Source of the DNA: Planctomycetota bacterium | GTDB taxonomy: Bacteria > Planctomycetota > B15-G4 > SIAN01 | DNA: 64,000 nt | Direction: 5' to 3' | NCBI GenBank assembly: GCA_016795285.1 | Contig: JAEUIC010000029.1 | Span: 133,518 to 197,517, forward strand | Shown: positions 1 through 64,000 of the stretch, in pieces | Numbering within the stretch: the first letter of the stretch is position 1 | Layout of the letters: each line of letters starts with the position of its first letter | Program-made: the position numbers and the translations under genes | The notes under the pieces: model-generated | What the model was told of the DNA's origin: nothing | What the model saw: only the letters and a program-made list of their open reading frames with translations | Database searches by the model: none

Positions 1-2525
1 TCACCCGCGGCCTCGCGCTGCTGCGCGCCGAGCTCGATCGACGCAGCGGCGGCGAGCGCGCCCGCTGGCTCGGCGCCGTCGCCTCGCTGGCAACGAGCGG
101 GCCGCCCGCCGCGCTGGCCACCGGACTCTTCGGAGGAGTGCTCGCAGTGAAGAAGCTCGGGATCGCGGCGGCTCTGCTGGCCGTCGCTGGCGCCGCTTGG
201 TGGGTCACGCGTTCGGACGAGCGGAGCGCGCCGCCGACGTCGCACACCACCGCCACCGCGCCAATCGACGCCCCGCCGCTGCCGATCGACGCGCCGATGG
301 CTGCGCGGACCGAGCTGTTGAGCGCGCCGCCTGCGGCTGCCACGCCGCCGCCGCTCGCCGTCGCGTTCGGGTCGCTCCGCGTGCGCGTGCGCTGGGCCGA
401 TGGCCGGCCCGCCGAAGCGATCACCCTCTTCGCTTGTCCCGAAGCGGCCCCGAATGCGCCGCGCGTCGTGCTGGAGCAGAAGAGCGACGCGCAGGGCGAG
501 ACGCGCTTCGCGGAGCTCTTCGCCGGTCCGGTGCGCCTCGAGGCCGATCGCGGCGTCGAGGTGCGGACCGTCATCGCAGCCGGCGCCGAGAGCACGATCG
601 AGCTCGAACTCGTCGCCGGCGTCGCGGTAGAGGGGCGCGTCGTCGACGAAGCGGGCGCGCCGATCGCCGCTGCCGAGCTGCTGCTGATCTCGCCGCGCCG
701 CGACTGGCTCGCCGCGCGCGTCGTGGCGCACAGCGATGAGCGCGGCGAGTTCGCCGCCGACGAACTGCCGATCGGCCACCACCTGACCGCGCGCACGCCC
801 GGCCGCGTCCCCGCCTTCCTGCAGAAGATCGAGGAGGCACCGCGCGACGCGCCGTTGAAGATGCAGTTCGTGCTCGACTGGCGCGGCATCGCCGTGGCGG
901 GGCGCGTGGTCGATCCCGACGGGCGGCCGGTCTCCGGAGCGCGCATCGCGGCGGGGCGCAACGACGGCCAGACCTACGGCTCGCGCGACGGCAGCGTGCA
1001 GCAGCGCTTCGGCATGCCGGTCACGCGCAGCGACGCCGACGGCCGCTTCGAGCTCACCGGCGTCGAGCACGCGGAGCTCTGCCTCGCGGTGATGGCCGAC
1101 GGTTTCCCGCTCCACTTCGAACAGCTCCCCCATTGGGTCGGCGTGACGAGCTTCTGCGAGGTGCAGCTCGCGCGACCGGCCACGCTGGCCGTCGAGGTGC
1201 GCACGCCGGAGGGGGCGCCGGTTCCAGGCGCGACCGTTGTCGTCGTTGCGCTCGGCGAGCGGACCGCCGAGCGGCTGCCCTTCCCGCTGCCACGCGCTTC
1301 GAGCGATGCAGCCGGCGTCGGCACGCTCGACCTGCTGCCACCTGGAGCCCGGACGATCCGCGTCGAACCGCCGATCGGCTCGTCGTTTCACTCCGTCTCG
1401 TTCACGCTTGCCGGCGATCCGGTGACGCCGACGCGCCACCATGTGACCCTCGCGCGTGACGCCGCGATCGTCGGCCGCGCATTCGAATCCGATGGCACGC
1501 CGGCGACGTGGCTGGAGGTGTGGTGGTACTCGGCATCGAGCGGCCGCAGCCACTCCACCGCCGTCGACACCGAAGGCCGCTTTCGCCTCGAACCGGCCGA
1601 CTCGCCGCCCTACCTCCTAGGACTTCGAGATCCCGCGACCGGCAACGTGCTCCTCGAGCGGGGGGACGTCTCGCCGGGCCCGGAGCTAGTCGAACTGCAC
1701 CTGCTGCCGCCCGCCGCGCTAACGGGAGCCTTCCTCGCCAACGACGCCGAACATGGCGACTACGACGCGGCGCGAGCCCACTTTCGGGACAACTCGGCGC
1801 AACCGCATGCCGCCGGCAAGCCGCTTTGCTTCGCCTTCGATCGCGCCTTCCGTCACGGCGCGAACGCCACGTGGAGCGGCGACAACTTCACGTGCGGCGG
1901 ACTGCCACCCGGCACCTATCGCGTCACAATCCGCGACGACCAGACCGTGCTGTGGCAATCGGAGTGGATCGCGCTGGCCGCCGGCGAGACGCGCGACCTC
2001 GGGACGATCCGCTCGACGAAGCGGCGCGCCGAGGAGCCGGGCGACTTGGCGCTCGCCCTGGCTCCCGCGGACGCGCCGAACGTCTCGGTCTCGCTGCGCA
2101 GCGTCGACTACGACGTCACCGGCTTCGTCACCGGCAGCTCCGGGCTCTACGGAGCGATCTCCCTGCCGCCCGGCCCCTGCTTCCTCGACGTGCGCGCGGA
2201 CGGCTACGCGTCGCAGCTCCTGCCGCTCACCATCGTGTCGGGCGAGACGACGGAGCTTTCGGCGACGCTGCAACCTGGCGTCGCGCGCACGCTCTCCTTC
2301 GTCGGCACGTGGGACGAGCTGTCGGTGACGGTGCGCGATGGCGCCGGCCGCTTGGTCGCAGCGCAGCGACTGACGAGCCTCGATCCGAAGGGTCTCCTGC
2401 TGCTGCTGCCCGATGGCCGCTACGAGCTGTCCGCCGTCAGCGAGCGCGGTGCGCGCGCGGAAGGTCGTTTCGCCATCGAGGGGCTCGCCCCGCAGGACGC
2501 GCCGCTGCGCTTCGAGCTGCGCTGA
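1..2525 (+). CDS. C-terminal part of an ECF-sigma-fused membrane protein (5' end lies upstream of the window). It has one transmembrane helix followed by repeated carboxypeptidase-regulatory-like (CarboxypepD_reg/prealbumin-like) domains.
   Basis: The ORF track starts the gene at 138, but the same frame is open from nt 3. The upstream in-frame peptide (TRGLALLRAELDRRSG...VKKLGIAAALLAVAGAAWWVTRSDE) matches the sigma-region-4/TM junction of the two full-length paralogs (compare ...MKKGLVGAVLLVAAGAGALWWSD in 55901..59311). The downstream part shows repeated G-R-V-V-D-x-x-G-x-P...SD-x-x-G-x-F-x-L units. GC3 is high. Confidence 0.6.
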   Translation, partial: TRGLALLRAELDRRSGGERARWLGAVASLATSGPPAALATGLFGGVLAVKKLGIAAALLAVAGAAWWVTRSDERSAPPTSHTTATAPIDAPPLPIDAPMAARTELLSAPPAAATPPPLAVAFGSLRVRVRWADGRPAEAITLFACPEAAPNAPRVVLEQKSDAQGETRFAELFAGPVRLEADRGVEVRTVIAAGAESTIELELVAGVAVEGRVVDEAGAPIAAAELLLISPRRDWLAARVVAHSDERGEFAADELPIGHHLTARTPGRVPAFLQKIEEAPRDAPLKMQFVLDWRGIAVAGRVVDPDGRPVSGARIAAGRNDGQTYGSRDGSVQQRFGMPVTRSDADGRFELTGVEHAELCLAVMADGFPLHFEQLPHWVGVTSFCEVQLARPATLAVEVRTPEGAPVPGATVVVVALGERTAERLPFPLPRASSDAAGVGTLDLLPPGARTIRVEPPIGSSFHSVSFTLAGDPVTPTRHHVTLARDAAIVGRAFESDGTPATWLEVWWYSASSGRSHSTAVDTEGRFRLEPADSPPYLLGLRDPATGNVLLERGDVSPGPELVELHLLPPAALTGAFLANDAEHGDYDAARAHFRDNSAQPHAAGKPLCFAFDRAFRHGANATWSGDNFTCGGLPPGTYRVTIRDDQTVLWQSEWIALAAGETRDLGTIRSTKRRAEEPGDLALALAPADAPNVSVSLRSVDYDVTGFVTGSSGLYGAISLPPGPCFLDVRADGYASQLLPLTIVSGETTELSATLQPGVARTLSFVGTWDELSVTVRDGAGRLVAAQRLTSLDPKGLLLLLPDGRYELSAVSERGARAEGRFAIEGLAPQDAPLRFELR

Positions 2526-2650
2526 CGAAGCGCCGCTCCCCCGCCGCCGCAGCGCCGCAGCGCCGCCGCAGTGCAGCAACACCTCCACCGGCGCACCGCT
2601 AGATTCCGCCGCCGCTCGACCAGACGCCCGGCCCACCGGAATCGCTGCTC

Positions 2651-4930
2651 ATGACGCGCTCGCTTCGCCCTCGCCGCCCCGCTCTCGCGCTCGCGTTCGC
2701 GCGCTTCGCCGCGCTCGCCGCGCACGCCGCGCTCGTCACGCTGTTCGCGCTCGCCACGCTCTTCACTGCCGCGCCGCGCGCGCGCGCGCAGTCGACCGAA
2801 GCGCTGAAGGAGCTGCTCGACGGGGTCGAGACGTTGGCGGCGCCCGGCACGCCGAGCCCGCTCGCGGCGTGGAGCAAGGAGGCGTGGGTCGTGCTGGCCG
2901 GCAGCGGCGGCAAGGGGATCCGCGCGCCCGCCATCGTCGCCGGTCGCGCCGGCAGCGGCCGCTTCGTCGCGCTGCCGCACAACGGCTACTTCGCCGGCGC
3001 CGCGCTGGAGAAGGCGGGCACGGCGCGTTTCCTCGCCAACGCGGTCCGCTTCTGCGCCGGCAGCAAGCGCGAGCCGGTGGTCGCGACGCGCAACGCGGAG
3101 CTCGTCGCGCTGCTCGAGAAGCAGGGCATCGCCGCGCGCGCGCTCGGCAACGCGCCGCTGCTGCAGGAGCTGAAGGGGGTCGACGTCGTGATCGGCCTCT
3201 CGAGCGAGCTCGCGATGGACGACGTCGCGCCGCTCGAGGCGTGGGTGCGCGCCGGCGGCGGGATCATCGCGGGGCAGTGCGCGTGGGGTTGGCTGCAGGT
3301 GTCGGGCAAGGCGTCGCTCGACGAGAACTCGCTGCAGCGCCTGTTCGGGCGGTTCGGCGTGGCGTGGACCGAGGGCTACCTCGGCAAGACGGGCGGCGAC
3401 GGCTTCAACACGGAGCGCGAGCCGCCGCGCCTCACCCACGCCGAGTACGCCTTCGACTACCTCTCGAAACACACCAACCCCGAGGCGGTGAAGAACGACA
3501 CACCGATGTTCCAGGCGTCGGCGACGGTGACCGCGGTCGCGCAGGTGATCCCTCCCGACGACACGCTGCTGCGGCCGCGCCTCGTCTCGGTGGGCGCGAA
3601 GAAGGCGGCGGCGGTGAATCCGACGGCGGAGGCGCCGCTCGGTCGGTTGGCGGGCGGCGATCGGGCGCTGCTGGCGTTCCTGATCCGCGAGTCGGAGCGC
3701 ATCGCTCCCGGCGAAGTGAAGGCGCTCGCGGCGGCGCAGAGCTTCCCGGGCCCCGTGCCGAGCGACGCGCCGCGCACCACGCAGAAGCGGACGCTCGACA
3801 CCGCGCGGCCGCGCTGGCACTCGACCGGCCTCTACGCCGCGCCGGGCGAGCCGATCACGCTGCGCGTCCCGGCCGAGGCCGTCGCGGCCGGACTCGTGCT
3901 GCAAGTGGGCGCTCACACCGACCTGCTCTACGACCAGGAGCAGTGGAAGCGCGTGCCGAAGGCGTTCCTGCGGCGGCCGGTGACGGCGCTCGCGACGACG
4001 ATCGCGACGCCGCTCGGCGGGCTGATCTACGTCGACGTGCCGGAGGGCTGCCCGCTCGGCGCGGTGGAGATCGAGATCAGCGGCGGCGTCAAGGCGCCGT
4101 GGTTCGTGCTCGGGCGCGACGACGACGCGACCTGGGCGGCGACGCTGCGCACGAAGCCGGCGCCGTGGGCCGAGCTCGAGTGCGACCGGATCATCGTGAC
4201 GGTCCCCTCCAGCGCGATCCGCAACCTCGCCGCGCCGAGCGAGCTGATGGAGCTCTGGGCGAAAGGGGCCGACGCGATGGCGACGCTGGTCGGCGTGCCG
4301 CGCGCCCGGAAGAGCCCCGAGCGGTTCGTCGCCGACGTGCAGATCAGCGCCGGCTACATGCACTCGGGCTACCCGATCATGACCCACCTCGACGCGGCGC
4401 CCGCGATGAGCGATCCCGCCGAGCTGAAGAAGGGGCAGTGGGGTCTGTGGCATGAGCTCGGCCACAACCACCAGGAGGGCGACTGGACGTTCGAGGGCAC
4501 CGGCGAGGTGACCAACAACGTGCTGTGCGTCCACGTGCTCGAGACGGTCTTCGGCATCCCGACGCGCAAGGGGCACGATGCGCTCGAGGGGACGGTGGCG
4601 AAGATCCCCGCCTACCTCGCGAGCGGCGCCAATTTCGAAGAGTGGAAGAGCGATCCGTTCCTGGCGCTGCAGATGTACCTGCAGGTGCGCGAGCAGTTCG
4701 GCTGGGAGCCCTACCAGAAGGCGTTCAACGACTACCGGTCGCTGCCGCGCCGCGAGAAGCCGCGCACCGACGAGGCGAAGCGCGACCTCTGGCTGGTGAC
4801 GCTCTCGCGCGCCACCCACCGCAACCTCGGCCCCTTCTTCACCGCTTGGGGCGTCCCCACCTCCGACGCCGCGCGCGCCGCGGTCGCCGATCTGCTGGCG
4901 TGGATGCCGGAGGGGTTCCCGCCGAAGTAG
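2651..4930 (+). CDS. Secreted M60-like (enhancin-like) zinc metallopeptidase family protein
   Basis: N-terminal signal peptide (MTRSLRPRRPALALAFARFAALAAHAALVTLFALA...ARA). HEXXH zinc motif followed by Glu (WHELGHNHQEGDWTFEGTGE), as in the peptidase M60 HEXXHx(8-24)E signature. 759 aa. Family assignment is from motif memory only. Confidence 0.55.
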   Translation: MTRSLRPRRPALALAFARFAALAAHAALVTLFALATLFTAAPRARAQSTEALKELLDGVETLAAPGTPSPLAAWSKEAWVVLAGSGGKGIRAPAIVAGRAGSGRFVALPHNGYFAGAALEKAGTARFLANAVRFCAGSKREPVVATRNAELVALLEKQGIAARALGNAPLLQELKGVDVVIGLSSELAMDDVAPLEAWVRAGGGIIAGQCAWGWLQVSGKASLDENSLQRLFGRFGVAWTEGYLGKTGGDGFNTEREPPRLTHAEYAFDYLSKHTNPEAVKNDTPMFQASATVTAVAQVIPPDDTLLRPRLVSVGAKKAAAVNPTAEAPLGRLAGGDRALLAFLIRESERIAPGEVKALAAAQSFPGPVPSDAPRTTQKRTLDTARPRWHSTGLYAAPGEPITLRVPAEAVAAGLVLQVGAHTDLLYDQEQWKRVPKAFLRRPVTALATTIATPLGGLIYVDVPEGCPLGAVEIEISGGVKAPWFVLGRDDDATWAATLRTKPAPWAELECDRIIVTVPSSAIRNLAAPSELMELWAKGADAMATLVGVPRARKSPERFVADVQISAGYMHSGYPIMTHLDAAPAMSDPAELKKGQWGLWHELGHNHQEGDWTFEGTGEVTNNVLCVHVLETVFGIPTRKGHDALEGTVAKIPAYLASGANFEEWKSDPFLALQMYLQVREQFGWEPYQKAFNDYRSLPRREKPRTDEAKRDLWLVTLSRATHRNLGPFFTAWGVPTSDAARAAVADLLAWMPEGFPPK

Positions 4931-5068
4931 GCGCGCGGTCGACGCCGGGCGCCCCCCGCGCGGCTTCGCTCGCCGGGAACTCGGGTCGGGTAGATCCATC
5001 GAACGGCACGCGCCGCGCGGCGTCTCCACGCCCGCCGCGTCCCCTTCGCTCCCCGCCCGGAACCCGCC

Positions 5069-8000
5069 ATGCGCACGCCGCTCGCCTTCGGTCCCGCCAC
5101 CGCGCTCACCCTCGTCGCGCTCGCCCTCGCGCCGCTCTTCGCCGGGCCGCTGCCGGCCCCGCTCGATCCGCAAGCGGCGCAGGCGCTCGCCGCTGACGCC
5201 TCGCTAGCGAAGGTGGTCGATCGCGAGGGGATCGGTCTGGCGCGCGCCGGCCATTCGCTGCGTTGGCGGACCGCCGAGCCGAACGAGCCGCTCTTCGCCG
5301 GCGAGTGGTTGAAGACCGGCGCGCGCGGCGCCCATGCGCTCGAGCTGCGGACGAAGGGCGGCGCGCGGTTGATCCTCGGGCCGGGCGCGCAGCTCGAGCT
5401 GATCGACGCGGCGACGCTGCGGGTGGCGGCGGGCGAGGTGGAGATCGGCGCCGACGCGACGCAGCCGCTCACCGTGCGCGGGCCGGGCGAGACGGTGCTG
5501 ACGCTCGCCGCGCCGACGGTCGTGCGCGCGACGGAGGGGCGCCTCGAGGCGCTGAAGGCCGAGCCGCCGTGGCTCGCCGGCTTCAAGGCGGGGCAGCCGA
5601 CCGAAGCGCTCGGCTCGCTGCTCGCCACCATCGACGGCCGCGAAGTGCCGCTCACGCTCGGCTACCACAAGGTGACCGTCGACATCCGCGACCAGATCGC
5701 GCGCACCGTCATCGAGGAGAGCTTCGAGAACCACACCAGCACGGTGCTGGAGGGGGTCTTCTACTTCCCGCTGCCGGCCGACGCGTCGATCTCGAGCTTC
5801 GGCATGTGGATCGGCGACGACCTGGTCGAGGCCGACATCGTCGAGAAGGAGCGCGCCCGCGCCATCTACGAGCAGATCCTGCGCGAGAAGCGCGATCCCG
5901 GCCTGCTCGAGTGGACCGGCGGCAACCTCTTCAAGGCGCGCGTCTACCCCATCAGCGGCGAGAAGCGCATCAAGATCGGCTACACGCAGGTCCTGAAGAA
6001 GCGCGACGACACCTTCCGCTACCACTACGCGCTGCAGAGCGAGCTCTTGCGCGCGAACCCGCTGAAGCAGCTCTCGATCGACGTGCACGTGAGCTCCGCC
6101 GAGCCGCTCGCCGCCGTCGCCTCGCCGTCGCACTCCTGCCGCGTCGAGGCGACCGCGCATGCGGCGACCGTCTCCTTCGAGGCGCAGGAGCTCCGCCCCG
6201 ACCGCGACTTCGAGCTGCGCTTGGCCACGGTGCCGGCGGTGAACGGCGGCGCGTGGCGCGGCAGCCCCCACCTCTCCTTCGTCGACGACCAGCGCGGCGA
6301 CGACGGCTACTTCATGGTCCGCTTCACCGCGCCGCCGGCCGAGGTCTGCCCGCCGCCCGACGAGTCGGTGCCGAGCGACTGGCTGCTGCTCTGCGACACG
6401 TCGGGGTCGCTCCGCGGCGCCGCGCGCGAGCGGCAGCTCGAGTTCCTCGAGGCGCTGCTCGCCTCGCTCGGACCGCACGACACGATCCAGGTGGCGACTT
6501 GCGACGTCGCGACCCGCTTCGCCTTCCCGGCGCCGGTTTTCAACGACGAGGCGAACCGCGCGGCGGCGCTGAAGTTCGTCCTGCAGCGCGAGGCGCTCGG
6601 CTGGTCCGACCTCGCGGGCGCGTTCGGCGAGTGCTTCCAAGCGATGCGGAAGGAGACGCAGCTCGTCTACGTGGGCGACGGCATCGCGACGCTCGGTGAC
6701 GCCGATCCGGCGAAGTGCGCCGACGCGATCACCAAGGCGTTCCCCGGTCGGGGCCGCGTCCATGCCGTGGTGCCGGGCAACGCGCAGGAGCCGCTGGTGC
6801 TGCGCGCGATCACGCGGCTTGGCGACGGGTCGCTGCGCGAGATCGGCGGCGGCAGCGACGCGACGCAGGTCGCCGCGGCGCTCATCGCCGATGCCACCGA
6901 CTGGCGCGCGACCGACTTGAAGGTCGCGTTCGACGGCGTGCCGGTCGCTGCCGTCTACCCCGAGACGCTGCCGAGCCTCGCCATGGGCGAGCAGCAGATC
7001 GTGGTCGGCCGCTACGACGCGCGCACCGCGCGGCGCGGCACCGTGCGCGTCACCGGCCGCGGCATGGCGCCGCTCGAGCTGCCGATCGTGCTGGATGACT
7101 TGGGCGAGAAGGGCAGCTTCCTCCCGCGCCTCTGGGCGCGCCACCACATGGACCACCTGCTGGCGCAGCCCGCCAGCAAGGCAACGCGCGAGCAGGTGCT
7201 GGCGCTGTCGGAGGAGTTCCAACTGGTGTCGCCCTACGCGTCGTTCTTGGTCCTCGAGAGCGAAGCGGACCGCGAGCGCTTCCGCGTCCAGAAGCAGACG
7301 CGCATGCGCGACGGCGAGGAGTTCTTCGCCAAGGGGCGCACCGACGGCGACTTCGCGCTCGCGCAAGCGCAGATGGAGAAGGCAGAGCTCTGGCGCGTCG
7401 GGATCCGGCGCGACGTCCTGGCGATGCTGGCGGCGCTCGATCGCGATCTCGTCGAGCGGCTGCGGCCGCAGTCGAACGAGGTGGCGTGGGGCGAGGATCG
7501 CCTCGAGATGGTGACGCGCTCCTTCGCGACAGGGGGCGGCGGCGGTGGCCGCGGCGGGTGGCAGTTCGCTGGCATGCGCGGACTCGATGCGCGCAGCGGC
7601 GCCGCGCAGAAGCCGGGGGCACCGACCGGCGGCGGATGGGACGGCGGGGTCGACAAGCTGAATCGCGTCGCCGCGAACGGCAACGAGCTGCTCGATTTCG
7701 CCGGCGGCGAAGCGGAAGGAGCCGCGAGCGACTCCGATGGCGAGGACGATCTCGGCGGCAGCGACCTCCCGCCCGCCAGCGAGCAGGCGCCCGAACCGGC
7801 GGCGACACCAGCGCCCGGGGAGGCGAGTTTCGATGACGCCACCGCCGGCGGCTTCGCGCTGAAGAGCCGCGCGAGGCGCGCGCAAGCGTCGGCGGCTCGG
7901 CCGATGGGCGGCCTGTCGAAGTTCGGCTACCTCAGCGACCTCGGCGACCTCAGCGGCGAGCGCGACGCCAGCCGCGGCCGCGACGACGGGCGCAGCTGGT

Positions 8001-11000
8001 ACGCGCGCGCGCCGCGTCCGGCGCCGCTCGATCCCTTCACCAGCTGCCTGCCCGGGATCGCGCCGCCGTTGCCGCCGCGCACGCCCGCCTTCGACGGCGA
8101 GGTCGCGGCGCTGCTGGCGACGCTCGACGGGCGCGCGCGGATCGCCGCGCTGGCGGGCGGCATCGAGGTGAGCCTGCGCGGCACGACCACGTCGCGGCGC
8201 GGCACGACGCTCTCGCTCGGCGAGGGGCGCGCGCTGCTGGCGGCCGATGGCTGGTGGAGCGAGCCGCTCCATCGCGCCGGCGACGACGCGACGATCGAGT
8301 GGTGGGACGGCGCGCAACGCGGCGCGTGGAGCCGCGCGTGGCAGCTCGGGCGCGTCCGCGCGACGCGCGCCGGCGACGCCGCGAGCTTCCCGGCGCTCCA
8401 CTCCTGGCTCTTCCCCGACCTCGACGCGCGCTTCCGCGGCCACGCGGTGACGTTCGGGCGCAGCGACGATGGACGCGTCCTGCTGCACCTCATTCCGCCG
8501 GGTGCACGCACGGCGTCGGGCGACGGCAACTTCACCGACGTCCTGATCGATGAGGCGAAGGCGCTGGTCCTCGAGGAGCGCTGGTTCTCCAGCAACGTCC
8601 TCGTCCACGTGGTGCGCGTCGAGGAGAGCCGCGAGGCGGCCGGCCGCTGGTGGCCGACCCGCATCGTCGCCGAGTCGCCGCGCGAGTCGACCCGCGTCGA
8701 GTGGCAGCTCGAGGTGACCGCGCTGGCCGCCGCCGACTTCGCGCCGCGCCTCGCTGCGGCCCTCGCGCCGCGCGCCGCGCTGATCGAGCTGCCGGAGCTC
8801 GACCCGACGCTGCACCCGACGCCGGCCGCCGCGTTGGCCGCCGCGCGCCAAGCCGTCGCCGACGGCAAGGCGGGCCTCCTCGAGCGCTGGCTGCTGCTCT
8901 CCGCCGCGGCCGCGCGCGACGAGCACGACGCGACGCGCGCCGCCTTCGCCGAGGTCGCCGCGCTCTGTGGCGGCAAGCCCGGCCTCGCGCGCCTCGAGCT
9001 GGTGCGCCACCTCGTCGTCCGCGAGCACGAGACGCTGCGCCTGCAGCTGCTCGCGCGCGCCGCGGCCGAGGCGGCCCGCCGCTCGCCGGGCGAAGTGGCG
9101 CGCGCCGAGACGCTCCTCGCGCTGGCGGCGCCGCTCCACGCCGGCGACGAGCAGCTCGCGCTGCTCGACGCGCTGACGCCGCTGTTCGAGCGGCAGCCGG
9201 ACGCGCCATGGGCCCGCTTCGGCCACGCGCGCCAGCGCCTCGCGCAACTGCAGGCGACGCCGCGCAGCGACGAGGCGTACGCCGCCGCGGAGAAGCTGGC
9301 GCGCGACTTCCCGACCGAGGTCGAGGCGCACCTCACCTGGAGCCAGTTCCAGGCGCAGCGCGGCGCCATCGATGCCGCGCTGCGGACGCTGGCCGACGCC
9401 GCTTCGAAGCATGCGCCGTGGAGCAGCGGCGAGCAGCAGCAGCTCGCCGACGCGCGCGTCACGCTGCTCTGGAACGGCTACCGGCTGGAGCAGCTCGTCG
9501 ACGAGACGAAGGCGCTGCTCTCGACCGACGCGGAGCGCGTGCCGCAGCAGCAGCTCGACCGCTACCTGAGCGCGCTGGTGATGCTCGATCGCGAGGCGGC
9601 GTGGTGGAGCACGATCGAGCAGTGGCTCGGCGAGGCGCGCGCGACGGTGCGCGCCGGTCGACGGCTCGGGGAGGGCGAGGAGCGGCGGCTCGCGGCCGCG
9701 GTCCGCCACGCGTTGGGGCAAGGCGAAGGGTGCTGGTGGTGGAATCGGCGGTTCGAGCCGGCCGAGGCGCAGCTGCTGGCCGACACGGGCCGCGAGCTCC
9801 TCGCCGACGAGCGGGCGGGACGCTACGGCGCGCAGCTGCTGCCGGCGCTGGGGGAGACGCTCGAAGGACGCGCGGCCTACGCGGCGCTCTGGAGCGAGCT
9901 GCGCGAGAACGCGGCGACGGCCGCGGCAACGCGCGTCGCGCGCTTCGTCGCGCTGCTGCGGCAGGTGAACTACCAGCCGGCCGGCGAGGAGGCGACGTGG
10001 CAGGCGCTCTTCGCCGCGCTGGCGGCGCGCGCGGCGGCGACCAGCGATGCGAACGAGCGCGCGGCACTCGAGACGCTGCTGCTCGGCTACGCGCAGAACG
10101 CGCTGCAGCTCGACGTGCGGCGCGCTCAGCTGGCGCGCGCGAGCAGCGACGCCGAGCGCGAGGCGGCGGCGGCGGCGCTCTTCGCGGCGCTGCTGCAGGA
10201 GGGGTGGAGCGAGCCGTTCGAGACGGAGCTGCGCGGGCTGATCGAGCAGGTCGGGCCGGGCGCATCCGTGGAGCTCGCGACCGCCGCGACGGAGGCCGCG
10301 AAGGAGGCCGCGCGCGGGCGCCGCTTCGCCCGGATCATCGCGTGGCACGACTTCGTCGATTGGGCCATCGCGGCGCGCGCGAAGGCGGCGGTCGCCGCGC
10401 TGCCCGGCAGCAATGCGCTGCCGCGCAAGAAGCTGCAGTTGGCGCAGGAGGAGCAGACGCGACTGGCCCGCCTCGCGGTCCACGCGCGCCTCACCGCGGA
10501 GCTCGAGCGGGCGCCGGACGGCGAGTTCGCCGACTGGCTGCGGCTCGACCGCGCGTGGCTCGACGTGAAGCTGCGCCGCGACACCGAGCCGGCGCGCCGC
10601 GAACTCCTCGCCCTCTTGGCACGGCGCCTCGATGCGGCCGGCGCGACGCCCATCGAGGAGCTCGAGCGGGACGCGCTGGTGGCGGCGCAGCGAGCGGCGA
10701 CGACGCTGCTCCATCTGCTCGCGACCGCGCCCGAGGCGGCGCGCGCGGAGCAGCAGCGCGAGTGGCTGGCGCTGCGCGATGCGGCGCAGGCGACGAAGGG
10801 CGCGCTGCTCGACTGGCAGGAACTCGACTGGACGCGCCTGGTGGCGCTCGATCGCGGCGACGAGCTGGTGGCGCTGCTCGAGCGGTGGCTCGGCGACGGG
10901 ACGCAGTACGCGTTGCTGCGCTTCGGGGTCGACCTCGCGTGGCTCCATGCGGAGCGCGGCGAACTCGACAAGGCGATCGCGCTGGGTTGGCGGCTGGCGG

Positions 11001-13861
11001 AGAAGGAGGCGCTCGGCCACGACGACTGGAACGCGCTGGCGGCGTGGTGCACGGCGCGCGGCCAGCAAGAGGCGGCGGCGCGCGCGCAGCTCGAGGCGTG
11101 GCTCGCGGTCGACGCCGACACGCTGCAGAACTTCCTCTGGCAGCAGCGCTGGCAGCTCGACGATCGCGGCGACGGCACGCCGGGCGAGCTCTCGCCCCAC
11201 ACCTTCGCTCAGGCGATCGCGATGCTGCGCAAGGCGGAGCAGCCGTCGCAGCACCTCTGGGTGATCCGCGACCTCTACGGCCGCACGAAGGAGTTCCGGC
11301 TGCTCGAGTGCCTCGCGGAAGGAGTGGTCGGCCACACGGCGCAGGGGATCTACGCGTTCCTCGGCGACCTCGCGGCGCTGGAGGCGCTGATCGACGAGGA
11401 GGCGACGGTCGATCGCATCGCGCAAGGGATCGCGAACGCGCGGCCGCGGGCGAAGAGCGCCGTCGATGCGCGCGCGCTCCGCTACCTCGAGTTCCTCTCG
11501 CGCTGGCGCGCCTCCGCGCAGGTGAATGGCGGCGCGGCGCACGCGACGGCGGCACTCGCCGCGATGAAGGCGGCCTTCGAGCCGGCCATGCAGCCGGGCG
11601 AGGGAGTGCTGCTGGCCGCGTTCCTCGCGCGCCTCGACCGGCTCCACGCCCCCGAGCTGGTGGCGGAGCAGCTGCGGCAGCTCGCCGCGCTGCTCGCCGC
11701 CGAAGCGGTCGGCAGCGACGCGCGCCTCGCGGTGGCTGGCGCGCTCGCCACCGCCGAATGGAATGCGAATCGCCACGACGCGTCGCTGCGCACCCTGCAG
11801 GGTGAGCTGCTGGCGCGGCGGCGCGCGAACGGCGATCGGCTGCCCGACAGCGCCAACGGGGCGCTCGCGACGCTGGTCGAGCGGCTCGCCACGCGCGGCC
11901 GCTTCCTCGAGGCGGAGAAGCTGCTGGATGATGAGCGGAGCGGCGAGCGCGTCGTCGCGCTCCACGCGAGCCGCGGCCACTGGCTCGAGCAGCAGCTCCA
12001 CGCGCTCTTCGCGCGCGCGCTGCGCGACCGCGGGAGCGTCTCGCTCGGCAGCGGTGCGGAGCTCTTCGCGAAGGCGCGCGCGGTCGTGCTGGAGCGCCTT
12101 GCGACGCGGAGCCACGAGGGGCGCGCGCAGGAACTGGTCGACGAGTTCGTCGCGCTCTGCCGCGCGGCGCACGAGGTGAGGCTGCCGCGCGTCGGCGAGG
12201 AGCTCGAGCAGTTCGCCTTCCAGCAGCTGCCGCGCACGCTGGCGGCCTACCAGTACCGGAACGGCCAATCGATGGTCGCGAACGTCGCGCAGGCGTTGCG
12301 CGATCTGGCGAGCGCGCCGGTCGCCGTCGAATTCCTCGTCACGCGCGCCGAGACGGAGCCGCGCTGGATCGCGCGCATGGGGCAGTCGTTCTTCGATCAG
12401 CAGGGGTGGCAGCTCGCGCGGTGGCGCCATGAGGCGCGCCGCCTCGACGAGCGGCTCGAGCGGCGGCTCCTCGCGTTGGTGGTGGCCGAGCTGCGCGGCG
12501 AGATGCGCCACGGTCGGCAACGCGCGCGCGGCTTCTACGACATCGCCTACGACACCTTCTGGGCGGCGAAGGCGGCCGACTTCGCGGCAGCCGCGAAGGC
12601 GGAGCACGCGGAGGGGCGCGACGACGAGGCGGTGACGCTGCGCGTCGCGGACTACCTCTACCAAGGGCTGAAGCGCCCGGCGGAGGGCGTCGCGTTGCTG
12701 CGCGAGCGGCTGCGCGGCGGCCGGCTCGGGCTCGATGGCCAGGTCACCTTCTGCCGCTGGCTCCACGAGCAGCGCGGCGACGCCGAGGCGAAGCCGTTGC
12801 TCCTGAAGCTGATCGCGGCGCGGCCGGGGCAGCTCGACCTGCGCTTCACGCTGATGGCGGTCTGCACCGCGCTGCGCGAGCCGGCGGAGGCCGATGCCGT
12901 GCGCGCCGGCTGCGAGAGCTGGCTGCGCGAGAGCAAGCAGTGGGACGTCGAGGAGAACGTGCGGCAGCTCGCGTGGGCGTGCTACGAAGCGGCCCTCTGG
13001 GAGCACGCCGCCGCCTACTACGGCGAGGCGATCACGATGCGGACGCGCAGCCACGGCGCGCGCGCCAACGGCGACGGGACGCTCGGCCCCTACTACGAGC
13101 GGCGGAGCGAGGCGCTCGCCAAGCTCGGCCGGACGATGGAGGCGATCGATGCGGCGGCGGGCGCGATCGTCGCGTGGGGCGCGAACCTCGACGAGCGCAA
13201 CCGGGCGCTGCGGACGCTCGACGGGGCGATTGCGTCGGCGCGCGACCTCGCGGCGGTGGCGGCGCGGATCGACGCGGAGGTCGCCGCGAGCGGCCTCGAG
13301 AACCCGCTGCTTCGCAAGTCGCTGGCGAAGGCGTGGCGCGAGCGCGGCGAGCTCGAGCAAGCGCAGGCGCAGCTCGAAGCGGCGCTCGAGGCGGCACCTG
13401 ACGACGCCGAGGTGACCCAGCTCCTGCTGCAGGTGCACGACGCGCGGCGCCAGCCGGAGGGGGCGATCGCGGCGCTCTTCGCGGCGATGGAGGCACGGCC
13501 CCACGATCTCGAGCTGCTGGTCGAGCTCGGCGCGCGGCTGACGCGGATCGAGCAGGCCGAGCGCGCCGAGCGGGTCCACACGCAGCTCGTCGAGGCGTTC
13601 CTCGGCGAGAGCGAGGGGCACGCCGCGCTGGCCACGGTGCGCGAAGCTCAGAAGCGCTACCGCGAGGCCGCCCTGCAGTGGGAGCAGGTGATCCGGATCC
13701 GCGGCAACGAGCCGACCGGGTGGCTCGGCCTCGCGAAGTCGCTGCTCGCCGCCGGCGACCGCGACGCCGCCCGCGCCCCGCTCGACAAGCTGCTCTCCAC
13801 CGACTGGGAGGCCCGCTTCGGCGACGTGAAGAGCGAAGCGCGCCGGCTGCTCCGCCGCTGA
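5069..13861 (+). CDS. Giant (2930 aa) secreted VIT-vWA domain protein with a C-terminal alpha-helical/TPR-like region of about 2200 aa
   Basis: Signal peptide. VIT domain signature (YHKVTVDIRDQIARTVIEESFENHTSTVLEGVFYFPLPADASISSFGMWIGDDLVEADIVEKERARAIYE...GNLFKARVYPISGEKRIKIGYTQVL). vWA domain with MIDAS motif (LLLCDTSGSLRG). The remainder is long, Leu/Ala/Glu/Arg-rich helical repeats. The 2948-aa ORF on the opposite strand is compositionally Arg/Pro-rich and has no domains, so it is judged a shadow. Confidence 0.8.
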   Translation: MRTPLAFGPATALTLVALALAPLFAGPLPAPLDPQAAQALAADASLAKVVDREGIGLARAGHSLRWRTAEPNEPLFAGEWLKTGARGAHALELRTKGGARLILGPGAQLELIDAATLRVAAGEVEIGADATQPLTVRGPGETVLTLAAPTVVRATEGRLEALKAEPPWLAGFKAGQPTEALGSLLATIDGREVPLTLGYHKVTVDIRDQIARTVIEESFENHTSTVLEGVFYFPLPADASISSFGMWIGDDLVEADIVEKERARAIYEQILREKRDPGLLEWTGGNLFKARVYPISGEKRIKIGYTQVLKKRDDTFRYHYALQSELLRANPLKQLSIDVHVSSAEPLAAVASPSHSCRVEATAHAATVSFEAQELRPDRDFELRLATVPAVNGGAWRGSPHLSFVDDQRGDDGYFMVRFTAPPAEVCPPPDESVPSDWLLLCDTSGSLRGAARERQLEFLEALLASLGPHDTIQVATCDVATRFAFPAPVFNDEANRAAALKFVLQREALGWSDLAGAFGECFQAMRKETQLVYVGDGIATLGDADPAKCADAITKAFPGRGRVHAVVPGNAQEPLVLRAITRLGDGSLREIGGGSDATQVAAALIADATDWRATDLKVAFDGVPVAAVYPETLPSLAMGEQQIVVGRYDARTARRGTVRVTGRGMAPLELPIVLDDLGEKGSFLPRLWARHHMDHLLAQPASKATREQVLALSEEFQLVSPYASFLVLESEADRERFRVQKQTRMRDGEEFFAKGRTDGDFALAQAQMEKAELWRVGIRRDVLAMLAALDRDLVERLRPQSNEVAWGEDRLEMVTRSFATGGGGGGRGGWQFAGMRGLDARSGAAQKPGAPTGGGWDGGVDKLNRVAANGNELLDFAGGEAEGAASDSDGEDDLGGSDLPPASEQAPEPAATPAPGEASFDDATAGGFALKSRARRAQASAARPMGGLSKFGYLSDLGDLSGERDASRGRDDGRSWYARAPRPAPLDPFTSCLPGIAPPLPPRTPAFDGEVAALLATLDGRARIAALAGGIEVSLRGTTTSRRGTTLSLGEGRALLAADGWWSEPLHRAGDDATIEWWDGAQRGAWSRAWQLGRVRATRAGDAASFPALHSWLFPDLDARFRGHAVTFGRSDDGRVLLHLIPPGARTASGDGNFTDVLIDEAKALVLEERWFSSNVLVHVVRVEESREAAGRWWPTRIVAESPRESTRVEWQLEVTALAAADFAPRLAAALAPRAALIELPELDPTLHPTPAAALAAARQAVADGKAGLLERWLLLSAAAARDEHDATRAAFAEVAALCGGKPGLARLELVRHLVVREHETLRLQLLARAAAEAARRSPGEVARAETLLALAAPLHAGDEQLALLDALTPLFERQPDAPWARFGHARQRLAQLQATPRSDEAYAAAEKLARDFPTEVEAHLTWSQFQAQRGAIDAALRTLADAASKHAPWSSGEQQQLADARVTLLWNGYRLEQLVDETKALLSTDAERVPQQQLDRYLSALVMLDREAAWWSTIEQWLGEARATVRAGRRLGEGEERRLAAAVRHALGQGEGCWWWNRRFEPAEAQLLADTGRELLADERAGRYGAQLLPALGETLEGRAAYAALWSELRENAATAAATRVARFVALLRQVNYQPAGEEATWQALFAALAARAAATSDANERAALETLLLGYAQNALQLDVRRAQLARASSDAEREAAAAALFAALLQEGWSEPFETELRGLIEQVGPGASVELATAATEAAKEAARGRRFARIIAWHDFVDWAIAARAKAAVAALPGSNALPRKKLQLAQEEQTRLARLAVHARLTAELERAPDGEFADWLRLDRAWLDVKLRRDTEPARRELLALLARRLDAAGATPIEELERDALVAAQRAATTLLHLLATAPEAARAEQQREWLALRDAAQATKGALLDWQELDWTRLVALDRGDELVALLERWLGDGTQYALLRFGVDLAWLHAERGELDKAIALGWRLAEKEALGHDDWNALAAWCTARGQQEAAARAQLEAWLAVDADTLQNFLWQQRWQLDDRGDGTPGELSPHTFAQAIAMLRKAEQPSQHLWVIRDLYGRTKEFRLLECLAEGVVGHTAQGIYAFLGDLAALEALIDEEATVDRIAQGIANARPRAKSAVDARALRYLEFLSRWRASAQVNGGAAHATAALAAMKAAFEPAMQPGEGVLLAAFLARLDRLHAPELVAEQLRQLAALLAAEAVGSDARLAVAGALATAEWNANRHDASLRTLQGELLARRRANGDRLPDSANGALATLVERLATRGRFLEAEKLLDDERSGERVVALHASRGHWLEQQLHALFARALRDRGSVSLGSGAELFAKARAVVLERLATRSHEGRAQELVDEFVALCRAAHEVRLPRVGEELEQFAFQQLPRTLAAYQYRNGQSMVANVAQALRDLASAPVAVEFLVTRAETEPRWIARMGQSFFDQQGWQLARWRHEARRLDERLERRLLALVVAELRGEMRHGRQRARGFYDIAYDTFWAAKAADFAAAAKAEHAEGRDDEAVTLRVADYLYQGLKRPAEGVALLRERLRGGRLGLDGQVTFCRWLHEQRGDAEAKPLLLKLIAARPGQLDLRFTLMAVCTALREPAEADAVRAGCESWLRESKQWDVEENVRQLAWACYEAALWEHAAAYYGEAITMRTRSHGARANGDGTLGPYYERRSEALAKLGRTMEAIDAAAGAIVAWGANLDERNRALRTLDGAIASARDLAAVAARIDAEVAASGLENPLLRKSLAKAWRERGELEQAQAQLEAALEAAPDDAEVTQLLLQVHDARRQPEGAIAALFAAMEARPHDLELLVELGARLTRIEQAERAERVHTQLVEAFLGESEGHAALATVREAQKRYREAALQWEQVIRIRGNEPTGWLGLAKSLLAAGDRDAARAPLDKLLSTDWEARFGDVKSEARRLLRR

Positions 13862-13864
13862 TCC

Positions 13865-13965
13865 CCCACCAGGTGCCGGGGAGTTTCCGTCTCGCCCGGT
13901 GCCGGGGAGTTTCCGTCCGGCCCGGTGGCGGGGAGTTTCCGTCCGGCGCGGTGGCGGGGTTGATT
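13865..13965. repeat. Tandem direct repeat array: three units of about 26 bp (GGTGCCGGGGAGTTTCCGTC...) followed by a variant unit (GGTGGCGGGGTTGATTCTTCC)
   Basis: Read directly from the sequence: caccaGGTGCCGGGGAGTTTCCGTCtcgccc / GGTGCCGGGGAGTTTCCGTCcggccc / GGTGGCGGGGAGTTTCCGTCcggcgc / GGTGGCGGGGTTGATTCTTCCgcg. The array lies in the convergent intergenic region between the VIT-vWA gene and the TonB receptor gene. Confidence 0.85.
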
Positions 13966-14023
13966 CTTCCGCGAGCGGGGACGCGCGTCGGTGACGAGGA
14001 CGCGTCGGAAGAATCAACCCCGC
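13944..14023. repeat. Perfect 22-bp inverted repeat (GGTGGCGGGGTTGATTCTTCCG ... CGGAAGAATCAACCCCGCCACC) enclosing an inner palindrome (GACGCGCGTC / GACGCGTC). A large hairpin could form.
   Basis: Seen directly. The arms are the same motif variant as the two repeats upstream of the DinB-family gene at 20245..20290. Confidence 0.8.
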
Positions 14024-14089
14024 CACCGGTGCGGACCGCCGCGAGCGCACCGTCGGTGGCGCGCTCGCGGCGAGGCGATCAGGAGGCGA

Positions 14090-16207
14090 TCAGAACGTGA
14101 ACTCGAGGCGCAGGTAGAGCTGCCGCGGGGCGCCAGCGACCTTGCCGCCGCCGAAGAAGCCGCCGCGCGAGTGGACCAGCCACTCCTCGTCGAAGAGGTT
14201 GCTGGCACCGAGCGCTGCTCGGATCGTGCGCCCCCCCTCGCGTTCCCACGTCTTCTCGACTTGCGCGTCCCAGATCGTGCGCGACGGGTTGTGGCCGAGG
14301 TTGCCGTTCACGTTCTCGACCGCGGTGTTCGCCTCGTCGGAGAAGGAGTCGCCGACGTAGGTGCCACCCAGCGAGAAGCGCAGCCCGCCCTCCGCGAGGT
14401 AGTGGAAGTTCCACGCCGCCTTGCGCTCCCACGCGTACGGCGTCTCGTTGCCGCGGAACGGCCCTTCGCGCAGCTCCGACTCCTGCAGCGACGCCGAGAC
14501 CATCGCCCCGAAACCGGCGAGCGGCTCCCACATCGCGCCGGCATCGGCGTGCAGCGTGGCGTCGACGCCGTGCGCGACGATGCGCCCGATGTTCTCGTAG
14601 AAGCCGGAGTAGAAGACGCCGACGTCGTCGAAGTCGGTCCGCCACGCTGCCACGGTCCCGTCGATGCCGCCCGGCAGCTCCGCCCGCGTGCCGACCTCGA
14701 ACGAGTCGCCGTGCTCGAAATCGACGTCCTGCGCCGCCGCGCCCGCCGCGAGGTTGAACCCCCACACCTGCGGCGCCCGGAAGCCGCGTTGCCAGTTCGC
14801 GAACAGGGCCCAGTCGTCGCGCACGCGCCAGCTCGCGCTGACGCCCGGCAGCAGCGTGAAGAAGCGGTCGTCGAAGTCGCCGCCAAGCACCTCGTCGTCG
14901 CCGTCCGCGACCGGGATCCACTCGGCGCGCACGCCCGCGGTCAGCTCGAGCCCGTCGAGCGGCTCGAGCGTGTCGTCGACGTGCGCCGAGAACGACGTCA
15001 GGTCGAAGCTCGAGTCCTGCAGCACCGTCGCCGAGCCGCCGCCGAACGGCGTCGAGACGATCTCGTAGTCGGGCAGCCACTCCTGATGGGCGCGCAGTCC
15101 CCAATGGAGGCGATGGCCGCCGGCCGCGGCGAAGCGTCGCTCGCCGCGGATGCCGAGATCGACCCACAGCGAGTCGTCGGTCCAGTCGCGCACCTCGGTC
15201 GGCGCGCCGAACAGCGGGCGGCGCGCGGTGAGCTCGCGATGAGTCTGGCTGAACGCGACGTACGGCTCGATCCACGCCTCGTCGTTGCCGCGATGGTGGA
15301 CGACGTCGAACGCCGCGCGGAACCCGTCGAAGCGGCCCTCGGGCCGGGCGTTGCCGAAGCGATCGGCGGCGAACTCGGCGACGGTGAGGCCGCCCGGCGC
15401 CTGATGGCTGTCGGTGAACCACGAGAAGCGCGTCGCCGTCCACGCATCGGTGCCGTGCTCGCGGCGCAGCTTCACCTCGAGCGACTGCTGGTCGTACGCG
15501 CCGTCCTCGCGGTAGCCCTCGCCGCGCCGATCGCCGAGCGTGACCAGCCAGCCGAGCGCGCGATCGCTGCCGTCGCCGATCGTCGCCACCGTCGACATCG
15601 CATCGAACGAGCCGTAGGTCGACTGCAGCGACGACTCGAACCGGTCGGGGATCGGCCGCGTGATCACGTTGAGCACGCCGCCCACCGTGTTGGGCGAGTA
15701 GCGGACCGCTTGGCCGCCGCGGAGCAGGTCGATCGCGAAGACCTGCTCGGGGAAGAGCGGGAAGAACGAGAGCGCCGTCCAGCCGTACGGCAGCGGATTG
15801 GCCGGAACGCCGTCGATCAGCGGCAGCACGTACTCGGTGAGGCCGTCGTCCGGCAGTCCGTGGATCGAGAAGCTCGGCGCGGCCGCCTCGCCGCCGTTGT
15901 AGGGCCGCGTCGAGAGGGCCGGCAGGTAGAGCAGCAGGTCGTTCAGGTCGCGAGCCCCGATGGCGCGCACCTCCGCGGGACCGAGCACGTCGCGCGAACC
16001 TGGATGGCCGATCGGCACCACCGGCACGCCCGCCTGCCCGACCGAGCCGGTGACGAGCACCGCCGGCAGCTCGAGATCGGGCTTCTTGCCCCCCTCCTTC
16101 GGATCGGGCTCGCGAGCGCTCTCCTGCGCGCGCGCGACCGCTGGCGCGACGACGATCCCGAGCGCGACCCAACGCGACCTGCCCCGCATGCTCATCGGCG
16201 ACTCCAC
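14090..16207 (-). CDS. TonB-dependent outer-membrane receptor
   Basis: Signal peptide, plug-domain motifs, long beta-barrel region, C-terminal ...RLEFTF ending in Phe. 705 aa. Confidence 0.9.
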   Translation of the reverse strand: MESPMSMRGRSRWVALGIVVAPAVARAQESAREPDPKEGGKKPDLELPAVLVTGSVGQAGVPVVPIGHPGSRDVLGPAEVRAIGARDLNDLLLYLPALSTRPYNGGEAAAPSFSIHGLPDDGLTEYVLPLIDGVPANPLPYGWTALSFFPLFPEQVFAIDLLRGGQAVRYSPNTVGGVLNVITRPIPDRFESSLQSTYGSFDAMSTVATIGDGSDRALGWLVTLGDRRGEGYREDGAYDQQSLEVKLRREHGTDAWTATRFSWFTDSHQAPGGLTVAEFAADRFGNARPEGRFDGFRAAFDVVHHRGNDEAWIEPYVAFSQTHRELTARRPLFGAPTEVRDWTDDSLWVDLGIRGERRFAAAGGHRLHWGLRAHQEWLPDYEIVSTPFGGGSATVLQDSSFDLTSFSAHVDDTLEPLDGLELTAGVRAEWIPVADGDDEVLGGDFDDRFFTLLPGVSASWRVRDDWALFANWQRGFRAPQVWGFNLAAGAAAQDVDFEHGDSFEVGTRAELPGGIDGTVAAWRTDFDDVGVFYSGFYENIGRIVAHGVDATLHADAGAMWEPLAGFGAMVSASLQESELREGPFRGNETPYAWERKAAWNFHYLAEGGLRFSLGGTYVGDSFSDEANTAVENVNGNLGHNPSRTIWDAQVEKTWEREGGRTIRAALGASNLFDEEWLVHSRGGFFGGGKVAGAPRQLYLRLEFTF

Positions 16208-16371
16208 GTGCCCCCGTTCGGGGGCCGCGGCGAAGCAAACGAGGCGCCCCGAACGACGCGGCGAAGCGCGCGCAACGCTCGAGTCGCGACGTCATTCCGT
16301 CACCGTCGCGTGACCGCTGCACGAGCAGCGGGAACGACCGCCTGCCCACTGCGCGAGCGCCACCAGCAGCG

Positions 16372-16478
16372 ACCGCGAACGCCGGTGGCGGGGAGTTTCC
16401 ATCCACCCCGGTGGCGGGGAGTTTCCTTCCGGCACGGTGCCGGGGAGTTTCCGTCCGGCAAGGTGGCGGGGTATCTCC
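16372..16478. repeat. Tandem direct repeat array (four units) of the same GGTGSCGGGGAGTTTCC family. It lies about 170 bp upstream of the TonB receptor start.
   Basis: cGGTGGCGGGGAGTTTCCatccacc / cGGTGGCGGGGAGTTTCCttccggca / cGGTGCCGGGGAGTTTCCgtccggcaa / GGTGGCGGGGtatctcc. Confidence 0.85.
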
Positions 16479-16495
16479 ACCACGATCCGATCGCG

Positions 16496-18034
16496 TCACC
16501 AGCGTTCGCGGGTGAGCGGGATGACGATCGTGCGGCGATCGCCGGAGTTCACCGTGAACTCGATGGGAGCGATCGGCTCGAAACCGTCGATCAGTTCGAA
16601 CTCGACCGAGTAGGTGCCTTCAGACCAGAACGGCTGATCGAAGCTGCATGCCGATCCGTCGCGCGATTCGCCGCGCCAGCGAGGTCTCGGCCTCACCGTC
16701 GCCCATGGCAGTGGCACGCGTGTCTCGCCGTCGTGCAGTTCGAACGCGATTCGTGCAATCGCCGGCTCGTCGGGATTCGACCAGTTCCCGCCGCATTCGA
16801 AGCCGTCCCGCGCGGCCTGCGCGAGATCTCCGCTGGCGACCTTGATCCTCGAACACTCGCTGCCCTCAGCGTGACCGGACGCCAGCACGATCGGGCGCAC
16901 TCCTTCGCGCAACCCCGGTTGCCGCACCAATTCCACCGGCCCGACCGGCACGTCGGTCACGCTCGCACGGTTTCCGATGAACTTGACGGGCGCGCTCCGC
17001 CAACCGTGAGTCGCCCGCCCCGATCGCAGCCACACACCGACCCGATCATTTCGCGACGGCATCACCTCCTCACCCACTGCGACGATCTCGACCTCCGTCG
17101 CCGGCCAGAGCCGCACTTCGCGCGCGCCACCGCCGCGCGCATCGATCTCGAGAGTTCGCTCGACGCGACCCGCTGCCTGCACCGTCAACTCGATCTCTCC
17201 CGCCCACCAGTCCGCGATGCCCGCCTGGACCTTGAACCCGCCCGCCTCGGTCCACCACGCGCCGCCATCGATGCACCTCTCGCTGCGCTCCTCCCCACGC
17301 ACGATGCCAAACGCGAACGACCCGCCCTGCCGCACGAACTCCCACGATTCACCCAACGCGTCGAGCGGCACACCGGCTTCCGCGGCCACGACTCGGACGA
17401 AGGTCGCGGGCGGCGCGATCCACCGCAGCTCCGCTTCGCGCTCCTCGGACAGCCGGCGCCAACGAACGTCGAGCGGCAGCACGCGCTCGCCTTCGCTCGT
17501 CGCGAACGCCCGCCACCAGATCTTCGAGCGCGGCAGCTCGGCGAACGCGGCTGGCGGCGTCGCGACGAAGCGATCGCCGTTGACGGGAGGTTGGTGGATG
17601 TGGACTGCGCCGCCCGCCCAGAACTCGACGCGCACCGACGGATCGAGCTCAGGCAGCTTCATCCACTCGGGCACGCGGCGATCGATCGTTCCGTGCACCG
17701 TCGGCAGCGGCTCGGCGGCCGTCGACGGCCGGTCGAGCTCACGCAACACAAGCCCCGTCAGCGAGAGGCTCGCCACGTTCCGATCGGAGCCTCCCGGTTC
17801 GGTCGGCGACACGATCGCGGACGCGGCCTTCGACGACTCGCTCGCGCCCCGCCCACCGCTGCCGCCTTCGGCGAGCACCGCGCGATCGAACCGCAACTCG
17901 GGCATCTCCGGGGAGCACCCCCCAGCGAGCAGCGCCGGCAGCAGCGGCGCCACCATCACTCGCCGAGCCCTGCCCGATCGATCGCCGATCGCCATCGCTC
18001 GCTCCTCGTCGCGGTCGGCAGCGTGCCGATGCAT
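16496..18034 (-). CDS. Hypothetical lipoprotein. The likely true start is about 17956 (MVAPLLPALLAGGC lipobox-like signal).
   Basis: The ORF has high GC3 and varied composition, and the N-terminal signal ends in a Cys. It lies upstream of, and on the same strand as, the TonB receptor gene. Confidence 0.55.
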   Translation of the reverse strand: MHRHAADRDEERAMAIGDRSGRARRVMVAPLLPALLAGGCSPEMPELRFDRAVLAEGGSGGRGASESSKAASAIVSPTEPGGSDRNVASLSLTGLVLRELDRPSTAAEPLPTVHGTIDRRVPEWMKLPELDPSVRVEFWAGGAVHIHQPPVNGDRFVATPPAAFAELPRSKIWWRAFATSEGERVLPLDVRWRRLSEEREAELRWIAPPATFVRVVAAEAGVPLDALGESWEFVRQGGSFAFGIVRGEERSERCIDGGAWWTEAGGFKVQAGIADWWAGEIELTVQAAGRVERTLEIDARGGGAREVRLWPATEVEIVAVGEEVMPSRNDRVGVWLRSGRATHGWRSAPVKFIGNRASVTDVPVGPVELVRQPGLREGVRPIVLASGHAEGSECSRIKVASGDLAQAARDGFECGGNWSNPDEPAIARIAFELHDGETRVPLPWATVRPRPRWRGESRDGSACSFDQPFWSEGTYSVEFELIDGFEPIAPIEFTVNSGDRRTIVIPLTRERW

Positions 18035-18119
18035 CGATCTCAGGAACGGGCGCTCGCCCTCACGGTTCGAGCGAGGCGCCGATGGATCGCGCCTGCCCGC
18101 GCGCTACTTTGCGCGCACC

Positions 18120-19577
<1,458 letters not shown>

Positions 19578-19595
19578 CCGAACGCTCCGCGGCGT

Positions 19596-19640
19596 CCCGA
19601 TCCGGGAGCGTTCCGCCGCCGAGATCCGCACCACGCGGGG
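19596..19640 (+). repeat. REP-like intergenic element (copy 1): GATCCGGGAGCGTTCCGCCGCCGAGATCCGCACC
   Basis: Member of a roughly 35-bp family. Other copies are at 22978..23010, 23052..23086 (inverted), 26645..26700 (variant), 32815..32860 (inverted) and 51318..51352. Confidence 0.8.
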
Positions 19641-19668
19641 CCGCCCATCGGGGTGGCCCCGCGGTCGT
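19638..19668 (+). terminator. GC-rich hairpin (CGCGGGGCC-gcccatcggggt-GGCCCCGCG) downstream of the M20 peptidase gene
   Basis: Perfect 9-bp stem read directly. There is no U-tract, which is common for intrinsic-like terminators in high-GC genomes. Confidence 0.4.
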
Positions 19669-19747
19669 TCCGGGAGGAGCGGCACGGACGACGACGACGA
19701 AGTTCGCGCTGCAACGGGGCCACGGCCTCGCCGCGCCCCCCCTCTTC

Positions 19748-20233
19748 TCACCCGCGCGGCTTCTCGAGCGCCCCGCTCCGCACGGCGTGGATGTAGTCGA
19801 TCAGCGGCGGCGCGATGCCGGTCGCGCGCAGTTCGGCGAGGAGCTGCGCGCGGTGGTGGGTGCCGTGCAGGGCGACGTGGTGGAGCACGTCGGCGACGAC
19901 GCTCTCGAACCGTTCGCCCTTGCTGTTGACGTAGGCGAAGGTCGAGGCGAGCGCGGCGTCCGGGGTCGCTGCTGACTGCGCGCGCCACGCGCCGCGCAAC
20001 GGCGCGAGCTCGGCGACGCACTGCTCGAGCGACCACGCCGGCCAGACCGGCAGCGGCGCCGACTCGCCGCGCAATCGCGAGAGCCACAGCCGCGACGCGC
20101 CGATCACGTGGGCGAGCAGCTTCACCGAGTGCGGCGGCGCGCGCTCCGCTGCCGCCGCGAGGTGGAGCACCACCTCGCGATTCGCCCAATCGTCGTAGTC
20201 GAACAGCCGCTCGAGCGCCGCGGGAAAGGCCAT
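19748..20233 (-). CDS. DinB/YfiT-like (DinB_2 family) metal-dependent hydrolase-like protein
   Basis: 161 aa. Conserved His residues in a helical bundle (WANREVVLHLAAA..., HHVALHGTHHRAQL) are typical of DinB_2. Confidence 0.7.
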   Translation of the reverse strand: MAFPAALERLFDYDDWANREVVLHLAAAAERAPPHSVKLLAHVIGASRLWLSRLRGESAPLPVWPAWSLEQCVAELAPLRGAWRAQSAATPDAALASTFAYVNSKGERFESVVADVLHHVALHGTHHRAQLLAELRATGIAPPLIDYIHAVRSGALEKPRG

Positions 20234-20244
20234 CGATCACTCCT

Positions 20245-20290
20245 CCGGTGGCGGGGTCGATTCTTCCGGCCTGGTGGCGGGGTCGATTCT
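20245..20290. repeat. Two tandem copies of GGTGGCGGGGTCGATTCTTCC immediately upstream of the DinB-family gene's RBS and start codon
   Basis: Read in the gene's orientation: GGAAGAATCGACCCCGCCACC-aggcc-GGAAGAATCGACCCCGCCACC-GGAGGAGtgatcgATG. Confidence 0.85.
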
Positions 20291-20333
20291 TCCGCGCCGC
20301 GCGCGCCGCCTCCGCCGCTCACCGCCCCGCCGC

Positions 20334-21107
20334 TCACCGTGCCGTCGGCTGCCCCGCCGCTGCCGCTTCGGCGACGAAGAGCGCGACGCAGCGGATCTCG
20401 TCCTCGCTGAGCGTCCCGGCGAACGCCTTCATCGTGCGCGCCTCCATCCCCTCCTCGATCAGCTCCGCGAGATCGCCGACGTCGCGCGACTCGACTTGCG
20501 GCCCCGCGCCATGCAGCCGCACGAACCCTTGGTCGAGCTTCCCCTCGCCGCGCACGCCGTGGCACGGCGCGCACGCCTGCGCGTAGAGCGCCGCCTCGGG
20601 CGCCGCGAAGAGCGCCTCGACGTCGCGAGCCGGCGCCGTTCGCGGCAGCGCGATCAGCCGCTCGCAGAACGCGGCGAGCGACTCGATCTGCGCCTCGCTC
20701 AGCGCTCCCTTGAAGGGCGGCATCGCGACCGGCGAGCTCTGCCCGGCGCCATGCCGCGTGCCCGGCGCGAACTCGCCCTTCGTCGCACCCGGCACGCGCA
20801 CGCCATGGCGCACCACGGTCGCGACCGCCTCCGGCCCGCGCCCCCAGATCCACTCGTCGTCGCCGAGGTCGGGATAGCCCGGCCGCCCGCGCCGATCGGG
20901 GCCGTGGCAGAGCAGGCACTCCGACTCGAAGATCGCGCCGCCCTGCTCGAGCGCGAAGGCGCGCAGCGTCGGGTCGCTCGCGAGCTGCTCGAAGCTCGCC
21001 GTCGCGAATCCGGGCGGCGGCGGGAAGCTGCGGCACTGCACCAGCGCGCCCAGAAGCGCCGCACCGGCCACGCTCGCGACCATCGCCCCGCCGAATCGTT
21101 GACGCAT
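20334..21107 (-). CDS. Dihaem c-type cytochrome
   Basis: Signal peptide and two CxxCH motifs (CLLCH, CAPCH). 257 aa. Confidence 0.8.
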   Translation of the reverse strand: MRQRFGGAMVASVAGAALLGALVQCRSFPPPPGFATASFEQLASDPTLRAFALEQGGAIFESECLLCHGPDRRGRPGYPDLGDDEWIWGRGPEAVATVVRHGVRVPGATKGEFAPGTRHGAGQSSPVAMPPFKGALSEAQIESLAAFCERLIALPRTAPARDVEALFAAPEAALYAQACAPCHGVRGEGKLDQGFVRLHGAGPQVESRDVGDLAELIEEGMEARTMKAFAGTLSEDEIRCVALFVAEAAAAGQPTAR

Positions 21108-21166
21108 CGCTCATCCTCCGCGACGACGCCCATGCGGGCGCGCGAAGCGCGGAGCGTAGCGCGTCG

Positions 21167-22924
21167 CTACTTCGCGCGCGCCTGCAGCCATGCGACGACG
21201 GTCGCGAGGAACTCGGGATCGACCGGCCGCGGCCGCAGGTAGTCGGCGGTGGTCGGCGGGATCGTCGTCACCTTCTTGAAGAGGTGGTCGAGCGCCGCGA
21301 ACTTCGCAAGAGTTGCATCGGGATGGCCGGCCGCCTGCAGCGTCGCCAGCAGTGGCGGCGCATCGCGCTCCGCCGAGACCTGCACGTCCTGCTCGCCCTG
21401 CGCGATCAGCACCGGGCACTTCACCTGCGCGATCGTCGCCAGCGGATCGTGGCGCGCGTGGCTTCGCAGCCAGTCGCGATCGGCGAGCGCCGGTCGGTAG
21501 TCGGCGCGCACCTGCTGCAGATCGATCGGCCCGTCGCCGGCGACGAGCTTCAGGAACTCGGCGTGCACCGCGAGTTCGTCGTCGAGCAGCTTCCCGCGCA
21601 GACCCGCCGCCTCGAGCCCGGCGCGCTTCTGCTCGCGCAAGAGCGCCATCAAGTCGCGGCCGGGAGCGGCCAGCAGCACGACGCCGCGCAGCGGCTGCTC
21701 GATGGCCAGCAGCGGCGCGATCACGCCCCCCTCGCTGTGGCCGATGACGAAGAGGCGCTCCGGGTCGACGTCGTCGCGCGCGCAGAGCAGCTCGAGCCAG
21801 CCGCGCGCGTCGTCGGCGAGGTCGCGCAGCGTCGCACCGGTCAGCGTGCCGCCGCTCGCGCCGGTGCCGCGGTCGTCGACGCGCAGCACCGCGAAGCCGG
21901 CCGCGGTGACCGCGTCGAGCAGCTCGTGCGTCCCGAGGTCGAGGCCGCCCGAGAGGCCGTCGCGATCCTGCGGCCCGGAGCCGCCGACGAAGAGCAGCGC
22001 CGGCAAGCGGCCGGTCGCGCCGAGCGGCTTGGTGACGGCGCCGGCGAGCGTGAAGCCGCCGCGCGCGAGCGTCACCTCCTCGCGCGCGAAGTCGGCGCGC
22101 GGCAGGCTCGGCGGCGCGACCGTGAAGCGCTCGAGCGGCGCGTCGGTGCGGCGGATGCGGAAGCCCTGCGCCGGGATCTCGATCTCGAAGATCGCGCCGT
22201 CTTCGCGGAGCCGCGTCACCTGGCCGAGCGAGTCGCGGACCTTGCGGCCGCGATGGACGACGCCGTCGCGCTCGACCACGTAGTCGGCGAGGCGGCGCAG
22301 CTCGAAGGCCAGCATCGCCACGCTGTCGGCGTGGAAGAGCGGCGGGCGGAGCGTCTCGCCCTCCTCCGGCCGCGCCGCCAGCACGATCAGCTCCATCAGG
22401 CCGATCCAGTTGTTGGCGAGCAGCAGCGCGTCGGGGCCGACCGGCGCGACGATCGGCTGGCTCTTCGGGCCGCTGACGAGTCGCCCCCGCGCCTGGCCGT
22501 CGGCGACGACGAACTCGAGGTCGTGGACCATGCCGCCCACTTCGGAGAGGAAGTGCGCGCGGCGCGGATGGCCGCCGTCGTCGACGATCACCTCGCCGCT
22601 CGCGCGCAGCTCCGCCTTGCCGAGCGGTCCCTGCTGCTCGATCCGCCAACCGCCGGTGAAACGGTGGAGCGGCGGCGCGACGTCTTGCAGCGGACCGGCG
22701 TAGTCCCACCACGAGTGGCCGATCGCGACGCCGCCCTGCTCGAAGAGGAATCCCGCCTGCGCGCCGGGCGCGTAGTGGTCGGCGACGCGGAACGGCGCGC
22801 TCAATGCCGCGGGAGCTGCCGCGGTTGCTGCCGGGGGCGCTGCCGCTGGCGGCGTCTCCTGCAGCGGTGCGCAGCACAGGAACGCCGCCGCGAGCCACCC
22901 ACCGCCGATCGTCGTCGCCATCGC
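21167..22924 (-). CDS. Secreted alpha/beta-hydrolase fold protein (peptidase/esterase-like)
   Basis: GHSEGG nucleophile elbow (GxSxG). Likely start at MATTIGGGWLAAAFLCC (signal). The 35-codon N-terminal extension in the ORF track covers the REP-like repeat and is rejected. Confidence 0.7.
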   Translation of the reverse strand, partial: AMATTIGGGWLAAAFLCCAPLQETPPAAAPPAATAAAPAALSAPFRVADHYAPGAQAGFLFEQGGVAIGHSWWDYAGPLQDVAPPLHRFTGGWRIEQQGPLGKAELRASGEVIVDDGGHPRRAHFLSEVGGMVHDLEFVVADGQARGRLVSGPKSQPIVAPVGPDALLLANNWIGLMELIVLAARPEEGETLRPPLFHADSVAMLAFELRRLADYVVERDGVVHRGRKVRDSLGQVTRLREDGAIFEIEIPAQGFRIRRTDAPLERFTVAPPSLPRADFAREEVTLARGGFTLAGAVTKPLGATGRLPALLFVGGSGPQDRDGLSGGLDLGTHELLDAVTAAGFAVLRVDDRGTGASGGTLTGATLRDLADDARGWLELLCARDDVDPERLFVIGHSEGGVIAPLLAIEQPLRGVVLLAAPGRDLMALLREQKRAGLEAAGLRGKLLDDELAVHAEFLKLVAGDGPIDLQQVRADYRPALADRDWLRSHARHDPLATIAQVKCPVLIAQGEQDVQVSAERDAPPLLATLQAAGHPDATLAKFAALDHLFKKVTTIPPTTADYLRPRPVDPEFLATVVAWLQARAK

Positions 22925-22977
22925 CTCGCTCCGCGCCCGAGCTGGATCGGCGGCGGATGGTAGCTCTGGCGTTTCGT

Positions 22978-23086
22978 TCCGGGAGCGTTCCGCCGCCGAC
23001 TTCCGCACCTCGCGCCGAGCGCGTCCCATCGCCGCTGGCGCAGTGTGGAAGGGTGCGGATCGCCGCGGCGGAACGCTCCCGGAACG
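22978..23086. repeat. Large palindrome formed by two inverted copies of the REP-like element (CCGGGAGCGTTCCGCCGCCGACTTCCGCACC ... GGTGCGGATCGCCGCGGCGGAACGCTCCCGG)
   Basis: Arms of about 31 bp separated by about 45 bp. Located between the hydrolase gene start and the stop of ECF-fusion gene 23097..26594. Confidence 0.8.
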
Positions 23087-23096
23087 GGGTGCCGGT

Positions 23097-26000
23097 TTAG
23101 CGGCGGCTCACGAGTTCCGTGACGGAGCCGGCGACGATCTCGGCGCTCGCCTCGCGGACGGCGCCGTCGGGCGAGGTGATGACGATTCGAATGGGGCCGG
23201 GCGGCAGCGCGGGGAGTCGCCAGCGGCCGCCCTGCACCATCAGATGCGCCCACGGCACCGCACCGTCGAGCCACGCGCCGTTCGAACCGACTCGCGGCAG
23301 CGGCGCGCCGTGCAGGTCCTCGACGACGACCTCGGCGCCGAGCTCCGGCTGGCCGTCGCCACCGAGCAGCAGCAGCGACAGCGCGCCGCACGGCGGTGGC
23401 GCGAGCGTCCGCTCGATCCGCCCTGACTCGTTCGCGCCGATCGAGAGGCGCGTCGCCGCCGGCATCGGCAGCTCGCGAGCGGTCCAGAACGTCGGCGCCA
23501 CCAGCAGCTCGAGCGCCCCTTCGGGCAGCTCGTGGACGATCAGCCGCCCCGCTTCGATCGTGTGGCGCGCCAGGTAGGGAGCGAGGCCGTCGGCGGCGAC
23601 GGTGACGCCCCACGGAGCGCGGCCAGAGGAGTCAATCGCGCTCGGCGGCGGGAGCGTCAACGCCAGCTCGCGCGTCGAGCGGCGCAGCGTGACGGTGCTC
23701 TCGCCGGGCAGCGACTCGACGAAGCTCGCATCGACCTCCTGCGGCACGAAGCCGGTCGCGTGGACCAGCACACTCCAACGACCGGGAACGAGCGCGCGCG
23801 TCGTGAAGCGGCCGTCGGCGTCGCTGGTCGTGCGGCGCGGATCACTGCTCTCGAGCGACGGCACCTGCCACCGCCGCGCCGGCGGCAGCGCGACGCTCCC
23901 GTCGGCCGCGAAGACGAGGCCTGGCCAGCCGAGCACTTCAACGCTGGCGCCTGCGATCGGCGCGCCGCTCTCGTGATCGATCACGCGACCCGTCAACGGA
24001 CCGAACGCCAGATCGAGGTCGATCGACGGCTCCTCGCCGGGCGCGAAGCTCGGCAGCTCGCCCACGGAACCGTGGACGCTCTCGTCGCTCGTCCCGTTCA
24101 CCGTCCAACGCAACGGCCGGCCGCTCGGCACCGCGAGGTCGAAGAAGCCCTCGTCATCGAGCGGCTGCGACGACCCCGCGGCGCGCACCGGCTCGACGTC
24201 GGTGAGGGCGAGGAGTCCGCCGCGCAACGGCTCGCCGTTCACGCGCAGCGAGCCGGTGAAGCGGGCGCGCTGCGACTCGGGGAGCACGTGGAATTCGAGC
24301 GTGGCGGACTCGCCTTCGCGCAGCACGATCTCGCGCGCCGAAGGGCCGGCGAGGAGCAGGTCGCTCGGGATCATCGCCTGCACGACGTACTCGCCGGGCA
24401 GCAGTCGCTCGAAGCGGTACGAATCGTCGAGGTCGGCGGTGCGACCTCCCGAGCTGCTGGTGCGCGGTTGGAAGAAAAGGGAGCGCAACGGGACGGCCTC
24501 ACCAGGGAGCGGCGCCACCACCCGCTGCTGGAACAGGAACTTCGGCCGCATCGGCGACTTCGGTGCGCCGATCAGCCGCACCTGCAAGCTCGCGCCGCGC
24601 TGCAGCGCAACCACGGGCGGACCCGACGATGCCGCGAGCGGCACGTCGAGCTGGCGTGGCGCGAACTCGGCGTGCGCCACGCGCAGCGTCGCCCACTCGC
24701 CGCGCGCCGGCAGCTCGAAGAAGCCGGCGGCGTCGCTGGTTGCGCGAGCGTCGCTCTTCGGTGCCTTCGCGGGATCGCCGTCGAGCGGATACGAGGCCGC
24801 CTGCCCCGACACGAGCAGCACGACGGCGTTCGCGATCGGCGCCCCATCACTCGCCGCGACCACGCGACCGCGCAGCACGCCGACCGCGGCGATCGCGACG
24901 TCGATCGCGAGGTCGGCCCCGCACGGCAGCTCGACGAACTTCTCGACGGCCGCGCGTCCCGACACCTCGACGCGCACGTTCAAGCGGACCGGTGCTTCGA
25001 TGCTGGAGAAGCGCCAGCTCGCCGGCTCGTCGGGGTCGCGCTCGACCGAGAGCTGCCGGCCGCCACCGACGATCCCGCGCGTCGGCGGATTGGCGAGCCA
25101 CGGCGCGAACGCCTCGACCGTCACGCTCGGCTCGACGCCGTCGGGCAGCGCGCCGCTCACGACGACCCGTCCGCGCGCCGGGCGACCGAGCGCCAGCCGA
25201 TGCGTCTCGCCGGGATCGACCGCGAAGACGCTCACCGCGAACCCCTCCCGCTCCACGCGTACGCCGATCGCGCCATGACTGCGGCCTCCCGACGCCCCTT
25301 CGTCCGTCGGGAGGCCGGTCATGCGGAACGTGCCGTCCGCTCCGCTGGTCGCCGACTGCACGGCGCCGACTTCGAGCAGCGGCAGCTCGCTCGGCAGCGG
25401 CTCGGGCAGGGCCCAGTTGGCCCAGTCGTCGCAAGCGAGCAGCGCCGCACCCGCGACCGGCACCCCCGTCTCGTCGACGACGATGCCGGCCACGGTGCCG
25501 CCGGCGCGGACGATCAGCGGCGGCAGCTCGAGACCGTCGACGACCTTCGACGGCTCGCGTGGCTCGGCGGCCAGGCGACCGGGCAGGCCCGCCAACAATT
25601 GCAGCAGCGCGTCGACATGGAGCCCGGCGAGCTCGAAGCGGCCGTCGCTGTCGCTGTGCTGATCGACGTGCCAGACCATCTGCGACGCATCGGCGCCGAC
25701 GAGCTCGAGCGCCATGATCCGCGCGCCCGGCAACGGAGCGCCGCTCTCGTCGACGACGCGGCCGCGGACGGTGGCGAGCGCGGCGGAACTCTTAGCGGCG
25801 AGCGGCGCCGCGAGAGTGGCGAGGGCGGCAGCGCTGGCGCCGTTCGGGTCGCCGCTCGCTCCAGATGCCGCCGCGTCCGCGGCCGCGGGCGCGCCGATCG
25901 CCACCGCCGGAGCGGGCTGCTCGTCGGGGCGCGTCCACCGCCACGCGCCGATCAACGCACCGCCGATCAACAGCGCCGCCGCCACCTTCGTCGCCAGCGC

Positions 26001-26594
26001 GGCGCCGCCGCTCGCGATCGGCTCGAGGCCCCACGCGAAGCTCGCCAACCACTCGCTACGGCCGCCCGGATGGAGCGCGTCGAGTTTCGCGCGCAGCTGC
26101 TCGAGGGCGCGTCGCAATCGGGTGCGCACGGTCGGCTCGGGCGCCCCTTCACCGGCGGCGATCTGCGCGACGGAGCGCTCCTCGAAGAAGCGGAGCACGA
26201 TCACGCGTCGGTAGGGCTCGTCGAGTTCGGCGACCGCGTTCGCGAGCAGCCGCAGCGTCTCCGCGCGCTCGAGCGCGTCCTCGGTGGTCTCCACCTCCGA
26301 GCGGGCGACGGCCGCCTCGCGACGAGTGCGCCGCGCCGCGCTGCGCTGCGAGCGGAACGCGAGGTTGCGGACGACCGCGGCGAGCCACGAGCGGCCGTCC
26401 CGCAGGTGCGCCGGCGGCTGCGTCAGCGCGACGGCCGCCGCCTCCTGGACGGCATCGGCGGCCGCGTCGTCGTCGCGCAGCAGCTGGCGCGCGAGCGCGT
26501 GGAGGGAGCGGCGATGCTGCTCGAAGAGAGCCGCCATCGCGCTCGCCGGATCCGCTGCGCCCATCGCATCGATCGCATCCATCGCCTGCTCCAC
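23097..26594 (-). CDS. ECF sigma factor fused to a transmembrane helix and a large extracytoplasmic domain (about 900 aa) of carboxypeptidase-regulatory-like repeats
   Basis: N-terminus has sigma-70 region 2 (DAVQEAAAV...) and region 4 HTH (YRRVIVLRFFEERSVAQIAAGEGAPEPTVRTRLRRALEQLRA). This is followed by a hydrophobic segment (AAALLIGGALIGAWRW), then repeated GRVVDxxGxPxxGA...SDxDGxFxL units. 1165 aa. Confidence 0.8.
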   Translation of the reverse strand: MEQAMDAIDAMGAADPASAMAALFEQHRRSLHALARQLLRDDDAAADAVQEAAAVALTQPPAHLRDGRSWLAAVVRNLAFRSQRSAARRTRREAAVARSEVETTEDALERAETLRLLANAVAELDEPYRRVIVLRFFEERSVAQIAAGEGAPEPTVRTRLRRALEQLRAKLDALHPGGRSEWLASFAWGLEPIASGGAALATKVAAALLIGGALIGAWRWTRPDEQPAPAVAIGAPAAADAAASGASGDPNGASAAALATLAAPLAAKSSAALATVRGRVVDESGAPLPGARIMALELVGADASQMVWHVDQHSDSDGRFELAGLHVDALLQLLAGLPGRLAAEPREPSKVVDGLELPPLIVRAGGTVAGIVVDETGVPVAGAALLACDDWANWALPEPLPSELPLLEVGAVQSATSGADGTFRMTGLPTDEGASGGRSHGAIGVRVEREGFAVSVFAVDPGETHRLALGRPARGRVVVSGALPDGVEPSVTVEAFAPWLANPPTRGIVGGGRQLSVERDPDEPASWRFSSIEAPVRLNVRVEVSGRAAVEKFVELPCGADLAIDVAIAAVGVLRGRVVAASDGAPIANAVVLLVSGQAASYPLDGDPAKAPKSDARATSDAAGFFELPARGEWATLRVAHAEFAPRQLDVPLAASSGPPVVALQRGASLQVRLIGAPKSPMRPKFLFQQRVVAPLPGEAVPLRSLFFQPRTSSSGGRTADLDDSYRFERLLPGEYVVQAMIPSDLLLAGPSAREIVLREGESATLEFHVLPESQRARFTGSLRVNGEPLRGGLLALTDVEPVRAAGSSQPLDDEGFFDLAVPSGRPLRWTVNGTSDESVHGSVGELPSFAPGEEPSIDLDLAFGPLTGRVIDHESGAPIAGASVEVLGWPGLVFAADGSVALPPARRWQVPSLESSDPRRTTSDADGRFTTRALVPGRWSVLVHATGFVPQEVDASFVESLPGESTVTLRRSTRELALTLPPPSAIDSSGRAPWGVTVAADGLAPYLARHTIEAGRLIVHELPEGALELLVAPTFWTARELPMPAATRLSIGANESGRIERTLAPPPCGALSLLLLGGDGQPELGAEVVVEDLHGAPLPRVGSNGAWLDGAVPWAHLMVQGGRWRLPALPPGPIRIVITSPDGAVREASAEIVAGSVTELVSRR

Positions 26595-26644
26595 TCCGTC
26601 CGCGGTCGCTCCGAAAGGCAGGAGCCCGCGGTCACGCGAAGTGA

Positions 26645-26700
26645 TTCACGATTCCGGCGTGTGGCGGGGGCGTGTGCGGATCGCGGCGGCGGATCACTCC
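26645..26700. repeat. REP-like element, divergent copy
   Basis: Reverse complement reads cgtttcgttccgggagtgatccgccgccgcgatccgcac. It lies directly upstream of the ECF-fusion gene start at 26594. Confidence 0.6.
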
Positions 26701-26712
26701 CGGAACGAAACG

Positions 26713-26889
26713 TCACCGCTTCGCCGGCTCCGCCGCCCAGGCGGTGGCGAACCAGACGATGGAGGCGAGCAGGAGCCAGCGCTTCACGGCCGGCAGATCG
26801 AGCGCGCCGTGGAAGTAGGCGAGCGCCGGCCAGAGGGTGGTCGCCAGCGCGAGCCAGGAGACGATCCGCAGCAGTCGTCGCAGCGTCAT
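26713..26889 (-). CDS. Small two-TM membrane protein, translationally coupled (ATGA overlap) to the upstream NCS1 transporter gene
   Basis: MTLRRLLRIVSWLALATTLWPALAYFHGALDLPAVKRWLLLASIVWFATAWAAEPAKR. Start chosen at the Met that overlaps the transporter stop codon. Confidence 0.45.
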   Translation of the reverse strand: MTLRRLLRIVSWLALATTLWPALAYFHGALDLPAVKRWLLLASIVWFATAWAAEPAKR

Positions 26890-26893
26890 CGGC

Positions 26894-28351
26894 TCAGCCC
26901 TCGCTCGACGCCATGCCGCGGTGAATCGCGGCCGCACCGCCTGGCGCGCCCGCCATCGCCCGCACGGCGTCGCCGCTCGCGCGCCGTTGCCAGACCCAAC
27001 TCAACGCCACGTAGAGCAGCAGCGCGAGGCACCAACCGGGGAGGCTCACGAAGTAGAGCTCGACGCCGCCCCACTGCACCAGCGCGGCGCACGCCGCCAA
27101 CGTCGCGATCCAGGTCGCCGCCGCCGGCACGTAGCAGGCGCTGCCGCGCACCTCCGCGAACCAGCGCTGCAACCCCAGACGCGGCAGCAGCCAGAAGTCG
27201 GCGACGATCACCGCCCCCATCGGCATCAGCACCATCCCGTAGAACGCCACGAAGCCGAGCAGCTTCATCGCCAGCGCCGGGAAGAGGCCGGCGACGGTCG
27301 CGATTGCGCCGGCGAGCAGCGTCACCTTGAAGCGCGACGCGCGCGGCACGATCGCCTGGAAGGCGAGCCCGGCGCGGTAGATGGTCGGGTTCGCGGTGGT
27401 CCAGCCGGCAACGATCACGCAGAGCAGCCCGGCGACGCCGCACGCCGCGTCGGCCATCGGGCCGGGCAGCACGTCCTCGTGGCCCGGATCGCGCGCGAGC
27501 TGCACCGCGTAGAGGATCGACGCCGAGAGCCACGCCATGAAGTGGCCGACGAACATGCCGGCGGCGCTCGCCAGCGCGTAGCGGCTCTTCTTCGCGAAGC
27601 GGAAGACCGAGAGGTCGGCCATGCCGAGGTGCATCGCGAGGTTGCAGAACCAGGCGAAGAAGCAGACGTGCCAGAAGGTGAAGCGGGTCGCGCCGGCGCG
27701 CGGCTCGCCGCCCGGCCAGATGCGCGTCGTCGCCGCCTCAGAGATGTCGCCGATCCGCGTCACGCCGAGCTCGCGCAGCCCGATGATCCCGAAGGCGAGG
27801 AAGAGCAGCACCATCCACGGCGCGGCCAGCGCGGCGAAGCGCGCCACCGCTCGGTAGCCGGCGGCGGCCACCACGGCGATCAGTGCACCGACCAGCAGCG
27901 TCGTCGCGATCCAGCCGCCGCCGCTCGGCCAGGTGTCGGTGAAGCTCGGCATCGCGATGCCGGTCCAGACGCCGGCCGCCGTCGCCGAGACGGTGATCAT
28001 CGAGCCGGCGAGGAAGCAGAACATCACGCCGTTGGCAAGGTTGTAGAGCGGCACGAGCTTGCGCCCGCAGAGCCGTTCCAAGTGGGCGTAGAGGGTGAGG
28101 CGGACGCGCGTCGCGATGGGCGCGGTGACCAGCAGCCACGAGAGGACGGCGAGCGCGTTGCCGACCACGAGGCCCCACACCAGGTCGGCCGCGCCGACGC
28201 CGGTGCGCAGGAAGAGCGGGCCGATCATCAGCTCGGTGCCGGCGACGTGCTCGCTCGCGTACTGGCCGAGGAAGCTCTTCCAGCCGAGCTGCGCGGCGGG
28301 CGGCACCGGCGTGCGCTCGAACTCGAGGTCGGTCGGCGACTCGTCGGCCAT
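26894..28351 (-). CDS. NCS1-family (nucleobase/cytosine/allantoin/hydantoin:cation symporter-1) transporter
   Basis: 12-TM-type hydrophobic profile and NCS1-like N-terminal region (MADESPTDLEFERTPVPPAAQLGWKSFLGQYASEHVAGTELMIGPLF...). The ORF-track extension to 29170 is Arg-rich with no signal and is rejected. Confidence 0.75.
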   Translation of the reverse strand: MADESPTDLEFERTPVPPAAQLGWKSFLGQYASEHVAGTELMIGPLFLRTGVGAADLVWGLVVGNALAVLSWLLVTAPIATRVRLTLYAHLERLCGRKLVPLYNLANGVMFCFLAGSMITVSATAAGVWTGIAMPSFTDTWPSGGGWIATTLLVGALIAVVAAAGYRAVARFAALAAPWMVLLFLAFGIIGLRELGVTRIGDISEAATTRIWPGGEPRAGATRFTFWHVCFFAWFCNLAMHLGMADLSVFRFAKKSRYALASAAGMFVGHFMAWLSASILYAVQLARDPGHEDVLPGPMADAACGVAGLLCVIVAGWTTANPTIYRAGLAFQAIVPRASRFKVTLLAGAIATVAGLFPALAMKLLGFVAFYGMVLMPMGAVIVADFWLLPRLGLQRWFAEVRGSACYVPAAATWIATLAACAALVQWGGVELYFVSLPGWCLALLLYVALSWVWQRRASGDAVRAMAGAPGGAAAIHRGMASSEG

Positions 28352-28425
28352 GCCACGTGCGCTCCGCGGGAGAGGTCGCGGCGCAGTGTACGCGCGTCGC
28401 GCATCGCGGAGCGAGACGGCGGCGA

Positions 28426-29259
28426 TCAGTAGCCGCGCTGCCGCTCGCGGGTGCGCGGATCGAAACCGAGCGTGCGCAGGAACGGCAGCACGTCGCCGCC
28501 CGCCGCCTCCGAGAGCGCCGCCACCAGCAGCTCGTTCTGCACATCGAGCTTCCGGCTGCCGTCGAAGGTCGCGCGGCACTCGTCGCGACGCCGCCACAGC
28601 GCGCGCAGCACCTTCGGGAAGTAGCCGGGACCGTGGGCGAGGCGCAGCTGGAGCAGCTCGTAGCTGCGCCAGTCGACCCGATCGAGCGTCGGCAGCCACG
28701 CGTCGGCGCCGCGGCGCTTCCAGAGCTCGATCTCCGACTCGAGCCACGCCATGTCGGAGAGCGACTCGTTGAACCAGTGCGGCAGCGCGGCGCCGAGCTC
28801 GTAGGTGAAGCAGTGCGCCATCTCGTGGGCGTAGTTGTTGGCCGTGTCGAAGATGCCGTCGACCTGCAGGAACATCTCGGGGTCGGGGCCGCTCTTCAGC
28901 GCGAAGCCGAACGGGTAGCCGGCGCCGACGTGGACGATGACGAAGCGCGGCGCGAAGCCGTACCACTCTGCGAGCCAGTCGTACTGCTGCTGCAGCTGCG
29001 CCGCCACGGTCGCGAGCTCGAGCGACGGGTCGGCGTGGTTGAGGACGAGGACGTTGCGTCCGAGGCAGCGGTCGACGATCGGCACGCGGTGCCATTCGGT
29101 GGTCGGGCGCGGATCGACGGGCGCCTCTGCGCGCGGCCCCGTGCAGCCGCACGCGAGCAGCGCAATCCATGCGACCAGCGCGGACGGTGCGAGCCGCGCG
29201 AGCGGCCCCGCCGCGCCGTCAGTCGCCGCCACCGCCCCCGCCACCGTCGCCTCCCGCAT
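28426..29259 (-). CDS. Lipoprotein zinc metallopeptidase-like protein (HEXXH). The start is uncertain (29259-29284).
   Basis: Lipobox-like signal (...LVAWIALLACGC) and HEMAH motif (NNYAHEMAHCFTYELG). The upstream part of the ORF-track call is Arg/Thr/Pro-rich and is rejected. Confidence 0.5.
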   Translation of the reverse strand: MREATVAGAVAATDGAAGPLARLAPSALVAWIALLACGCTGPRAEAPVDPRPTTEWHRVPIVDRCLGRNVLVLNHADPSLELATVAAQLQQQYDWLAEWYGFAPRFVIVHVGAGYPFGFALKSGPDPEMFLQVDGIFDTANNYAHEMAHCFTYELGAALPHWFNESLSDMAWLESEIELWKRRGADAWLPTLDRVDWRSYELLQLRLAHGPGYFPKVLRALWRRRDECRATFDGSRKLDVQNELLVAALSEAAGGDVLPFLRTLGFDPRTRERQRGY

Positions 29260-29632
29260 CGCCGCCGCCATCGAAGCCACCGCCATCGAACCCGCCCGCG
29301 TCGCTGCCACCGGAGTCCGCTTCGGGCAGCGGGTCGTGGACTCCCTCCGCTCCGTGGGACGCCGGGCCGCGGTCGTGCGACGCTTGCGAGCTGCTGGCGC
29401 GGTGGCTCGACGAGTACATCCACAAGAACCACGGGTGGCCATCGTCAGAATGGGGCGTGGCGGAGGCGGCGGGAGCGGGCTCCGACGCACGACGACGCAT
29501 GGGGGCGCGACGCGCCGCGACGTACCGTTCCCTCAGGTAGAACGCGACGCTGAGCAGTCCGACCGCGAGAAGCCACCACTCCATCGGGCTCTCCTCCGGG
29601 CCTTCGACCTCGCGCGCCTCGAGGCCCTCCAC
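29219..29632 (-). CDS. Possible small membrane protein with a Gly/Asp-rich tail (low confidence)
   Basis: N-terminal TM (MEWWLLAVGLLSVAFYL) and C-terminal SGGSDAGGFDGGGFDGGGDAGGDGGGGGGGD. High GC3. It overlaps the 5' region of the HEXXH lipoprotein ORF in another frame, so at most one N-terminal reading is correct. Confidence 0.25.
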   Translation of the reverse strand: MEGLEAREVEGPEESPMEWWLLAVGLLSVAFYLRERYVAARRAPMRRRASEPAPAASATPHSDDGHPWFLWMYSSSHRASSSQASHDRGPASHGAEGVHDPLPEADSGGSDAGGFDGGGFDGGGDAGGDGGGGGGGD

Positions 29633-29702
29633 CGTCGGCGCTCGCTCGGAGTCGCCGCGATGCCGCGCGTCGCCGGACGGGCGCCGGCGAGCCGCGCATG
29701 CG

Positions 29703-30380
29703 TCACGGCTTGCGCCACTCGAGCGTCACGTCGTCGAGGCGCACCTCGTCCTTGCTGCCCTCGGTCGCGACGAGCAGCCGCAGCCGGATCCCCTTCGCGG
29801 GCGCGAGCGGCTGCGGATCGACGAAGACCGGGCCGAGCGTGCCATCGAGGAACATCTGCAGCTGCCCCTTCGCGGCGCGCATCTCGAAGGTGAACCAGCG
29901 GCCGGGGAAGGTCCACATGCGCGGGTCGATCGCGACGAAGCCGTCCTGCCGCAGCAGGCAGCACTTCACGCCATCGAGCGCGCTGTGGTAGCGGCCGAGG
30001 AAGGCGAAGGTGTAGAGCTCGGCGCCGGTCGTCGCGTCCTCGACCTTGAGCTCGAAGTTCGCCTTCTCCGCGCTCATCCCCTTGCAGGTGAAGCGGAAGT
30101 CGCTGCTGATCGGTCCCGCGAAGGTGAGCGCGCCGTCGCCGCTGAACCGCAGCTCGCCATCGATCACCTTGCCCGACTTGGTGGCGACCACCCAACCGTC
30201 GGGCAGCTTCTCCTTCGCGAAGTCGAGCGTGGTCGACTCCGGCAGCGCCGCGAGCGGTGCCGCGAGCAGTGGTGCCGCGAGCGGTGGTGCAGCGAGCGAC
30301 GTCGCGGCGAGCGGCGACCGCGGCGCGAGCGCGGCGAACGCGAGCGGAGCGCCGAGCAGCAGGGCGAACCGACGAGCCAT
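29703..30380 (-). CDS. Secreted protein with a possible LamG/DUF1080-like jelly-roll domain
   Basis: Signal peptide (MARRFALLLGAPLAFAALAP). 225 aa. Beta-rich composition (RFSGDGALTFAGPISSDFRFTCKG...FELKVED...). The ORF-track upstream extension to 31082 is rejected. Confidence 0.55.
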   Translation of the reverse strand: MARRFALLLGAPLAFAALAPRSPLAATSLAAPPLAAPLLAAPLAALPESTTLDFAKEKLPDGWVVATKSGKVIDGELRFSGDGALTFAGPISSDFRFTCKGMSAEKANFELKVEDATTGAELYTFAFLGRYHSALDGVKCCLLRQDGFVAIDPRMWTFPGRWFTFEMRAAKGQLQMFLDGTLGPVFVDPQPLAPAKGIRLRLLVATEGSKDEVRLDDVTLEWRKP

Positions 30381-30505
30381 CGCGAACTCCTCCGAGGTCT
30401 TCTCGCCGTTTCGACCGCCCTGCCAAGCGGCGGTTCCGGATGCGACGCCGCGCCGCGCTGCACTGCTCTGCGTCGCGCTGCTCTGCGCCGCGCCGCCTTG
30501 TGCTC

Positions 30506-31342
30506 TCAGCCCTCTTCCTCGTTCACCGCCGAGTCGTTGATGTTCGTCACCGCCCACGCCTCGGCGATCTGGTCGAGCGTGTTCTCGCGGAAGATCAGGA
30601 ACGGCACGCGCGGGATGCGGCGGATCTCCTCCTTGCCGCGGCTGTCGCGCACGACGACGTGGCCGGCGCCGAGCAGCAGCAGCTCGAAGACGTCGGGGTA
30701 CTCGACCGAGAGGCGCTTCGCGCCGCGCGTGATGGCGTCCTCCATGTCGCCGCGGCGGAAGAGGTGCAGCTCGTTGTGGGTGATGCGCCAGCGGTGGTTG
30801 AGGAAGACGTTGATCAGCACGCCGACCAGCCCGACGCCGACCAGCACGCTCATCGCGTGCATGAAGCCCGGCTCGATGCGCGCGTCGAGGCCGGCCAGCA
30901 GGTTCTTCAGCTGGCTCAACACGGGGATCTCGAACGCCTCGTTCAGGTAGAGGCCGCCGACCCAACAGAGCGCCACGAAGAGGAGCCAGCCGATGGCGAG
31001 GTTGCGGCGCACGTCGAAGCCGACCGCGACGAAGCTGGTCATCAAGATCGTGATGTAGACCCAGGTGAGGTTCACCTGCCATTCGGGCTGCCAGTGGAGC
31101 AGCGCAGCGCAGAGCTCGCCGCCGACCACGAGCGGCCAGAAGAGCGTGAAGAGCGGGTAGCTGCCGAACCGCAGCTCGTTGACGCGCGGCGCCATGGTCG
31201 GGCGCGGCGCGGCCGCGGCCTTCGCAGCGGCCGGGGCTGCCGCTGCTGCAGCGGTCGGAGCCGACGCGGCGGCGCTCGAGGTCGAGGCGGAGGACGAGGT
31301 GGGCGGCGGCGGTGCGCCGGCGGACGGGGCAGGATCAGCCAT
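30506..31342 (-). CDS. Integral membrane protein of unknown function, with an Ala/Pro-rich N-terminal tract (start may be at 31195, MAPRVNEL)
   Basis: Four or five hydrophobic helices (FTLFWPLVVGGELCAALL, VYITILMTSFVAVGF, IGWLLFVALCWVGGLYL, VLVGVGLVGVLINVFL). High GC3. Confidence 0.55.
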   Translation of the reverse strand: MADPAPSAGAPPPPTSSSASTSSAAASAPTAAAAAAPAAAKAAAAPRPTMAPRVNELRFGSYPLFTLFWPLVVGGELCAALLHWQPEWQVNLTWVYITILMTSFVAVGFDVRRNLAIGWLLFVALCWVGGLYLNEAFEIPVLSQLKNLLAGLDARIEPGFMHAMSVLVGVGLVGVLINVFLNHRWRITHNELHLFRRGDMEDAITRGAKRLSVEYPDVFELLLLGAGHVVVRDSRGKEEIRRIPRVPFLIFRENTLDQIAEAWAVTNINDSAVNEEEG

Positions 31343-31463
31343 GGTTCCCTACCTCATTGCGAGAGAGCGGTCGTGTGGAGGAGCGGAGTCGGATGCGGTG
31401 CGGTGCGGTGCGGCGCGGCAAACGCGGCCCGAGCCGCGACTACGCCAGCGCCGCGCGCGCCGT

Positions 31464-32348
31464 TCAGGGGCGGTCGTACTCGCCGAGCGGCCGCAGCCAG
31501 AGGTTGCGGTAGCGGACCGGGTTGCCGTGGTCCTGCAGGCGGATCGGCAGGCGATCGGCGTGCGCCTCGTAGCGCGCCAGCTCGCGGTGCGCGGTGGCCC
31601 CGAGCAGCTCCTGCCCGTGGTGGACGACGACGCCGTTGTGGAGCACGGTGACGCGCGCCGGCTTCACCAGCTTCGCGCCGTCGAAGCGCGGCGCCTCGAA
31701 GACGATGTCGTAGCTCTGCCACTCGCCGGGCGCGCGGCAGGCGTTCACCAGCGGCGGCTTCTGGCCGTAGAGCGCCGCCGCCTGCCCATCGGGATAGGTC
31801 GCGTTCTGGAAGCAGTCGAGGACCTGCACCTCGTAGCGCTGCATGAAGTAGATGCCGCTGTTGCCGCGCCCCTGCGAATCGCCGCTGGCCGGCAGCGGTG
31901 CGCACCACTCGACGTGGAGCTGGCAGTCGCCGAACGACTCGCGCGTCTCGATGTCGCCGGTGCCGTTCACCTCGACGTAGCCGTCGCCGACCTTCCAGCG
32001 CGCCTCGCCGCCGCCGCTGGTCCACTTCGCGAGGTCCTTGCCGTCGAAGAGGACGATCGCGTCGGAGGGTGCGCGGCCGGGCTGCGCGGGCGTGCTGGCG
32101 CTGCCGGGCGTCACCACGCGCGGCTGCGGCCGCCGCGAGTCGTGCACGCACCACTTGCCGTCGGGGAGCAGCGGCGTGTCGGTGTAGCCGGGCGCTTGCT
32201 GCTCCTGCGGCGGCTGCGGAGCGGCGCGGGCAGCGGCGGCGGCGAACGAGGCCGCGCCGATCGCGCCGAGGGTGCCGATCGAGGCGGCCACGGCGAGACA
32301 GCGGAGGCCGAGCCGAAGGCGGCGCGGCGGACGATCGAGACGGGCCAT
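31464..32348 (-). CDS. Secreted DUF1080-domain protein (3-keto-disaccharide hydrolase-like)
   Basis: Signal (MARLDRPPRRLRLGLRCLAVAAS...). Motifs GNSGIYF, YEVQVLD and IRLQDHGNPVRYRNLWLRPL are characteristic of DUF1080. Confidence 0.75.
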   Translation of the reverse strand: MARLDRPPRRLRLGLRCLAVAASIGTLGAIGAASFAAAAARAAPQPPQEQQAPGYTDTPLLPDGKWCVHDSRRPQPRVVTPGSASTPAQPGRAPSDAIVLFDGKDLAKWTSGGGEARWKVGDGYVEVNGTGDIETRESFGDCQLHVEWCAPLPASGDSQGRGNSGIYFMQRYEVQVLDCFQNATYPDGQAAALYGQKPPLVNACRAPGEWQSYDIVFEAPRFDGAKLVKPARVTVLHNGVVVHHGQELLGATAHRELARYEAHADRLPIRLQDHGNPVRYRNLWLRPLGEYDRP

Positions 32349-32538
32349 CGAGGTCTCCCATGCGCCGAGCGAGTCGCGCTCGCGGAACGGCGCGCGCGAG
32401 CGCTTGCCGGCGAGTGCCGTCGCTTGTCGATGCAGCGAAGCGGCACCATACTCTGCGGCCACTCGACACGGACATCGCGACGGTCGGCGATCCGCCGCGA
32501 AGGCGAAGGGGAGCTGCGAGGCTCCGGGGAGGCAGGGC

Positions 32539-32793
32539 GTGCCCGACTACAGCGCGTACCAGAAGGGCGTGATCAAGCGCTACTACGAGCACCGCGACAC
32601 GATCGCGGTGCACAAGCTCGCGGAGATCCTCTCCGACCTCTGGCTCGAGAAGAGCAAGGCGAAGGTGACGACGCTCTGGGAGTCGGCTTACAAAGAGCTG
32701 CAGAAGGCCGGCGTCCCGATCAACAAGGCGTGCGTCATCGTCGAGGACCGCGACCTCGAGGCGTTCGGGAAGCTGGTCGCCGAACTGTCCTGA
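32539..32793 (+). CDS. Small conserved hypothetical protein (84 aa)
   Basis: GTG start preceded by GGGGAGG 7 nt upstream. Varied composition (VPDYSAYQKGVIKRYYEHRDTIAVHKLAEILSDLWLEKSKAKVTTLWESAYKELQKAGVPINKACVIVEDRDLEAFGKLVAELS). High GC3. Confidence 0.5.
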   Translation: MPDYSAYQKGVIKRYYEHRDTIAVHKLAEILSDLWLEKSKAKVTTLWESAYKELQKAGVPINKACVIVEDRDLEAFGKLVAELS

Positions 32794-32814
32794 GCCGCTC
32801 GCCGCGGGAGGGTG

Positions 32815-32860
32815 CGGGTGCCGGCGGCGGAACGCTCCCGGATCGGGACGCCGCGATCCT
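32815..32860 (-). repeat. REP-like element, inverted copy
   Basis: Forward strand reads GGTGCGGGTGCCGGCGGCGGAACGCTCCCGGATCGGG. Confidence 0.75.
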
Positions 32861-32882
32861 CTTGAAATGACGCGGAGCCGGC

Positions 32883-32912
32883 GCGTTGGCACCGGCTCCG
32901 CATCGTGATCTC
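32883..32912 (+). terminator. Hairpin (GCGGAGCCGG-cgcgttggca-CCGGCTCCGC) between convergent genes
   Basis: Perfect 10-bp stem read directly. Confidence 0.4.
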
Positions 32913-32963
32913 GATCACGCGCCGTTCTTCGGTGGGCACCGACGGCGGCGCGAGGATCTCTCG

Positions 32964-33917
32964 TCAGCCCGCGAGCTTGGCAGCGGCCTCCTTCGGCACT
33001 TCGATCGTCGTCGCGCCGAACGCCTTCAGCGTGTAGCTCTGCTTGCGCTTCGAGTCACCGCGCGCCGTCGTCATGGTGGTCTCGATCACGATCTGCGTCG
33101 GCATGCCCGCCGCATCGAAGGTGATCGACGCCGTGCCGCTCGCGGTGATCTCGCCGCCGGCGCCACCGCCAGCACCGCCGCCCGCGCCGCCGAACCCGCC
33201 GCCGCCCGCGAACATCTCCTTGATGCGCTTCGCACCGGAGAACTCGTCGGCCGCTTCCTGGCTCAGCGCACCGCTGATGGTGCAGGCGCCGTTCGCCTCG
33301 CTGCAGGTGAGGTCCTTCAGCTTGCCGTGCATCCCGGTCAGCAGCTCGTGCGGCAGCGCCACGCTCGCGAGGCCCATCACCGCGAAGCGCTCGCGCATGT
33401 CGCCGCCGCCGCCGCCCGGACCGCCGCCGGGCGGACCGCCCGCGCCACCGGCCGGAGGACCACCCGCGCCGCCGCCCGCCTCACCGCCGCCGCGCCGGCC
33501 ACCGCCCGCGCCGCCGCCGAACTCGGGCGCCGTGTAGAGCTCCCACGCGTCGCCCTTCTTGTAGACCATCTTCGTGTCGCGTCGGTAGGCGAGCGACTCG
33601 CCGCGCGTCAGCTCGACGCCCTTGCCGATCTCGACCTTGCCGACGGTGGGCGTCGGAGCCGGCGGCGCGCCGCCGGCATCGCCACCACCACCGCCCTCGC
33701 CGCCGCCGCGCCGTCCGCCGCGACCGCCGCGCCCGCCCATCCCGGCGCCGTCATCGAGCGCCTCGAACGTGTAGCTCTTCAGCTCCGACAGCTTGGCGAG
33801 CTTCTCCTTCAGCATCGCCGCGGCATCACCAGTGGCGGCCGCCGGCGGCGGAGCGAGCGTCGCGCCCTGGTTGGCATCGCCGAGCAGCAACGCCGAGAAA
33901 CAGAGGCTCATCAACAT
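32964..33917 (-). CDS. Secreted glycine-rich protein of unknown function
   Basis: Signal peptide at MLMSLCFSALLLGDANQGA. Several poly-Gly/Arg/Pro tracts (GGRGGRGGRRGGGEGGGGG..., GGGPGGGGGD) alternate with ordinary sequence. The ORF-track N-terminal extension to 34241 is rejected. Confidence 0.5.
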   Translation of the reverse strand: MLMSLCFSALLLGDANQGATLAPPPAAATGDAAAMLKEKLAKLSELKSYTFEALDDGAGMGGRGGRGGRRGGGEGGGGGDAGGAPPAPTPTVGKVEIGKGVELTRGESLAYRRDTKMVYKKGDAWELYTAPEFGGGAGGGRRGGGEAGGGAGGPPAGGAGGPPGGGPGGGGGDMRERFAVMGLASVALPHELLTGMHGKLKDLTCSEANGACTISGALSQEAADEFSGAKRIKEMFAGGGGFGGAGGGAGGGAGGEITASGTASITFDAAGMPTQIVIETTMTTARGDSKRKQSYTLKAFGATTIEVPKEAAAKLAG

Positions 33918-34227
33918 CGTTCGTCCCTCATCGACCCGCGACGACCGGAGCTGCGCCAGCTCCGCCTGCGGCCGCGACTCGATGGTCGCGCGCACGCGGG
34001 CGCCGCGATGCGGGGTGGCAGCGGCGCCTCCTTCAATGCCGTCTTGTACGCCGTGCGTTTCGATCGAGTAGCGCGCGGGCCCTGTCATTCTGGCGACATC
34101 TTGCGATGGCGCGGTTCCGCGCGCGGCGACGCGTCCGCGCGCTCGTGCGCCGGCGCGCCGCATCGCCACCGGCGCCGCCGCTCGCCACCATTGACCGCCC
34201 CGCACGCCGCGGTGAATCTGCGCCGCG

Positions 34228-34902
34228 ATGCGACTCCTCATCGTCGAAGACTCCGACGCACTGCGCGACGCGCTCCGCTCCGGCCTCGAAGGGCTCGGCT
34301 ACGTGGTCGACGTGGCGGCGCGCGGCGACGACGGCCTGCAGCGCGCGATGGCGGGCGGCTACGACCTCGCGATCGTCGACGTGATGCTGCCGGGACTCGA
34401 CGGCTTCGCGCTGGTGCGGCAGCTGCGCGCCGGCGGCCACGACGTGCCGGTGCTGATGCTCACCGCGCGCGACACGGTCGCCGATCGGGTGCGCGGCCTC
34501 GACCTCGGCGCCGACGACTACCTCGTCAAGCCGTTCGCGGTCGAGGAGCTGCTGGCGCGCGTGCGCTCGCTGGTGCGGCGCGGCAAGGCGGCGCCGACGC
34601 CGCTGGTGAAGATCGAGGACGTGACGATCGACTCGGTGAGCCACGTGGTGCTGCGCGCCGGCCGGCCGATCGACCTGTCGCCGCGCGAGTACGCGCTGCT
34701 CGAGTACCTCGCGTTGCGCGCCGGCACGGTGGTGACGCGCGACGAGCTCGAGCGCCACCTCTTCGAGCAGCCGCCGGCCGACGGCAGCAACGCGGTCGAC
34801 GTGCTGGTCGGGCGGCTCCGTCGCAAGCTCTGCCCGCGCGGCACGCAGGAGCTGATCTACACGCGGCGCGGCCACGGCTACCTGATGGCGGCACCTCCAT
34901 GA
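34228..34902 (+). CDS. OmpR-family two-component response regulator
   Basis: Receiver domain (LLIVEDSDALRD...DLAIVDVMLPGLDG...LMLTARD) plus winged-helix DNA-binding domain (LSPREYALLEYLA...YTRRGHGY). Confidence 0.9.
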   Translation: MRLLIVEDSDALRDALRSGLEGLGYVVDVAARGDDGLQRAMAGGYDLAIVDVMLPGLDGFALVRQLRAGGHDVPVLMLTARDTVADRVRGLDLGADDYLVKPFAVEELLARVRSLVRRGKAAPTPLVKIEDVTIDSVSHVVLRAGRPIDLSPREYALLEYLALRAGTVVTRDELERHLFEQPPADGSNAVDVLVGRLRRKLCPRGTQELIYTRRGHGYLMAAPP

Positions 34903-36623
34903 GGTCGATCCGCACCCGCATCACGCTCGCCGTCGTCGGCTGCACGGCGCTCACCGTCGCCATCGCGGCGACGGTCGTCGCGCTGGCCGGCCGCAAGATG
35001 CTCTTCGACGCGCTCGACGAGCGGCTCCTGTCGCGCGCCCGCTGGTTCAGCGTGGTGCCGCGCTTCCCCGAGCCGCCCCGCGAGAGCGCCGAGGTGATCG
35101 CCGCGCGCGAGGCGGCCGCACGCGAGACGGCCGCGAACGGCGGCGCGAGCGGCGCCTCCCCCGCCGCCGGCGAAGCGAGCGGCGAGCGCGGCACCGAGCG
35201 CGGCGCAGCGACCCCGCCGAGCGGCGGCGGCGAGCGCGACGGACGCGGCGAGCGCGAGGGCCGCAGCGACCGCGACGGGCGCGACGGCCGCGACTCGCGC
35301 GGCCCCGGCCCGATCCCGTTCACCCGCAGCGACAGCCCCTCGACGCCGCAGTTCTGGGCGCTCGTCTGCGATGCGGACGACCACGCCGAGATCAGCCGCT
35401 ACGGCGATCTGCCCGACGGCCTGTCGCTCGCGACGCTCGGCGTGAAGCCGGGCGATCCGCCGAGCGACGTGAGGCTCGAGGATGGCCGGCGACTGCGCGT
35501 GGTCGCGTTGGCGAACCACTGGGTCTGGCGCGGCCGCGGGCGCGGCAACGACGGCCCGCCGTCGGCGCCCGGCGCCGCGCCGGGTGCCACCTCCGGCGCT
35601 GCCCCCGGCGAGCCGCCGCGCGACGAGCGCCACGCCGCGACCACCTGGCTCGCGCTCGAGGCGACCGACGTGCACGGCGAAGCGCGCCGGCTGGTCGGGA
35701 TGCTCGCCGCCGCCTGGGGCGCGGCGACGCTGCTGGCGTGGCTCGCGTCGTGGGGCGTGGCGCGGGCGGTGCTGAAGCCGGTGGCCGGGATGTCGCAGAC
35801 CATCGCGGCGCTCTCGCCCGAGAACCTCGCGGCGCGCGTGCCGATGGAAGAGGTGCCGGCCGAGCTCTCCGCGGTCGGCACGCGCTTGAACGCGCTGCTG
35901 CAGCGGGTGCAGTCGGCCTTCGAGCGCGAACGCGCGACCATCGCCAACATGGCGCACGAGCTGCGCACGCCGATCTCGGCGCTGCGGACCGAGCTCGAGT
36001 TCGCGCAGTTCCGCGCCGACGCGCGCCCCGCCGACAAGCGGACCATCGAGTCGAGCCTCGCGCTGGCGCTGCGCATGCAGGCGCTGGTGAACGCGCTGCT
36101 GACGATGTCGCGCATCGAGTCGGGCCAGGAGGTGCTGGCGCGCAGCGAGGTCGACGTGGCGCGCACGCTGCGCGACGCGTGGAGCACGGTGGCGGCGCGC
36201 GCGCAGGAGCGCGGCCTCACCTGGCGCTACCGCGGGCCCGAGTCGCTGCCCTTCTTCGCGAGCGCCGACCACCTCCACATGGTCGCGGCCAACCTGCTCG
36301 ACAACGCGGTCTCGCACGGCGCCGTCGCGAGCGGCGGTGGCGGCGAGGTCGAGGTGACGCTCGAACGCCACTCCGACGGCGCGAACGGCGCCGCGGGCGG
36401 GATCACCTTCACCATCGCCAACCGCTGCGAATCGGGCGCCAGCAGCCCCGGCAACCTCTTCGAGCCCTTCTGGCGCAGCGATCCGGCGCGCAGCGACGCG
36501 CGCCACTTCGGCCTCGGCCTCGCGCTGTGCGATCGCGTCGTGCGGCTGCTCGGCGGCACCATCGCGGCCGCGCAAGAGGATCGCCTCTTCCGCGTCCGCG
36601 TCACGCTGCCGGCGACGGCCTGA
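34899..36623 (+). CDS. Sensor histidine kinase, translationally coupled to the response regulator (ATGA overlap)
   Basis: N-terminal TM, low-complexity Gly/Arg/Glu/Asp periplasmic region, second TM, H-box (IANMAHELRTPISAL), HATPase N/G boxes (NLLDNAVSHG ... GLGLALC). The ORF-track start at 32886 is rejected. Confidence 0.85.
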   Translation: MRSIRTRITLAVVGCTALTVAIAATVVALAGRKMLFDALDERLLSRARWFSVVPRFPEPPRESAEVIAAREAAARETAANGGASGASPAAGEASGERGTERGAATPPSGGGERDGRGEREGRSDRDGRDGRDSRGPGPIPFTRSDSPSTPQFWALVCDADDHAEISRYGDLPDGLSLATLGVKPGDPPSDVRLEDGRRLRVVALANHWVWRGRGRGNDGPPSAPGAAPGATSGAAPGEPPRDERHAATTWLALEATDVHGEARRLVGMLAAAWGAATLLAWLASWGVARAVLKPVAGMSQTIAALSPENLAARVPMEEVPAELSAVGTRLNALLQRVQSAFERERATIANMAHELRTPISALRTELEFAQFRADARPADKRTIESSLALALRMQALVNALLTMSRIESGQEVLARSEVDVARTLRDAWSTVAARAQERGLTWRYRGPESLPFFASADHLHMVAANLLDNAVSHGAVASGGGGEVEVTLERHSDGANGAAGGITFTIANRCESGASSPGNLFEPFWRSDPARSDARHFGLGLALCDRVVRLLGGTIAAAQEDRLFRVRVTLPATA

Positions 36624-36653
36624 GGCACGGCGCCGCAGCGAGCCGCGGGACGC

Positions 36654-38030
36654 TCAACCGCCCTTCTTCGTGGCCTGCTCCGCGGCCCACGCGGCGATCA
36701 GCTCCGCCTCCTTCTCCGGTGGCAGGCCGGTGCGCAGCAGCGCGGGATCGGGGAGCTGCGGCGCCGGCTGCCCCTTCGCCTTGGCGTCCTCGACCATCTG
36801 CGCGCCGACGCGGCGGCGCCGCTCGACCTCGGTCGGCCACCAGGCGAGGATCGCCTTCAGCGTGTCGTCGAGCGCGCGGAAGCGCAGGCCCGCCTTCTCC
36901 GCGCGGTCGTTGCTCCAGGTGTGGAAGCCGATGTCGTTGCCGACCGGCGCCGACCAGATCGGGAAGGTCCCCGGCGGGATCCCCGCCTTCTCGAGGAAGT
37001 CGGCCGGGATCCACTTGGCGTCGCACGACCCCTTCGGCGCCAGCTGGATGCAGCCGGCGACGACGTCGCCGAAGCGCGCCACGTCGGCCGGCCCGCACGC
37101 GTTGAAGACGCCGGCCGTCGCGTTCTCCACCAGCCCGACCAGGAACTCGGCGAGGTCGCGCACGTCGATCCACTGCATCGGATCGCTCGGCGAGCCCGGC
37201 AGCGCGATGGCGCCGCCCTTCGCGATGCGCACCGGCCAGTAGGTGAAGCGGTCGGTGGGGTCGCCCGGCCCGACGATGTAGCCCGGACGGACCACGGCGC
37301 ACTTGCCGGGGAACGCCGCCTGCGCCACCCGTTCGCACACCGCCTTCAGGCCGCCGTAGAACTCGCCGCCCTGCCCCATCGTCTCGACCGTCTCGTCGGC
37401 GAGCGTCGCCAGCGGTCGATCCTCGTCGCCGTTCACCACGCTGTTGTCGGCGTAGGCGGAGATGCTCGAGATGAAGATGTAGTGGCCGGCGTTTTTCGCC
37501 AGCAGGTCGGCCGACGCCTTCACCATGCGCGGGTAGTAGCCCGAGTTGTCGATGACCGCGTCCCACGTCTTGCCGACCAGCTGCTCGAGCCCCTTCGGCG
37601 AGGCATCGGGGTTCAGCAGCTTGCCGTCGGCGCCGCGCGCATCGTCGGCCGGCAGGTTCGGATCGCGATTGCCATAGAGGTGGGTCACCCCTTCGAAGCC
37701 GAACGGGATGCGCTTCTCGGTGCGGCCGCGGTTGAAGACGGTCACCTCGTGGCCGCGCGCCAGCGCCACCTCGACCGTCTTCGGGCCGATGAAGCCGGTG
37801 CCGCCGAGGATCAGGATCCGCTTCTTCGCCGCCGCGCGACCGCGGACGAGCCCGCCGGCCGTGGCCGCGAAGAGCGGCGCCCCGGTGCTCCCGCTGGCGA
37901 GCCCGCCGAGCGCGAGCGCCGCCGAACCCGCGAGCGCCTGCCCGAGGAAGCGGCGCCGCGAGGGGCGCGCAGGCGACGGCGAGGACGGCGACGCGGAGTG
38001 GGATGCGGCGGCGAGCTTGCGAGTGGTCAC
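36654..38030 (-). CDS. Tat-exported NAD(P)-dependent epimerase/dehydratase-family (SDR-like) protein
   Basis: Twin-arginine signal (SRRRFLGQALAGSAALALG). Rossmann motif ILILGGTGFIGP. Confidence 0.8.
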   Translation of the reverse strand: MTTRKLAAASHSASPSSPSPARPSRRRFLGQALAGSAALALGGLASGSTGAPLFAATAGGLVRGRAAAKKRILILGGTGFIGPKTVEVALARGHEVTVFNRGRTEKRIPFGFEGVTHLYGNRDPNLPADDARGADGKLLNPDASPKGLEQLVGKTWDAVIDNSGYYPRMVKASADLLAKNAGHYIFISSISAYADNSVVNGDEDRPLATLADETVETMGQGGEFYGGLKAVCERVAQAAFPGKCAVVRPGYIVGPGDPTDRFTYWPVRIAKGGAIALPGSPSDPMQWIDVRDLAEFLVGLVENATAGVFNACGPADVARFGDVVAGCIQLAPKGSCDAKWIPADFLEKAGIPPGTFPIWSAPVGNDIGFHTWSNDRAEKAGLRFRALDDTLKAILAWWPTEVERRRRVGAQMVEDAKAKGQPAPQLPDPALLRTGLPPEKEAELIAAWAAEQATKKGG

Positions 38031-38231
38031 GACGAGGCTCCGGAACGGACCGACAAGACGGGTGGCGAGCAGGGATCGGCGCGCCGCGAACCGACGCGGC
38101 GCCGCACGGTACCGCTCTCACGGTACGACAGGGCGCCGCGCGAGTTGCATCGCCGCTGCCGTAACCTCGCGGCGGTGACGGCGCGCGCGACTCGCCGCTG
38201 ATCGCAATGCCACCCTCCGCAGGAGCCTTCC

Positions 38232-39737
38232 ATGTCCCGCTCGCTCTACAGTCTGCTGAAGCGCCGCCGCTCGCCGAAGGTCGATCTCGTGACGCGCCGC
38301 CAATGGCTGGCCAAGGTGGCGGCGGCGGGAGCGGCGCTGCTCGCGGGTGGGCTGGCCGGCGGGCTCGCGAGCGGCTGCGGCTCGCCGCGCGCGCGGCGCG
38401 TCGGCAAGCGGGTGGTCGTGGTGGGCGGCGGCTTCGCCGGCCTCGCGGCTGCCAGCGAGCTGATCGCCCGCGGCTACGACGTGACGCTGCTCGAGGCGCG
38501 CCATCGCGTCGGCGGGCGCGTGCTGTCGTTCCGCGACTTCCCCGCGGGGCGCGTCGTCGAGGGCGGCGGCGAGCTGATCGGCAGCAACCACCCGCTCTGG
38601 AACGCCTACGCGGAGCGGTTCGGCCTCGAGCTCACCGAGATCGTCGAGCCGGAGGAGGCGGAGTTCCCGGTGCTGCTCGACGGCGTGCGGCTCACCAGCG
38701 AGGAGTCGGACGCGCTGTGGGAAGAACTCGATGCAGCGGTGACGACGCTGAACGACGCGGCGCGCGCCATCGATGCCGAGCAGCCGTGGACGAGCCCCGA
38801 TGCGGCGGCGCTCGACGCGCGCTCGACGGCGGAGTGGCTCGCCGGGCTCGAGGTGTCGGCGCGCTGCAAGCGGGCACTGCAAGCGCAGTTCGAGGCCGAC
38901 AACGGCACGCCGATCGAGCGGCAGAGCCTCCTCGCCAACCTCGCGCAGATCAAGGGCGGCGGCGTCGAGAGCTACTGGACCGACAGCGAGACGCACCGCT
39001 GCAAGCCGGGCAACCAGGCGCTGGCGCTCGAGCTGGCGAAGACGGTCGTGGCGGATGGAGCGAGCCGCGTGCGGCTGGACGCGCCGGTGACGCGGATCGA
39101 CCACGGCGGCGCGGTCGCGAAGGTGACGCTCGCCGATGGCAGCGTGCTGGAGGCGGACGACGTCGTGCTGGCGTTGCCGCCCTCGCTCTGGAGCGCGATC
39201 GCCTTCGACGTCGCGCTGCCGGCAGCGCTCTCGGTGCAGATGAGCGTCAACGTGAAGTACCTCGCCGCGGTGAAGCGGCGCTTCTGGGAGGAGGCGGGTC
39301 TGGCGCCCGACGGCCTCACCGACGGGCTGATCGGCTGGACGTGGGAAGCGACCCATCGCCAGGAGGGCGCCGGCGACTTTGTGCTGACCGCCTTCTCGGG
39401 CGCCCGCGGCGCCGAGCAGGCGCGCGCGCTGCCGGCCGCCGGCCGCGACGCCGCCTACGCCGCCGCGCTCGAGCCGCTGCTGCCCGGCTTCACGGCCGAG
39501 TTCGTCGCCGCGCGCTTCATGGATTGGCCCGGCGATCCGCGCACGAAGGCGGGCTACTCGATGCCCGCGCCGGGTCAGCTGACGAGCGCGGGCCCGCTGC
39601 TGCGCGCCGGCCTCGGCAAGCTCCACTTCGCCGGCGAGCACTGCAGCCACGCCTTCGTCGGCTACATGGAGGGCGCGCTCCAATCGGGCGTCGCGGTCGC
39701 CAAGCGCCTCGCGGAGCGGGACGGCGTGGGGAGCTGA
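38232..39737 (+). CDS. Tat-exported flavin-containing amine oxidase (FAD-dependent oxidoreductase)
   Basis: Twin-arginine signal (TRRQWLAKVAAAGAALLAG). FAD dinucleotide-binding motif VVVVGGGFAGLAAASEL. Amine-oxidase-like C-terminus. Confidence 0.85.
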   Translation: MSRSLYSLLKRRRSPKVDLVTRRQWLAKVAAAGAALLAGGLAGGLASGCGSPRARRVGKRVVVVGGGFAGLAAASELIARGYDVTLLEARHRVGGRVLSFRDFPAGRVVEGGGELIGSNHPLWNAYAERFGLELTEIVEPEEAEFPVLLDGVRLTSEESDALWEELDAAVTTLNDAARAIDAEQPWTSPDAAALDARSTAEWLAGLEVSARCKRALQAQFEADNGTPIERQSLLANLAQIKGGGVESYWTDSETHRCKPGNQALALELAKTVVADGASRVRLDAPVTRIDHGGAVAKVTLADGSVLEADDVVLALPPSLWSAIAFDVALPAALSVQMSVNVKYLAAVKRRFWEEAGLAPDGLTDGLIGWTWEATHRQEGAGDFVLTAFSGARGAEQARALPAAGRDAAYAAALEPLLPGFTAEFVAARFMDWPGDPRTKAGYSMPAPGQLTSAGPLLRAGLGKLHFAGEHCSHAFVGYMEGALQSGVAVAKRLAERDGVGS

Positions 39738-39804
39738 GCGAAGGAGACTCCCCCGAGATGTGCGCTGGTCGTGCCGTCGCATCGACGGCCGACCTGGCGC
39801 CTCC

Positions 39805-41219
39805 TCACTCCGGCACCTTCCAGCGGCCGCCCTTGTCGGGGCCGATGCGTTCCAGGCGGCCTGCCTCGCGCAGCTTGCGGACGGCCCGCTCGATGGCACG
39901 CAGTGACTTGCCGAGCTGCGCCGCCACTTCGGGCAACGACAAGCCCGGGTCCGACCGGAGCAGCGACCGGATCGCTTCGGGCGTTTTCACCGGCGTTTTC
40001 ACCGGCGTTTTCACCGGCGCCTTCGGGGCCTTCCTCTGGGGCGCCGCCGCCAACAGGGAGAAGGTCACGACCACCGCGCGATCGCGAATCGACACGACCG
40101 GCGGCGTCAGGCCGCGCTCCTCCATCAGTCGCGCGATCTTGAGCGTGCCGCGGCCCCACGTCTCGATGATCCCGCGCCGATAGAAGGTGCGCGCGATCAT
40201 GGGGTTCCACGGCTTCGACTCGTGTTCGCGGAAGAGCGCCTCGGGCGTCAGGCCGAAGTGCAGCTCGCCGATCGAGATGATCTCGAGCCGATCGTCGTAG
40301 AGCGCGACGCTCACCGAGCCACCGCCGATCGCGTAGTCGCGATGCACGAAGGCGTTGGCGAGCGCCTCGCGCAACGCCTCCACCGGCAAGAGCGGGGTGT
40401 CCTCGCGCTCCATCCGGTCCGGAACGATGCGCCCCCGCACGGGCAACGACTCGATCAGGAAGCGCTCCGCACGGCGCATCAAGGCGAAGGCGTTGCCGTG
40501 GAACTGGCGGTGGTCGAGGAACTCGTCACGCGTCGTCCCTCGGAATCGCGCCACCTTGAGCAGCAGTTGCGGGAACTCGGGCAGGGGCACCTCCTCCGAA
40601 CAGAAGAGCGCCACTGCCGCCCGCGACACCCGATCGCCTTCGACCAGCAGCCCGAGTCCGCGCAGGATCTCGAGCGGCTCACGCGTCCCCGGATCATCGA
40701 TCCGGCCGCGACGGATCGCCTCCTCCAACGTGAGCACCAACTCGCGCCGATCGAGCCGCGTGATGTCGAATCCCGTGGCCGGTCGATTCTCCCAGCGCTC
40801 GGTCGCGTGCATCTCCTCCAGCAGCAACCGCTGGAAGGTCTCGCGCGGCATGACGCGAGTCGTGTTCAGCACCCGTTCGTACGCGACCCCACGGAAGGCG
40901 ATCGGAGCGCGAGGACTGTGCTGGGCGGAGAGCAGCAGCACCTCGCGCCCTCCGCCGATCGCGACGCGTTCCACTGTCGGAAAGAGCGGCGGCTCGAATC
41001 GCTGGACCTCCTGCGGAGCTCTTCGAGGGTGCGTTCGTTGACGATCTGCGCGACGACCTTCCCGGCTGGCGTCACGCCGATCACCACGCGCCCGCCTTCG
41101 CCGTTGGCGAACGCGCACACGGTGCGAAAGGCTCGCTCCTTCTCCGCCGTCGACTTCTTGAACTCGAGCGTCGCCGACTCGCCGGCGGCGGCCAAGTCCG
41201 CGAGTTGATCGGGATTCAC
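39805..41219 (-). pseudogene. Schlafen/AlbA_2-like domain plus HATPase_c_4-like ATP-binding domain plus C-terminal wHTH protein (often annotated as 'RecG-like / putative transcriptional regulator'), interrupted by a frameshift near 41001..41023
   Basis: The N-terminal AlbA_2 signature (ESATLEFKKS...ERAFRTVCAFANGEGGRVVIGVTPAGKVVAQIVNERTLEE) is in ORF 40866..41219. The rest (QEVQRFEPPLFPTVERVAIGGG...IAFRGVAYERV...HATPase-like...wHTH) is in ORF 39805..41118, in a different frame. The switch occurs within gaagagctccgcaggaggtccag. A KAPKAPVKTPVKTPVKTP repeat is present. Confidence 0.6.
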
Positions 41220-41256
41220 GGAACGACGCTCTCGGCCGCGGAGTCGGTGCCCCCGC

Positions 41257-42147
41257 TCATGGCGCGACCGCCTCCGCTTCCTGCAACTCCCTGAGCGTAC
41301 GCCCCTTGGCGTCCTTCCACTCCACGCGCCCGTTGGAGGATCGACCGAGCAGCACCCCTGCCGCGGTCGATGGCGAATTGAACGTGTAGTCCTGGGTCAT
41401 TCGATAACCCGCGCCCGCTGCCTCCAACACCCCTTGCGCCAACAGGGACCGCCGCAGCTCGACGAGGTAGCCGTGGATCGACGCGACCTCGTCCTTCACG
41501 GCCCGCGATCCTGCGCGCACGACGAATCCCGCGCTCCCATCGGCACCGCGCGCCTGGATGCCCTTGGCTTCGAGGAACAGTTCGCGCGACAGGCCGGCGT
41601 CGGCGCTCGGCTCGTCGAACAAGCCCACGCCCACGACCGGCAGGCAGAGCAGCAGGTCACCGAGGAACCCCTCGGCGTCGGCGGCGTCGGCCTCCGAGAG
41701 CGTCGGCAGCTGCGGCTTGTTGCCGTTGTCGAGTTCGGCGCGCTTGGCCGCGCTCGCCAGCGCCACCAGCCGTGCTTCGAGGTACTGCACGTGCGCCTTG
41801 TTGAGGTTCTGGTCCTTGCTGGTGAACAGGCAGGCGTGCGTCCAGAAGTCCTTCAGCTTGGCGTGCTCGACGAGTCGCGACAGCACTGGATCGCCCTCGC
41901 CGACATAGAGCCGTGGCAGCTGTGACGACTCGCCCGGCCCCCACAGGAGGTAGACACCGGTTCGCTTCAACTCGACCCGCGAGCGAACCTCGACGAACTG
42001 CGCGCGCGGGAAGACGAGCCCCTGCCCCGTCCAGTTGGACTTCTCGACGATGCGCAACGCCTCCGGATCGCCCGACGGAAGGAAGATGCGCACGGAGAAG
42101 CCGATGGGGGCGGCCAGTCCTTCGTGCGCCCCTTGCTTTCGAGGCAT
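41257..42147 (-). CDS. GIY-YIG nuclease-family protein with a C-terminal DUF4357-like domain
   Basis: GIY-YIG core (GVYLLWGPGE ... LYVGEGDPVLSRLVEH). The C-terminal region (GFVVRAGSRAVKDEVASIHGYLVELRRSLLAQGVLE...YRMTQDYTFNSPSTAAGVLLGRSSNGRVEWKD) resembles DUF4357 from memory. Start at MPRKQ. Confidence 0.6.
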   Translation of the reverse strand: MPRKQGAHEGLAAPIGFSVRIFLPSGDPEALRIVEKSNWTGQGLVFPRAQFVEVRSRVELKRTGVYLLWGPGESSQLPRLYVGEGDPVLSRLVEHAKLKDFWTHACLFTSKDQNLNKAHVQYLEARLVALASAAKRAELDNGNKPQLPTLSEADAADAEGFLGDLLLCLPVVGVGLFDEPSADAGLSRELFLEAKGIQARGADGSAGFVVRAGSRAVKDEVASIHGYLVELRRSLLAQGVLEAAGAGYRMTQDYTFNSPSTAAGVLLGRSSNGRVEWKDAKGRTLRELQEAEAVAP

Positions 42148-42240
42148 CGTGCACCTCTCCCGTCGTGGCGACCGTTCGGGCACGAACTGTATCAGCGCCG
42201 AACCGCTCGTCGCGCGGCGCCGCGCGCAACGCCGCGCCGC

Positions 42241-43029
42241 TCACGCCGGCTTGCGTGCGACGCGCAAGTGGAGCGGCCAGCGGACGGGGCGCGGGCGCTG
42301 CGGGTCGCCCCACGCGCGCGCCAACTGCGGGGTCAGCGCGACGAGCGGATCGCTGCCGGTGCGGCGGCGCTGCTGCTGCACGGCCGACCAAGTGGCGAGG
42401 TAGCCGAGCAGGCCCGCGAGCGAGAGCTCCTGCTCGATGGCGACGCGCGGCAGAGCGGCCGTGATCTCGGCGGTGATCTCGGCGAAGGGCAGCGCGAGGT
42501 CGCGGTAGCCGTTCATCACCAGCGCGCGCGGCGGCGGCCAATCGGGGGCGAGCGTCCCGTCGTGGAGCTCGCGCACCAGCGCGTCGATCGGCGGCGCGAC
42601 CTCGAGCAGGCTGTAGCACCAGAGCGCCAGCACGCCGCCCGGCGCCAGCACTCGCGCCACCGTCGCGTAGAAGCGCGGCAGATCGAACCAGTGGGCCGCC
42701 TGCGCGACGGCGACGAGATCGAAGGAGGCGTCGGCGAGGTCGCGCGGCTCGCCGTCAGCGTCGTTGGCGAGATGGCGATACGTGACGCGCGGGTGGGGCG
42801 TCGCTTGCGCGAGCTGCTCCGCGCTGACGTCGGTCGCCAGCACGCGCTCGAAGTGGTCGGCGAGCCCGAGCGCCGCCTGCCCGTTGCCGGTGCCGCAGTC
42901 CCACGCCGCTCGCCGCGCCGGCGCGCGCTCCGCCAATGCCGCGAAGAGCGCCGCCGGGTAGCGCGGCCGGAACTCGGCATAGGCGGCCGCGTGGCCGGAG
43001 AAGAGGGAGTCGAAGCTCGGGTTGGCCAT
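42241..43029 (-). CDS. Class I SAM-dependent methyltransferase
   Basis: Motif I AWDCGTGNGQAALGLA. 262 aa. Confidence 0.85.
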   Translation of the reverse strand: MANPSFDSLFSGHAAAYAEFRPRYPAALFAALAERAPARRAAWDCGTGNGQAALGLADHFERVLATDVSAEQLAQATPHPRVTYRHLANDADGEPRDLADASFDLVAVAQAAHWFDLPRFYATVARVLAPGGVLALWCYSLLEVAPPIDALVRELHDGTLAPDWPPPRALVMNGYRDLALPFAEITAEITAALPRVAIEQELSLAGLLGYLATWSAVQQQRRRTGSDPLVALTPQLARAWGDPQRPRPVRWPLHLRVARKPA

Positions 43030-43036
43030 CGCGCCG

Positions 43037-44515
43037 CTACTCCTCGAACTCGACCTGCCCGCGCCGCCACTCGGGCGGCAGCGGCTCGGTGAGGGGGACG
43101 ATCCACGGCGCGGGGGCGAGCGAGCGCTCCACGGCGGCGAGGTCGACGTTCGGATCGATCAGCGGCTGCGCATCGCGGCCGTTCAGCGAGCAGTCGACGA
43201 TGGCGCGGACTTGCGGGCGGCGCGCGGCGCCGGTGGCGGGATCGACGACCGTGTAGCGGCGCGCGAGGTGGTGGGCGTACTGCAGCACCATCTCGGGGCG
43301 ATCGCCCATCTTCTGCGCCTGCCAGTCGGCGAGCTCGGCGCGCGGGTCGACGATTCGCCGCTCGCCGGTGACGGGATCGGTGACGACGAAGTGGGCGCTC
43401 GACGTCTTGCTGCGCAGCTTCATGTGCCACGCGAAGAGGTGCCCCTCCTCGGTCCAGCTGACATTGCCGGGGTAGAGGAAGTGGCGCAGCGGGAAGAGCA
43501 GTTGGTAGGCGAGCCAGAGCGCCACGAGCGCGAGCGTGGCGCGCGCGAGCCGCGGCGGCGCGGCGGTGGCGAACGCGGCGAGCGGCCGCTCGACCGTCGT
43601 CTCGCCCTCGCGTCGCGCGAGCGCCTGGAAGACCCCCGAGTCGTAGCCGAACAGCGCGCGCGCCTCCGCCTGCTCCTGCCGCTGCCAGCCGCCGCGCCAG
43701 CGCGCGAGCCAGCGGCTCGGCCAATCGGGCGCGAAGAAGAGCGTCGTCGCGGCGATCGCCATCCACGGGAAGATGCCGATGTCGAAGAGGCAGGCGTTCA
43801 GCAGGTGGAAGCAGCAGAGCGCCGCGAACATCGCCACGCGCGTGCGCCGCCAGCAGAGGAGCGGCACCGCCAGCAGGTCGAGCAGCAGCCCCGACCAGCT
43901 CATGAACCACGGCGTCGCCGGATGGAGCAGCAGCGGGCCGATCAGCGGCAGCTCGCCGCGCCCCTTGAGCCACTGGCGCAACGGCTCGCCCTGCAGCCAG
44001 TCGCCGTTCACCTTCGCCAGCGCCGCGTAGCCGTAGACGATCAGCAGTTGCGCGCGCAGCAGGAAGAGCGCGAGGGACGGCGCCGGCCGGCGACCGCGCA
44101 GCGCCGCGCGCAGCGACCACTCCCCATCGGTCGGCACCCACGCCAGCAAGAGCAGCAGCAGGAGCACCAGATAGAAGTGGTTCAGGTAGCGCGCCTGCTC
44201 GAGCAGGAAGACCCAGCCGAAGCCGACGAAGAAGAGCGCCGCTGCGGTGCGCGTCCACCAGCCGACGGCGATCAGCGCCGCCAAGACGCCAAGCGCCGCG
44301 AACAGCGCCTGCAACCCCTCGAGCGACGGCCGCTCGACCCACTCGAAGCCGAAGTAGCGGAAGTGGAACGGCGGCGCGACGTAGTGCGCCTCGATCCAGC
44401 CGGCCGAGAAGAAGCGCGTCACCTCCCACAGCAGGATCGCGCCGAACGCGATGCGGAAGAAGGCGAGCGACGCGGCCGGGATCGGCGCGGCCAGCAACCG
44501 GCGTAGTCGTTCCAT
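43037..44515 (-). CDS. HTTM-domain (vitamin K-dependent gamma-carboxylase-like) integral membrane protein
   Basis: N-terminal HTTM signature (ASLAFFRIAFGAILLWEVTRFF...) and multiple TMs. Start at MERLRRLL; the upstream 25 codons in the ORF track lie within a tandem duplication. Confidence 0.7.
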   Translation of the reverse strand: MERLRRLLAAPIPAASLAFFRIAFGAILLWEVTRFFSAGWIEAHYVAPPFHFRYFGFEWVERPSLEGLQALFAALGVLAALIAVGWWTRTAAALFFVGFGWVFLLEQARYLNHFYLVLLLLLLLAWVPTDGEWSLRAALRGRRPAPSLALFLLRAQLLIVYGYAALAKVNGDWLQGEPLRQWLKGRGELPLIGPLLLHPATPWFMSWSGLLLDLLAVPLLCWRRTRVAMFAALCCFHLLNACLFDIGIFPWMAIAATTLFFAPDWPSRWLARWRGGWQRQEQAEARALFGYDSGVFQALARREGETTVERPLAAFATAAPPRLARATLALVALWLAYQLLFPLRHFLYPGNVSWTEEGHLFAWHMKLRSKTSSAHFVVTDPVTGERRIVDPRAELADWQAQKMGDRPEMVLQYAHHLARRYTVVDPATGAARRPQVRAIVDCSLNGRDAQPLIDPNVDLAAVERSLAPAPWIVPLTEPLPPEWRRGQVEFEE

Positions 44516-44593
44516 CGAGCGGACCCATCCGCGGCCGCCGTCGTCGGCGACCGCCACATCTCCGCGGCCGCCGTCGTCGGCGACGGCCATATC

Positions 44594-45229
44594 TCAGCGC
44601 ATCTTCGTCTGGTTCTGCACCTCGACGAGCTTGCCGTGGAGGTCGAGCACGAAGGTGAGCGTCGCTCCCGGCCGCAGCCGCGCCACGCCATCGCCGCCGA
44701 TCCGCTCCTGCGCGTAGCGCACCAGGATGAAGTGCTCCTCGTGGTCGATCGCGTCGAAGCGAAGCGTCCCCGCCTCGGGCGGCAGCGCGAAGAGCTGCGG
44801 GTTGCCTGACAGCACTTGCTCGGTGAAGAGGCGGATCTGCGGATCGCCGAAGACGCCGGGGCCGAGCTGCCGCGACAGCGAGAAGCCCTTGATGGCGATC
44901 AGGCCGGCGATCGGCGCCGCGTCGGGCTCCTGCGACTCGATCTGCTGGTAGTCGCGCAGCGTCCAGTCGACCGCGCCCTTGGCGCCGCCGACTCCGGCCG
45001 CGCTCGAGGAGCCGTCGTCGTCATCGCAGTCGTCGTCGTCGTCGTCCCAGCCGTCGTCGTCGTCGTCGAACCAGCCGTCGTCATCGTCGTCGTAGTAGTC
45101 GTCGTCGCAGCCGGTGCGGACGCTGCAGCTCGCGCCGCCGAGCGCGCCCGCTGCGAGCACGAGGACCGCCACCTTGGCGAGTGTCCGCCACCCGCTGCCG
45201 ATCGCGCCGCCCATCCCACCGCCCATCCC
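44594..45229 (-). CDS. Lipoprotein with an extreme poly-Asp tract
   Basis: Signal and lipobox-like sequence (LVLAAGALGGASCS), then CDDDYYDDDDDGWFDDDDDGWDDDDDDCDDDDGSSS, then a beta-rich domain of about 130 aa. Start is approximate. Confidence 0.5.
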   Translation of the reverse strand, partial: GMGGGMGGAIGSGWRTLAKVAVLVLAAGALGGASCSVRTGCDDDYYDDDDDGWFDDDDDGWDDDDDDCDDDDGSSSAAGVGGAKGAVDWTLRDYQQIESQEPDAAPIAGLIAIKGFSLSRQLGPGVFGDPQIRLFTEQVLSGNPQLFALPPEAGTLRFDAIDHEEHFILVRYAQERIGGDGVARLRPGATLTFVLDLHGKLVEVQNQTKMR

Positions 45230-45455
45230 ACCGCTCGCCACGTCGCGCTCCTCGCCTGCCTCTTCGCGCCCCCGCATCGCCGGGGGCCTCTCCGCCCTCG
45301 GCCGGCCATCAGAGCAACCGAAGGGCCATGCGGTTGCAACCGCCTTGCCCACCGTCGAGCGTGCGCCCCACTGCCCTCGCGCCCGCTCGGAACGCAAGAT
45401 GGCGCGCCCCGCGGCGCTCCGCCGGCCGCCCACCGTCCCAGAAGAGGGAAGCAAG

Positions 45456-48400
45456 ATGCGCAACCGTCTCGTCCGCGTAACGCTCGCCGCCACGACCGTC
45501 GCTGCGTCGTCCGCTACGCAGCTGCTGGCGCAAGCCGCGCCACCGACCGCGCCTCCGGCCAAGCCGCTGCCGAGCTTCACGACGACGCGCCTTTCCGATC
45601 AGTTCCTGTGCGAAGGCGCTTCGTTCGGCGACTTCAACAACGACGGCGACGGCGACGTCGTCTCCGGTCCCTACTGGTACGCGGGGCCCGACTTCAAGCA
45701 GCGCTTCGAGATCGCGGAGCCGACGGCCTACGACCCGCTCGGCTACTCGAAGAACTTCTTCGCCTTCCCCTACGACTTCGATCGCGACGGCTGGCTCGAC
45801 GTCTTCTTCGTCGGCTTCCCCGGCGAGCGGGCGTGGTGGGCGCAGAACCCGAAGGGCGAGGCGCGCCGCTGGATCGAGCACGACGTCTTCCCGATCGTCG
45901 ACAACGAGTCGCCCTGGTTCACCGACGTCACCGGCGACGGCCAGCCCGAGCTCGTCTGCATCAGCAAGGGGGCGTGGGGCTACGCGACCTTCGACGCGAA
46001 GGAACCGACGAAGCCGTGGACCTTCCACGCGATCTCGCCCGACCTCGGGCTGCAGCGCTTCACGCACGGGCTCGGCGTCGGCGACGTGAACGGCGACGGC
46101 CGGCCGGACCTGCTCGAGCGCACCGGCTGGTGGGAACAGCCGAAGTCGCTCGCCGGCGATCCGCTCTGGACCAAGCACGACTTCCCCTTCTCCACCGGCC
46201 ACGGCGGCGCGCAGATGCTGGTGGACGACGTCGACGGCGATGGCGACGCCGACGTCATCTCGAGCCTGAACGCCCACGCGTGGGGCCTCTCCTGGTTCGA
46301 GCAGGTGAAGGACGCTGCGGCCGGCGGCGCGATCACCTTCCTCGAGCACCGCCTGATGAACGAGCCGAGCGAGCCGCACCCCGAGGGGTGCTGCTTCTCC
46401 GAGCTGCACGCGCTGGCGCAGGCCGATGTCGACGGCGACGGGCTGAAGGACTTCGTCACCGGCAAGCGCTTCTGGGCGCACGGGCCGACCGGCTCGCCGG
46501 GCGCGGGTGATCCGGCACTGCTGGTCTGGTGGCAGCTGGTGCGGCGGACCGCGGGCGGCGCGGCGGGCCAGAGCGGCGCGGCGACCTTCGTCCCCCACAC
46601 GATGTATGACGACAGCGGCGTCGGCGTGCAGGTGGTCGCCGGCGACATCAACGGCGACGGCAAGTGCGACGTCGTGGTCGGCAACAAGAAGGGGACGTTC
46701 GTCACGCTGCAGGACGACGAAGTCACCCGGACGAATCGCGCGCTGCAGAAGCGGATCGAGGAGGTGCTGGACGAGAAGAAGCGCGAGATGGACAAGGTGC
46801 GCGGCGGGCTCGCGCCGCAAGCTGCCGCGCCGCAAGCCGCCGCCCCTGCGCGCCGCCATCCGGGCCGCGACGACGGCACGCTGCCGCTCGGCCTCGACGG
46901 CAAGCCGCTCAACAGCGACTTCGAGACGGGCGATCTGCGCGACTGGACGGCCACCGGCACCGCCTTCGAGGGGCAGCCGATCCGCGGCGACTCGCCGGCG
47001 CGCCGCAATCGCGAGTCGAGCCTCCACGAAGGCGACTTCTGGATCGGCGGCTACGAGAAGCACGGCGACGACCCGCAGGGGACGCTGCTCTCGGCGCCGT
47101 TCCGCGTGACGCAGCCGTTCGCCAGCTTCCTGATCGGCGGCGGCCCGCACGCGACCACCGTCGTCGAGCTGCTGCGCTGCGACGACGCCGGCGCGCCGCT
47201 CGACACGCCCCCCTTCTTCCGCTGCTTCGGCGCCGGCTTCGAGTCGATGCAGCCGATCGTCGTCGACCTCGCCCGCGAGCAGGGCAAGACGATCCGCCTC
47301 CGCCTCACCGACGCGCAGGGCGGCCACTGGGGCCACTTGAACTTCGACGACTTCCGCCTCCACGCGAAGCGCCCCGACGTGAAGCGGCCGGCCAACGTCC
47401 CGCTGATCCTCGAGCCCGATCCGCCGATCGCCGACGGCCTCGCGCCGCAGGACGCGGCGAAGGCGATGAGCGTCGCGCCTGGCTTCCAGGTCGACCTGAT
47501 CGCCGCCGAGCCCGACCTCCACCAGCCGATCGCGCTCTGCATCGACGGGAAGGGGCGCCTCTGGGTGGTCGAGGCGCACAGCTACCCGCAGCGCGAACCG
47601 GAGGGCCAGGGCAAGGACCTCGTCGTGGTCTTCGAGGATCGCGACCAGGACGGGCGCTTCGAGACGCGCACCGAGTTCATGAAGGGGCTGAACCTCGTCT
47701 CCGGCCTCGAGGTCGGGTTCGGCGGCGTATTCATCGGCGCGTCGCCGTGGCTCCTCTTCGTGCCCGACGCGAACGACGACCTCGTCCCCGACGGCGAGCC
47801 GCAAGTGCTGCTCGACGGCTGGCACTGGGAGGACACCCACGAGACGCTGAACGCCTTCGCGTGGGGCCCCGACGGCTGGCTCTACGGCTGCCACGGCGTC
47901 TTCACCCACTCGCGCGTCGGCAAGCCGGGCACGCCTGACGACCAGCGCATCCCGTTGAACGCCGCGGTGTGGCGCTTCCATCCGACGCGCCACGACTTCG
48001 AGATCTTCGCGCAGGGCACCAGCAACCCGTGGGGGCTCGACTGGAACGACCACGGCGAGGCGTTCGTCAGCGCCTGCGTGATCCCCCACCTCTTCCACCT
48101 GGTGCCGGGCGGCCGCTACATCCGCCAGGCCGGCAGCCACTTCAATCCCTACACCTACGTCGAGATCGACACGATCGCCGACCACCCGCACTACCCCGGC
48201 AACGACCCGTGGGGTGCCAACGGTCGCAGCCACGCCTTCGGCGGCGGCCACGCCCACTGCGGCGCGCTGATCTACTTGGCCGACGCCTTCCCCGCCGAGT
48301 ACCGCAACTCGATCTTCATGGGGAACATCCACGGCAATCGCGTGAACCGCGACCTGTTGGAACCGCAGGGCTCGGGCTACGTCGGCCACCACGGCCAGGA

Positions 48401-50909
48401 CTTCCTGCTGGCCAACGACAAGTGGTTCCGCCACATCGCGAGCCGCCTCGCCCCCGACGGCTCGGTCTTCATGATCGACTGGTACGACCGGCAGGCGTGC
48501 CACCACACGAACGAGGAGATCTGGAACCGGACCAACGGCCGCATGTACCGCGTGAGCTACGCCGCTCCCGGTGCGCCGCCCGCCGAGCGCCTGCCGGTGA
48601 ACGTCCCGGCGATGGCCGAGGACGCGCTGCTGCGCCTGCAGGCGAGCCCGAACGACTTCTGGGTGCGGCGCGCCCGCGTGGAACTGCAGCAGCGCGGCCT
48701 CTCGCCGCGCGGCGTCGCCACCGCCGAGCAGCTCGCGTCGCTGCACGCCGATCCGACGCGGCGGCTGCGCGGCCTCTGGCTGCTCCACGCCTGCGGCAAG
48801 CTCGCCGAGAGCTTCGCGCTGCAGCGCCTCGCGACCGACGCCGATCCGCACGTGCGCGGCTGGGCCGTGCGCCTGCTGGCCGAGGACAAGTCGCTGTCGC
48901 CGACCGCGCTCGACGCCGTGACCGCCGCCGCGAAGGGCGACGCGTCGCCGATCGTGCGCCGCGAGATCGCCTCGGCGCTGCAGCGCCTGCCGCTCGACGA
49001 CCGCTGGGAGCCGCTCACGGCGCTGCTCGCCCACGGCGAGGACCAGGACGACCGCAACCTGCCGGCGCTCTGCTGGTACGCGCTCGAACCGCTGGTCGGC
49101 TACAAGCCGGTGCGCGTCTTCACGCTGCTGCCCGACATCGCGCTCCGCTCGCTCCACTCGCTGGTGATCCGCCGCGCCGCCGCCGATCCGAAGTGCCACA
49201 TCGCGCTCGCCTCGCTGCTCGCCTCGATGGAGGACGCGAAGGTGCAGCGCATGGTGCTCGAGACGATGCACGGCGAGCTGAAGGAGCAGCGCGGGCTGGC
49301 GACGCCGGCCGGCTGGCCGGCCGCCTACGCGCTCCTCAAGGCGCAACCCGAGACGGCGCGACCGGCGCTGCAGGTGGCGATCGACTTCGGCGACCGCTCG
49401 GCGGTGCCGGAGCTGCTGGCCGCGGCGCAGGATCGCGGCGCCGACGTCGAGTGGCGCAAGGCGGCGCTCGCCGCGCTCGCCCAGCTGAAGGACGAGCGGG
49501 CGGCCGGCCTCGTCGCGAAGCTCGCCGTCGACAAGGCGGTGCGACGCGAGGCGCTGCGCGCTGCTGCGAGCTTCGACGAGCCGACCACGCCGGTCACGCT
49601 GCTCGCGCTCTGGAAGGAGTTCGACGCCGTCGAGCGGCGCGAGGCGATCGACACGCTCACCGCCCGGCCCGCGTGGTCGCGCCTCCTGCTGCTCGCGGTG
49701 GGCGAGGGCAAGGTCGCGCGCGCCGAGCTGCACGCGACCGCGCTGCGCCGCATGCGCGACTTCAAGGACGCGGATCTCGACACGCTGATCGCCGCCCACG
49801 TCGGCCTGGTGCGCGACACGCCGGAGGAGAAGCTGGCGCGCATCGCCGAGCTGAAGAAGGCGCTGACGCCCGACGCCCTGGCGAAGGGTGACCTCGAGCA
49901 CGGCCGCGCGCTCTTCGTCGCGACCTGCATGAAGTGCCACGCGCTGTTCGGCGTCGGCGGCAAGATCGCCCCCGACCTCACCGGCTCGAACCGCGCCGAC
50001 CTCGACTACCTGCTCACCAACGTCATCGACCCGAACCAGGTGATCGGCAAGGACTACCAGGTCACCAACGCGTTCGTGAAGGACGGCCGCATGGTGAGCG
50101 GCATCCTGCTGCGCGAGAACGAGTCGGCGGTGACGCTGCAGGCGGAGAACGAGGTGGTCACGCTCGCGCGCGCCGAGCTGCAGTCGCTGAAGCCGAGCAA
50201 GATCTCGCTGATGCCGGAGGGGCAGCTCGACGCCTTCCCGCCCGAGGCGATCCGCGACCTGATCGCCTACTTGCAGTCGCCGCGCCAGTCGCCGGTGCGC
50301 GCCACGACGGCGAGCCTCCCCTACTTCTTCGACGGCCAGTCGCTCGCCTTCTGGCGCGGCGACTTCGGCCTCTTCCGCGTCGAGCCGGGGGCGGGCGGGC
50401 CGGAGATCGTCGGCCACGCGCCGGCCGGGATCGACCAGAACGCCTTCCTCCTCTCCGACTTCGTGGTGGGCGACTTCGCGTTGACGCTCGAGGTGCGCCT
50501 GGTCGGCGATGCCGGCAACAGCGGCATCCAGGTGCGCAGCGTCCCGGTCGGCGACGACCCGCTGCGCTTCGAGATGAAGGGGTGGCAGTGCGACGTCGGG
50601 CCGGGCTGGTGGGGCAAGCTCTACGAGGAGCTCGGCCGCGCCGTGCTGTCGGATCGCTCGGGCGAGCCGCACGTCGTGAAGGACGGCTGGAACCGCTACG
50701 AGATCGTCGCGACCGGCAGCCGCATCCGCACGCGGCTGAACGGCCACGTCACCACCGACCTCGACGATCCGCAGGGGGCGGCGCGCGGGCAGATCGCGCT
50801 GCAGATCCACTCGGGCGGGCCGACCGAGGTGCGCTTCCGCAAGCTCGAACTCGTGGTCGATCCGCCGGCGCTGCCCGCCGTCGGCGTCGACGTCGCGCCG
50901 CGGCAGTGA
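45456..50909 (+). CDS. Giant multidomain protein: N-terminal FG-GAP/VCBS(ASPIC)-like repeats, then a PVC-type 'membrane-bound dehydrogenase' beta-propeller domain, HEAT repeats, a c-type cytochrome domain, and a C-terminal DUF1080 domain
   Basis: Signal peptide (MRNRLVRVTLAATTVAASSATQLLAQA). FG-GAP-like DxDGDGxxD motifs. Dehydrogenase-like region (LWVVEAHSYPQ...WGPDGWLYGCHG...NPWGLDWNDHGEAF). HEAT-like helical repeats. CMKCH haem-binding motif. C-terminal DUF1080 (GNSGIQVRS ... IALQIHSGGPTEVRFRKLEL). RBS AGAAGAGGGAAG upstream. Confidence 0.85.
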   Translation: MRNRLVRVTLAATTVAASSATQLLAQAAPPTAPPAKPLPSFTTTRLSDQFLCEGASFGDFNNDGDGDVVSGPYWYAGPDFKQRFEIAEPTAYDPLGYSKNFFAFPYDFDRDGWLDVFFVGFPGERAWWAQNPKGEARRWIEHDVFPIVDNESPWFTDVTGDGQPELVCISKGAWGYATFDAKEPTKPWTFHAISPDLGLQRFTHGLGVGDVNGDGRPDLLERTGWWEQPKSLAGDPLWTKHDFPFSTGHGGAQMLVDDVDGDGDADVISSLNAHAWGLSWFEQVKDAAAGGAITFLEHRLMNEPSEPHPEGCCFSELHALAQADVDGDGLKDFVTGKRFWAHGPTGSPGAGDPALLVWWQLVRRTAGGAAGQSGAATFVPHTMYDDSGVGVQVVAGDINGDGKCDVVVGNKKGTFVTLQDDEVTRTNRALQKRIEEVLDEKKREMDKVRGGLAPQAAAPQAAAPARRHPGRDDGTLPLGLDGKPLNSDFETGDLRDWTATGTAFEGQPIRGDSPARRNRESSLHEGDFWIGGYEKHGDDPQGTLLSAPFRVTQPFASFLIGGGPHATTVVELLRCDDAGAPLDTPPFFRCFGAGFESMQPIVVDLAREQGKTIRLRLTDAQGGHWGHLNFDDFRLHAKRPDVKRPANVPLILEPDPPIADGLAPQDAAKAMSVAPGFQVDLIAAEPDLHQPIALCIDGKGRLWVVEAHSYPQREPEGQGKDLVVVFEDRDQDGRFETRTEFMKGLNLVSGLEVGFGGVFIGASPWLLFVPDANDDLVPDGEPQVLLDGWHWEDTHETLNAFAWGPDGWLYGCHGVFTHSRVGKPGTPDDQRIPLNAAVWRFHPTRHDFEIFAQGTSNPWGLDWNDHGEAFVSACVIPHLFHLVPGGRYIRQAGSHFNPYTYVEIDTIADHPHYPGNDPWGANGRSHAFGGGHAHCGALIYLADAFPAEYRNSIFMGNIHGNRVNRDLLEPQGSGYVGHHGQDFLLANDKWFRHIASRLAPDGSVFMIDWYDRQACHHTNEEIWNRTNGRMYRVSYAAPGAPPAERLPVNVPAMAEDALLRLQASPNDFWVRRARVELQQRGLSPRGVATAEQLASLHADPTRRLRGLWLLHACGKLAESFALQRLATDADPHVRGWAVRLLAEDKSLSPTALDAVTAAAKGDASPIVRREIASALQRLPLDDRWEPLTALLAHGEDQDDRNLPALCWYALEPLVGYKPVRVFTLLPDIALRSLHSLVIRRAAADPKCHIALASLLASMEDAKVQRMVLETMHGELKEQRGLATPAGWPAAYALLKAQPETARPALQVAIDFGDRSAVPELLAAAQDRGADVEWRKAALAALAQLKDERAAGLVAKLAVDKAVRREALRAAASFDEPTTPVTLLALWKEFDAVERREAIDTLTARPAWSRLLLLAVGEGKVARAELHATALRRMRDFKDADLDTLIAAHVGLVRDTPEEKLARIAELKKALTPDALAKGDLEHGRALFVATCMKCHALFGVGGKIAPDLTGSNRADLDYLLTNVIDPNQVIGKDYQVTNAFVKDGRMVSGILLRENESAVTLQAENEVVTLARAELQSLKPSKISLMPEGQLDAFPPEAIRDLIAYLQSPRQSPVRATTASLPYFFDGQSLAFWRGDFGLFRVEPGAGGPEIVGHAPAGIDQNAFLLSDFVVGDFALTLEVRLVGDAGNSGIQVRSVPVGDDPLRFEMKGWQCDVGPGWWGKLYEELGRAVLSDRSGEPHVVKDGWNRYEIVATGSRIRTRLNGHVTTDLDDPQGAARGQIALQIHSGGPTEVRFRKLELVVDPPALPAVGVDVAPRQ

Positions 50910-50994
50910 CGCCGCGCGACGCGGCGTGCGCGCGACGCCGCTCGCGAACTATCCTGCCGCGCGTCCTGATCCCGAACCGCATGAGAGGCCCGCG

Positions 50995-51303
50995 ATGATC
51001 GTCCACATGGTGCTGCTCAAGGTGAAGTCGACCGTCCGCAAGCCGAAGCTCGCGAAGGTGATGGAGTCGATCGGCGCGCTCGCCGAGGTGATCCCCGGCA
51101 TCACGTCGTTCAGCTGGGGCCCCTACTCGTCGCCCGAAGGGATGAACAAGGGGTTCAACGTCGGCTTCTGCTCGACCTTCCGCAACGCGAAGGCGCGCGA
51201 CCGCTACCTCACCCACCCGGCGCACGAGAAGGTGAAGCTCGACGTGCTCGAGCTGCTCGACGGCGGCGTCGATGCGGTGATCGCGTTCGACTACGAGGAG
51301 TAG
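50995..51303 (+). CDS. Dabb (stress-responsive alpha/beta-barrel) domain protein
   Basis: About 100 aa. MIVHMVLLKVKS...FSWGPYSSPEGMNKGFNVGFCSTFRNAKARDRYLTHPAHEKV is typical of Dabb. Confidence 0.65.
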   Translation: MIVHMVLLKVKSTVRKPKLAKVMESIGALAEVIPGITSFSWGPYSSPEGMNKGFNVGFCSTFRNAKARDRYLTHPAHEKVKLDVLELLDGGVDAVIAFDYEE

Positions 51304-51317
51304 TGCGGGCGTCGGCG

Positions 51318-51352
51318 GCGGATCGATCCGGGAGCGTTCCGCCGCCGAGCAT
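51318..51352 (+). repeat. REP-like element copy (GATCCGGGAGCGTTCCGCCGCCGAGCATCGCACC) between convergent genes
   Basis: Seen directly. Confidence 0.8.
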
Positions 51353-51359
51353 CGCACCG

Positions 51360-51911
51360 TCAGCGGCCGGCGGTCGTTCCGCCGCTCGGCGTGCCGCCGC
51401 TGCCACCGCTGCTGCCGCTACCGCCGCCGGCCGGCGCCTGCGGCGTGGTCCACTCGGCGGCGAGATCGATCCGCCCCGTCACGCCGCCCGCCCCCTCGAC
51501 GGCCCACGCATTGCCACCCTGGCCGCGCGTCAACGCGAAGAGTCGCGTGCAGCGGTGGCTGCCGTCCGGCATCACCAGGCAGACCGGCGTCGGCGCTTCG
51601 TTGGTCAGCGTCGGCGCGAAGCCGAGCGCCATCAGCATCTGCTGCGACGACGGCGCGGACGACAGCGCCGTCTGCACGAGGTTGCGCAGCAACGCGAGGT
51701 CGGGATCGCAGCAGTTGGGACCGAGCGGCAGCTGCAGCGTCGTCCAGCGCGTCTCGACCGCGACCATCTCGGGCGTGCGCAGCGGCGCGAGCATCGCCGC
51801 CTTCACCGCCTGCTGCTCGAGCGGGGTGCGCGACTGGAACGGCGGCGTGCCGCTCGCGAGATCCACGGTGAGCGTGAACGAGAGGCGGAACGGCACGGTC
51901 GTCACGGGCAT
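51360..51911 (-). CDS. Hypothetical protein with a Gly/Ser-rich C-terminus
   Basis: High GC3 and ordinary composition. No recognisable motif. Confidence 0.45.
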   Translation of the reverse strand: MPVTTVPFRLSFTLTVDLASGTPPFQSRTPLEQQAVKAAMLAPLRTPEMVAVETRWTTLQLPLGPNCCDPDLALLRNLVQTALSSAPSSQQMLMALGFAPTLTNEAPTPVCLVMPDGSHRCTRLFALTRGQGGNAWAVEGAGGVTGRIDLAAEWTTPQAPAGGGSGSSGGSGGTPSGGTTAGR

Positions 51912-51988
51912 GGAACGATCCTCGCAACCGGGCAGTGCAGCGGGAAGTGCAGCAGGCGCCGATCAGTCGGGCGCCTTTCGGCGCGAGA

Positions 51989-54463
51989 TCATGGCCGATC
52001 GCTGGCGGCACCGCGAAGCGAAGTCTCCATCACCGGTGCCAGCGTCGTCAGCGACGCGGCGATCGCGAGCCCCATCGAGGCGTCGGGCTGGCGACGCATC
52101 GCCGACGACGTCCCGCCTTTCGCGATGCGGTGGCTCCAGTCCACCTCGCCGTCGGAACCACTGCGTCCCGAGCCGTCGCGGTCGATGCCGATCGTCTCGG
52201 TCCACTCCTGCGCATTGCCGAGCGCATGGACCAATCCGTACGGGGAGATCCCGATGCGCAGGCAATCGCCGACGGGGCGCAATCCGGCGTAGTCGTAGGC
52301 GTAGAGCAGCGCCATCGCGCTGGTGTCGCGCACCGCCGGGGCCGGTTCGCGCGGCGGGAAGAGCGTCTCGAGCGGCGCCGGGTCGTCCCCCCACGGGTAG
52401 ATCCGCCCGTCGTCGCCGCGCGCCGCCTTCTCCCACTCTTCCGCGGTCGGCAGCCGCTTGCCGGCCCACTCCGCATAGGCGACCGCCTCAGCGAAGGTGA
52501 GCCCCACCACCGGCAGCCGCCCCCACTCGGGGGAGTAGCCCCATTGCCAGGAGCGGGGCACCTCGGTCGGCACCCCCTGCGCGGCGCAATCGCTGCGGTA
52601 GTGCTCGTACTCGGCGCACGACACTTCGCAGCGGTCGATCCAGAAGGTCGGCAGCTCGCGGAGCTCCATCTGCGGCGGCGCGCCATCCGGCGCCGTGGCC
52701 GCGCTCGTCGTGGCAGGAGGGAGTCCGAACCGGAACGGCCCCGCCGCCACTTCGACCATCCCCGAGTGCACCTCGGCGAACGGCCGCACCCACGCGTGCA
52801 CCGTCGTCGCTCCGACCGGCAGCACGCGCGTGAGCTCGCTGAAGCCGACGCCCGGCTGCTCGACGACCACGCGCCCGAAACCCGGCTCGAGTTCGACATC
52901 GGCGAGCGGCAGCCGGCCGAGCTCGACGGCGGCGCCGAGCGCACCGGTCCGCGGGTCGATCGGCCGCCACGAGACCTTCGCCCCCTGCGCCATCGCATTG
53001 CCGGAGACCGTGAGGCGCGCCCGAGTGGCCGCCACGTCCTGCCGCTCGTCCCACACGAAGAGGAGCGCGAGCGCCGCCGCGCCGCCGAGCGCGCCGAGCA
53101 GCCACTCCCGATGCTGGCGCGACCAGAACAGGAGCTTGCGCGTGAAGGGCGGCGGGCTGGCTTCGATCGCCTCGAAGCTCAGGAAGTGGCGCAGGTCGCG
53201 CGCGAAGTCAGCGGCGCTGGCGTAGCGGTGCTCCGGCTTGCGCTCGAGCGCGCGCAGGCAGATCGTCTCGAGATCGTGCGGCACCTTCGACTGCGCGCGG
53301 CGGAGCGGCGGCGGAGCGGCGGCGGCGATCGCCTCGAGGACCTGATCGCGGTTCGGGCCGTCGAACGGGCGGCGCAGCGCCAGCAGCTCGTAGAGCACGA
53401 TGCCGAGCGCGAAGAGGTCGCTCGGCGCGCCGACCTCGTCGCGCTTGCCGGTGACCTGCTCGGGGCTCATGTAGTGCGGCGTGCCGACCAGGTCGCCGTC
53501 GAGCGTGATCGTCTCGTCGGTGCGGTCGAGCGCGAGACCGAAGTCGAGGAGCTTCGGCTGCCCGTCCGCGTCGAGCAGCACGTTGTGCGGCTTCACGTCG
53601 CGATGGACGATGCCGCGCTGGTGCGCGTGGTCGAGCGCGTCGGCGAGCGCAGCGACCAGCTCGGCCACGCGCCGGAACCAGCCGCGGTCGAGCGCCGGCG
53701 AGCCGCCGGGGCTGTTGCTGTGGCGATCCTTCTGCTCCTGGAGCAGGTCGTCGAGCGTGCGGCCCGGCACGTACTCCATCGCGTACCAGCGCAGCTCGCC
53801 GTCCTGGTGCGCTTCGAGGATCTTGACGATGCCGGGATGGTCGAGCCGTGCCGGCGCGCGCGCCTCGCGATCGAACCGCTCGACGCGCCCGCGCCGCCCC
53901 GCGCTGGCGGGCGGCAGCACCTTGATGGCGACGTCGCGCGGCAACGAGAGCTGGCGGGCGAGGTAGACGGTGCCCATGCCGCCTTCGCCGATCCGGCGCA
54001 CCAGCTTGAAGTCGCCGAGCTGGCGCCCCACCAGCGGGTCCTCGGAGGCGGGACGAGCGGCCCCGGCCTGCTCCTGGCGCGCCTGCTGCATCACCTCGCG
54101 CACCGCGAGGAACTCCTGGCAGGCGCGGCGGAGCGCGGGGCGCACCGGTTCGGGGTGGCGCGCGACGAACGCTTCGAGCGCCACGGAACTCTCGGGAGCC
54201 GCGCTGCCGGCCGGTCGCTCGCTCGCCTCAGGCGCCTCCTCCACCGTCCGCACGAAGGCGAGCAGCAGCGGCTCGATCGCGGGATCGAGCGGCGGCGGGT
54301 TGCGATCGGCGGAGGGGACGTTCACTGCGGGCGCGGTCCACGAGGGGGGGCGGCGTCGGTCATCGATCCGGGGGGAGGTGCGCGGGACGCGGCGCTGCTC
54401 GGCAACGCGCGAACCGCTGCCACAGCGCAGCATTCGCCGCCACGCAACTTCCTGCTTTACCAC
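51989..54463 (-). CDS. Ser/Thr protein kinase fused, through a TM segment, to a C-terminal FGE-sulfatase (SUMF1/formylglycine-generating-enzyme-like) domain
   Basis: Kinase subdomains (GEGGMGTVYLA, VAIKVL, HRDVKPHNVLL, DFGLA, GTPHYMSPE). TM (LLGALGGAAALALLFVW). FGE-like motifs (GNAQEWTET, RIAKGGTS). The exact start is uncertain. Confidence 0.8.
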   Translation of the reverse strand: MVKQEVAWRRMLRCGSGSRVAEQRRVPRTSPRIDDRRRPPSWTAPAVNVPSADRNPPPLDPAIEPLLLAFVRTVEEAPEASERPAGSAAPESSVALEAFVARHPEPVRPALRRACQEFLAVREVMQQARQEQAGAARPASEDPLVGRQLGDFKLVRRIGEGGMGTVYLARQLSLPRDVAIKVLPPASAGRRGRVERFDREARAPARLDHPGIVKILEAHQDGELRWYAMEYVPGRTLDDLLQEQKDRHSNSPGGSPALDRGWFRRVAELVAALADALDHAHQRGIVHRDVKPHNVLLDADGQPKLLDFGLALDRTDETITLDGDLVGTPHYMSPEQVTGKRDEVGAPSDLFALGIVLYELLALRRPFDGPNRDQVLEAIAAAAPPPLRRAQSKVPHDLETICLRALERKPEHRYASAADFARDLRHFLSFEAIEASPPPFTRKLLFWSRQHREWLLGALGGAAALALLFVWDERQDVAATRARLTVSGNAMAQGAKVSWRPIDPRTGALGAAVELGRLPLADVELEPGFGRVVVEQPGVGFSELTRVLPVGATTVHAWVRPFAEVHSGMVEVAAGPFRFGLPPATTSAATAPDGAPPQMELRELPTFWIDRCEVSCAEYEHYRSDCAAQGVPTEVPRSWQWGYSPEWGRLPVVGLTFAEAVAYAEWAGKRLPTAEEWEKAARGDDGRIYPWGDDPAPLETLFPPREPAPAVRDTSAMALLYAYDYAGLRPVGDCLRIGISPYGLVHALGNAQEWTETIGIDRDGSGRSGSDGEVDWSHRIAKGGTSSAMRRQPDASMGLAIAASLTTLAPVMETSLRGAASDRP

Positions 54464-54540
54464 CCCCCGGGGGGAGACCGAGGATCGCGGGAACTCCCGG
54501 GTCGGGCTCGGGAGGTTGCCGGGACTGCGCGGAGCTCGCC

Positions 54541-55854
54541 ATGGGAAAGAACGTCTATCTGCTCGCCACCCTCGACACGAAGGGGCACGAAGCGGCCTTC
54601 GTGCGCGATGCGCTGCGCCGGCTGAAGGTGGCGGTGAAGCTGGTCGACGCCGGCTCGCTCGGCGCGCCGAGCGTGCGGCCCGACGTGAAGCGCGAGGCGC
54701 TCTTCGCGGCGGCCGGCACGACGCTGGCCGAGGTGGCCGCGCGCGGCGAGCGCGGCGCGGCGGTGAACCTCGCCGCCGCCGGTGCCGCCGAGCTGGTGCG
54801 GCGCGCCTACGCGAAGGGCGACCTGGCCGGCGTGCTGGCGATCGGCGGCTCGGCCGGCACCACCATCGGCACCGCGGCGATGCGCGCGCTGCCGCTCGGC
54901 GTGCCGAAGGTGATGGTCAGCACGCTCGCCGGCACGCCGCAAGCCGGCGACTACGTCGGCAGCGCCGACATCGTGATGGTGAACTCGGTCGTCGACGTGC
55001 TGGGCATCAATCGCATCAGCGCGACGGTGCTGACGCGCGCGGCGCAGGCGATGGCGGGCATGGCGCGCGGCAAGCTGCCGAAGCTCGGCAAGCGGGCGAA
55101 GCCGCTGGTGGCGGCGTCGATGTTCGGCGTGACGACGCCGTGCGTCGAGCGGGCGAAGGCGCGGCTCGAGGCGGCCGGCTGCGAGGTGCTGGTCTTCCAC
55201 GCGACCGGCAGCGGCGGCAAGACGCTCGAGCAGCTGGCGCGCGACGGGCTGCTGGCGGGCGTGCTCGACGTGACGACGACCGAACTCGCCGACGAGCTGG
55301 TCGGCGGGATGCTCACCGCCGGCAAGACGCGCCTCACGGCGGCGGGCGCCGCGGGGATCCCGCAGGTCGTGTCGGTGGGCGCGCTCGACATGGTCAACTT
55401 CTTCGCGCCCGAGACGGTCCCGGAGCGCTTCAAGGAGCGGAAGTTCCATCGCCACAACGCCAACGTCACGCTGATGCGCACCACCGCGATGGAGAACGCC
55501 GAGCTCGGCGTCGAGATCGGCCGCAAGTGCGCCGCGGCGCGCGGGCCGTGCGCGCTCTTCCTGCCGAAGCAGGGCGTCTCCGCGCTCGATCGCGCCGGCC
55601 AGCCCTTCGACGATCCCGCCGCTCGCCAGGCGCTCTACGACAACATCGAGGCCAACTGCGGCGCCGTCCCGGTCCACGAGATGGACTGCCACCTGAACGA
55701 CCCCGCCTTCGCCGACGCGCTGGCCGACCAGCTGCTGGCGTTCATGGGGATCGGCGCGAAGCGGGCGGCGGGGAAGAGGGCGGCGAAGCGAAAGGGGTCG
55801 GCCAAGCGAAGCGGGACGACGAAGCGCGCAGTGCCGGCTCGACGTCGGCGGTGA
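54541..55854 (+). CDS. UPF0261 / Tm-1-like family protein
   Basis: MGKNVYLLATLDTKGHEAAFVRD... N-terminal domain, followed by a domain with the GVLDVTTTELADEL...PQVVSVGALDMVNF pattern characteristic of UPF0261. A basic C-terminal tail is present. Confidence 0.75.
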   Translation: MGKNVYLLATLDTKGHEAAFVRDALRRLKVAVKLVDAGSLGAPSVRPDVKREALFAAAGTTLAEVAARGERGAAVNLAAAGAAELVRRAYAKGDLAGVLAIGGSAGTTIGTAAMRALPLGVPKVMVSTLAGTPQAGDYVGSADIVMVNSVVDVLGINRISATVLTRAAQAMAGMARGKLPKLGKRAKPLVAASMFGVTTPCVERAKARLEAAGCEVLVFHATGSGGKTLEQLARDGLLAGVLDVTTTELADELVGGMLTAGKTRLTAAGAAGIPQVVSVGALDMVNFFAPETVPERFKERKFHRHNANVTLMRTTAMENAELGVEIGRKCAAARGPCALFLPKQGVSALDRAGQPFDDPAARQALYDNIEANCGAVPVHEMDCHLNDPAFADALADQLLAFMGIGAKRAAGKRAAKRKGSAKRSGTTKRAVPARRRR

Positions 55855-55900
55855 GCGGCAGCGCCGTCCGCCCCGACATCCATCCGCTCTCCCGACCGGC

Positions 55901-58900
55901 TCACTCGAAGGTGATGTCGCGCGACTCGACCTCTCCGCTACCGCCACCGTCGATCCAGACCTCCCGCAGCGTCGTCGCAACACCCGAAGCGTCGTCGGCT
56001 TGCGCCCAGAGGTGGTACGACGGAGCGCGCACCGCCACGAATTCGTAGCTGCCATCCGGTCCGGAACGAGCATGCGCTCCCTCGACGGCGACTCCCCACT
56101 CGCCGTCGTCGTCGCTGAAGCGCGCGGTGAGCATCAAGCTCGCATTCACCGCGGGGGCACCGGCCCCGCGATGCACGACGCGCCCGCGGAACACGCGCCG
56201 CGCCATGCCCTCGACTCGGTCACCCCGCACGTCCGGCACGCGCAACACGACCTCGCGCCCTCGGGGCGCCGCCGGCTGCGACGGCGAGAACCACGCCGGC
56301 GCATCGGGATCGGCTGACTTCGGGTCGCGCCGCACCGAGAGCGTGTGAACGGCCGGATCGAGGTTCTGCAGCTCGAACCGGCCGTCGGCGCCGGCCGCCA
56401 CGTGGAAGTTCGTTTCGGAATCCGCCACCGAAGCCCGCACGATCGCGCCGGCGAGCGGTGCGCCGGTGAGGCGGTCGACGACTCGACCGCGGTAGCCGAC
56501 CTCGCTGATCGGAATCTCGACGACTCCGCTCATGAGCGTTGCGAGCGGCAGCGGCAGCCTCCAATGGAAGCCGTCGGGCGCGGCCACCTCGATCCGGGTC
56601 CAGTTCGCCGCGTCCGCATCGATCGCCCCCTCGCCACCGAGGTCGTGCCACTCGCTGACGACGTACATCCCTTCGCGCGCGCGCCAACCGGTGAAGTCGG
56701 TGACCCCGTCCGCCGTGATCCGAAGGCGGATCGGTCCGGCGGGCGGCGCCGTCAGTGCGATCGCCGCCGCCTTCCCCTCGACGACGACGACCCGCTCCAG
56801 CGCTTGCGGCAACGGGACGTGCTCGTCGCGCGTGCCGTTCAACGTGACGAGGTGCAGGCCGACCTCGAGCCCCTCGAAGCGGGCGACTCCCGCGGCGTCG
56901 GTGTACTCCGCGCGTTCCTGCTGGCTCGGGCTGCGCAGGCAGACCTTCGCTTCCGAACGTGGCTCTCCGGCGGGATCGCGCACGACCACCTCGATCGTGC
57001 CGCCGCCGGCCAGATCGATCCGAAGGGGCAAGGCGAGCGGCAGCTCGACCAAGCGCAAGCAGGGCGGCGCCGCGCCCTCGACGACCTTGACCACGTACTT
57101 CCCGGGTGGGCCGTGCAGCAGGAAGGCGCCGTCGCTCCCGCTCGCGACCTCGTCGATCCGCTGCAGATCGTCGGGCCGCCACGAGAGCGGGTAGTAGGCA
57201 TTCAGCGACACCGCTGCTCCGCCCACGGGAACACCGCGCTTCAGCACGTGCCCGCGAACCTCCGGCGTTGCTCCCGCTTCGAGCTCGACCGTGCAACTCG
57301 CGCGGCGATCGGACGGCGCGATCTCGACGCTCTGCGGTGCGTGAGCCTTGGTCCAGACCGAGATGCGCAGCGGCCCCATCCTCGGAGCGCCGTAGCCCGT
57401 CGGCCGAGGGCCCGATTCGAGTTCGAGCCGCCCCCGCGGCGCATGCACCCTGCCGAAGTAGGCGACGCTGCCCGATTCCATCGAGGTGCCGAGCAGCGAG
57501 AACGACTCGATCGGGGCGCCCGATTTCGCGTCCAAGACGGTGAGGACCGGCATGCGACGAACGACCAGCAGCGCCGGTGCGCCCCCCTCGTCCGGCCGCA
57601 ACTGCGGCGAGCTGTGCCAAGTCCTCCCGCTGCGCTCCTCGCGGCGCTCGACGATCTCGAAACCTGGCGTCACGCAGTCGACCTGCACGCACGCCGCCCC
57701 GATCGACGCTGCGAAGGCGCCGCCTTCATCGGTATCGATGAGCCACGGGCCGGCGCGACGGGCGCGCCGCTGCTCGAATGGCGTCGTGCTCGCATTCGGT
57801 GTCCGTTCTGCCGAACTCGCCATCAACCGCAGTCGAACCGGTTCACGGACCGGCTCTCCCGCCTCGTCCACCAAGTAGCCCTCGATCTCGCCGAGCCGCT
57901 CGAGCGCGATCGAAACCTCGGGCGCGCCCTTCCCCGCGGAAGTAGCGGAGCGCGAGGCGTCGTTCCCCGACTCGATCGGCACCACCACCACCTGCCGCTC
58001 GAAGTCGGCGTGACTCACCACGAGGACGCCGTTCGAACGCGACAGCGACAACGCGAACCGGCCCTCCGCATCCGTCTGTGCTCGCGCGAGCGGCACGCTC
58101 GCCGGGTCGGGCGGCGCGCAGACCTCGACCAGCGCCCCGTCGCGCCAAGCGTTCTCCGGCAGCGGCAGCACGATCCGCGGCCAGCCCGCGGCGAAGTGGA
58201 GCTGCCCGACGCAACGGAGGTTCCCGTGGGCGTAGTCCCCGAAGCGGCGCGTCGCGTCGTCGAGCGTCAGCTGGAGCGGAGCGAAGAACTCGATCGTGAC
58301 GCCTGGCAGCGGTCGGGAGGTGGTTGCCTCGATGACGTCGCCTCGGATCTCGGCGACCATCGCTGCTGCCGACGGATCTGGCGGACGCGGCGCATGCTGG
58401 CTCGCCTCGCGGAGCGCGGTCGGCGACACCGTCCCTCCCGATGGCGCGACCTCATCGTCGAGCCGGGCGACCGCCTCCGTCGGCGTCGACGGCGTGATCG
58501 GCGAGTCGACCGGCTCGGCGCGCTTGCCGTTCGAGTCGCTCCACCAGAGCGCGCCCGCGCCTGCTGCCACCAGGAGCACGGCGCCAACGAGTCCCTTCTT
58601 CATCGCCATCCAGCTCCCGATCGTGATGACCGACCCCGCCGCGACTCCCGACGCGACCCCTACCGCCGCCTCGCTCGCTGCGTCGACGACCGACGCGCGG
58701 ACCGCCGCGAGCCCGCGCCCCAACTCGGAAAGCAAGGACGGCGCGACGAGGGACGCCATGGAGCAGCTGCGCGGCAGCCGCTGGCGCAACTGCTCGAGGG
58801 CGCGATGGAGCTGAACGCGGACGCTGCCGGGGCTGCGACCGAGCGCGCGCGCAATCTCCGCCGGCTTCAGCTGGTGCCGCAGCGTGAGGATCGCCACCTC

Positions 58901-59311
58901 GCGATAGGGCTCCGCCAGCCGATCGAGCTCGCGCTGGACGATCCCGTCGAGTTCTCGCAGTCCCGCCGCCGCGACGACCCCGCCTCCCGATGCGACCGGT
59001 TCGAGCGCCGGCAGCGCTTCCAGATCGCCCGCACGCACGACCCGACGACGTGCGTTGCGGGAGTGGTTGGCGAGGATGCCGAGCAGCCACGGCAGGACAG
59101 GTCGACTCGCGTCGAAGCGACTCCACCGCTCGATCGCGGTGACGAAGGTCTGCTGGACCAAGTCCTCGGCACTCGCGAGGTCGCGCGCCACGTGGCAAGC
59201 GACTCGCAGCAGGGTGGGGGCCGTGCGATCGAACAGCTCCGCCATCGCAGCGGATGCGCCACTGCGGCGAGCGTCGACGAACAGCTCCTCGAGCGATCGA
59301 TCACCAGCCAT
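55901..59311 (-). CDS. ECF sigma factor / TM / extracytoplasmic carboxypeptidase-regulatory-like repeat fusion protein (paralog of 23097..26594)
   Basis: Region 2 (AEDLVQQTFVTAIERWSRFD). Region 4 HTH (YREVAILTLRHQLKPAEIARALGRSPGSVRVQLHRALEQLRQRL). TM (MKKGLVGAVLLVAAGAGALWW). Then an exported domain of about 850 aa containing GRVVDxxTGAPLAGA...ADGRFEL units. 1136 aa. Confidence 0.8.
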   Translation of the reverse strand: MAGDRSLEELFVDARRSGASAAMAELFDRTAPTLLRVACHVARDLASAEDLVQQTFVTAIERWSRFDASRPVLPWLLGILANHSRNARRRVVRAGDLEALPALEPVASGGGVVAAAGLRELDGIVQRELDRLAEPYREVAILTLRHQLKPAEIARALGRSPGSVRVQLHRALEQLRQRLPRSCSMASLVAPSLLSELGRGLAAVRASVVDAASEAAVGVASGVAAGSVITIGSWMAMKKGLVGAVLLVAAGAGALWWSDSNGKRAEPVDSPITPSTPTEAVARLDDEVAPSGGTVSPTALREASQHAPRPPDPSAAAMVAEIRGDVIEATTSRPLPGVTIEFFAPLQLTLDDATRRFGDYAHGNLRCVGQLHFAAGWPRIVLPLPENAWRDGALVEVCAPPDPASVPLARAQTDAEGRFALSLSRSNGVLVVSHADFERQVVVVPIESGNDASRSATSAGKGAPEVSIALERLGEIEGYLVDEAGEPVREPVRLRLMASSAERTPNASTTPFEQRRARRAGPWLIDTDEGGAFAASIGAACVQVDCVTPGFEIVERREERSGRTWHSSPQLRPDEGGAPALLVVRRMPVLTVLDAKSGAPIESFSLLGTSMESGSVAYFGRVHAPRGRLELESGPRPTGYGAPRMGPLRISVWTKAHAPQSVEIAPSDRRASCTVELEAGATPEVRGHVLKRGVPVGGAAVSLNAYYPLSWRPDDLQRIDEVASGSDGAFLLHGPPGKYVVKVVEGAAPPCLRLVELPLALPLRIDLAGGGTIEVVVRDPAGEPRSEAKVCLRSPSQQERAEYTDAAGVARFEGLEVGLHLVTLNGTRDEHVPLPQALERVVVVEGKAAAIALTAPPAGPIRLRITADGVTDFTGWRAREGMYVVSEWHDLGGEGAIDADAANWTRIEVAAPDGFHWRLPLPLATLMSGVVEIPISEVGYRGRVVDRLTGAPLAGAIVRASVADSETNFHVAAGADGRFELQNLDPAVHTLSVRRDPKSADPDAPAWFSPSQPAAPRGREVVLRVPDVRGDRVEGMARRVFRGRVVHRGAGAPAVNASLMLTARFSDDDGEWGVAVEGAHARSGPDGSYEFVAVRAPSYHLWAQADDASGVATTLREVWIDGGGSGEVESRDITFE

Positions 59312-59382
59312 GCCGGCTGATTGTCGCCTGCACTTCGTTCGTTACGGGCCGACCGAAACTCCCGCGATCGCCCGTCGACCGA

Positions 59383-60363
59383 TCACGGCGGCAACGCGCC
59401 GAAGCCCCGCCGTCGCATCCGCTCGGGAAGCGGCGCCGGCGCCACGAACCAGCGGTAGCCGTAGACGTCGCTGAAGTAGAGGCGGTCGCGGCGCTCCTCG
59501 ACGAAGCGGCGCAGCGCGGCCGCCTCGCGCGGGGCGTCGGGCGGCAGGTAGCGCTCGATCAGGACGCGGGCGAGGTCGCCGTCGGGCACCTCGCTCGACA
59601 GCGTCTTCTGCAGCGCGACCAGGCCGGGCGCGTCACGCGGCTCGCTCAAGAGCCAGTCGATCTGCGCGAAGAGCTCCGGACTGCGGTTGCCGACGCCGAG
59701 GTGGAAGAGGAGCGGATCGACGATCAGCCGCACCGTCTGGTAGGTGCGCTCGCCCTCCTCGACCGTCACCGTCGTCGGGTGGAGCTGCTCCAGGTTCTCG
59801 AGGTACCACTCGAGCAGCCGCGCCGGCTCCTCCTCGCACTCGGCGAAGACCTCGGGGATGAACTCGGCGCGCAGCCAGCTCATCACCTGCGGCTGCGACT
59901 TGTACTCGTCGAGGATGGCGATGCGGTCGAGGATCGACTCGCGTGCCGGTCGGCGCACCGTCGGCAAGTCGGCCTGCGGCAGCTGCCCGTCGAACTGGTC
60001 CATCCAGACCAGCGTGTTCAAGAAGACCTGGCGGGCGCTCGGCGTCATCTGGGTCGGATCGCCGGCGAACCCCCACAGGAACCAGTTGCCGTGGCGGCCG
60101 AGCGCCACCGAGTTCGGCCCCTTCGAGTTGGTGCCGGAGGAGATCACCTCGGCGTCGGGCGTGTCCTCGAAGCCGAGCGGATCGGAGACGAGTCCGTAGT
60201 CGACCGTCTTGCCGAGCTCCCCCTCCTGCACCTTCCACGCCTCGAGCGTCGCCGGCAGCTCGCGCCCCGCGTGCCAGTGGCGGTAGCCCTCCGGCGTCGC
60301 CATCGCGAACGTCTCGAGGGTCGGGACGAGCGGGCCGCGGAAGATCGGATGGTCGAGGCGCAT
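59383..60363 (-). CDS. Hypothetical protein, probably co-transcribed upstream of ECF-fusion gene 55901..59311
   Basis: 326 aa, varied composition, high GC3. The overlapping 529-aa ORF on the plus strand is Arg-rich and is rejected. Confidence 0.5.
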   Translation of the reverse strand: MRLDHPIFRGPLVPTLETFAMATPEGYRHWHAGRELPATLEAWKVQEGELGKTVDYGLVSDPLGFEDTPDAEVISSGTNSKGPNSVALGRHGNWFLWGFAGDPTQMTPSARQVFLNTLVWMDQFDGQLPQADLPTVRRPARESILDRIAILDEYKSQPQVMSWLRAEFIPEVFAECEEEPARLLEWYLENLEQLHPTTVTVEEGERTYQTVRLIVDPLLFHLGVGNRSPELFAQIDWLLSEPRDAPGLVALQKTLSSEVPDGDLARVLIERYLPPDAPREAAALRRFVEERRDRLYFSDVYGYRWFVAPAPLPERMRRRGFGALPP

Positions 60364-60390
60364 CCCGTGCGCCTCATGGCCGAGGCAGAG

Positions 60391-60828
60391 TCAGAGCCAG
60401 TCGAGCTTCGTGTGGTGCTGCGCGCTGCCACCCATCGCGCCGAGCATCACGATCGGCTTGCTGAAGTCGGAACCGAGCCGGCACTCGGCCTGGTCGATCG
60501 ACGGGTTCTGCGCGTCCATCGGGTAGAGGCGCTTGCCGTCGCACACCACGACATCGAAAGGCGCCGCCGCCGCCGCATCGAGCTTCGTCACGTCCTGCGC
60601 CGCGAAGCCGTCGAAATGGGCGCCGAGGAAGGCGCTGAACGCGGCGAAGCGCGGCGTGTCGGGCACGCCGGCGTAGAGCACCTTGAGCGCGCGATGGGAG
60701 CCGAGTGGGTAGAGCTCGACTGCTGCCGCGCTCGACGCTGCAGCAGCGCGCGGCGGCGCCTCCTGCGGCCACGGCAACAGCGCGAACGCCGCGACTCCGA
60801 AGCGGACGAAGCGCTGCTCGATCGCCAT
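60391..60828 (-). CDS. Secreted hypothetical protein
   Basis: Signal at MAIEQRFVRFGVAAFALLPWPQEAPP. The ORF-track extension to 60987 is Arg-rich and is rejected. Confidence 0.45.
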   Translation of the reverse strand: MAIEQRFVRFGVAAFALLPWPQEAPPRAAAASSAAAVELYPLGSHRALKVLYAGVPDTPRFAAFSAFLGAHFDGFAAQDVTKLDAAAAAPFDVVVCDGKRLYPMDAQNPSIDQAECRLGSDFSKPIVMLGAMGGSAQHHTKLDWL

Positions 60829-60899
60829 CGCGGAGCTCCATGAAGATTGCGCGCAGACGCGGAGCGGGAGGATACGAACGCGCGGCGCGCGGCGTTTAC

Positions 60900-61224
60900 A
60901 TGGCTCCCATGGCGCTCCCGCTGCTGCTGCTCCCCGGCCTCGACGGCACCTCGATCTTCTTCGAGCCGCTGCAGGCCGCGCTGCCACCGACGCTCGAGCC
61001 GCGCGTCGTCACCTACCCGCGCGACGGCCGCCAGGATTACGACGCGCTCCTGCCGATCGCGCGAGATCGCCGAGCTGCGCCCCGACACCGAGTTCGCGAC
61101 GCTGACCGGCACCCACCTCGCGCTCTTCACCGAGGCGCCGCGCGCCGCCGAGCTGCTGGCCCGATTCGCGGCGCGGATCGCCGCACCGGCGGCCGTGGGC
61201 GCCCCCCCGGGTGGCGCCGGATGA
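60900..61224 (+). pseudogene. Alpha/beta-hydrolase gene remnant: N-terminal about 60 codons and C-terminal about 45 codons joined out of frame, with the catalytic core deleted
   Basis: Frame A reads MAPMALPLLLLPGLDGTSIFFEPLQAALPPTLEPRVVTYPRDGRQDYDALLPIAR (typical hydrolase N-terminus). Frame B continues REIAELRPDTEFATLTGTHLALFTEAPRAAELLARFAARIAAP (typical hydrolase C-terminus). The junction is at ...ctgccgatcgcgcgagatcgccgag... Confidence 0.4.
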
Positions 61225-61286
61225 CGTGATCGGCCGCTCTTTTCCGTTCTTCCGAGGCGGCGGGAGGGCGGCATCGGCGCGGATCG

Positions 61287-62639
61287 GTGCTACATCCCTG
61301 CCACGAAGGAGCGACAGCAGGGAGAGGGCTCGTCGCAGTGGAAGGGATCGCCGTGTCGTCGCGCCGCGCCCCGGCCGTGGGGCGCAGCGGCTGGATCGTC
61401 GCGCAGCTCGCGCTGGCCGTCGCGGCGGCGCTGCTGTTGCGGGCGGTCAGCCCCGAGCTCGCCACCGTGATGGTGGCGTGCGGCGCCGCGTTCCTGCTGC
61501 AGGCGCACGCCCCCGCCGCCTGGCGCGATCGCCTCCTGCTGGCCGCATCGCTGGTCGGCGGCGCGCTGATCGTCGCTCGCGCGCAGGTGGTCACCGGCCA
61601 TTTCACGCGCGCGCTCCTCACCGCGTCGCTCTTCGTGGTGCTGCTGGTCGCGCTGGCGCTGCTCTTCCTCTGGGTGCTGCGCTGGAAGTGCGCGGCGAAG
61701 TGGCGCGCCGCAGCGTTGCTGGCCATCGCCGCTGCGCTGGCCGTGGCGCGCAGCCAGGGCGAATTGCTGGCCGAGCCGCAGTGGCAGCTGGTCGGCGCGC
61801 TCTTCATGTTCCGGCTGCTCGTCTACGCCTACGACGTGCTGTCGGGCAAGCGGCAGGAGCGCTGGATCGACGGGTTGAACTACCTCTTCCAGCTGCCCGC
61901 CTTCCACTTCCTGCTCTTCCCGGTGGTCGACTACGCCACCTTCAAGCGCAGCCGCGCCGCCGATCCGTGGGCCTGCGCGCAACGCGGCATCGCCTGGATC
62001 ACGCGCGGGCTGCTGCAGCTCGCCGTCTACCGGCTGCTCTACCACCGCATCGCGGTCAGCCCCGACGAGGTCGACTCGCCCTGGATGCTGCTGCGCTACG
62101 TGCTGCCCGCCTACCTGATGTACACCAACGTCTCGGGGCAGTTCCACCTGATCGTCGGCCTGCTCCACCTGCAGGGCTGGCAGCTGCCCGAGACGAACCG
62201 GCAGTGGCTGCTCGCCGACTCGTTCACCGACTTCTGGCGACGCATCAACCTCTACTGGAAGGAGTTCATGGTCCGGGTCTTCTGGTACCCGGCCTGGTTC
62301 CGGCTGCGGAAAAGCGGCGAGCGGCGCGCCACCATCGTCGCGACGATCCTCGTCTTCGTCGCCACCACGCTGCTCCACAGCTGGCAGACCTTCTGGCTGC
62401 GCGGCGACTTCGCGCTGACGCCGCAGGACCTGGTCTTCTGGGGCTTCCTCGGGACGGCGGTGCTGATCGGCGTGCTGCGCGAGCAGGCCGGCCCGAAGGC
62501 CGCTGCCAAGCCGACCGGCTGGCGGCGCGGGCTCGCCATCGCGCGCGTCGCGCTGACCATGACGCTGCTCTGGTCGATGTGGAGCAGCGCCTCGCTCGGC
62601 GACTGGTTCGCCACGCTCGCCTGGTGGAATCGCGCATGA
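61287..62639 (+). CDS. MBOAT-family (AlgI/DltB/PatA-like) membrane O-acyltransferase homolog (start may lie downstream of 61287)
   Basis: Multi-TM protein of about 450 aa with a DFWRRINLYW segment. This corresponds to the MBOAT (F)WRRWH(I/M)SLS block, but Ile-Asn occupies the Trp-His positions. Confidence 0.6.
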   Translation: MLHPCHEGATAGRGLVAVEGIAVSSRRAPAVGRSGWIVAQLALAVAAALLLRAVSPELATVMVACGAAFLLQAHAPAAWRDRLLLAASLVGGALIVARAQVVTGHFTRALLTASLFVVLLVALALLFLWVLRWKCAAKWRAAALLAIAAALAVARSQGELLAEPQWQLVGALFMFRLLVYAYDVLSGKRQERWIDGLNYLFQLPAFHFLLFPVVDYATFKRSRAADPWACAQRGIAWITRGLLQLAVYRLLYHRIAVSPDEVDSPWMLLRYVLPAYLMYTNVSGQFHLIVGLLHLQGWQLPETNRQWLLADSFTDFWRRINLYWKEFMVRVFWYPAWFRLRKSGERRATIVATILVFVATTLLHSWQTFWLRGDFALTPQDLVFWGFLGTAVLIGVLREQAGPKAAAKPTGWRRGLAIARVALTMTLLWSMWSSASLGDWFATLAWWNRA

Positions 62640-63847
62640 GCGACGCCGCGAAACCGCCGCTGCCGCGCGCGGCACCCGCCGCCCCGCCGCCGCGCCCCGC
62701 TTGGCATCCCGAGCGGCTCGGCTCCGCGCTGCTGCTCTCCGCGCTGGTCGCGTTCCTCGCGCTCGGGCAGGCGGGCCACCTCGGCCGGCCGATGAAGCGG
62801 CTCGCCGACGACCTGCGCAACGACGGCCCGAACGCGGCCGACAGCGGCCACCTCACGCGCGACTACTACCGCGGGCTGCTCGGCGACGCGGGCGGCGTGA
62901 GCAAGGGGATCCCGGAACGGCTGTCGCGCTGGCTGCTCGGGCTCGGCCACGAGGCGGAGGTGCGCAGCGACACCTTCGCGACCTCGCCGATCGCGCGGCC
63001 GGGCGAGGCGTTCCCGCTGCGCGAGCTCGCGCCCGGCACCAGCGCCGAGCTGGCCGGCACGCGCGTCACCGTCAACTCGCACGGCATGCGCGACGACGAG
63101 TGCGCCGTGGAGACGCCGGCCGGCGCGCTGCGCCTCGCGCTGATCGGCGCGTCGAACGACATGGGCTGGGGCGTGCGCCACGAGGAGACGTGGGCGACGC
63201 GGCTCGAGGCGCTGCTCGGCGCGAAGCGCGGCACGCCGGTCGAGGTGCTGAACTTCGCCGTGCCGTCGTTCACGCTGCTGGAGCAGCTCTGGACCATCGA
63301 GGAGCGCATCGTCCGCTTCGCGCCGCGCCTGCTCCTCTTCACGGTGACGCTGCCCGAGCTGCGCAACGAGCTGATCGGCCGCCTCGCCACGCGCGTCCGC
63401 TCCGGCCGCGACCTCGGCTACGACTTCGTCCGCGCGATCGTCGCCGAGTCGGGCGCGCAGCGCGACGACCACATCGACGTCGTACAGCGGAAGCTCCGCC
63501 CCTACACCGAGGCGCTGGTCGACGGCGTCTTCGCCGAGCTGGTCAAGGTGAGCCGCGCGCGCGGCCTGCCGATCGCCGTCGTCGTCCTCAAGCTCGAGCC
63601 GGGCGGCGAGGTGGCGCGGCAGCTGCGCTGGTCGGCCGACGCCGCCGAGCGCGTCGGCCTGCCGGTGATCCGCGCCTTCGATGCGTGCCGCGAGCTGAGC
63701 TCGCACGAGCTCTACGTCGATCCGCGCTCCGATCACCACCCGGGCGTCGCCGCGCACGCCGCGCTGGCCGCCGAGATCGCGACGGCGCTGGACGCGCAGT
63801 CGGCGCTGCGCGCGGCGCTCGGCAAGACGGCGCTGCCGACCGATTGA
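62636..63847 (+). CDS. SGNH/GDSL-like hydrolase or AlgX/AlgJ/PatB-like O-acetyltransferase partner, translationally coupled (ATGA) to the MBOAT gene
   Basis: N-terminal signal/anchor (LLLSALVAFLALGQA). Block-I-like LALIGASNDMGWGV. The overall pairing with an MBOAT is typical of two-component O-acetylation systems. Confidence 0.5.
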   Translation: MSDAAKPPLPRAAPAAPPPRPAWHPERLGSALLLSALVAFLALGQAGHLGRPMKRLADDLRNDGPNAADSGHLTRDYYRGLLGDAGGVSKGIPERLSRWLLGLGHEAEVRSDTFATSPIARPGEAFPLRELAPGTSAELAGTRVTVNSHGMRDDECAVETPAGALRLALIGASNDMGWGVRHEETWATRLEALLGAKRGTPVEVLNFAVPSFTLLEQLWTIEERIVRFAPRLLLFTVTLPELRNELIGRLATRVRSGRDLGYDFVRAIVAESGAQRDDHIDVVQRKLRPYTEALVDGVFAELVKVSRARGLPIAVVVLKLEPGGEVARQLRWSADAAERVGLPVIRAFDACRELSSHELYVDPRSDHHPGVAAHAALAAEIATALDAQSALRAALGKTALPTD

Positions 63848-63880
63848 GGCGCGGACGCGGTGCCGCCCCCACCGCCCCGC

Positions 63881-64000
63881 TCAGTACCCCGCCGCGCAGC
63901 CGTCCTTGCGGCTCTCGCTGGCGCCGCGCCAGACGCCGTGCTTGGCGTCCCACTCGATCGCCTGGTAGCCGCCGAAGCCGCCGCGATCGTCCTTCAGCAC
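63881..64000 (-). CDS. ggt: Gamma-glutamyltransferase, extreme C-terminus (gene continues beyond the window end)
   Basis: Reverse-strand translation reads VLKDDRGGFGGYQAIEWDAKHGVWRGASESRKDGCAAGY*, matching the conserved GGT C-terminal block (...GGYQAI...ASDPRKDG.A.GY). Confidence 0.7.
   Translation of the reverse strand: MLKDDRGGFGGYQAIEWDAKHGVWRGASESRKDGCAAGY

Follow-up and report, generated by a model that had tools for sequence, protein, structure and literature searches.

Repeat arrays and genes of the window

The window, a 64-kb stretch of DNA from an uncultured planctomycete, carries ten copies of a short repeat unit at three sites. The first site lies between two convergent genes, a giant VIT/vWA gene whose 2930-aa reading frame ends at 13861 and a gene for a TonB-dependent receptor on the minus strand (14090–16207; Pfam Plug and barrel). 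The region between the two stop codons is non-coding, as the preliminary description of this DNA had stated, and the 26-bp tandem array that it reported there is real. Array 1 (13872–13949, plus strand) begins 10 nt past the VIT/vWA stop and is made up of three REP-like units of type A, arranged head-to-tail with an exact period of 26 bp. Each unit has the sequence GGTG[C/G]CGGGGAGTTTCCGTC followed by a variable 6-nt tail, and the full copies start at 13872, 13898, and 13924. Tandem Repeats Finder delimits the array at 13872–13959, with a period of 26, 3.4 copies, 93% matches, and a score of 141. The 11-mer core has six exact matches and one match with a single mismatch in the window against 0.59 expected, a count equalled by none of 100 shuffles, and a 21-mer variant has four matches against 0 expected.

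The array is followed by the perfect 22-nt inverted repeat also noted earlier, which is a REPIN-like doublet. Its left arm is a REP-like unit of type B, GGTGGCGGGGTTGATTCTTCCG (13950–13971, plus strand), and its right arm is the exact complement of this unit (14006–14027, minus strand). The 34-nt spacer that forms the loop (13972–14005) contains the previously recognized inner palindrome, GACGCGCGTC, at 13980–13989. The arms can be lengthened to 31 nt with 90% complementarity (13941–13971 and 14006–14036), and the doublet hairpin is very stable on both strands, with z-scores of -3.6 and -7.7. The three head-to-tail type-A units and the inverted type-B doublet together form a BIME-like layout. 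A separate hairpin with a 15-bp stem (14037–14072, minus strand), situated just downstream of the receptor gene stop, resembles a terminator or 3'-end hairpin, although it lacks a T tract.

Two further arrays, at 16384–16478 and 20247–20298, had been overlooked in the preliminary description. Array 2 (16384–16461, plus strand) consists of three type-A units with the same 26-bp period and a degenerate terminal unit, GGTGGCGGGGTATCTCC (16462–16478, plus strand), which resembles a third type of unit, type C (GGTGGCGGGGATCTTTCCACC). It is found 176 nt upstream of the start of the receptor gene and downstream of the stop of the gene at 16496–18034 (minus strand), so that the receptor gene is bracketed by two same-strand arrays. 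Array 3 (20247–20298, plus strand) comprises two type-B units (GGTGGCGGGGTCGATTCTTCC), again with a 26-bp period, between two minus-strand genes, where it directly adjoins the start of the gene at 19748–20233, with its Shine-Dalgarno sequence GGAGGAG and its ATG (20233). The genes on either side of arrays 2 and 3 are all encoded on the opposite strand.

The promoter and terminator scan returned no promoter-like sites and only two weak terminator-like matches, both arising from the unit sequence and without T tracts. Rfam searched at a permissive E-value over positions 13000–17500 gave chance-level matches only, and the GC skew across the window is uninformative on replication direction. As the preliminary description had judged, the array is not a CRISPR: CRISPR loci have repeats of 24–48 bp separated by unique spacers of similar length, usually with cas genes, whereas only 6–9 nt vary between the cores here, and the Rfam CRISPR-DR matches are far under threshold.

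Distribution and palindromy of the units

The units belong to an extragenic family of dispersed repeats. Ten GC-rich metagenome contigs with otherwise unrelated flanks contain two exact cores spaced by 26 bp, and the copies are extragenic at every locus, usually 1–35 nt past a stop codon. Many arrays sit between convergent genes, and in many loci the orientation of the array is that of the upstream gene. The same search of the genome contigs (genome_contigs) gave 0 matches, and the nearest GTDB genome carries another type of unit at another spacing. Two core-sharing loci (L007 and L008) were set aside as unrelated AT-rich satellites and chance matches.

This distribution bears directly on the possibility of a locus-specific operator or iteron array, in which a regulator or a replication initiator would bind the units and control the receptor gene or a nearby origin. 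The fixed 26-bp period, the placement of array 2 at 176 nt from the receptor gene start, and the contact of array 3 with a ribosome-binding site are what such a device would display. However, the same units are found at at least ten unrelated loci, mostly past stops, where they adjoin many unrelated genes at 3' ends or in convergent gaps with nothing to regulate. There is no rep gene nearby, no AT-rich origin, and no promoter-like site, and among the related strains one is devoid of the array at this junction while another carries the array but no receptor gene. The unit distribution largely refutes an operator or iteron function, which we consider extremely improbable. The iteron-like character proposed in the preliminary description is thereby left without support, and so is its suggestion of a binding platform for this locus, since the units also flank, in inverted orientation, a Y1/HUH transposase gene (see below).

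The best-kept units of the family are 27-nt imperfect palindromes that form stem-loops as single-stranded DNA. For type A, GGTGCCGG-GGA-GTT-TCC-GT-CCGGCACC, the predicted fold has an energy of -10.1 kcal/mol and a z-score of -4.4, and the best-kept units of types B and C reach z-scores of -4.6 and -3.9, respectively. The type-A copies of the window itself fold poorly (z-scores from +0.3 to -1.2), with degraded 3' arms. Covariation between the variable stem positions 5 and 23 is only suggestive and not significant (Fisher p = 0.12). The head of the unit, which forms part of the stem, is GGTGGC in about 60% of the units, which thereby contain the canonical 5' tetranucleotide GT[AG]G as GTGG, and GGTGCC (containing GTGC) in the remainder, while relatives have GTACGG or GGTAGG. 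As RNA, the tandem arrays give z-scores of -1.4 and -2.0, not clearly beyond those of shuffled sequences, and the idea of a strong RNA hairpin in each tandem unit is rejected.

The cognate transposase and the alleles of the junction

The cognate gene of the family occupies a single locus and encodes a Y1/HUH tyrosine transposase that is RAYT/TIRYT-like. It was found as an ORF of 335 aa (loci L009 and L013–L015) that scores 30.1 bits against Pfam Y1_Tnp (cut-off 23) and is flanked by three type-A units on each side, in inverted orientation. A transposase gene bordered by inverted arrays of exactly these units corresponds to the REPtron or TIRtron layout. Orthologues with 64–67% identity in other samples are flanked by type-A units (L016) or by type A together with type B (L017), the latter being the type of the unit at 13950–13971 of the window. 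In a GTDB MAG (L021), the orthologue is flanked by the type-C unit, which has the same head, GGTGGCGGGGATCTTTCC. All these loci represent one syntenic locus with four repeat/transposase variants. At an independent locus (L019), a paralogue with 45% identity is flanked by two units on each side, inverted, of a 35-bp tandem repeat starting with GGTGCCGGGG.

The HUH motif (H60 and H62) and Y119 are invariant across 32 homologues, many of which carry the JGI name 'REP element-mobilizing transposase RayT'. The best NCBIfam match of the transposase is REP_Tyr_transpos, with a score of 42.8 that lies below the RAYT equivalog cut-off of 80. The protein also has a conserved C-terminal block, and this extension is probably HTH-like: HTH_23 and HTH_24 exceed the Pfam cut-offs in the homologues P0068 and P0119 and are weak or absent in P0001, P0002, and P0004. 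A phmmer search of the PDB with the transposase gave no matches, and an exact look-up of P0006 gave no record. The genome contigs (genome_contigs) contain 272 relatives, nearly all from Planctomycetota. The flanks of the best 80 of these 272 were surveyed, and 76 of the 80 loci had flanks of sufficient length; related inverted repeats with the head TACGG[TA]GCC[AG]G flank the gene at most of these 76, and tandem units are present at about nine of the surveyed loci. No transposase gene was found in the 64-kb window by tblastn, so that the link to the genome of the window is made by the identity of the repeats and by a related strain at about 91% identity.

The existence of this enzyme weighs against an RNA-based explanation, according to which the units would act primarily as 3'-UTR terminators, mRNA stabilizers, or protein-binding hairpins and would owe their spread to convergent selection and not to transposition. 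Such a role would suit the usual start of the arrays 1–35 nt after a stop, often in the orientation of the upstream gene, as well as the high stability of the doublet hairpin on both strands. Against it, arrays 2 and 3 run antisense to the genes on either side, the RNA folds of the tandem units are weak, neither an Rfam family nor T tracts are associated with them, and the transposase gene flanked by the same units accounts directly for their spread. We therefore hold a primary RNA role to be quite improbable, and an exapted terminator or stabilizer role of the doublet to be likely as a secondary effect.

Comparison of three strains with about 91% identity reveals three alleles at the junction: an empty site (9 nt), the array only, and the receptor gene between two arrays. 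The array is thus present in some close strains and absent from another at the same junction, and the receptor gene is missing at this locus in two related strains. The preliminary description had held that the repeat would be of little interest if other strains lacked it at the same locus; one related strain does have the empty site, which indicates that the repeat is mobile or dispensable and not an artefact. No target duplication is seen between the empty and the filled site. The term 'MITE-like' used earlier is accordingly kept as a loose word for a small, non-autonomous mobile repeat and dropped in the sense of a DDE-derived MITE, since the associated enzyme is a Y1/HUH transposase.

Relative to L004, the receptor gene belongs to a 2475-bp indel with both junctions inside the arrays. 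Homologues of the receptor at 60% identity, which may be paralogues, have other surroundings and lie beside a TonB gene; an exact look-up of the receptor protein gave no record, and a 45% outgroup lacks synteny. The bracketing arrays, the indel junctions inside them, and the context of the homologues would fit att-like sites, at which site-specific recombination would have inserted the receptor gene in the manner of an integron cassette. We find this very improbable: no integrase is seen within the annotated immediate neighbourhood, the arrays at other loci are mostly single or inverted and enclose nothing comparable, homologous recombination between the two 78-bp arrays accounts for the indel equally well, and the three lineages are equidistant (about 90–92%), which would fit a gain of the segment as well as a loss. 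It is also unlikely, albeit less remote, that the HUH/Y1 enzyme used the same-strand arrays as its left and right ends and that the 2.5-kb receptor segment travelled in single-stranded form, as a 'peel-and-paste' passenger, into a REP array that was already there. If so, the REP arrays of an HTH-bearing RAYT lineage could mobilize ordinary genes, the C-terminal HTH domain would bind the tandem 26-bp arrays as landing pads with multiple sites, and 'domesticated' RAYT systems would be linked to gene-cassette traffic.

Taken as a dispersed intergenic family with a dedicated tyrosine (HUH) transposase, the repeats belong to a known kind of element and are not a new regulatory device. They are very probably a REP/BIME-like cluster of a RAYT/TIRYT-type system, that is, REP-type non-autonomous elements of the planctomycete genome. 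In such a system, the putative transposase would recognize the unit during replication, when it is folded as a hairpin of single-stranded DNA, then cleave and rejoin it, seeding copies into tolerated sites just past stop codons. The 26-bp tandem arrays could be built by local slippage or re-insertion, and the copies would decay afterwards, as may have happened to the window's type-A units with degraded 3' arms. As secondary effects, the doublet hairpin between the convergent genes would probably act as a bidirectional transcript-end or mRNA-stabilizing structure, and the receptor gene could be gained or lost through the homology between the same-strand arrays. A conspicuous repeat is thus explained as selfish or domesticated mobile DNA and not as a regulatory device, which avoids its mis-annotation as a CRISPR array, an iteron, or an sRNA. 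The three-allele junction provides a compact natural example of REP-associated variation in gene content, and it also accounts for the breaks of short-read contigs at these sites.

Comparison with known repeat–transposase systems

The IS200/IS605 elements (IS608, ISDra2) share the HUH/Y1 chemistry. Both of their ends are recognized as same-strand hairpins without target duplication, a geometry that matches the two same-strand arrays bracketing a passenger gene. In contrast to these elements, the bracketed segment has no transposase, the repeats are dispersed without the gene, and the transposase belongs to class 2 (RAYT-like, Y---N[P/A]) and not to the IS200 class.

Published accounts cover REP/RAYT and TIR/TIRYT systems, their arrangement in head-to-tail dimers and in clusters, and subclass 2.1, which bears an HTH (PMC3733652, PMC6006769). 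Several features are shared with REP, BIME, and REPIN elements and their RAYT (TnpA_REP), such as the E. coli REP-BIME with YafM and the REPINs of Pseudomonas fluorescens. The units are short (26–27 nt) imperfect palindromes that lie outside genes in many copies and in clusters, and their inverted doublets give long hairpins. The Y1/HUH transposase gene has a single locus, where inverted copies of its own repeat border it (REPtron). The repeat type shifts together with the transposase variant, and strains differ in the presence or absence of copies. The differences are that the present units are mostly head-to-tail with an exact 26-bp period instead of alternating inverted pairs, that the 5' foot is GGTG[G/C] (TACGG in the wider family) and not strictly a GT[AG]G outside the stem, that the transposase, at 335 aa, has twice the length and a probably HTH-like C-terminal extension and scores under the NCBIfam RAYT equivalog cut-off, and that the host belongs to the Planctomycetota and not to the Gammaproteobacteria.

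TIRtrons with their TIRYT (Di Nocera et al. 2013, PMC3733652), mostly TnpAY1 of subclass 2.1 (Quentin et al. 2018, PMC6006769), likewise encode a RAYT-like Y1 protein that is long and ends in a helix-turn-helix, a C-terminal feature that is probable here, and terminal inverted repeats flank the gene. TIRs are also dispersed as dimers or clusters in some genomes, including that of the planctomycete R. baltica (PMC3733652, PMC6006769). Unlike in TIRtrons, the published TIR motif GGGGWSAS (PMC3733652) is matched at only six of eight positions by type A (GGGGAGTT), and neither GGGGT[T/C]GA of type B nor GGGGATCT of type C fits at all eight. The well-preserved units are clearly self-complementary, and hence closer to REPs than to the published 'non-palindromic TIRs'. 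The present family adds a documented case of RAYT-like transposases, probably HTH-bearing, in Planctomycetota. In the 2018 survey, the most similar published subclass (long, HTH-bearing, RAYT-like; subclass 2.1) was reported to have no REP-like sequences near its genes (PMC6006769), whereas here short palindromic units lie on both sides of the transposase genes and also occur across the genome in tandem arrays.

Repeat units at three sites of the window

The VIT/vWA gene (5069..13861, 2930 aa, Pfam VIT and VWA_3) ends in a TGA stop codon and is followed, 10 nt further on, by an array of three head-to-tail units (array 1, starts at 13872, 13898 and 13924) with an exact 26-bp period, each composed of GGTG[C/G]CGGGGAGTTTCCGTC and 6 variable nt. 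A fourth unit after them is a variant, GGTGGCGGGGTTGATTCTTCCG (13950-13971), whose perfect reverse complement is found at 14006-14027; the 34 nt between the two contain GACGCGCGTC. The preliminary description of 13861-14030 as tandem 26-bp units with a 22-nt inverted repeat was confirmed on direct reading. It also holds that the region is not coding; it lies between the VIT/vWA gene and a TonB-dependent receptor gene (14090..16207, minus strand, Plug and β-barrel) that converges on it from the right. Two further arrays had been missed: array 2, three units and a degenerate one (16384-16478), is on the same strand as array 1 and on the opposite side of the receptor gene, and array 3 consists of two variant units with a 26-bp period (20247-20298). 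A profile search of the whole 64 kb window detected no copies beyond these three sites, and the unit counts seen were reached by no shuffle.

Three types of unit were defined by their cores: type A by GGGGAGTTTCC, type B by GGGGT[T/C]GATTCTTCC, and type C by GGGGATCTTTCC, the last having a degenerate form at 16462-16478. When well preserved, the units are 27-nt imperfect palindromes, and neighbouring palindromes in the tandem arrays share one base, hence the 26-bp period. Folded as single-stranded DNA, type A (GGTGCCGG-GGA-GTT-TCC-GT-CCGGCACC) gives -10.1 kcal/mol and a z of -4.4, with z values of -4.6 for type B (GGTGGCGG-11 nt-CCGCCACC) and -3.9 for type C. The type-A copies of the window have decayed 3' arms (fold z of +0.3 to -1.2), and its arrays are only marginally stable as RNA. 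The one stem position that varies shows no more than suggestive covariation (p = 0.12). Two type-B units make up the 22-nt inverted repeat, a REPIN-like doublet whose hairpin is very stable on either strand.

Several other repeats are present in the window. A separate 15-bp GC-rich hairpin, with no T tract, is located between the doublet and the receptor gene stop (14037-14072) and is conserved in L101, a contig from a closely related strain. A perfect 11-bp tandem repeat, GAGGCGATCAG x2 (14072-14093), ends at the receptor stop codon; L101/L102, from the strain of 95% identity, carry it three times, which makes it a short repeat of variable number at the 3' end of the receptor gene. At 20240-20298, the type-B units of array 3 directly adjoin the GGAGGAG ribosome-binding site and the start codon (ATG, 20233) of a minus-strand gene (19748..20233), to which the array is antisense; they could affect its translation initiation or operon read-through. 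Further along, a perfect 12-bp tandem repeat, GGCGTTTTCACC x3.3 (39980-40019, 100% matches), is unusually T-rich in a sequence of 73% GC. A 33-bp x2.2 tandem repeat (44528-44599, 92% matches) and a CGT-rich array of roughly 95 bp with 21/24-bp periods (45013-45107) are probably in-frame coding repeats.

Dispersed units and an associated transposase

A search for two cores at 26-bp spacing gave no match in the species-representative genomes scanned and, in the identical scan, 12 loci in metagenome contigs. Ten of these are GC-rich contigs with the units of the window. The other two (L007 and L008) are AT-rich contigs with 26-27-bp satellites carrying the GGGGAGTTTCC core, which also matches the eukaryotic NF-kB site consensus; these satellites were rejected as members of the planctomycete family, being unrelated sequences that match the search pattern by coincidence. 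Except for L004, which is the orthologous locus, the contigs with units have no common sequence outside the arrays, either mutually or with the window. With genes called by codon-position GC, the arrays are all extragenic, each with one or more stop codons at a distance of 1-35 nt, and many lie between convergent genes; inverted array pairs are seen in five contigs (L002, L010, L001, L009 and L011). This distribution over unrelated extragenic sites excludes a locus-specific operator or iteron, and the earlier likening to iterons is abandoned.

In L009, a 335-aa ORF is placed between two inverted three-unit type-A arrays. It has a Pfam Y1_Tnp match above threshold and a top NCBIfam match, below the cut-off, to 'REP-associated tyrosine transposase'; many of its homologues are labelled RayT by JGI. 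Across 32 aligned homologues, neither the HUH histidines nor the catalytic tyrosine varies; a C-terminal block is conserved as well, and in two of the homologues it reaches the Pfam HTH thresholds. The gene with its flanking inverted units is a REPtron/TIRtron arrangement, and this layout establishes membership in the family.

The units are associated with the enzyme beyond this contig, and the repeat type varies together with the transposase variant. Type A units (L016) or type A and type B units (L017) surround the orthologues from other samples (64-67% identity, one syntenic locus), and type C units surround that of a GTDB MAG (L021, 59% identity, neighbour genes ~88-92% identical in protein). 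L019, a separate locus, carries a 45% paralogue with 2+2 inverted tandem 35-bp units on its flanks, which start with the family head GGTGCCGGGG. A genome scan with the alignment retrieved 272 relatives, nearly all from Planctomycetota MAGs, plus Engelhardtia mirabilis. Among the best 80 of the 272, 76 loci had flanks long enough, and in most of these inverted repeats with the related head TACGG[TA]GCC[AG]G bracket the gene; about nine have tandem units.

At the syntenic RAYT-like locus (L013/L021, also L016 and L017), the contrast between transposase orthologues (59-67% identical) and flanking genes (~88-92%) points to a much higher rate of evolution in the transposase than in the genes beside it, and the flanking repeat type switches with the transposase (A, A+B, C). 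In E. mirabilis Pla133 (L082, NZ_CP036287.1, ~4.71 Mb), the transposase homologue is flanked by a near-perfect palindromic block of about 150 nt, made of ~25-nt tandem units (GGGCGTACGGTGGCGGGACCATTT); this cultured planctomycete is tractable for testing the transposase-repeat system.

Three alleles at the junction and a proposed mechanism

The junction of the giant VIT/vWA gene and a 499-aa gene is polymorphic among strains, with three alleles in lineages pairwise about 90-92% identical. It is empty in L105 (TGA-CTGCCGGCG-TCA), carries a two-unit array and a degenerate terminal unit in L004, and comprises array, doublet, receptor gene and array in the window and L101/L102 (95.4% identity). 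The 2475-bp difference between the window and L004 has both junctions inside arrays. At either side, the L101/L102 contigs break off within repeats, as multi-copy sequence would lead one to expect. No target duplication is visible between the empty L105 and filled sites, which fits a Y1 enzyme. The product of the 499-aa gene matches a protein of a 'Planctomycetes bacterium' MAG at 100% identity, and receptor homologues that carry names are planctomycetal too; those of 60% identity are found in another context, adjoining a TonB gene, and may be paralogues. The three alleles may have arisen by gain or by loss.

We infer the mechanism from that established for IS200/IS605 and E. coli TnpA_REP (reviewed in PMC6006769). 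By this analogy, the enzyme would recognize the hairpin on single-stranded DNA, then cleave and rejoin it, allowing the units to spread, with sites just past stop codons as tolerated insertion places; local duplication would make the arrays grow, and copies would decay afterwards. As likely secondary effects, the doublet would serve both convergent genes as a bidirectional 3'-end hairpin and the arrays would provide substrates for recombination by which genes are gained or lost. It is possible, though improbable, that the same-strand arrays mobilize the receptor gene, the sole reading that, if true, would raise the significance substantially.

Comparison with known REP and TIR systems

The repeat is real, non-random, explained and ordinary in kind; the chief points are the three-allele locus and the pairing of HTH-RAYT with REP that is documented here for Planctomycetota. 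Head-to-tail REP dimers and clusters have been described by Di Nocera et al. (PMC3733652), together with 'TIRYT' transposases whose flanking inverted repeats make up families in certain genomes, that of the planctomycete R. baltica among them. Quentin et al. (PMC6006769) assigned long HTH-bearing proteins to subclass 2.1 and did not find sequences of REP type in their vicinity. With an enzyme that resembles TIRYT and subclass 2.1 proteins and repeats that resemble REPs, the family described here is intermediate between the two descriptions. Its units do not exactly match the published motif GGGGWSAS. The system is therefore assigned to the REP/TIR-RAYT kind, not to a separate one.

Follow-up and report, generated by a model that had tools for sequence, protein, structure and literature searches.

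REP-like repeat arrays mark the breakpoints of gain or loss of a TonB-dependent receptor gene in an uncultured high-GC bacterial lineage

The 64-kb stretch of DNA analysed here, which we refer to as the window, contains a gene for a TonB-dependent receptor, the product of which has a Plug and a beta-barrel domain, with a gene for a 2,930-residue VIT/VWA protein convergent to its 3' end and a gene for a predicted lipoprotein on its 5' side (Table 1). Comparison with homologues indicates that the receptor is more likely to start at ATG 16195 than at GTG 16207: a homologue with 98% identity is 701 residues long, and MBL8842963.1 matches the window protein at 100% identity. Beyond the lipoprotein gene, the M20 peptidase and DinB-like genes replace the minus-strand ORFs 18060-18833 and 18834-20240, which GC3 frame plots and Pfam matches identify as spurious high-GC artefacts, so that no long minus-strand operon ends in the receptor gene. 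The lipoprotein gene has a GC3 of ~0.82, compared with 0.93-0.98 in its neighbours; its product has only four homologues in a collection of 5.8 billion proteins (100%, 87%, 87%, and 45% identity), and the gene is present at the VIT/VWA locus of some relatives and absent from that of others. The GC content of the receptor segment (0.72) matches that of the window (0.73). The host is labelled 'Planctomycetes bacterium' at NCBI (locus tags JNL90_); by named homologues, the M20 peptidase is nearest to Myxococcota (65-69% identity) and the receptor to Planctomycetota (~50%), and the taxonomic placement of the source MAG, as judged from such matches, looks uncertain.

Table 1. Genes and repeat features at and around the receptor locus (window positions)
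Feature	Position	Strand	Basis
Array A1, three head-to-tail 26-bp A units (GGTGSCGGGGAGTTTCCGTCYSGCSC)	13872..13949	+	TRF, core search
B unit 13950-13971 (+) and inverted copy B' 14006-14027 (-)	13950..14036		inverted-repeat search and DNA fold
GC-rich hairpin, 12-bp stem, directly 3' of receptor stop	14037..14072	.	sequence, inverted-repeat search
TonB-dependent receptor gene, 701 aa, Plug and beta-barrel	14090..16195	-	domain search, homologues
Unique 188-nt region upstream of receptor, inside indel	16196..16383	-	sequence
Array A2, three head-to-tail A units, orientation as in A1	16384..16461	+	TRF, core search
Divergent terminal unit of A2 (GGTGGCGGGGTATCTCCACCACGATCCGATCGCG), abuts lipoprotein stop codon	16462..16495	+	alignment with L240 array
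Predicted lipoprotein gene, 499 aa, no Pfam match, JNL90_15705	16496..17995	-	homologues
M20 peptidase gene	18120-19577	+	GC3 frame plot, Pfam
DinB-like gene, 163 aa	19748-20240	-	GC3 frame plot, Pfam
Array A3, two head-to-tail B units (GGTGGCGGGGTCGATTCTTCCG + 4 nt), 26 bp apart	20247..20298	+	sequence search
Cytochrome c gene	20334-21107	-	domain search

The hairpin that follows the receptor stop codon is probably a terminator region common to the two convergent genes. The 3' end/UTR of the receptor gene also carries a small VNTR, an 11-nt tandem repeat (GAGGCGATCAG, 14072-14093) that overlaps the stop codon and has two copies in the window and three in a strain with a 98%-identical receptor (L231; loci outside the window are given L numbers). 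On the 5' side of the gene, the unique 188-nt region includes GTCAC/GTGAC palindromes and a hairpin, GCCCCCgaacGGGGGC, just before the ribosome-binding site, and it is probably here that the real receptor promoter/operator sits. The palindromes (16270-16320) read GTCACGCGAC...GGTGACGGAATGACGTCGCGAC in the window and GTCACGTGAC in the close strain (L231 85-125), and GT(T/A)AC repeats also lie upstream of receptor orthologues with 58-60% identity (L233 1150-1220; L234 8900-8970). Palindromes of the GTCAC/GTGAC type could, on this pattern, be the real operator.

Elsewhere in the window, two minus-strand genes (23100-26594 and 55904-59311) encode proteins in which an N-terminal ECF sigma part (Sigma70_r2/r4) is fused to multiple CarboxypepD_reg repeats; in a third related large protein (138-2522, plus strand) the sigma part is missing or lost within the window, and a 902-residue relative is syntenic in L241. 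A perfect 12-nt tandem repeat (GGCGTTTTCACC, 3.3 copies, 100% matches, 39980-40019) lies inside an ORF with HATPase_c_4/HTH domains (39808-41118). The gene at 43040-44590 encodes an HTTM domain (E = 1.5e-72) together with a vitamin-K-dependent gamma-carboxylase lumenal domain (E = 6.5e-42), an unusual combination for bacteria, and adjoins methyltransferase and DUF4357 genes.

Tandem Repeats Finder (TRF) detects arrays on both sides of the receptor gene, A1 at 13872-13959 (period 26, 3.4 copies, 93% matches, score 141) and A2 at 16383-16471 (period 26, 3.4 copies, 87% matches, score 129), and the core GGGGAGTTTCC has six exact matches in the 64 kb, three in each array and all on the plus strand. 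With one mismatch allowed, 0.59 core matches are expected, and the observed count was reached in 0 of 100 shuffles; the 21-mer consensus with up to three mismatches matches the same six sites (0.00 expected), and the 10-nt head GGTGSCGGGG has 12 matches in the window against 0.74 expected. The preliminary description of this DNA had placed four units about 170 bp upstream of a TonB-dependent receptor starting at 16207, with another array of the same family past the 3' end of its gene. The receptor family, the upstream array, and the presence of arrays on both sides are all upheld, A1 and A2 having the same orientation and 88% identity across 89 nt, with a longest common exact stretch of 25 nt. 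The details of A2 required revision: its full extent is 16384-16495, with full 26-bp units (GGTGSCGGGGAGTTTCCRTCCRSCNN) at 16384, 16410, and 16436, but the fourth unit, at 16462, has only a 10-nt head (GGTGGCGGGGTATCTCCACC...) in common with them and, with the start at ATG 16195, the array is 188 nt upstream of the receptor gene.

Array A1 starts 10 nt past the stop codon of the VIT/VWA gene, occupies the 3'-3' spacer between that gene and the receptor gene, and closes with a variant, or B, unit (GGTGGCGGGGTTGATTCTTCCG), with which it spans 13872-13971. This B unit and its inverted copy B' form an inverted repeat with 31-nt arms and a 34-nt loop (13941-14036), for which the predicted DNA fold has a free energy of -44.9 kcal/mol (z = -7.08). 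Array A2 occupies the spacer between the lipoprotein stop codon and the receptor gene, and A3, 3.8 kb off, follows the cytochrome c stop codon and precedes the ribosome-binding site of the DinB-like gene. In total, the 64 kb of source genome in the window contain 12 units at three sites, and nhmmer profiles of the A and B units detected no further or degenerate copies elsewhere in the window. The three sites fall within 6.4 kb of the 64 kb (P ~0.03 under random placement), a clustering that is explicable only by local spread or by the recent history of the region, and for which a purely random scatter across the genome does not account.

A and B units have the same layout, i.e. a 5-nt head (GGTGG or GGTGC), a 17-nt hairpin in which CGG and CCG enclose an apical part, and a linker of ~4 nt, and as read from the sequences they differ only in the apical part, of which there are at least two types (A, GGAGTTTCCRT; B, GGTYGATTCTT). 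The head is GTGG in 14 of the 23 A units and in all B units, and GTGC in the remaining nine A units. A single consensus A unit folds as TGCCGGGGA(GTT)TCC(GT)CCGGCA; single units folded as DNA give modest values (dG -4 to -7 kcal/mol, z -0.4 to -3.2), and in the best folds of single units head positions 4-5 are paired rather than free. In the proposed register, 85.9% of cells are paired across the 23 A units, and sliding the register gives no more than 71%. Of the stem pairs, only 5-23 varies (G-C in eight units, C-G in seven, other combinations in eight), and the observed covariation was reached by 32 of 500 shuffles. The palindrome is thus a property of the consensus, and covariation is weak. 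Whole arrays, as DNA or as RNA, fold little better than shuffled sequences (z -1 to -2; z -0.4 to -2.3 for the RNA). At two independent sites (window 20234-20260 and L120 2603-2645) the end of a B unit (...CCCCGCCACC) abuts a GGAGGAG/GAGGAGG ribosome-binding site 6-12 nt before a start codon; the B unit may be part of the 5' UTR of these two downstream genes.

The units are not specific to the receptor, and instead form a dispersed family. When a metagenome collection was scanned with a 17-mer, about 110 of 120 loci were single chance matches, and true family members were found only on contigs of one related metagenome project, SXGT01. The SXGT01 contigs carry three tandem units after an acyl-CoA dehydrogenase gene, two A units with a partial unit and a B unit beyond a FliL-like gene and before an unknown gene, an inverted 2+2 doublet beside an SIS-CBS gene, two tandem units between convergent sulfatase and MetE-like genes, two direct units and one inverted unit before a ferritin-like gene, and one single unit; none of the genes flanking these units encodes a TonB receptor. 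All three window sites and those in L120, L164, L175, L191, L212, and L240 are intergenic, and five of them lie between convergent genes (A1, L120 site 1, L175, L212, and L240). The orientation of units relative to the adjoining genes varies across sites. Orientation alternates only in B/B', L164, and L212, whereas A1, A2, and A3 are strictly head-to-tail. In L120 the FliL-like gene is bracketed by inverted arrays (1541-1618 and 2525-2627) that have in common a near-identical 52-bp two-unit block, linkers included, which suggests, as far as sequence comparison can tell, that multi-unit blocks are copied as a whole.

Searches in other collections returned no further members of the family. The two-head pattern GGTGSCGGGG-N16-GGTGSCGGGG is too loose for genome contigs, its hits being chance matches in GC-rich actinobacteria, none with the core; in viral contigs the A core had only single chance matches and the B core had no match, and plasmids gave no match to the units. 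In the metagenome scan, a single match in L136 lies inside a coding region and was set aside as probably due to chance; that in L155 falls within the last 62 nt of an ORF. The family has so far been seen in two related lineages only. In the strain with the 98%-identical receptor, A2 is kept upstream of the receptor gene, and two independent Logan contigs run from within A2 to the head of the B' unit and stop there, contig breaks inside arrays being as expected for multi-copy repeats. The receptor orthologues with 58-60% identity, which adjoin a TonB gene, have no units.

Relatives of the locus were found via the lipoprotein (87% identity), namely L239 (Logan SRR32051694) and L240 (GCA_005773305.1), and they reveal that three allelic states exist at one junction. 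The spacer between the VIT and lipoprotein stop codons is 9 nt in L239 (CTGCCGGCG), with no units. In L240 it is 97 nt and holds a single array of two A units and a terminal unit, GGTGGCGAGGCATCTCCACCACGATCCGATCGCG. The corresponding spacer in the window is 2,634 nt and comprises A1, the B doublet, the hairpin, the receptor gene, its 188-nt upstream region, and A2. The receptor gene is present at this locus in the window lineage only, the VIT/VWA and lipoprotein genes of L239 and L240 being convergent without it. The L240 terminal unit is orthologous to window positions 16462-16495, and the L240 array corresponds to the distal part of A2. A predicted recombinant made from the head of A1 unit 1 and the tail of A2 unit 2 is colinear with the L240 array, has an equal number of units, and is ~91% identical to it, a value that matches the divergence of the flanks; at the protein level the lineages have 91-92.5% identity in the C-terminal part of the VIT protein and 84-87% in the lipoprotein. 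The arrays therefore mark the breakpoints of a gain or loss, of ~2.5 kb, that includes the receptor gene.

Other loci were reached via M20 peptidase relatives with 91% (L235), 85% (L236), and 76% identity, in which the VIT/VWA gene is followed directly by the M20 gene, without the lipoprotein and receptor genes. In L235 and L236 the spacer between the DinB-like and cytochrome c genes is 17 and 34 nt, respectively, compared with 93 nt in the window, and A3 is absent. No units occur in the 12-21 kb available from each of L235-L238, and nhmmer scans of L233-L242 with the A and B profiles found no copies except those in L240. No target-site duplication is apparent at the L239/L240 or A3 junctions.

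The units resemble the repetitive extragenic palindromes (REPs) described by Nunvar et al. 2010 (PMC2817692) and Di Nocera et al. 2013 (PMC3733652) in architecture and distribution, and by this analogy their membership of that class is putative. REPs have GT(A/G)G heads, imperfect palindromes, tandem head-tail layouts, and a bias to convergent spacers, and those headed by GGTGG/GTGG include Smal3 of Stenotrophomonas maltophilia (GGTGGGTGCCGACCGTTGGTCGGCAC) and Pflu2 of Pseudomonas fluorescens (GTGGCGAGGGAGCTTGCTCCCGCT) (PMC2817692, PMC3733652). The units at issue here are likewise G+C-rich imperfect palindromes of 22-26 bp behind a short head, GGTGG in most of them, are dimorphic, and form a lineage-specific family; the A units fall within the REP dimensions of a 20-40 bp unit with a 5-13 bp stem. 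They are extragenic, with a bias to spacers between convergent genes, and occur as singles, head-tail tandems, inverted pairs, and clusters. They differ from REPs in that ~40% of the A units have a GTGC head, in that their stems are short and bulged, and in that strict 26-bp head-to-tail arrays dominate rather than head-head dimers. Further, no RAYT is known for the host lineage (no Y1_Tnp domain was found among the scanned window proteins), and copies were counted in 64 kb and short contigs. REPs number tens to hundreds per genome, with a cognate RAYT (Y1 transposase) gene flanked by inverted REPs; that the present units are multi-copy has indirect support from the several SXGT01 contigs and from the contigs that break inside arrays. 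The family is REP-like and previously undescribed, in a poorly studied uncultured high-GC lineage.

Several more specific likenesses can be drawn. As with the GTAG-1 repeat arrays that flank EPS gene clusters in Thauera sp. MZ1T (PMC3733652), short-stem REP-type units here stand in tandem immediately beside particular genes; the authors of that work speculate on a role in directing or modulating expression, whereas at the present locus the comparison of lineages places indel breakpoints at the arrays. In the B/B' pair (13941-14036), and also in the L164 doublet, two inverted units form one long hairpin, as in REPINs (Bertels & Rainey 2011, PMC3116915); A1 and A2, however, are direct repeats rather than inverted doublets, and mobility by a RAYT would here be only putative. 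Regular alternation of orientation, as in BIMEs, is not seen in A1, A2, and A3, which are strictly head-to-tail, and the arrays are direct repeats, unlike the terminal inverted repeats of MITEs, with no sign of the target-site duplication that MITEs have.

CRISPR arrays have repeats of 23-47 bp, unique spacers of 21-72 bp, and associated cas genes. The conserved blocks here, of 17-22 bp, are only 4-9 nt apart, no Cas domains were found among the scanned window proteins, and the best CRISPR direct-repeat match in Rfam scored 17 bits, the gathering score being 39. Also considered were a CsrA-type GGA sponge, a tRNA T-arm origin of the B unit, MIRU-like translational coupling, and integron attC sites, which were set aside because orientation is inconsistent, partner genes are absent, or dimensions do not match.

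How might a family of small dispersed repeats have come to flank a receptor gene that is absent from sister lineages? Precedents exist: genes and integrons between direct copies of the NFM2-MITE have been lost or moved by homologous recombination, and BIME-associated recombination is known in Escherichia coli, with REP/BIME clusters being known substrates for exchange (PMC3184786). In these systems, as here, small direct non-coding repeats flank cargo and would supply homology for excision and integration, although the homology at the present locus is that of 26-bp units, the longest exact match being 25 nt, rather than that of a 439-bp repeat. The reading that we prefer, with a probability of roughly two in three, is that the units are REP-like and dispersed and that the arrays are the breakpoints at which the receptor gene was gained or lost, most likely via inter-array recombination. 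On this reading, the arrays at this locus do not serve the receptor, and its flanking is best explained by recombination at the arrays, which would act as portable homology.

Two routes may be envisaged. A segment comprising the receptor gene and an array could have entered a resident array by a single crossover, which would leave arrays in direct repeat on both sides; alternatively, recombination between A1 and A2 could have deleted the receptor gene in a sister lineage, which would leave one hybrid array. The two arrays that flank the receptor are the halves, or the recombining partners, of the array that stands alone at this site in the sister lineage. Because the distances among the three lineages are nearly equal, an insertion into a resident array is indistinguishable from a deletion by exchange between A1 and A2, and the event may have run in either direction. 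The enzymology may have been RecA-type recombination or the work of a hairpin-specific enzyme. Any effects of the hairpins on transcripts, such as insulation or stabilisation of the upstream lipoprotein mRNA, would be secondary.

Unlikely, but the best of the alternatives, is that the array-flanked receptor is a true mobile cassette whose unit hairpins are recognised by a dedicated enzyme, e.g. a Y1 HUH enzyme (IS200/IS605 or RAYT) acting in trans. IS200/IS605 elements have subterminal hairpins with the same orientation at both ends, and the direct orientation of the arrays at the ends of a segment that is present or absent among close lineages fits such an element (PATE-like, with cargo), as do hairpin-forming units with a conserved 5' head like that of RAYT-bound REPs. 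Small arrays are themselves present or absent with nothing else changed (A3; L239 compared with L240), and the L120 FliL-like gene is also array-bracketed, with its near-identical 52-bp doublet. The L120 arrays are inverted, however, not direct, the scanned window proteins include no transposase, integrase, recombinase, or Y1_Tnp domain, and no target-site signature is seen. As for a donor copy, none is known; the receptor next in similarity is 62% identical. The L240 site, although 'empty' of the receptor, retains an array, as would be expected of homologous exchange more than of a clean excision or insertion. The suggestion in the preliminary description that the arrays are the terminal repeats of a mobilised gene cassette holds in part: the receptor with its arrays is a presence/absence unit among sister lineages (flanking genes ~87-92% identical), which have no units (L239) or a single array (L240) where the window has array, receptor, and array, as the comparison of loci proposed there has revealed, but the arrays are drawn from a dispersed family rather than being dedicated ends, and no recombinase was found among the scanned window proteins. 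Slightly less probable again is a general form of the idea, in which a hairpin-specific recombinase, Y1/RAYT-like or other, would move array-flanked chromosomal genes with resident arrays as landing pads; if true, this would be a REP-based gene-cassette system in an uncultured high-GC lineage.

We regard as improbable, somewhat more so than either form of mobility, a primary role at the RNA level, in which the units would be terminators, insulators, 3'-end stabilisers, or GGA-motif protein sponges kept by selection. Such functions have been proposed for REPs in the literature; in favour here are the placement of the units in 3' UTRs or between cistrons, the B doublet, which forms a very stable hairpin past the 3' ends of two convergent genes, and, from the sequence, the G-T pairs of the B-unit stem, which would pair only as G-U in plus-strand RNA. 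The inconsistent orientation of the units relative to transcription across sites argues against this role, as does the near absence of RNA folding above that of shuffled arrays. Rfam scans with gathering thresholds and with permissive settings gave no match near the gathering score for the arrays, and a role in RNA would leave the presence/absence polymorphism unexplained.

The preliminary description had also raised the possibility that the arrays are regulatory iterons, for example for an iron- or ligand-responsive regulator or a neighbouring ECF-fusion sigma factor, with a GGAA(A)C element resembling an ECF -35 box. ECF promoters typically have GGAAC at -35 and CGT at -10, 16-17 nt apart. 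That A2 lies upstream of the receptor gene and is conserved in the 98%-identical strain, that conservation of the 10-nt head exceeds the needs of a hairpin alone, and that ECF sigma fusion genes are present in the window are the points in favour of operators, iterons, or ECF-type promoter elements controlling the receptor. We nevertheless consider such control very improbable, since units in either orientation lie 3' of, or at convergent junctions between, unrelated genes, receptor orthologues with 58-60% identity lack them, L240 has a single array at the site and no receptor, the 26-bp period would put successive sites on opposite helix faces, CGT follows GGAAAC after only 13 nt in the gene-proximal unit, no sigma-70-like promoter was detected, and the ECF-fusion genes are 7 kb and 40 kb away rather than neighbouring.

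The overall results provide an unusually clean natural series at a single junction, i.e. an empty site, a single array, and an array-gene-array arrangement, and they remove as wrong a tempting annotation of the repeats as iron- or ECF-responsive iterons. They reveal how very small repeats between genes can mark, and probably mediate, the acquisition or loss of an accessory gene for an outer-membrane transporter. Since such arrays break short-read assemblies, the accessory genes that they flank may go missing or be misplaced in MAGs.

Follow-up and report, generated by a model that had tools for sequence, protein, structure and literature searches.

Between the convergent M20 peptidase and DinB genes, in a stretch of 64,000 nucleotides of bacterial DNA (the whole of which is referred to here as the window), lies a short sequence that recurs in other intergenic spacers of the same stretch. 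What kind of element is repeated in this way, whether a signal read in DNA or RNA, a site of recombination or a small mobile sequence, is the question addressed here, using the copies themselves, the corresponding DNA of relatives, and collections of genomes and metagenomes.

A 42-nucleotide repeat in intergenic spacers

A sequence-only reading of the window had described a family of about 35 bp at five loci. The repeat is real and occupies five loci, but the unit is 42 nt long and its coordinates are corrected below. The window contains six full copies and one partial inverted copy, and their alignment divides the unit into an 11-nt head (GGCGTYYCGWT), a nearly invariant 20-mer core (CCGGGAGCGTTCCGCCGCCG) and an 11-nt tail (NNNTCCGCACC). 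The ends are sharp, running from GGCG... to ...GCACC, with a reverse complement that begins GGTGC; the unit-end sequence, for comparison with the ends of insertion sequences, is GGCGTYYCGWTCCGGGAG. Three GWTCCG hexamers are carried in direct orientation, at spacings of 11 and 13 nt. The G+C content of the window is 73%, and the core finds seven matches in it at up to three mismatches, as against a mean of 0.20 in dinucleotide-shuffled sequences, none of which (0 of 100) reaches seven. A profile built from the copies recovers the full units with E-values of 5e-14 to 7e-12 and the partial inverted unit at 2e-5, and a search of the whole 64 kb with this profile yielded no other credible copy; matches at 56404-56443 and 40447-40470 were inspected and dismissed as chance. 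Local alignment of the 100-nt flanks of the copies revealed no homology beyond the 42-nt unit, the flanks differing at every site, which indicates that the element is discrete. All copies known from the source genome are confined to 32 kb (19.6-51.4 kb of the window), and about 2 kb of that genome beyond the window contain none.

Genes were called from third-position GC content and checked by Pfam and by gene calls on independent contigs. Intergenic DNA makes up about 8% of the window, and all five repeat loci are intergenic, the chance of five independent loci being so placed amounting to about 3e-6. Three of the seven convergent junctions in the window are occupied, together with two of the 21 tandem junctions and none of the seven divergent ones, and at each locus one copy is situated 0-17 nt from a stop codon.

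The first copy, c1 (19591-19632, + strand), is a full unit that begins 13 nt past the TGA of the M20 peptidase gene (the stop ends at 19577) and abuts a terminator-like hairpin. This GC-rich hairpin of 13 bp (19634-19663; -32.4 kcal/mol, z -4.0) is situated between the convergent M20 and DinB genes and outside the repeat. Two short fragments accompany the copy: 5' of it an inverted piece of the core, GAACGCTCC (19580..19588, + strand), which can pair with 19606-19614 and is largely unpaired in the c1 fold, and a direct fragment resembling the head-core junction, GTTCCGGGAGG (19667..19677, + strand), which is a weak nhmmer match. A similar setting is found at c4 (32811-32852, - strand), the tail of which lies 17 nt past the TGA (32791-32793) of a + strand gene, so that the copy stands between this stop and a second terminator-like, GC-rich hairpin located between convergent genes (32867-32906; z -5.6 and -8.3 on the two strands). 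A strong GC hairpin therefore does adjoin two of the copies, as had been noticed from the sequence. The first 31 nt of c4, comprising head and 20-mer core, are the same as in c1, and the exact shared run extends to 33 nt when two flanking bases are included.

The remaining full copies are arranged differently. The copy c2a (22968-23009, + strand) is separated by 46 nt from the ATG (22921) of the S15/S33 peptidase gene downstream of it and is inverted with respect to c2b (23052-23093, - strand), which is found 3 nt past the TAA of gene 23097..26594, and also with respect to c3. Together, c2a and c2b make up an inverted doublet of 126 bp, arranged tail to tail around a 42-nt spacer, which folds at -92.4 kcal/mol (z -7.5). 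The most diverged copy, c3 (26673-26714, - strand), has two mismatches in the 20-mer core and is located upstream of an ECF-sigma-like gene, its head overlapping by 2 nt the TGA (26713-26715) of a 58-aa membrane ORF. Finally, c5 (51317-51358, + strand) occupies a convergent junction, starting 13 nt past the TAG of a Dabb-domain gene on one side and finishing 1 nt short of the stop of gene 51360..51911 on the other. The partial inverted copy (51302-51345, - strand; E 2.3e-5) overlaps c5 head-to-head, and the two constitute a single palindrome that takes up all 56 nt separating these convergent genes (-38.7 kcal/mol, z -3.8).

These positions modify the initial description in part. Copies had been said to lie always just past the 3' end of a gene, and every locus indeed has a copy within 17 nt of a stop, but for c2a the start codon 46 nt downstream is the more fitting landmark; similarly, where four of the five loci had been said to lie between convergent genes or directly after a stop, the five comprise three convergent and two tandem loci, each with a copy at that short distance. 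The remark that apparent N-terminal extensions of ORFs run through the copies is correct for 21167..23029, the true start of which is at 22921, and for 23097..26645. A coding role for the unit in the source genome was considered and rejected, c1 being out of frame with the upstream ORF; the only coding copy is on an unrelated metagenomic contig (L029) described below.

Relatives, a 3.7-kb difference and copies elsewhere

About 90 kb of syntenic DNA from relatives (L032, L033, L034/L035 and L036/L037) contain no significant copy of the repeat. A match at the end of the L032 contig (E 0.04) overlaps the start of a cytochrome c gene and was not accepted. The spacer between the M20 and DinB genes measures 170 nt in the window, 60 nt in L032 and 15 nt in L033; a MAFFT alignment of c1 with the L032 spacer at about 60% identity is not reported by nhmmer and was for this reason judged to be GC-driven. 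These relatives are too diverged in their intergenic DNA for clean empty sites to be defined at c1 and c4. Where c4 lies in the window, L033 carries a comparable hairpin and an extra DUF6265 gene without the unit, so that the hairpin at 32867-32906 predates c4. Since the repeat is missing from the equivalent sites of relatives, it looks young, lineage-specific and mobile or prone to recombination, and not like a regulatory signal.

The most informative comparison is with the closest relative, L042 (ENA ERZ27257034), which shares 89-93% nucleotide identity with the window. A segment of 3,712 bp (22989-26700, - strand) is absent from L042; it takes in gene 23097..26594, c2b and the spacer, together with the inner portions of c3 and c2a. 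In L042, only 86 nt separate the 58-aa ORF from the peptidase gene that comes next. Between them, L042 keeps 12 nt from the outer end of c3 and about 23 nt of c2a, inverted with respect to each other and joined by CCGCG. As this remnant consists of outer c3 and outer c2a, both breakpoints are inside repeat units, and the repeats had a physical part in the event, whether this was a gene gain here or an excision in L042. Under one scenario, the segment would have been inserted into a pre-existing head-to-head remnant; under the other, a unit bounded by inverted repeats would have been excised nearly precisely in the L042 lineage. The gene concerned, 23097..26594, is also missing in L033, and in the more distant L036 different genes occupy this position. 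It encodes a 1,165-aa ECF-sigma/CarboxypepD_reg protein, the best non-self match of which is 47% identical. The window has a paralogue at 55901..59245 (- strand; 1,114 aa), and both long proteins combine N-terminal ECF sigma-70 regions 2/4 with C-terminal CarboxypepD_reg repeats. The two are only about 31% identical, so a recent local duplication as the source of the inserted gene is ruled out.

A second intergenic repeat family was observed in the window, at 13872-13975, 13950-14027, 16384-16487 and 20247-20298. It consists of 26-nt tandem units, GGTG[G/C]CGGGGAGTTTCCGTCCGGC, in three to four copies ending in the variant GGTGGCGGGGTTGATTCTTCCG, and includes a perfect 22-nt inverted pair (-63.9 kcal/mol, z -7.8). 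The two arrays flank a TonB-dependent receptor gene (14090..16291), and L032, L033 and L034 are without a TonB-receptor gene between the VIT/VWA and M20 genes. There is one unit in L042 versus two in the window, and none in the more distant relatives. Compared with the reverse strand of the 42-nt repeat, the second family has in common a GGGAG.GTTCCG-like core and the leading GGTG. The 1.8 kb that follow, between the TonB-receptor and M20 genes (16292-18119), hold no confident gene, only a weak 487-aa ORF on the - strand without a Pfam match; the M20 ORF itself stays open for some 900-1100 nt upstream of the true start, which 485-aa homologues place at about 18120, and the relatives have 30-200 nt or other small genes at the equivalent place. 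Elsewhere in the window, the gene at 43037-44590 (- strand), next to methyltransferase and DUF4357 genes, encodes HTTM and vitamin K-dependent gamma-carboxylase lumenal domains (E 1e-72 and 6e-42), and an ORF at 32964-34241 (- strand) has low-complexity repeats of the Gly/Pro type and no Pfam match, its 3' end being conserved with L033. The taxonomic assignment of the DNA is uncertain, because the nearest named homologues of the M20 peptidase, at about 67% identity, are from Myxococcota; identical proteins (MBL8842966-MBL8842996) are labelled 'Planctomycetes bacterium', and the gene content is planctomycete-like (DUF7133, 3-keto-disaccharide hydrolase, FG-GAP and DUF1553-type neighbours).

Beyond these relatives, an exact degenerate pattern of the repeat was searched for in 185,579 representative genomes, one per species. 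The scan returned 28 scattered single matches in unrelated taxa, all of which are attributed to chance as none carries the unit tail, and the IMG/VR viral contigs and a plasmid collection gave no match to the repeat. A metagenome scan with an extended pattern identified one true copy, at 739-784 of contig L029, which is unrelated to the window and derives from a different organism. This copy is in frame within the 3' part of a DUF1553 (PSD1) gene. Protein and DNA alignments with the nearest homologue reveal that 19 nt of the native gene have given way to 34 nt of the unit between conserved flanks, adding five codons in a variable loop near the C-terminus and keeping the reading frame; the first 4 nt of the unit (GTCG) and its last bases (CACG) coincide with the conserved flanks. 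The metagenome-assembled genome GCA_009691715.1, which has a homologue of the L029 gene, contains no copies.

Assembly breaks offer a further, indirect indication. Logan contigs from SRR12144677 and SRR10555717, which match the window at 100% identity, break off at 19603, within c1, one of them having its other end at 22997, within c2a; further Logan contigs terminate at positions outside the repeat. The terminal 31-mers of the contigs that break inside the repeats are unique within the window. If Logan contigs behave as the product of a k=31 de Bruijn graph assembly, which we take them to do, such ends would imply other copies that share at least 30 nt and then diverge exactly at the unit ends. 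These breaks are suggestive, and only suggestive, of further copies outside the window.

Candidate explanations for the unit

The location of the copies after stop codons makes it natural to consider a selected 3'-UTR RNA element, transcribed with the upstream gene, that would terminate transcription, govern mRNA stability or be bound by an RNA-binding protein. At four of the five loci, a unit follows a stop in forward orientation at a distance of 0-13 nt, the C-to-U variation in the head keeps G-U pairing in a weak consensus hairpin, and strong hairpins are formed by the doublet and by c5. Against this, the folds of single units are no more stable than those of shuffled sequence (z -0.43, +0.29, +1.45, -0.13/+0.20 and +0.46), and strong folds appear only where units are inverted, in c2a/c2b and in the palindromic c5. 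The RNAalifold consensus is a weak 11-bp hairpin (-9.4 kcal/mol) with no compensatory pairs and a covariation term of +0.47, its variation being C/U on the 5' arm only. Rfam 15 has no match to the unit at the gathering score, and at a permissive threshold the doublet gives only generic long-hairpin matches to miRNA precursors. Moreover, c4 is reversed relative to the nearer stop, c2a is located upstream of a start codon, the orthologous genes of relatives do without the unit, and the L029 copy is within a coding sequence, all of which makes a selected RNA element rather improbable. The suggestion that the unit itself is a terminator fails for want of a stable hairpin and a T tract and since units occur in both orientations relative to the upstream gene; the terminator-like features are the separate hairpins at 19634-19663 and 32867-32906. 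The single unit is probably without function, while the inverted pairs may incidentally provide stable 3' hairpins that act as transcript-end or mRNA-stability structures. Similarly, a DNA-binding site or promoter, such as the -35 GGAAC of an ECF sigma factor or a response-regulator box, could account for the GGAAC pentamers on the reverse strand, the three direct GWTCCG hexamers about one helical turn apart, the position of c3 upstream of an ECF-sigma-like gene and the proper orientation of c2a 46 nt before a start codon. ECF sigma promoters combine a -35 GGAAC with a CGTC-like -10 element across a spacer of 16-17 nt and face the downstream gene. In the repeat, the spacer from GGAAC to CGCC/CGTC is 15 nt and only c2a faces a gene start, and both pentamers are present only in c2a and c2b, c3 having the second only (GGATC replaces the first) and c1, c4 and c5 the first only. 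The GGAAC strand is directed into the 3' end of the neighbouring gene or into a terminator in five of the six copies, and in c3 it points away from the sigma gene; three loci are between convergent genes, which need no promoter, and the divergent junctions, where promoter regions are located, hold no copies. An ECF -35 role, initially left open, is contradicted by these data, and a promoter or binding site of any kind appears highly improbable.

The other explanations concern how the repeat came to be dispersed. Purely local events, that is, a few segmental duplications in the region or chance similarity in very GC-rich DNA, would agree with the clustering of all known source-genome copies within 32 kb and with genome and metagenome scans that found almost nothing else. 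The outcome of the shuffling, the sharp limits of homology between unrelated flanks, the independent copy in L029 and the assembly breaks at 31-mers unique in the window all speak against such an origin, to the point that we give it hardly any credence. The 3.7-kb difference to L042 raises the possibility that the units are att-like sites for the insertion or excision of gene-sized segments, c3 and c2a being hybrid junctions with a head derived from the target and a core and tail derived from the insert. The breakpoints within units, together with the presence in L042 of only two inverted heads, fit this explanation, as do the reciprocal arrangement of c5, with tails outward and cores central, the different gene content at the c4 site, the lack of a close homologue of the inserted gene, and the spacing of the GWTCCG hexamers, which is typical of protein-binding sites. 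On the other hand, the window is without a recombinase, four of the six full copies (c1, c2b, c4 and c5) are not breakpoints of a mappable gene-sized difference, although the c4 site does differ in gene content, and a nearly precise excision or slippage between inverted repeats explains the L042 remnant equally well. With one informative junction pair to draw on, att-like sites seem unlikely. A more radical version, which we regard as quite doubtful, has the unit as the crossover or recognition site of an undescribed gene-module insertion system, based neither on integrons nor on dif, the modules of which land beside stops. Each insertion would then restore complete units at its two junctions by combining a head-only target (as in L042) with tail-bearing incoming DNA (the polarity of c5), and the second repeat family around the TonB-receptor gene could be a parallel case.

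On the basis of the available data, the 42-nt repeat is a previously undescribed family of a known class, the small dispersed repeats, and it is probably a young, lineage-restricted, non-coding and non-autonomous member, mobile or recombinogenic, of the broad group of REP/BIME- and MITE-like sequences. The original proposal of a lineage-specific repetitive extragenic palindrome thus holds as far as lineage specificity, extragenic location and concentration at gene 3' ends are concerned, but the unit is not a palindrome (z -0.4 to +1.5, no compensatory pairs). Short intergenic spacers would have acquired the unit by copying or by recombination, through either an enzyme encoded outside the window or host recombination or repair for which the units serve as portable homology. 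The unit boundaries show no visible target-site duplication, and microhomology is seen at junctions, which favours a mechanism other than classical DDE cut-and-paste, possibly single-strand (Y1-type), template-switching or site-specific. In a genome with 8% intergenic DNA, copies may survive only where they are harmless, just past stops and mostly at convergent junctions. Some features sit uneasily with a dispersed repeat of this group: a single unit is not palindromic, which is atypical of REPs, units of 42 nt that are mostly solitary are atypical of MITEs, and the window reveals no mobilising enzyme, target-site duplication or parent element, a Pfam scan of 30 window proteins having found no RAYT (Y1_Tnp, PF01797), transposase, integrase or recombinase.

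Small dispersed repeats are common, yet few have been described for uncultured, very GC-rich lineages from soil or sludge. A family of this kind breaks short-read assemblies, inflates ORF calls and marks differences in gene content between close relatives, and a mapped indel with both breakpoints in units provides a handle on repeat-promoted gene gain and loss. As the non-palindromic monomer misfits the RAYT/REP model, identifying what drives the repeat might uncover another mode of dispersal. Should it prove to be no more than a decaying MITE or REP family, its practical value would be limited to annotation and strain typing.

Comparison with known dispersed repeats and recombination sites

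Gene cassettes with attC sites and the pdif-XerCD modules of Acinetobacter plasmids resemble the present case in that a repeat directly follows the stop of a gene variably present among relatives, and in that units bound a gene module, with breakpoints within the units. Unlike integron attC sites, the consensus has no R/L boxes (GTTRRRY; RYYYAAC ... GTTRRRY), and unlike dif it lacks the 11-6-11 architecture; copies are dispersed in mixed orientation and not in an array, and an integrase or Xer context is missing. A closer parallel is provided by MITEs and mobile insertion cassettes such as Correia, ERIC, RUP and MIC231. The segment from c2b through the spacer to c2a can be viewed as a 126-bp element with terminal inverted repeats of about 42 bp, and the 3.7 kb from c3 to c2a as a cassette carrying a passenger gene between inverted repeats (83% match over 47 nt) without a transposase; the remnant of outer repeat ends in L042 resembles a nearly precise excision. 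In contrast to MITEs, there are no target-site duplications and no known parent insertion sequence, most copies are solitary 'half' units (c1, c3, c4 and the L029 copy are solitary) with inverted ends in the doublet only, and c5 has the opposite polarity, with tails outward.

The third group, the REP, BIME and REPIN sequences of E. coli, Pseudomonas and Stenotrophomonas (SMAG), is well characterised in terms of its structure and mobilisation. REP units carry a GT[AG]G tetranucleotide at the 5' end beside a hairpin and are mobilised by RAYT Y1 transposases; REPs and REPINs number tens to hundreds per genome, and the RAYT gene is usually flanked by REPs. The 42-nt monomer departs from this scheme in not being palindromic, in having ends (GGCG... 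and ...GCACC) without a GTAG or GTGG head beside a hairpin, and in the absence of a RAYT among the 30 window proteins scanned; a search of the literature on REP/RAYT in myxobacteria found nothing relevant. In other respects the similarity is extensive. The repeat falls into the same class of 20-60 nt, is extragenic and lineage-specific, is enriched after stop codons and at convergent junctions, lacks target-site duplications, and occurs both as single units and as inverted pairs with a short linker. An inverted doublet that gives a long hairpin, as in REPINs, is found in c2a/c2b, and c5 forms a comparable palindrome (z -3.8), so that in its organisation the c2a/c2b pair resembles a BIME or REPIN.

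Follow-up and report, generated by a model that had tools for sequence, protein, structure and literature searches.

ECF sigma factors fused through a single membrane helix to exported beta-sandwich arrays are common in Planctomycetota

Results

Three sigma factor fusions in one planctomycete contig

The window analysed here, a stretch of 64,000 nucleotides with a G+C content of 73%, comes from a 276.7-kb Planctomycetes MAG contig. It contains two complete genes and one truncated gene, hereafter copies A, B and C, which on the contig are labelled only "sigma-70 family RNA polymerase sigma factor". Their features are as follows.

Copy A
23097..26594, minus strand: complete ECF sigma / transmembrane (TM) / beta-sandwich-array fusion, 1165 aa
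26331..26528, minus strand: sigma region 2, aa 23-88
26082..26252, minus strand: sigma region 4, aa 115-171
26025..26060, minus strand: conserved cytoplasmic juxtamembrane helix, aa 179-190
25935..26000, minus strand: single TM helix, aa 199-220
25779..25934, minus strand: Ala/Pro-rich disordered periplasmic linker, aa 221-272
23100..25778, minus strand: exported array, aa 273-1165

Copy B
55901..59311, minus strand: complete fusion gene, 1136 aa
59042..59236, minus strand: sigma region 2, aa 26-90
58781..58942, minus strand: sigma region 4, aa 124-175
58538..58594, minus strand: TM helix, aa 240-258
55904..58537, minus strand: exported part

Copy C
1..2525, plus strand: truncated ORF covering the last 840 aa of a fusion of 989 aa (MBL8842960.1)
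3..137, plus strand: end of region 4 and linker; only the last region 4 residues lie inside the window
138..194, plus strand: TM helix, aa 46-64 of the fragment
195..2522, plus strand: exported array

The database starts lie slightly downstream of the ORF starts, at M5 in copy A (26582; 1161 aa, MBL8842969.1) and at M23 in copy B (ATG 59245; 1114 aa). Third-position GC in copies A and B is 0.85-0.90, which, in a window of 73% G+C, fits real genes. Full-length copy C was found at 100% identity (P0052, 989 aa) and has the same architecture as copies A and B. Because the window is MAG sequence, we considered whether the fusion could be an artefact, a sigma gene and an anchored repeat-protein gene merged through an assembly or frame error. 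Nothing further speaks for such an error, and the unbroken frame is also present in independent NCBI, JGI, ENA and Logan assemblies at 29-100% identity; this recurrence effectively refutes it.

A full ECF sigma domain at the N terminus

As shown by profile and fold matches, the N-terminal part of these proteins is a full ECF sigma domain with regions 2 and 4, in agreement with the earlier note. In copy A, region 2 matched Sigma70_r2 (PF04542) with 28.4 bits (cutoff 24) and was modelled by AF2 at pLDDT >90; region 4 matched Sigma70_r4_2 (PF08281, aa 115-167) with 44 bits (cutoff 25.7) and PF04545 with 37 bits, and in Foldseek it superposed on region 4 of SigL and sigmaE at 1.3-2 A rmsd. The same two Pfam models, Sigma70_r2 and Sigma70_r4_2, define the sigma regions of copy B. 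The ECF model TIGR02937 was covered end to end by copy A (aa 19-171) and was also matched over its full length by copy B. Full-length copy C scored above the cutoff for Sigma70_r2 (38.5 bits) and below the Pfam cutoff of 25.7 for Sigma70_r4_2 (21.1 bits, E 2.4e-4); within the window, its stretch before nt 138 aligned, as the earlier note required, with the end of region 4 and the linker of copy A. With regions 2 and 4 present and regions 1 and 3 absent, the domain is that of an ECF (group 4) sigma-70 factor. AF2 predicted the sigma fold confidently, and the best structural and sequence matches were SigL, AlgU, SigW and sigmaE, with CnrH/CnrY also among the structural matches. No NCBIfam subfamily or equivalog model reached its cutoff to place the domain in a named ECF group, the best being PRK09645 (73 bits against 202) and SigE-fam_strep (82 against 141.5). 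Within orthologue groups, conservation is highest in the sigma part, at 58-75% identity (closest pair, 94%) compared with 32-58% (72%) in the exported part.

A short linker, one membrane helix and no anti-sigma domain

Region 4 is followed directly by one membrane helix, an arrangement noted earlier for the window that recurs in 46 of 49 copy A relatives and in 231 proteins overall (231 of the 400 retrieved, all distinct). The spacer between the two measures about 25-60 residues, with ~27 in copy A and a median of 41 aa across the 231 proteins. Directly after region 4, it carries a juxtamembrane helix with one of two family motifs, G-x-R-x-x-W-(L)-x-x-L (GxRxxWLxxL, type 1) or RGLAAVRxxVL (type 2); in copy A, the helix is supported by a 47-sequence consensus, the alignment and the AF2 model (pLDDT ~75). 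It gave no Pfam or other sequence-family match, even at E<=10.

The TM helix of copy A (Kyte-Doolittle 1.85; AF2 helix 201-220) occupies a position conserved in relatives. Those of copies B and C were assigned by hydropathy; in copy B, a further stretch of weak hydrophobicity (aa 215-233, Kyte-Doolittle 1.58) could be another TM helix. The proposed cytoplasmic location of the sigma domain agrees with the charges of the helix flanks (net +1.35 on the N-flank and net -0.4 on the C-flank) and with the absence of an N-terminal signal peptide. From hydropathy, charge bias and the disordered linker, the predicted topology is single-pass type II (N-in) with an exposed periplasmic segment. In copy A, this segment (aa 221-272, pLDDT <50) is a candidate site-1 cleavage region. 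The TM helices of the fusions have a mean Kyte-Doolittle value of 2.17, compared with 2.09 for the hydrophobic segments, whether anchors or signal peptides, at the N termini of relatives that lack the sigma domain, and glycine is slightly enriched in them (8.2% versus 5.7%). The helices are thus not less hydrophobic, glycine is barely raised, and no clear signature of a site-2 protease substrate emerges. The sequence reveals neither a site of cleavage nor a partner protease nor a processed form.

We found no match to FecR, zf-HC2 or RskA in the whole proteins, nor did the linkers searched by themselves give one at E<=10; the genes neighbouring the fusions include no anti-sigma gene. Copy A has no cysteine in aa 1-260, and the 47-sequence family consensus has no conserved cysteine. 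These results bear out the suggestion that the fusions do without a separate anti-sigma factor. Nor does an anti-sigma domain separate region 4 from the membrane, which rules out the IutY and ECF52 types.

An exported chain of beta-sandwich domains

Beyond the membrane, copies A and B extend for about 880-940 aa. The repeat motif described in the earlier note, GRVVDxxGxP...SDxDGRF, is indeed present, and CarboxypepD_reg repeats occur in all three copies, with PF13620 scores of 118-157 bits against a cutoff of 32.3 (140 bits in four stretches in copy A; 118 bits in three stretches in copy B). The exported part of copy A was modelled by AF2 as an all-beta chain (pLDDT 78, pTM 0.58) of approximately ten CarboxypepD_reg or Ig/transthyretin-like beta-sandwich domains. 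Foldseek searches with it returned generic Ig-like arrays only and no enzyme or recognisable ligand-binding fold.

Paralogy and gene neighbourhoods

The paralogy claimed for the three copies holds only at a distance: the sigma parts of copies A and B share 31% identity (E 3e-8), and the exported parts align at the repeat motif only. Copies A, B and C are ancient paralogues, each with a separate orthologue set. The family is large, as had been surmised from the three copies; the trio in 64 kb represents three old lineages and is not a recent local expansion.

The surroundings of the fusions are as follows.

21167..23029, minus strand: exported S9/S15/S33-type alpha/beta-hydrolase (Pfam), 67 nt downstream of copy A
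26622..26648, minus strand: promoter-like bipartite motif TGAATC-N16-GGCTC upstream of copy A
59318..59345, minus strand: ECF-type promoter-like motif GTAACG-N16-CAATCA upstream of copy B

The same hydrolase gene also follows the copy A orthologues in three other loci (L001, L002 and L003), and no terminator-like site occurs downstream of copy A before 19497..19481; the hydrolase is a probable operon partner of copy A. The copy A neighbours are 57-80% identical to their counterparts and the fusion itself 43-47%, and the synteny may reflect mere close relatedness. The co-directional trio that copy C was said to head, with an M60-like peptidase and a VIT-vWA giant, is not conserved: orthologues of 42% identity adjoin a divergent HEAT-repeat gene, near urocanase. 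Of the two co-directional genes reported to precede copy B, 59383..60363 (minus strand) looks real and 60588..61274 (minus strand) looks spurious, codon-position GC favouring 60391..60987 (minus strand) instead. Gene surroundings differ entirely from one copy B orthologue to the next.

Both upstream motifs are putative promoters, on the strength of their conservation. The copy A motif is conserved upstream of two orthologues (P0002 and P0003); its single occurrence in the window compares with 0.73 expected by chance and is not significant alone. The copy B motif, which contains the ECF-typical GTAAC -35 element, is unique in the window (0.0-0.2 expected) and is conserved as GTAAC(G/A)-N15-16-CAAnnA upstream of the orthologues in L007 and L008.

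Discussion

A tethered sigma factor probably released by proteolysis

The fusion design is real and common in Planctomycetota; rather than a new kind of system, it varies an idea that is already known. We posit, with a probability of roughly 55%, that the membrane sequesters the sigma factor and that regulated proteolysis frees it, so that one polypeptide would act as a transmembrane signalling device. In the predicted topology, an intact cytoplasmic ECF sigma factor is held at the inner membrane by the ~25-60-residue linker and a single N-in/C-out helix, which leads through the disordered Ala/Pro-rich tether to a chain of about ten periplasmic beta-sandwich domains. Tethering itself would inhibit: as region 4 lies so near the membrane, formation of a productive holoenzyme on promoters is probably impossible, and the conserved juxtamembrane helix may reinforce this block. 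Activation would start at the exported array, where a signal such as binding of a ligand or polymer, unfolding or attack by a protease would lead to a cut in the exposed juxtamembrane tether, after which an intramembrane site-2 protease of the RseP type would cleave the helix. The released sigma domain of ~20 kDa would then transcribe its own promoter and a small regulon, which for copy A would probably include the downstream hydrolase, cytochrome c and DinB genes.

Activation by regulated proteolysis can reasonably be inferred from IutY (ECF243), a Pseudomonas putida protein in which sigma and anti-sigma domains are fused and which Prc and RseP cleave; it is the sole case in which release by regulated intramembrane proteolysis is experimentally established (PMC8999054). 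For this reason, IutY serves as the working model for the mechanism proposed here. Tethering as the only inhibitor has no experimentally established precedent, both IutY and ECF52 carrying an anti-sigma domain.

Several other readings of the same architecture have to be weighed against release by proteolysis. The sigma factor could be active while tethered, like ToxR, CadC or TcpP, recruiting RNA polymerase to membrane-proximal DNA while the array tunes it by oligomerisation or conformation and no proteolysis takes place. There is no anti-sigma domain to keep the factor inactive, the C terminus of region 4 accepts large fused domains in ECF41 and ECF42 (PMC7826278), and the linker is conserved, as more than a spacer would be. 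However, the linker of copy A leaves scant space for a 400-kDa polymerase and promoter DNA, and the reviews consulted offered no example of a sigma factor that is active while bound to the membrane; we consider tethered activity unlikely. It is more doubtful that the juxtamembrane helix is a minimal anti-sigma element, comparable to the two-helix class II domain of CnrY, which would occlude the polymerase-binding surfaces until a signal passing through the TM helix undocks it, with cleavage optional. The conservation of its motifs right after region 4, the AF2 helix of moderate confidence at this site and the presence of CnrH/CnrY among the structural matches are all consistent with that role; against it stand the length of the helix in copy A, just ~12 residues, and the lack of a sequence-family match at E<=10.

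A role outside signalling appears improbable to a still greater degree. A duplicated sigma core would have landed before the gene of an anchored surface or periplasmic repeat protein, leaving a mainly structural or adhesive envelope protein with a vestigial sigma domain. Relatives without the sigma domain but with the same anchor and repeats exist, planctomycetal ECF extensions have been suggested to stem from fortuitous insertion (PMC7671368), and the exported part has no sensor-like fold. Yet in each of the three orthologue groups no segment is better conserved than the sigma part, ECF models are matched over their full length, and the architecture is kept, with a conserved linker, in 231 distinct proteins. 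A more unusual possibility, to which we give little weight, is that the fusions form a distinct class of sigma regulation in which, with no anti-sigma surface, the very short membrane tether alone silences the factor and the fast-evolving beta-sandwich chain is a sacrificial bait or tripwire, cut or mechanically disrupted by foreign proteases, predators or envelope damage to bring about release. If this were true, the many divergent paralogues per genome would give Planctomycetota an array of envelope-integrity or attack sensors wired straight to transcription.

Comparison with known systems

In IutY as in the fusions, a single polypeptide starts with an ECF sigma factor, crosses the membrane with one helix and ends in a periplasmic part. 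In contrast to IutY, which has a FecR-like anti-sigma domain between sigma factor and membrane, the fusions lack FecR, and their periplasmic part consists of ~900 aa of beta-sandwiches. IutY also partners a TonB-dependent transducer in siderophore signalling, whereas the sole TonB-dependent receptor of the window (14090..16207, minus strand) has a Plug and barrel without the signalling extension and adjoins none of the three copies.

Proteolytic release as for IutY has been predicted for ECF48, ECF52 and ECF53 (PMC8999054; PMC5826349). In broad outline like the fusions, these related groups (ECF52 with SCO4117 of Streptomyces coelicolor) have an ECF sigma factor and one or two TM helices, followed outside the cytoplasm by a Pro-rich region and a beta-rich domain of binding type. 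However, they are actinobacterial and carry a zinc-finger (ZAS-like) anti-sigma module after region 4, whereas planctomycete copy A has no cysteine before the membrane and no zf-HC2; and their extensions reach up to ~400 aa with a carbohydrate-binding domain, compared with ~990 aa in copy A, in which one TM helix and the Ala/Pro-rich linker are followed by CarboxypepD_reg repeats and not by a recognised carbohydrate-binding module.

ECF57, too, comes from planctomycetes and occurs several times in a genome (on average 5.3 copies; PMC7826278); its members likewise extend far beyond the sigma domain at the C terminus and lack a separate anti-sigma factor. Its hallmarks are WD40-like repeats and a pair of conserved cysteines that link region 2 to region 4 (PMC8999054); the fusions, with CarboxypepD_reg repeats, no WD40 match and no conserved cysteine, are set apart from ECF57 by this published description. 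The fusions further resemble classical RseA/sigmaE-type pairs, as in both a type II protein that spans the membrane once and has its sensor part in the periplasm keeps a cytoplasmic sigma factor at the membrane. RseA and sigmaE are two proteins, the former inhibiting through a four-helix anti-sigma domain of ~90 aa until site-1 and site-2 proteolysis releases the sigma factor, whereas the fusions are one protein without such a domain.

Significance and origin

Planctomycetota have exceptionally many ECF sigma factors, almost none of which has been studied, and the fusion architecture may be a major route by which their unusual envelope is coupled to transcription. With no anti-sigma domain, the fusions offer a clean test of whether membrane tethering alone silences a sigma factor. 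A membrane-tethered, proteolysis-activated ECF sigma factor is already known as a concept, established for IutY and proposed for ECF52, and since the existing annotation had labelled the genes as sigma factors, the conceptual advance is an incremental one.

The C-terminal 80% of the fusions has the same anchor type and array as signal-anchored CarboxypepD_reg proteins such as QDV08629.1 of Saltatorellus ferox Poly30, which differ in lacking the sigma domain and are probably, by this likeness, the ancestors of the fusion extension. In these relatives, a comparable signal anchor (K-x-K / hydrophobic / W-W-x-R) stands at the very start; because the anchor is of the same kind, a duplicated sigma core was probably grafted onto the N terminus of such a repeat protein. 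The anchor data thus fit the duplication-and-insertion model proposed earlier for planctomycetal ECF extensions (PMC7671368), and the fusions provide a concrete example of how new one-component sensors may arise. Fusion paralogues often lie close together in the genomes.

Three sigma factor fusions are encoded in the window

Because the window has a G+C content of 73%, spurious long open reading frames are plentiful, and the real frames were picked by codon-position GC. The frames 3..2525(+), 23097..26645(-) and 55901..59341(-), all with a third-position GC of 0.85-0.90, hold three fusions, in which an N-terminal ECF sigma factor, one transmembrane (TM) helix and an exported array of CarboxypepD_reg repeats form a single polypeptide:

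23097..26594, minus strand: copy A, 1165 aa; Sigma70_r2 (aa 23-88) and Sigma70_r4_2 (aa 115-167)
55901..59311, minus strand: copy B, 1136 aa; sigma regions 2 (aa 26-90) and 4 (aa 124-175)
1..2525, plus strand: copy C, cut by the window start

Copy A is identical (100%) to MBL8842969.1, and the full-length copy C, recovered by protein search, is likewise identical (100%) to MBL8842960.1; both entries lie on the same 276,749-bp contig of a "Planctomycetes bacterium" MAG, their sole annotation being "sigma-70 family RNA polymerase sigma factor." The ECF model TIGR02937 covers the sigma part of copy A end to end (aa 19-171), and CarboxypepD_reg scores 140 bits in copy A and 118 bits in copy B. A single hydrophobic segment stands right behind region 4, at aa 199-217 in copy A and aa 240-258 in copy B. 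In the full 989-aa copy C protein, region 2 scores 38.5 bits, whereas the 21.1 bits (E 2.4e-4) of region 4 fall below the Pfam cutoff. The earlier note had read the three genes as sigma domain, TM helix and CarboxypepD_reg repeats, and the domain matches, with one TM segment in each protein, bear this anatomy out; in copy C, the stretch ahead of nt 138 also aligns as anticipated, with 45 residues matching the end of region 4 and the linker of copy A. A family-specific sigma HMM run over the whole window found no further sigma domain. The architecture is real, well supported and abundant.

Predicted structure and topology

We modelled the first 300 residues of copy A with AlphaFold2 from a 47-sequence alignment. 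The sigma fold has a pLDDT above 90 to about aa 180, the helix at aa 201-220 corresponds to the TM segment and the chain beyond it is disordered. By Foldseek and phmmer, the PDB matches of the sigma part are ECF sigma factors only, the best being Mycobacterium tuberculosis SigL (32% identity, E 8.6e-14). The exported part (aa 255-1165) is predicted to be all-beta, with ~10 sandwich domains (mean pLDDT 78, pTM 0.58). In the PDB it matches generic Ig-like arrays (the Bacillus anthracis TIE protein, Gram-positive pilins, SdrD and alpha-2-macroglobulin), with TM-scores below 0.15, so that the likeness holds for single domains only; none of these structural matches is an enzyme or a recognisable ligand-binding fold.

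The fusions have no N-terminal signal peptide, the mean net charge across 49 family members is +1.35 in the 20 residues ahead of the helix and -0.4 in the 20 behind it, and CarboxypepD_reg arrays usually belong to exported proteins; the predicted topology therefore places the sigma factor on the inner and the repeats on the outer side of the membrane. Copy B has an additional, weakly hydrophobic Ala/Gly stretch at aa 215-233, which in orthologue alignments looks like a juxtamembrane segment of 10-13 residues with a Lys-Lys end rather than a second TM helix.

Family, relatives and a possible origin of the fusion

We found 3 orthologues of copy A (full-length identity 37-47%), 7 of copy C (39-72%) and about 12 of copy B (29-59%). 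Alignment between copies A, B and C is confined to the sigma part (31% identity) and the repeat motif; judged by this comparison, the three are old paralogues rather than a local burst. Paralogues often lie near each other elsewhere: one related locus (L003) has a tandem pair (2871..6227 and 6317..9835), another (L010) has two fusions ~3 kb apart (2184..5159 and 8001..10949) and one 8.07-Mb chromosome carries at least two. Such clustering thus recurs across genomes and is not peculiar to the window.

Counting as a fusion any protein of 624-1515 aa with an N-terminal ECF domain and a TM segment within 130 aa, we found the architecture in 231 of the 400 proteins retrieved; the median length of these fusions is 1035 aa. 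Named sources are nearly all Planctomycetota MAGs, plus one Kofleriaceae and one Myxococcota, and species-representative genomes scanned with copy C gave no relative. A profile search of 1.84 billion representatives returned 76,667 matches at E<=1e-30, a figure that is no measure of family size because it is swamped by giant CarboxypepD_reg arrays; fusions make up 55 of the best 150 of these matches, the others being giant repeat proteins.

Sigma-less relatives of the exported part, among them QDV08629.1 of Saltatorellus ferox, start straight with a Lys-flanked hydrophobic anchor with a W-W-x-R end that resembles the TM helix of the fusions; P0087, P0104, P0110, P0139, P0143 and P0171 among the fetched relatives are likewise sigma-less CarboxypepD_reg proteins with a TM-like signal anchor. 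The resemblance points to signal-anchored, sigma-less proteins as the putative ancestor of the extension. It is consistent with the proposal of Pinto and da Fonseca that sigma cores duplicated in planctomycetes gain unrelated C-terminal extensions by inserting beside or into other genes (PMC7671368).

A short conserved linker and no anti-sigma domain

Region 4 is separated from the TM helix by ~27 aa in copy A, ~35 aa in copy C and ~60 aa in copy B, and the family median, counted from where the sigma HMM match stops, is 41 aa; a class I anti-sigma domain requires ~90 aa. FecR, zf-HC2 and RskA had no match in the whole proteins, nor in the isolated linkers even at E<=10, a threshold at which the linkers matched no Pfam family of any kind, and no anti-sigma domain was found in genes neighbouring the window copies or at the orthologue loci. 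The linker is conserved and of two types: LDxxxGGxRxxWLxxLxxL in copies A, C and most relatives, and a longer one with an RGLAAVRxxVL helix in copy B and its group.

Beside the fusion architecture, the predicted topology, the missing anti-sigma domain and the conserved sigma part and linker, all of which the analysis establishes, we propose, with a probability of roughly 0.55, that tethering through the short linker silences the sigma factor, which periplasmic and then intramembrane cleavage would free. The tether, with its very short linker, would keep the sigma factor out of productive holoenzyme; a cut in the disordered Ala/Pro-rich periplasmic tether would come before the intramembrane cleavage that releases it. 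This scheme is modelled on the precedents of IutY (Prc and RseP) and of the proposal made for ECF52 (PMC8999054). The TM composition of the fusions, set against that of the sigma-less anchors, gives no decisive hint of a site-2-protease signature.

That the sigma factor is instead active while tethered seems unlikely, as the space left between region 4 and the membrane in copy A is small. Less probable again is a mini anti-sigma helix built into the linker; the copy A model does place a helix at aa 179-190 (pLDDT ~75), followed by a low-confidence loop, whereas the linker profile searches were empty. We give still less credit to a vestigial sigma domain riding on a structural protein. The exported part does resemble generic Ig-like arrays; within the orthologue groups, however, conservation is highest in the sigma part (58-75% identity versus 32-58% in the exported part), which indicates selection on sigma function and an exported chain that changes faster. 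An artefactual fusion is hardly credible beside the recurrence of the architecture among the relatives.

Among known systems, the window fusions would work most like IutY and ECF52, yet fall outside both, having neither a FecR-like or ZAS module nor a signalling TonB transducer or recognised carbohydrate-binding module. The planctomycetal ECF57 is set apart by its description, as the WD40 repeats and conserved cysteine pair described for it are absent here. No NCBIfam subfamily model matched at cutoff. In the open-access literature, we found no paper on CarboxypepD_reg together with sigma factors; an existing ECFhub group is possible.

Candidate promoters upstream of the fusions

Copy A and its orthologues are preceded by (T/G)GAA(T/C)(C/G)-N15-16-GGCTC, which occurs once in the window, at 26622..26648 on the minus strand as TGAATC-N16-GGCTC, versus 0.73 expected by chance, and the copy C group by GCAGGGCYC-N11-GGTGTCY. 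Copy B and two orthologues share GTAAC(G/A)-N15-16-CAAnnA, unique in the window versus 0.0-0.2 expected; it contains the AAC that is typical of the -35 element of ECF promoters.

59318..59345, minus strand: conserved copy B motif, GTAACG-N16-CAATCA

Because this motif ends 6 nt ahead of the ATG at 59311, it suggests either that the copy B mRNA is leaderless or that the true start is the ATG at 59245, as in the database entry; at the related locus L007, the same GTAACG-type motif ends 9 nt ahead of the called start. As putative promoters, the upstream motifs are consistent with autoregulation.

Genomic neighbourhoods of the three copies

Copy A shares with its orthologues a block in which a 3-keto-disaccharide-hydrolase-like gene and then 3-4 hypothetical or membrane proteins precede the fusion; 39-69 nt downstream of it comes an exported S9/S15/S33 alpha/beta-hydrolase, then a di-haem cytochrome c and DinB. 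There is no terminator-like hairpin between copy A and DinB, and there is one just past DinB (19497..19481). We downgraded this synteny as regulon evidence, since the neighbours are 57-80% identical to those of the orthologous loci versus 43-47% for the fusion, and the synteny may therefore reflect only close relatedness. The hydrolase, 21167..23029(-), is as a conserved neighbour a candidate regulon member or processing protease. It may be an exported lipoprotein, since a lipoprotein-like signal (MATTIGGGWLAAAFLCCAPLQ) comes after an internal Met. Between a transporter-like gene (26894..~28300) and copy A lies a 58-aa open reading frame, 26713..26889(-) (MTLRRLLRIVSWLALATTLWPALAYFHGALDLPAVKRWLLLASIVWFATAWAAEPAKR), with two hydrophobic stretches and an ATG 5 nt past the stop of the transporter-like gene; the orthologous loci L001 and L003 have no called counterpart.

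The analysis does not bear out the operon partners that the earlier note had proposed for copies B and C, as the neighbourhoods of the orthologues differ. Two genes are co-directional with copy C:

2651..4930, plus strand: M60-like (enhancin-type) peptidase with a signal peptide
5069..13861, plus strand: VIT/vWA protein of 2930 aa, behind the M60-like peptidase

Copy C orthologues at 42% identity lack this arrangement; they adjoin a divergent HEAT-repeat gene, with urocanase nearby, and have neither M60 nor VIT-vWA beside them. On these grounds we rejected the idea that copy C is functionally linked to the two genes. For copy B and its upstream genes, such a link was likewise rejected, the neighbourhoods of copy B orthologues being unrelated to one another; an unrelated M60 gene lies near one of these orthologues (L008). 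The frame 60588..61274(-), probably the second "hypothetical" gene of the earlier note upstream of copy B, is an Arg/Ser/Ala-rich junk translation with poor third-position GC, and the codon-position signal favours 60391..60987(-), directly upstream of 59383..60363(-).

Other genes of the window include the following:

51989..54463, minus strand: Ser/Thr protein kinase fused to an FGE-sulfatase (formylglycine-generating-enzyme-like) domain, 824 aa
45114..50909, plus strand: 1931-aa multidomain protein with FG-GAP repeats, DUF7133, HEAT repeats and a cytochrome c motif
43037..44590, minus strand: bacterial HTTM/vitamin-K-dependent gamma-carboxylase-like protein (HTTM 245 bits, VKGC lumenal domain 143 bits)

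The kinase/FGE-sulfatase gene shares the strand of copy B and lies ~1.4 kb downstream of it, past a convergent UPF0261 gene (54541..55854, plus strand), and the 1931-aa protein ends in a C-terminal 3-keto-disaccharide hydrolase (DUF1080) domain.
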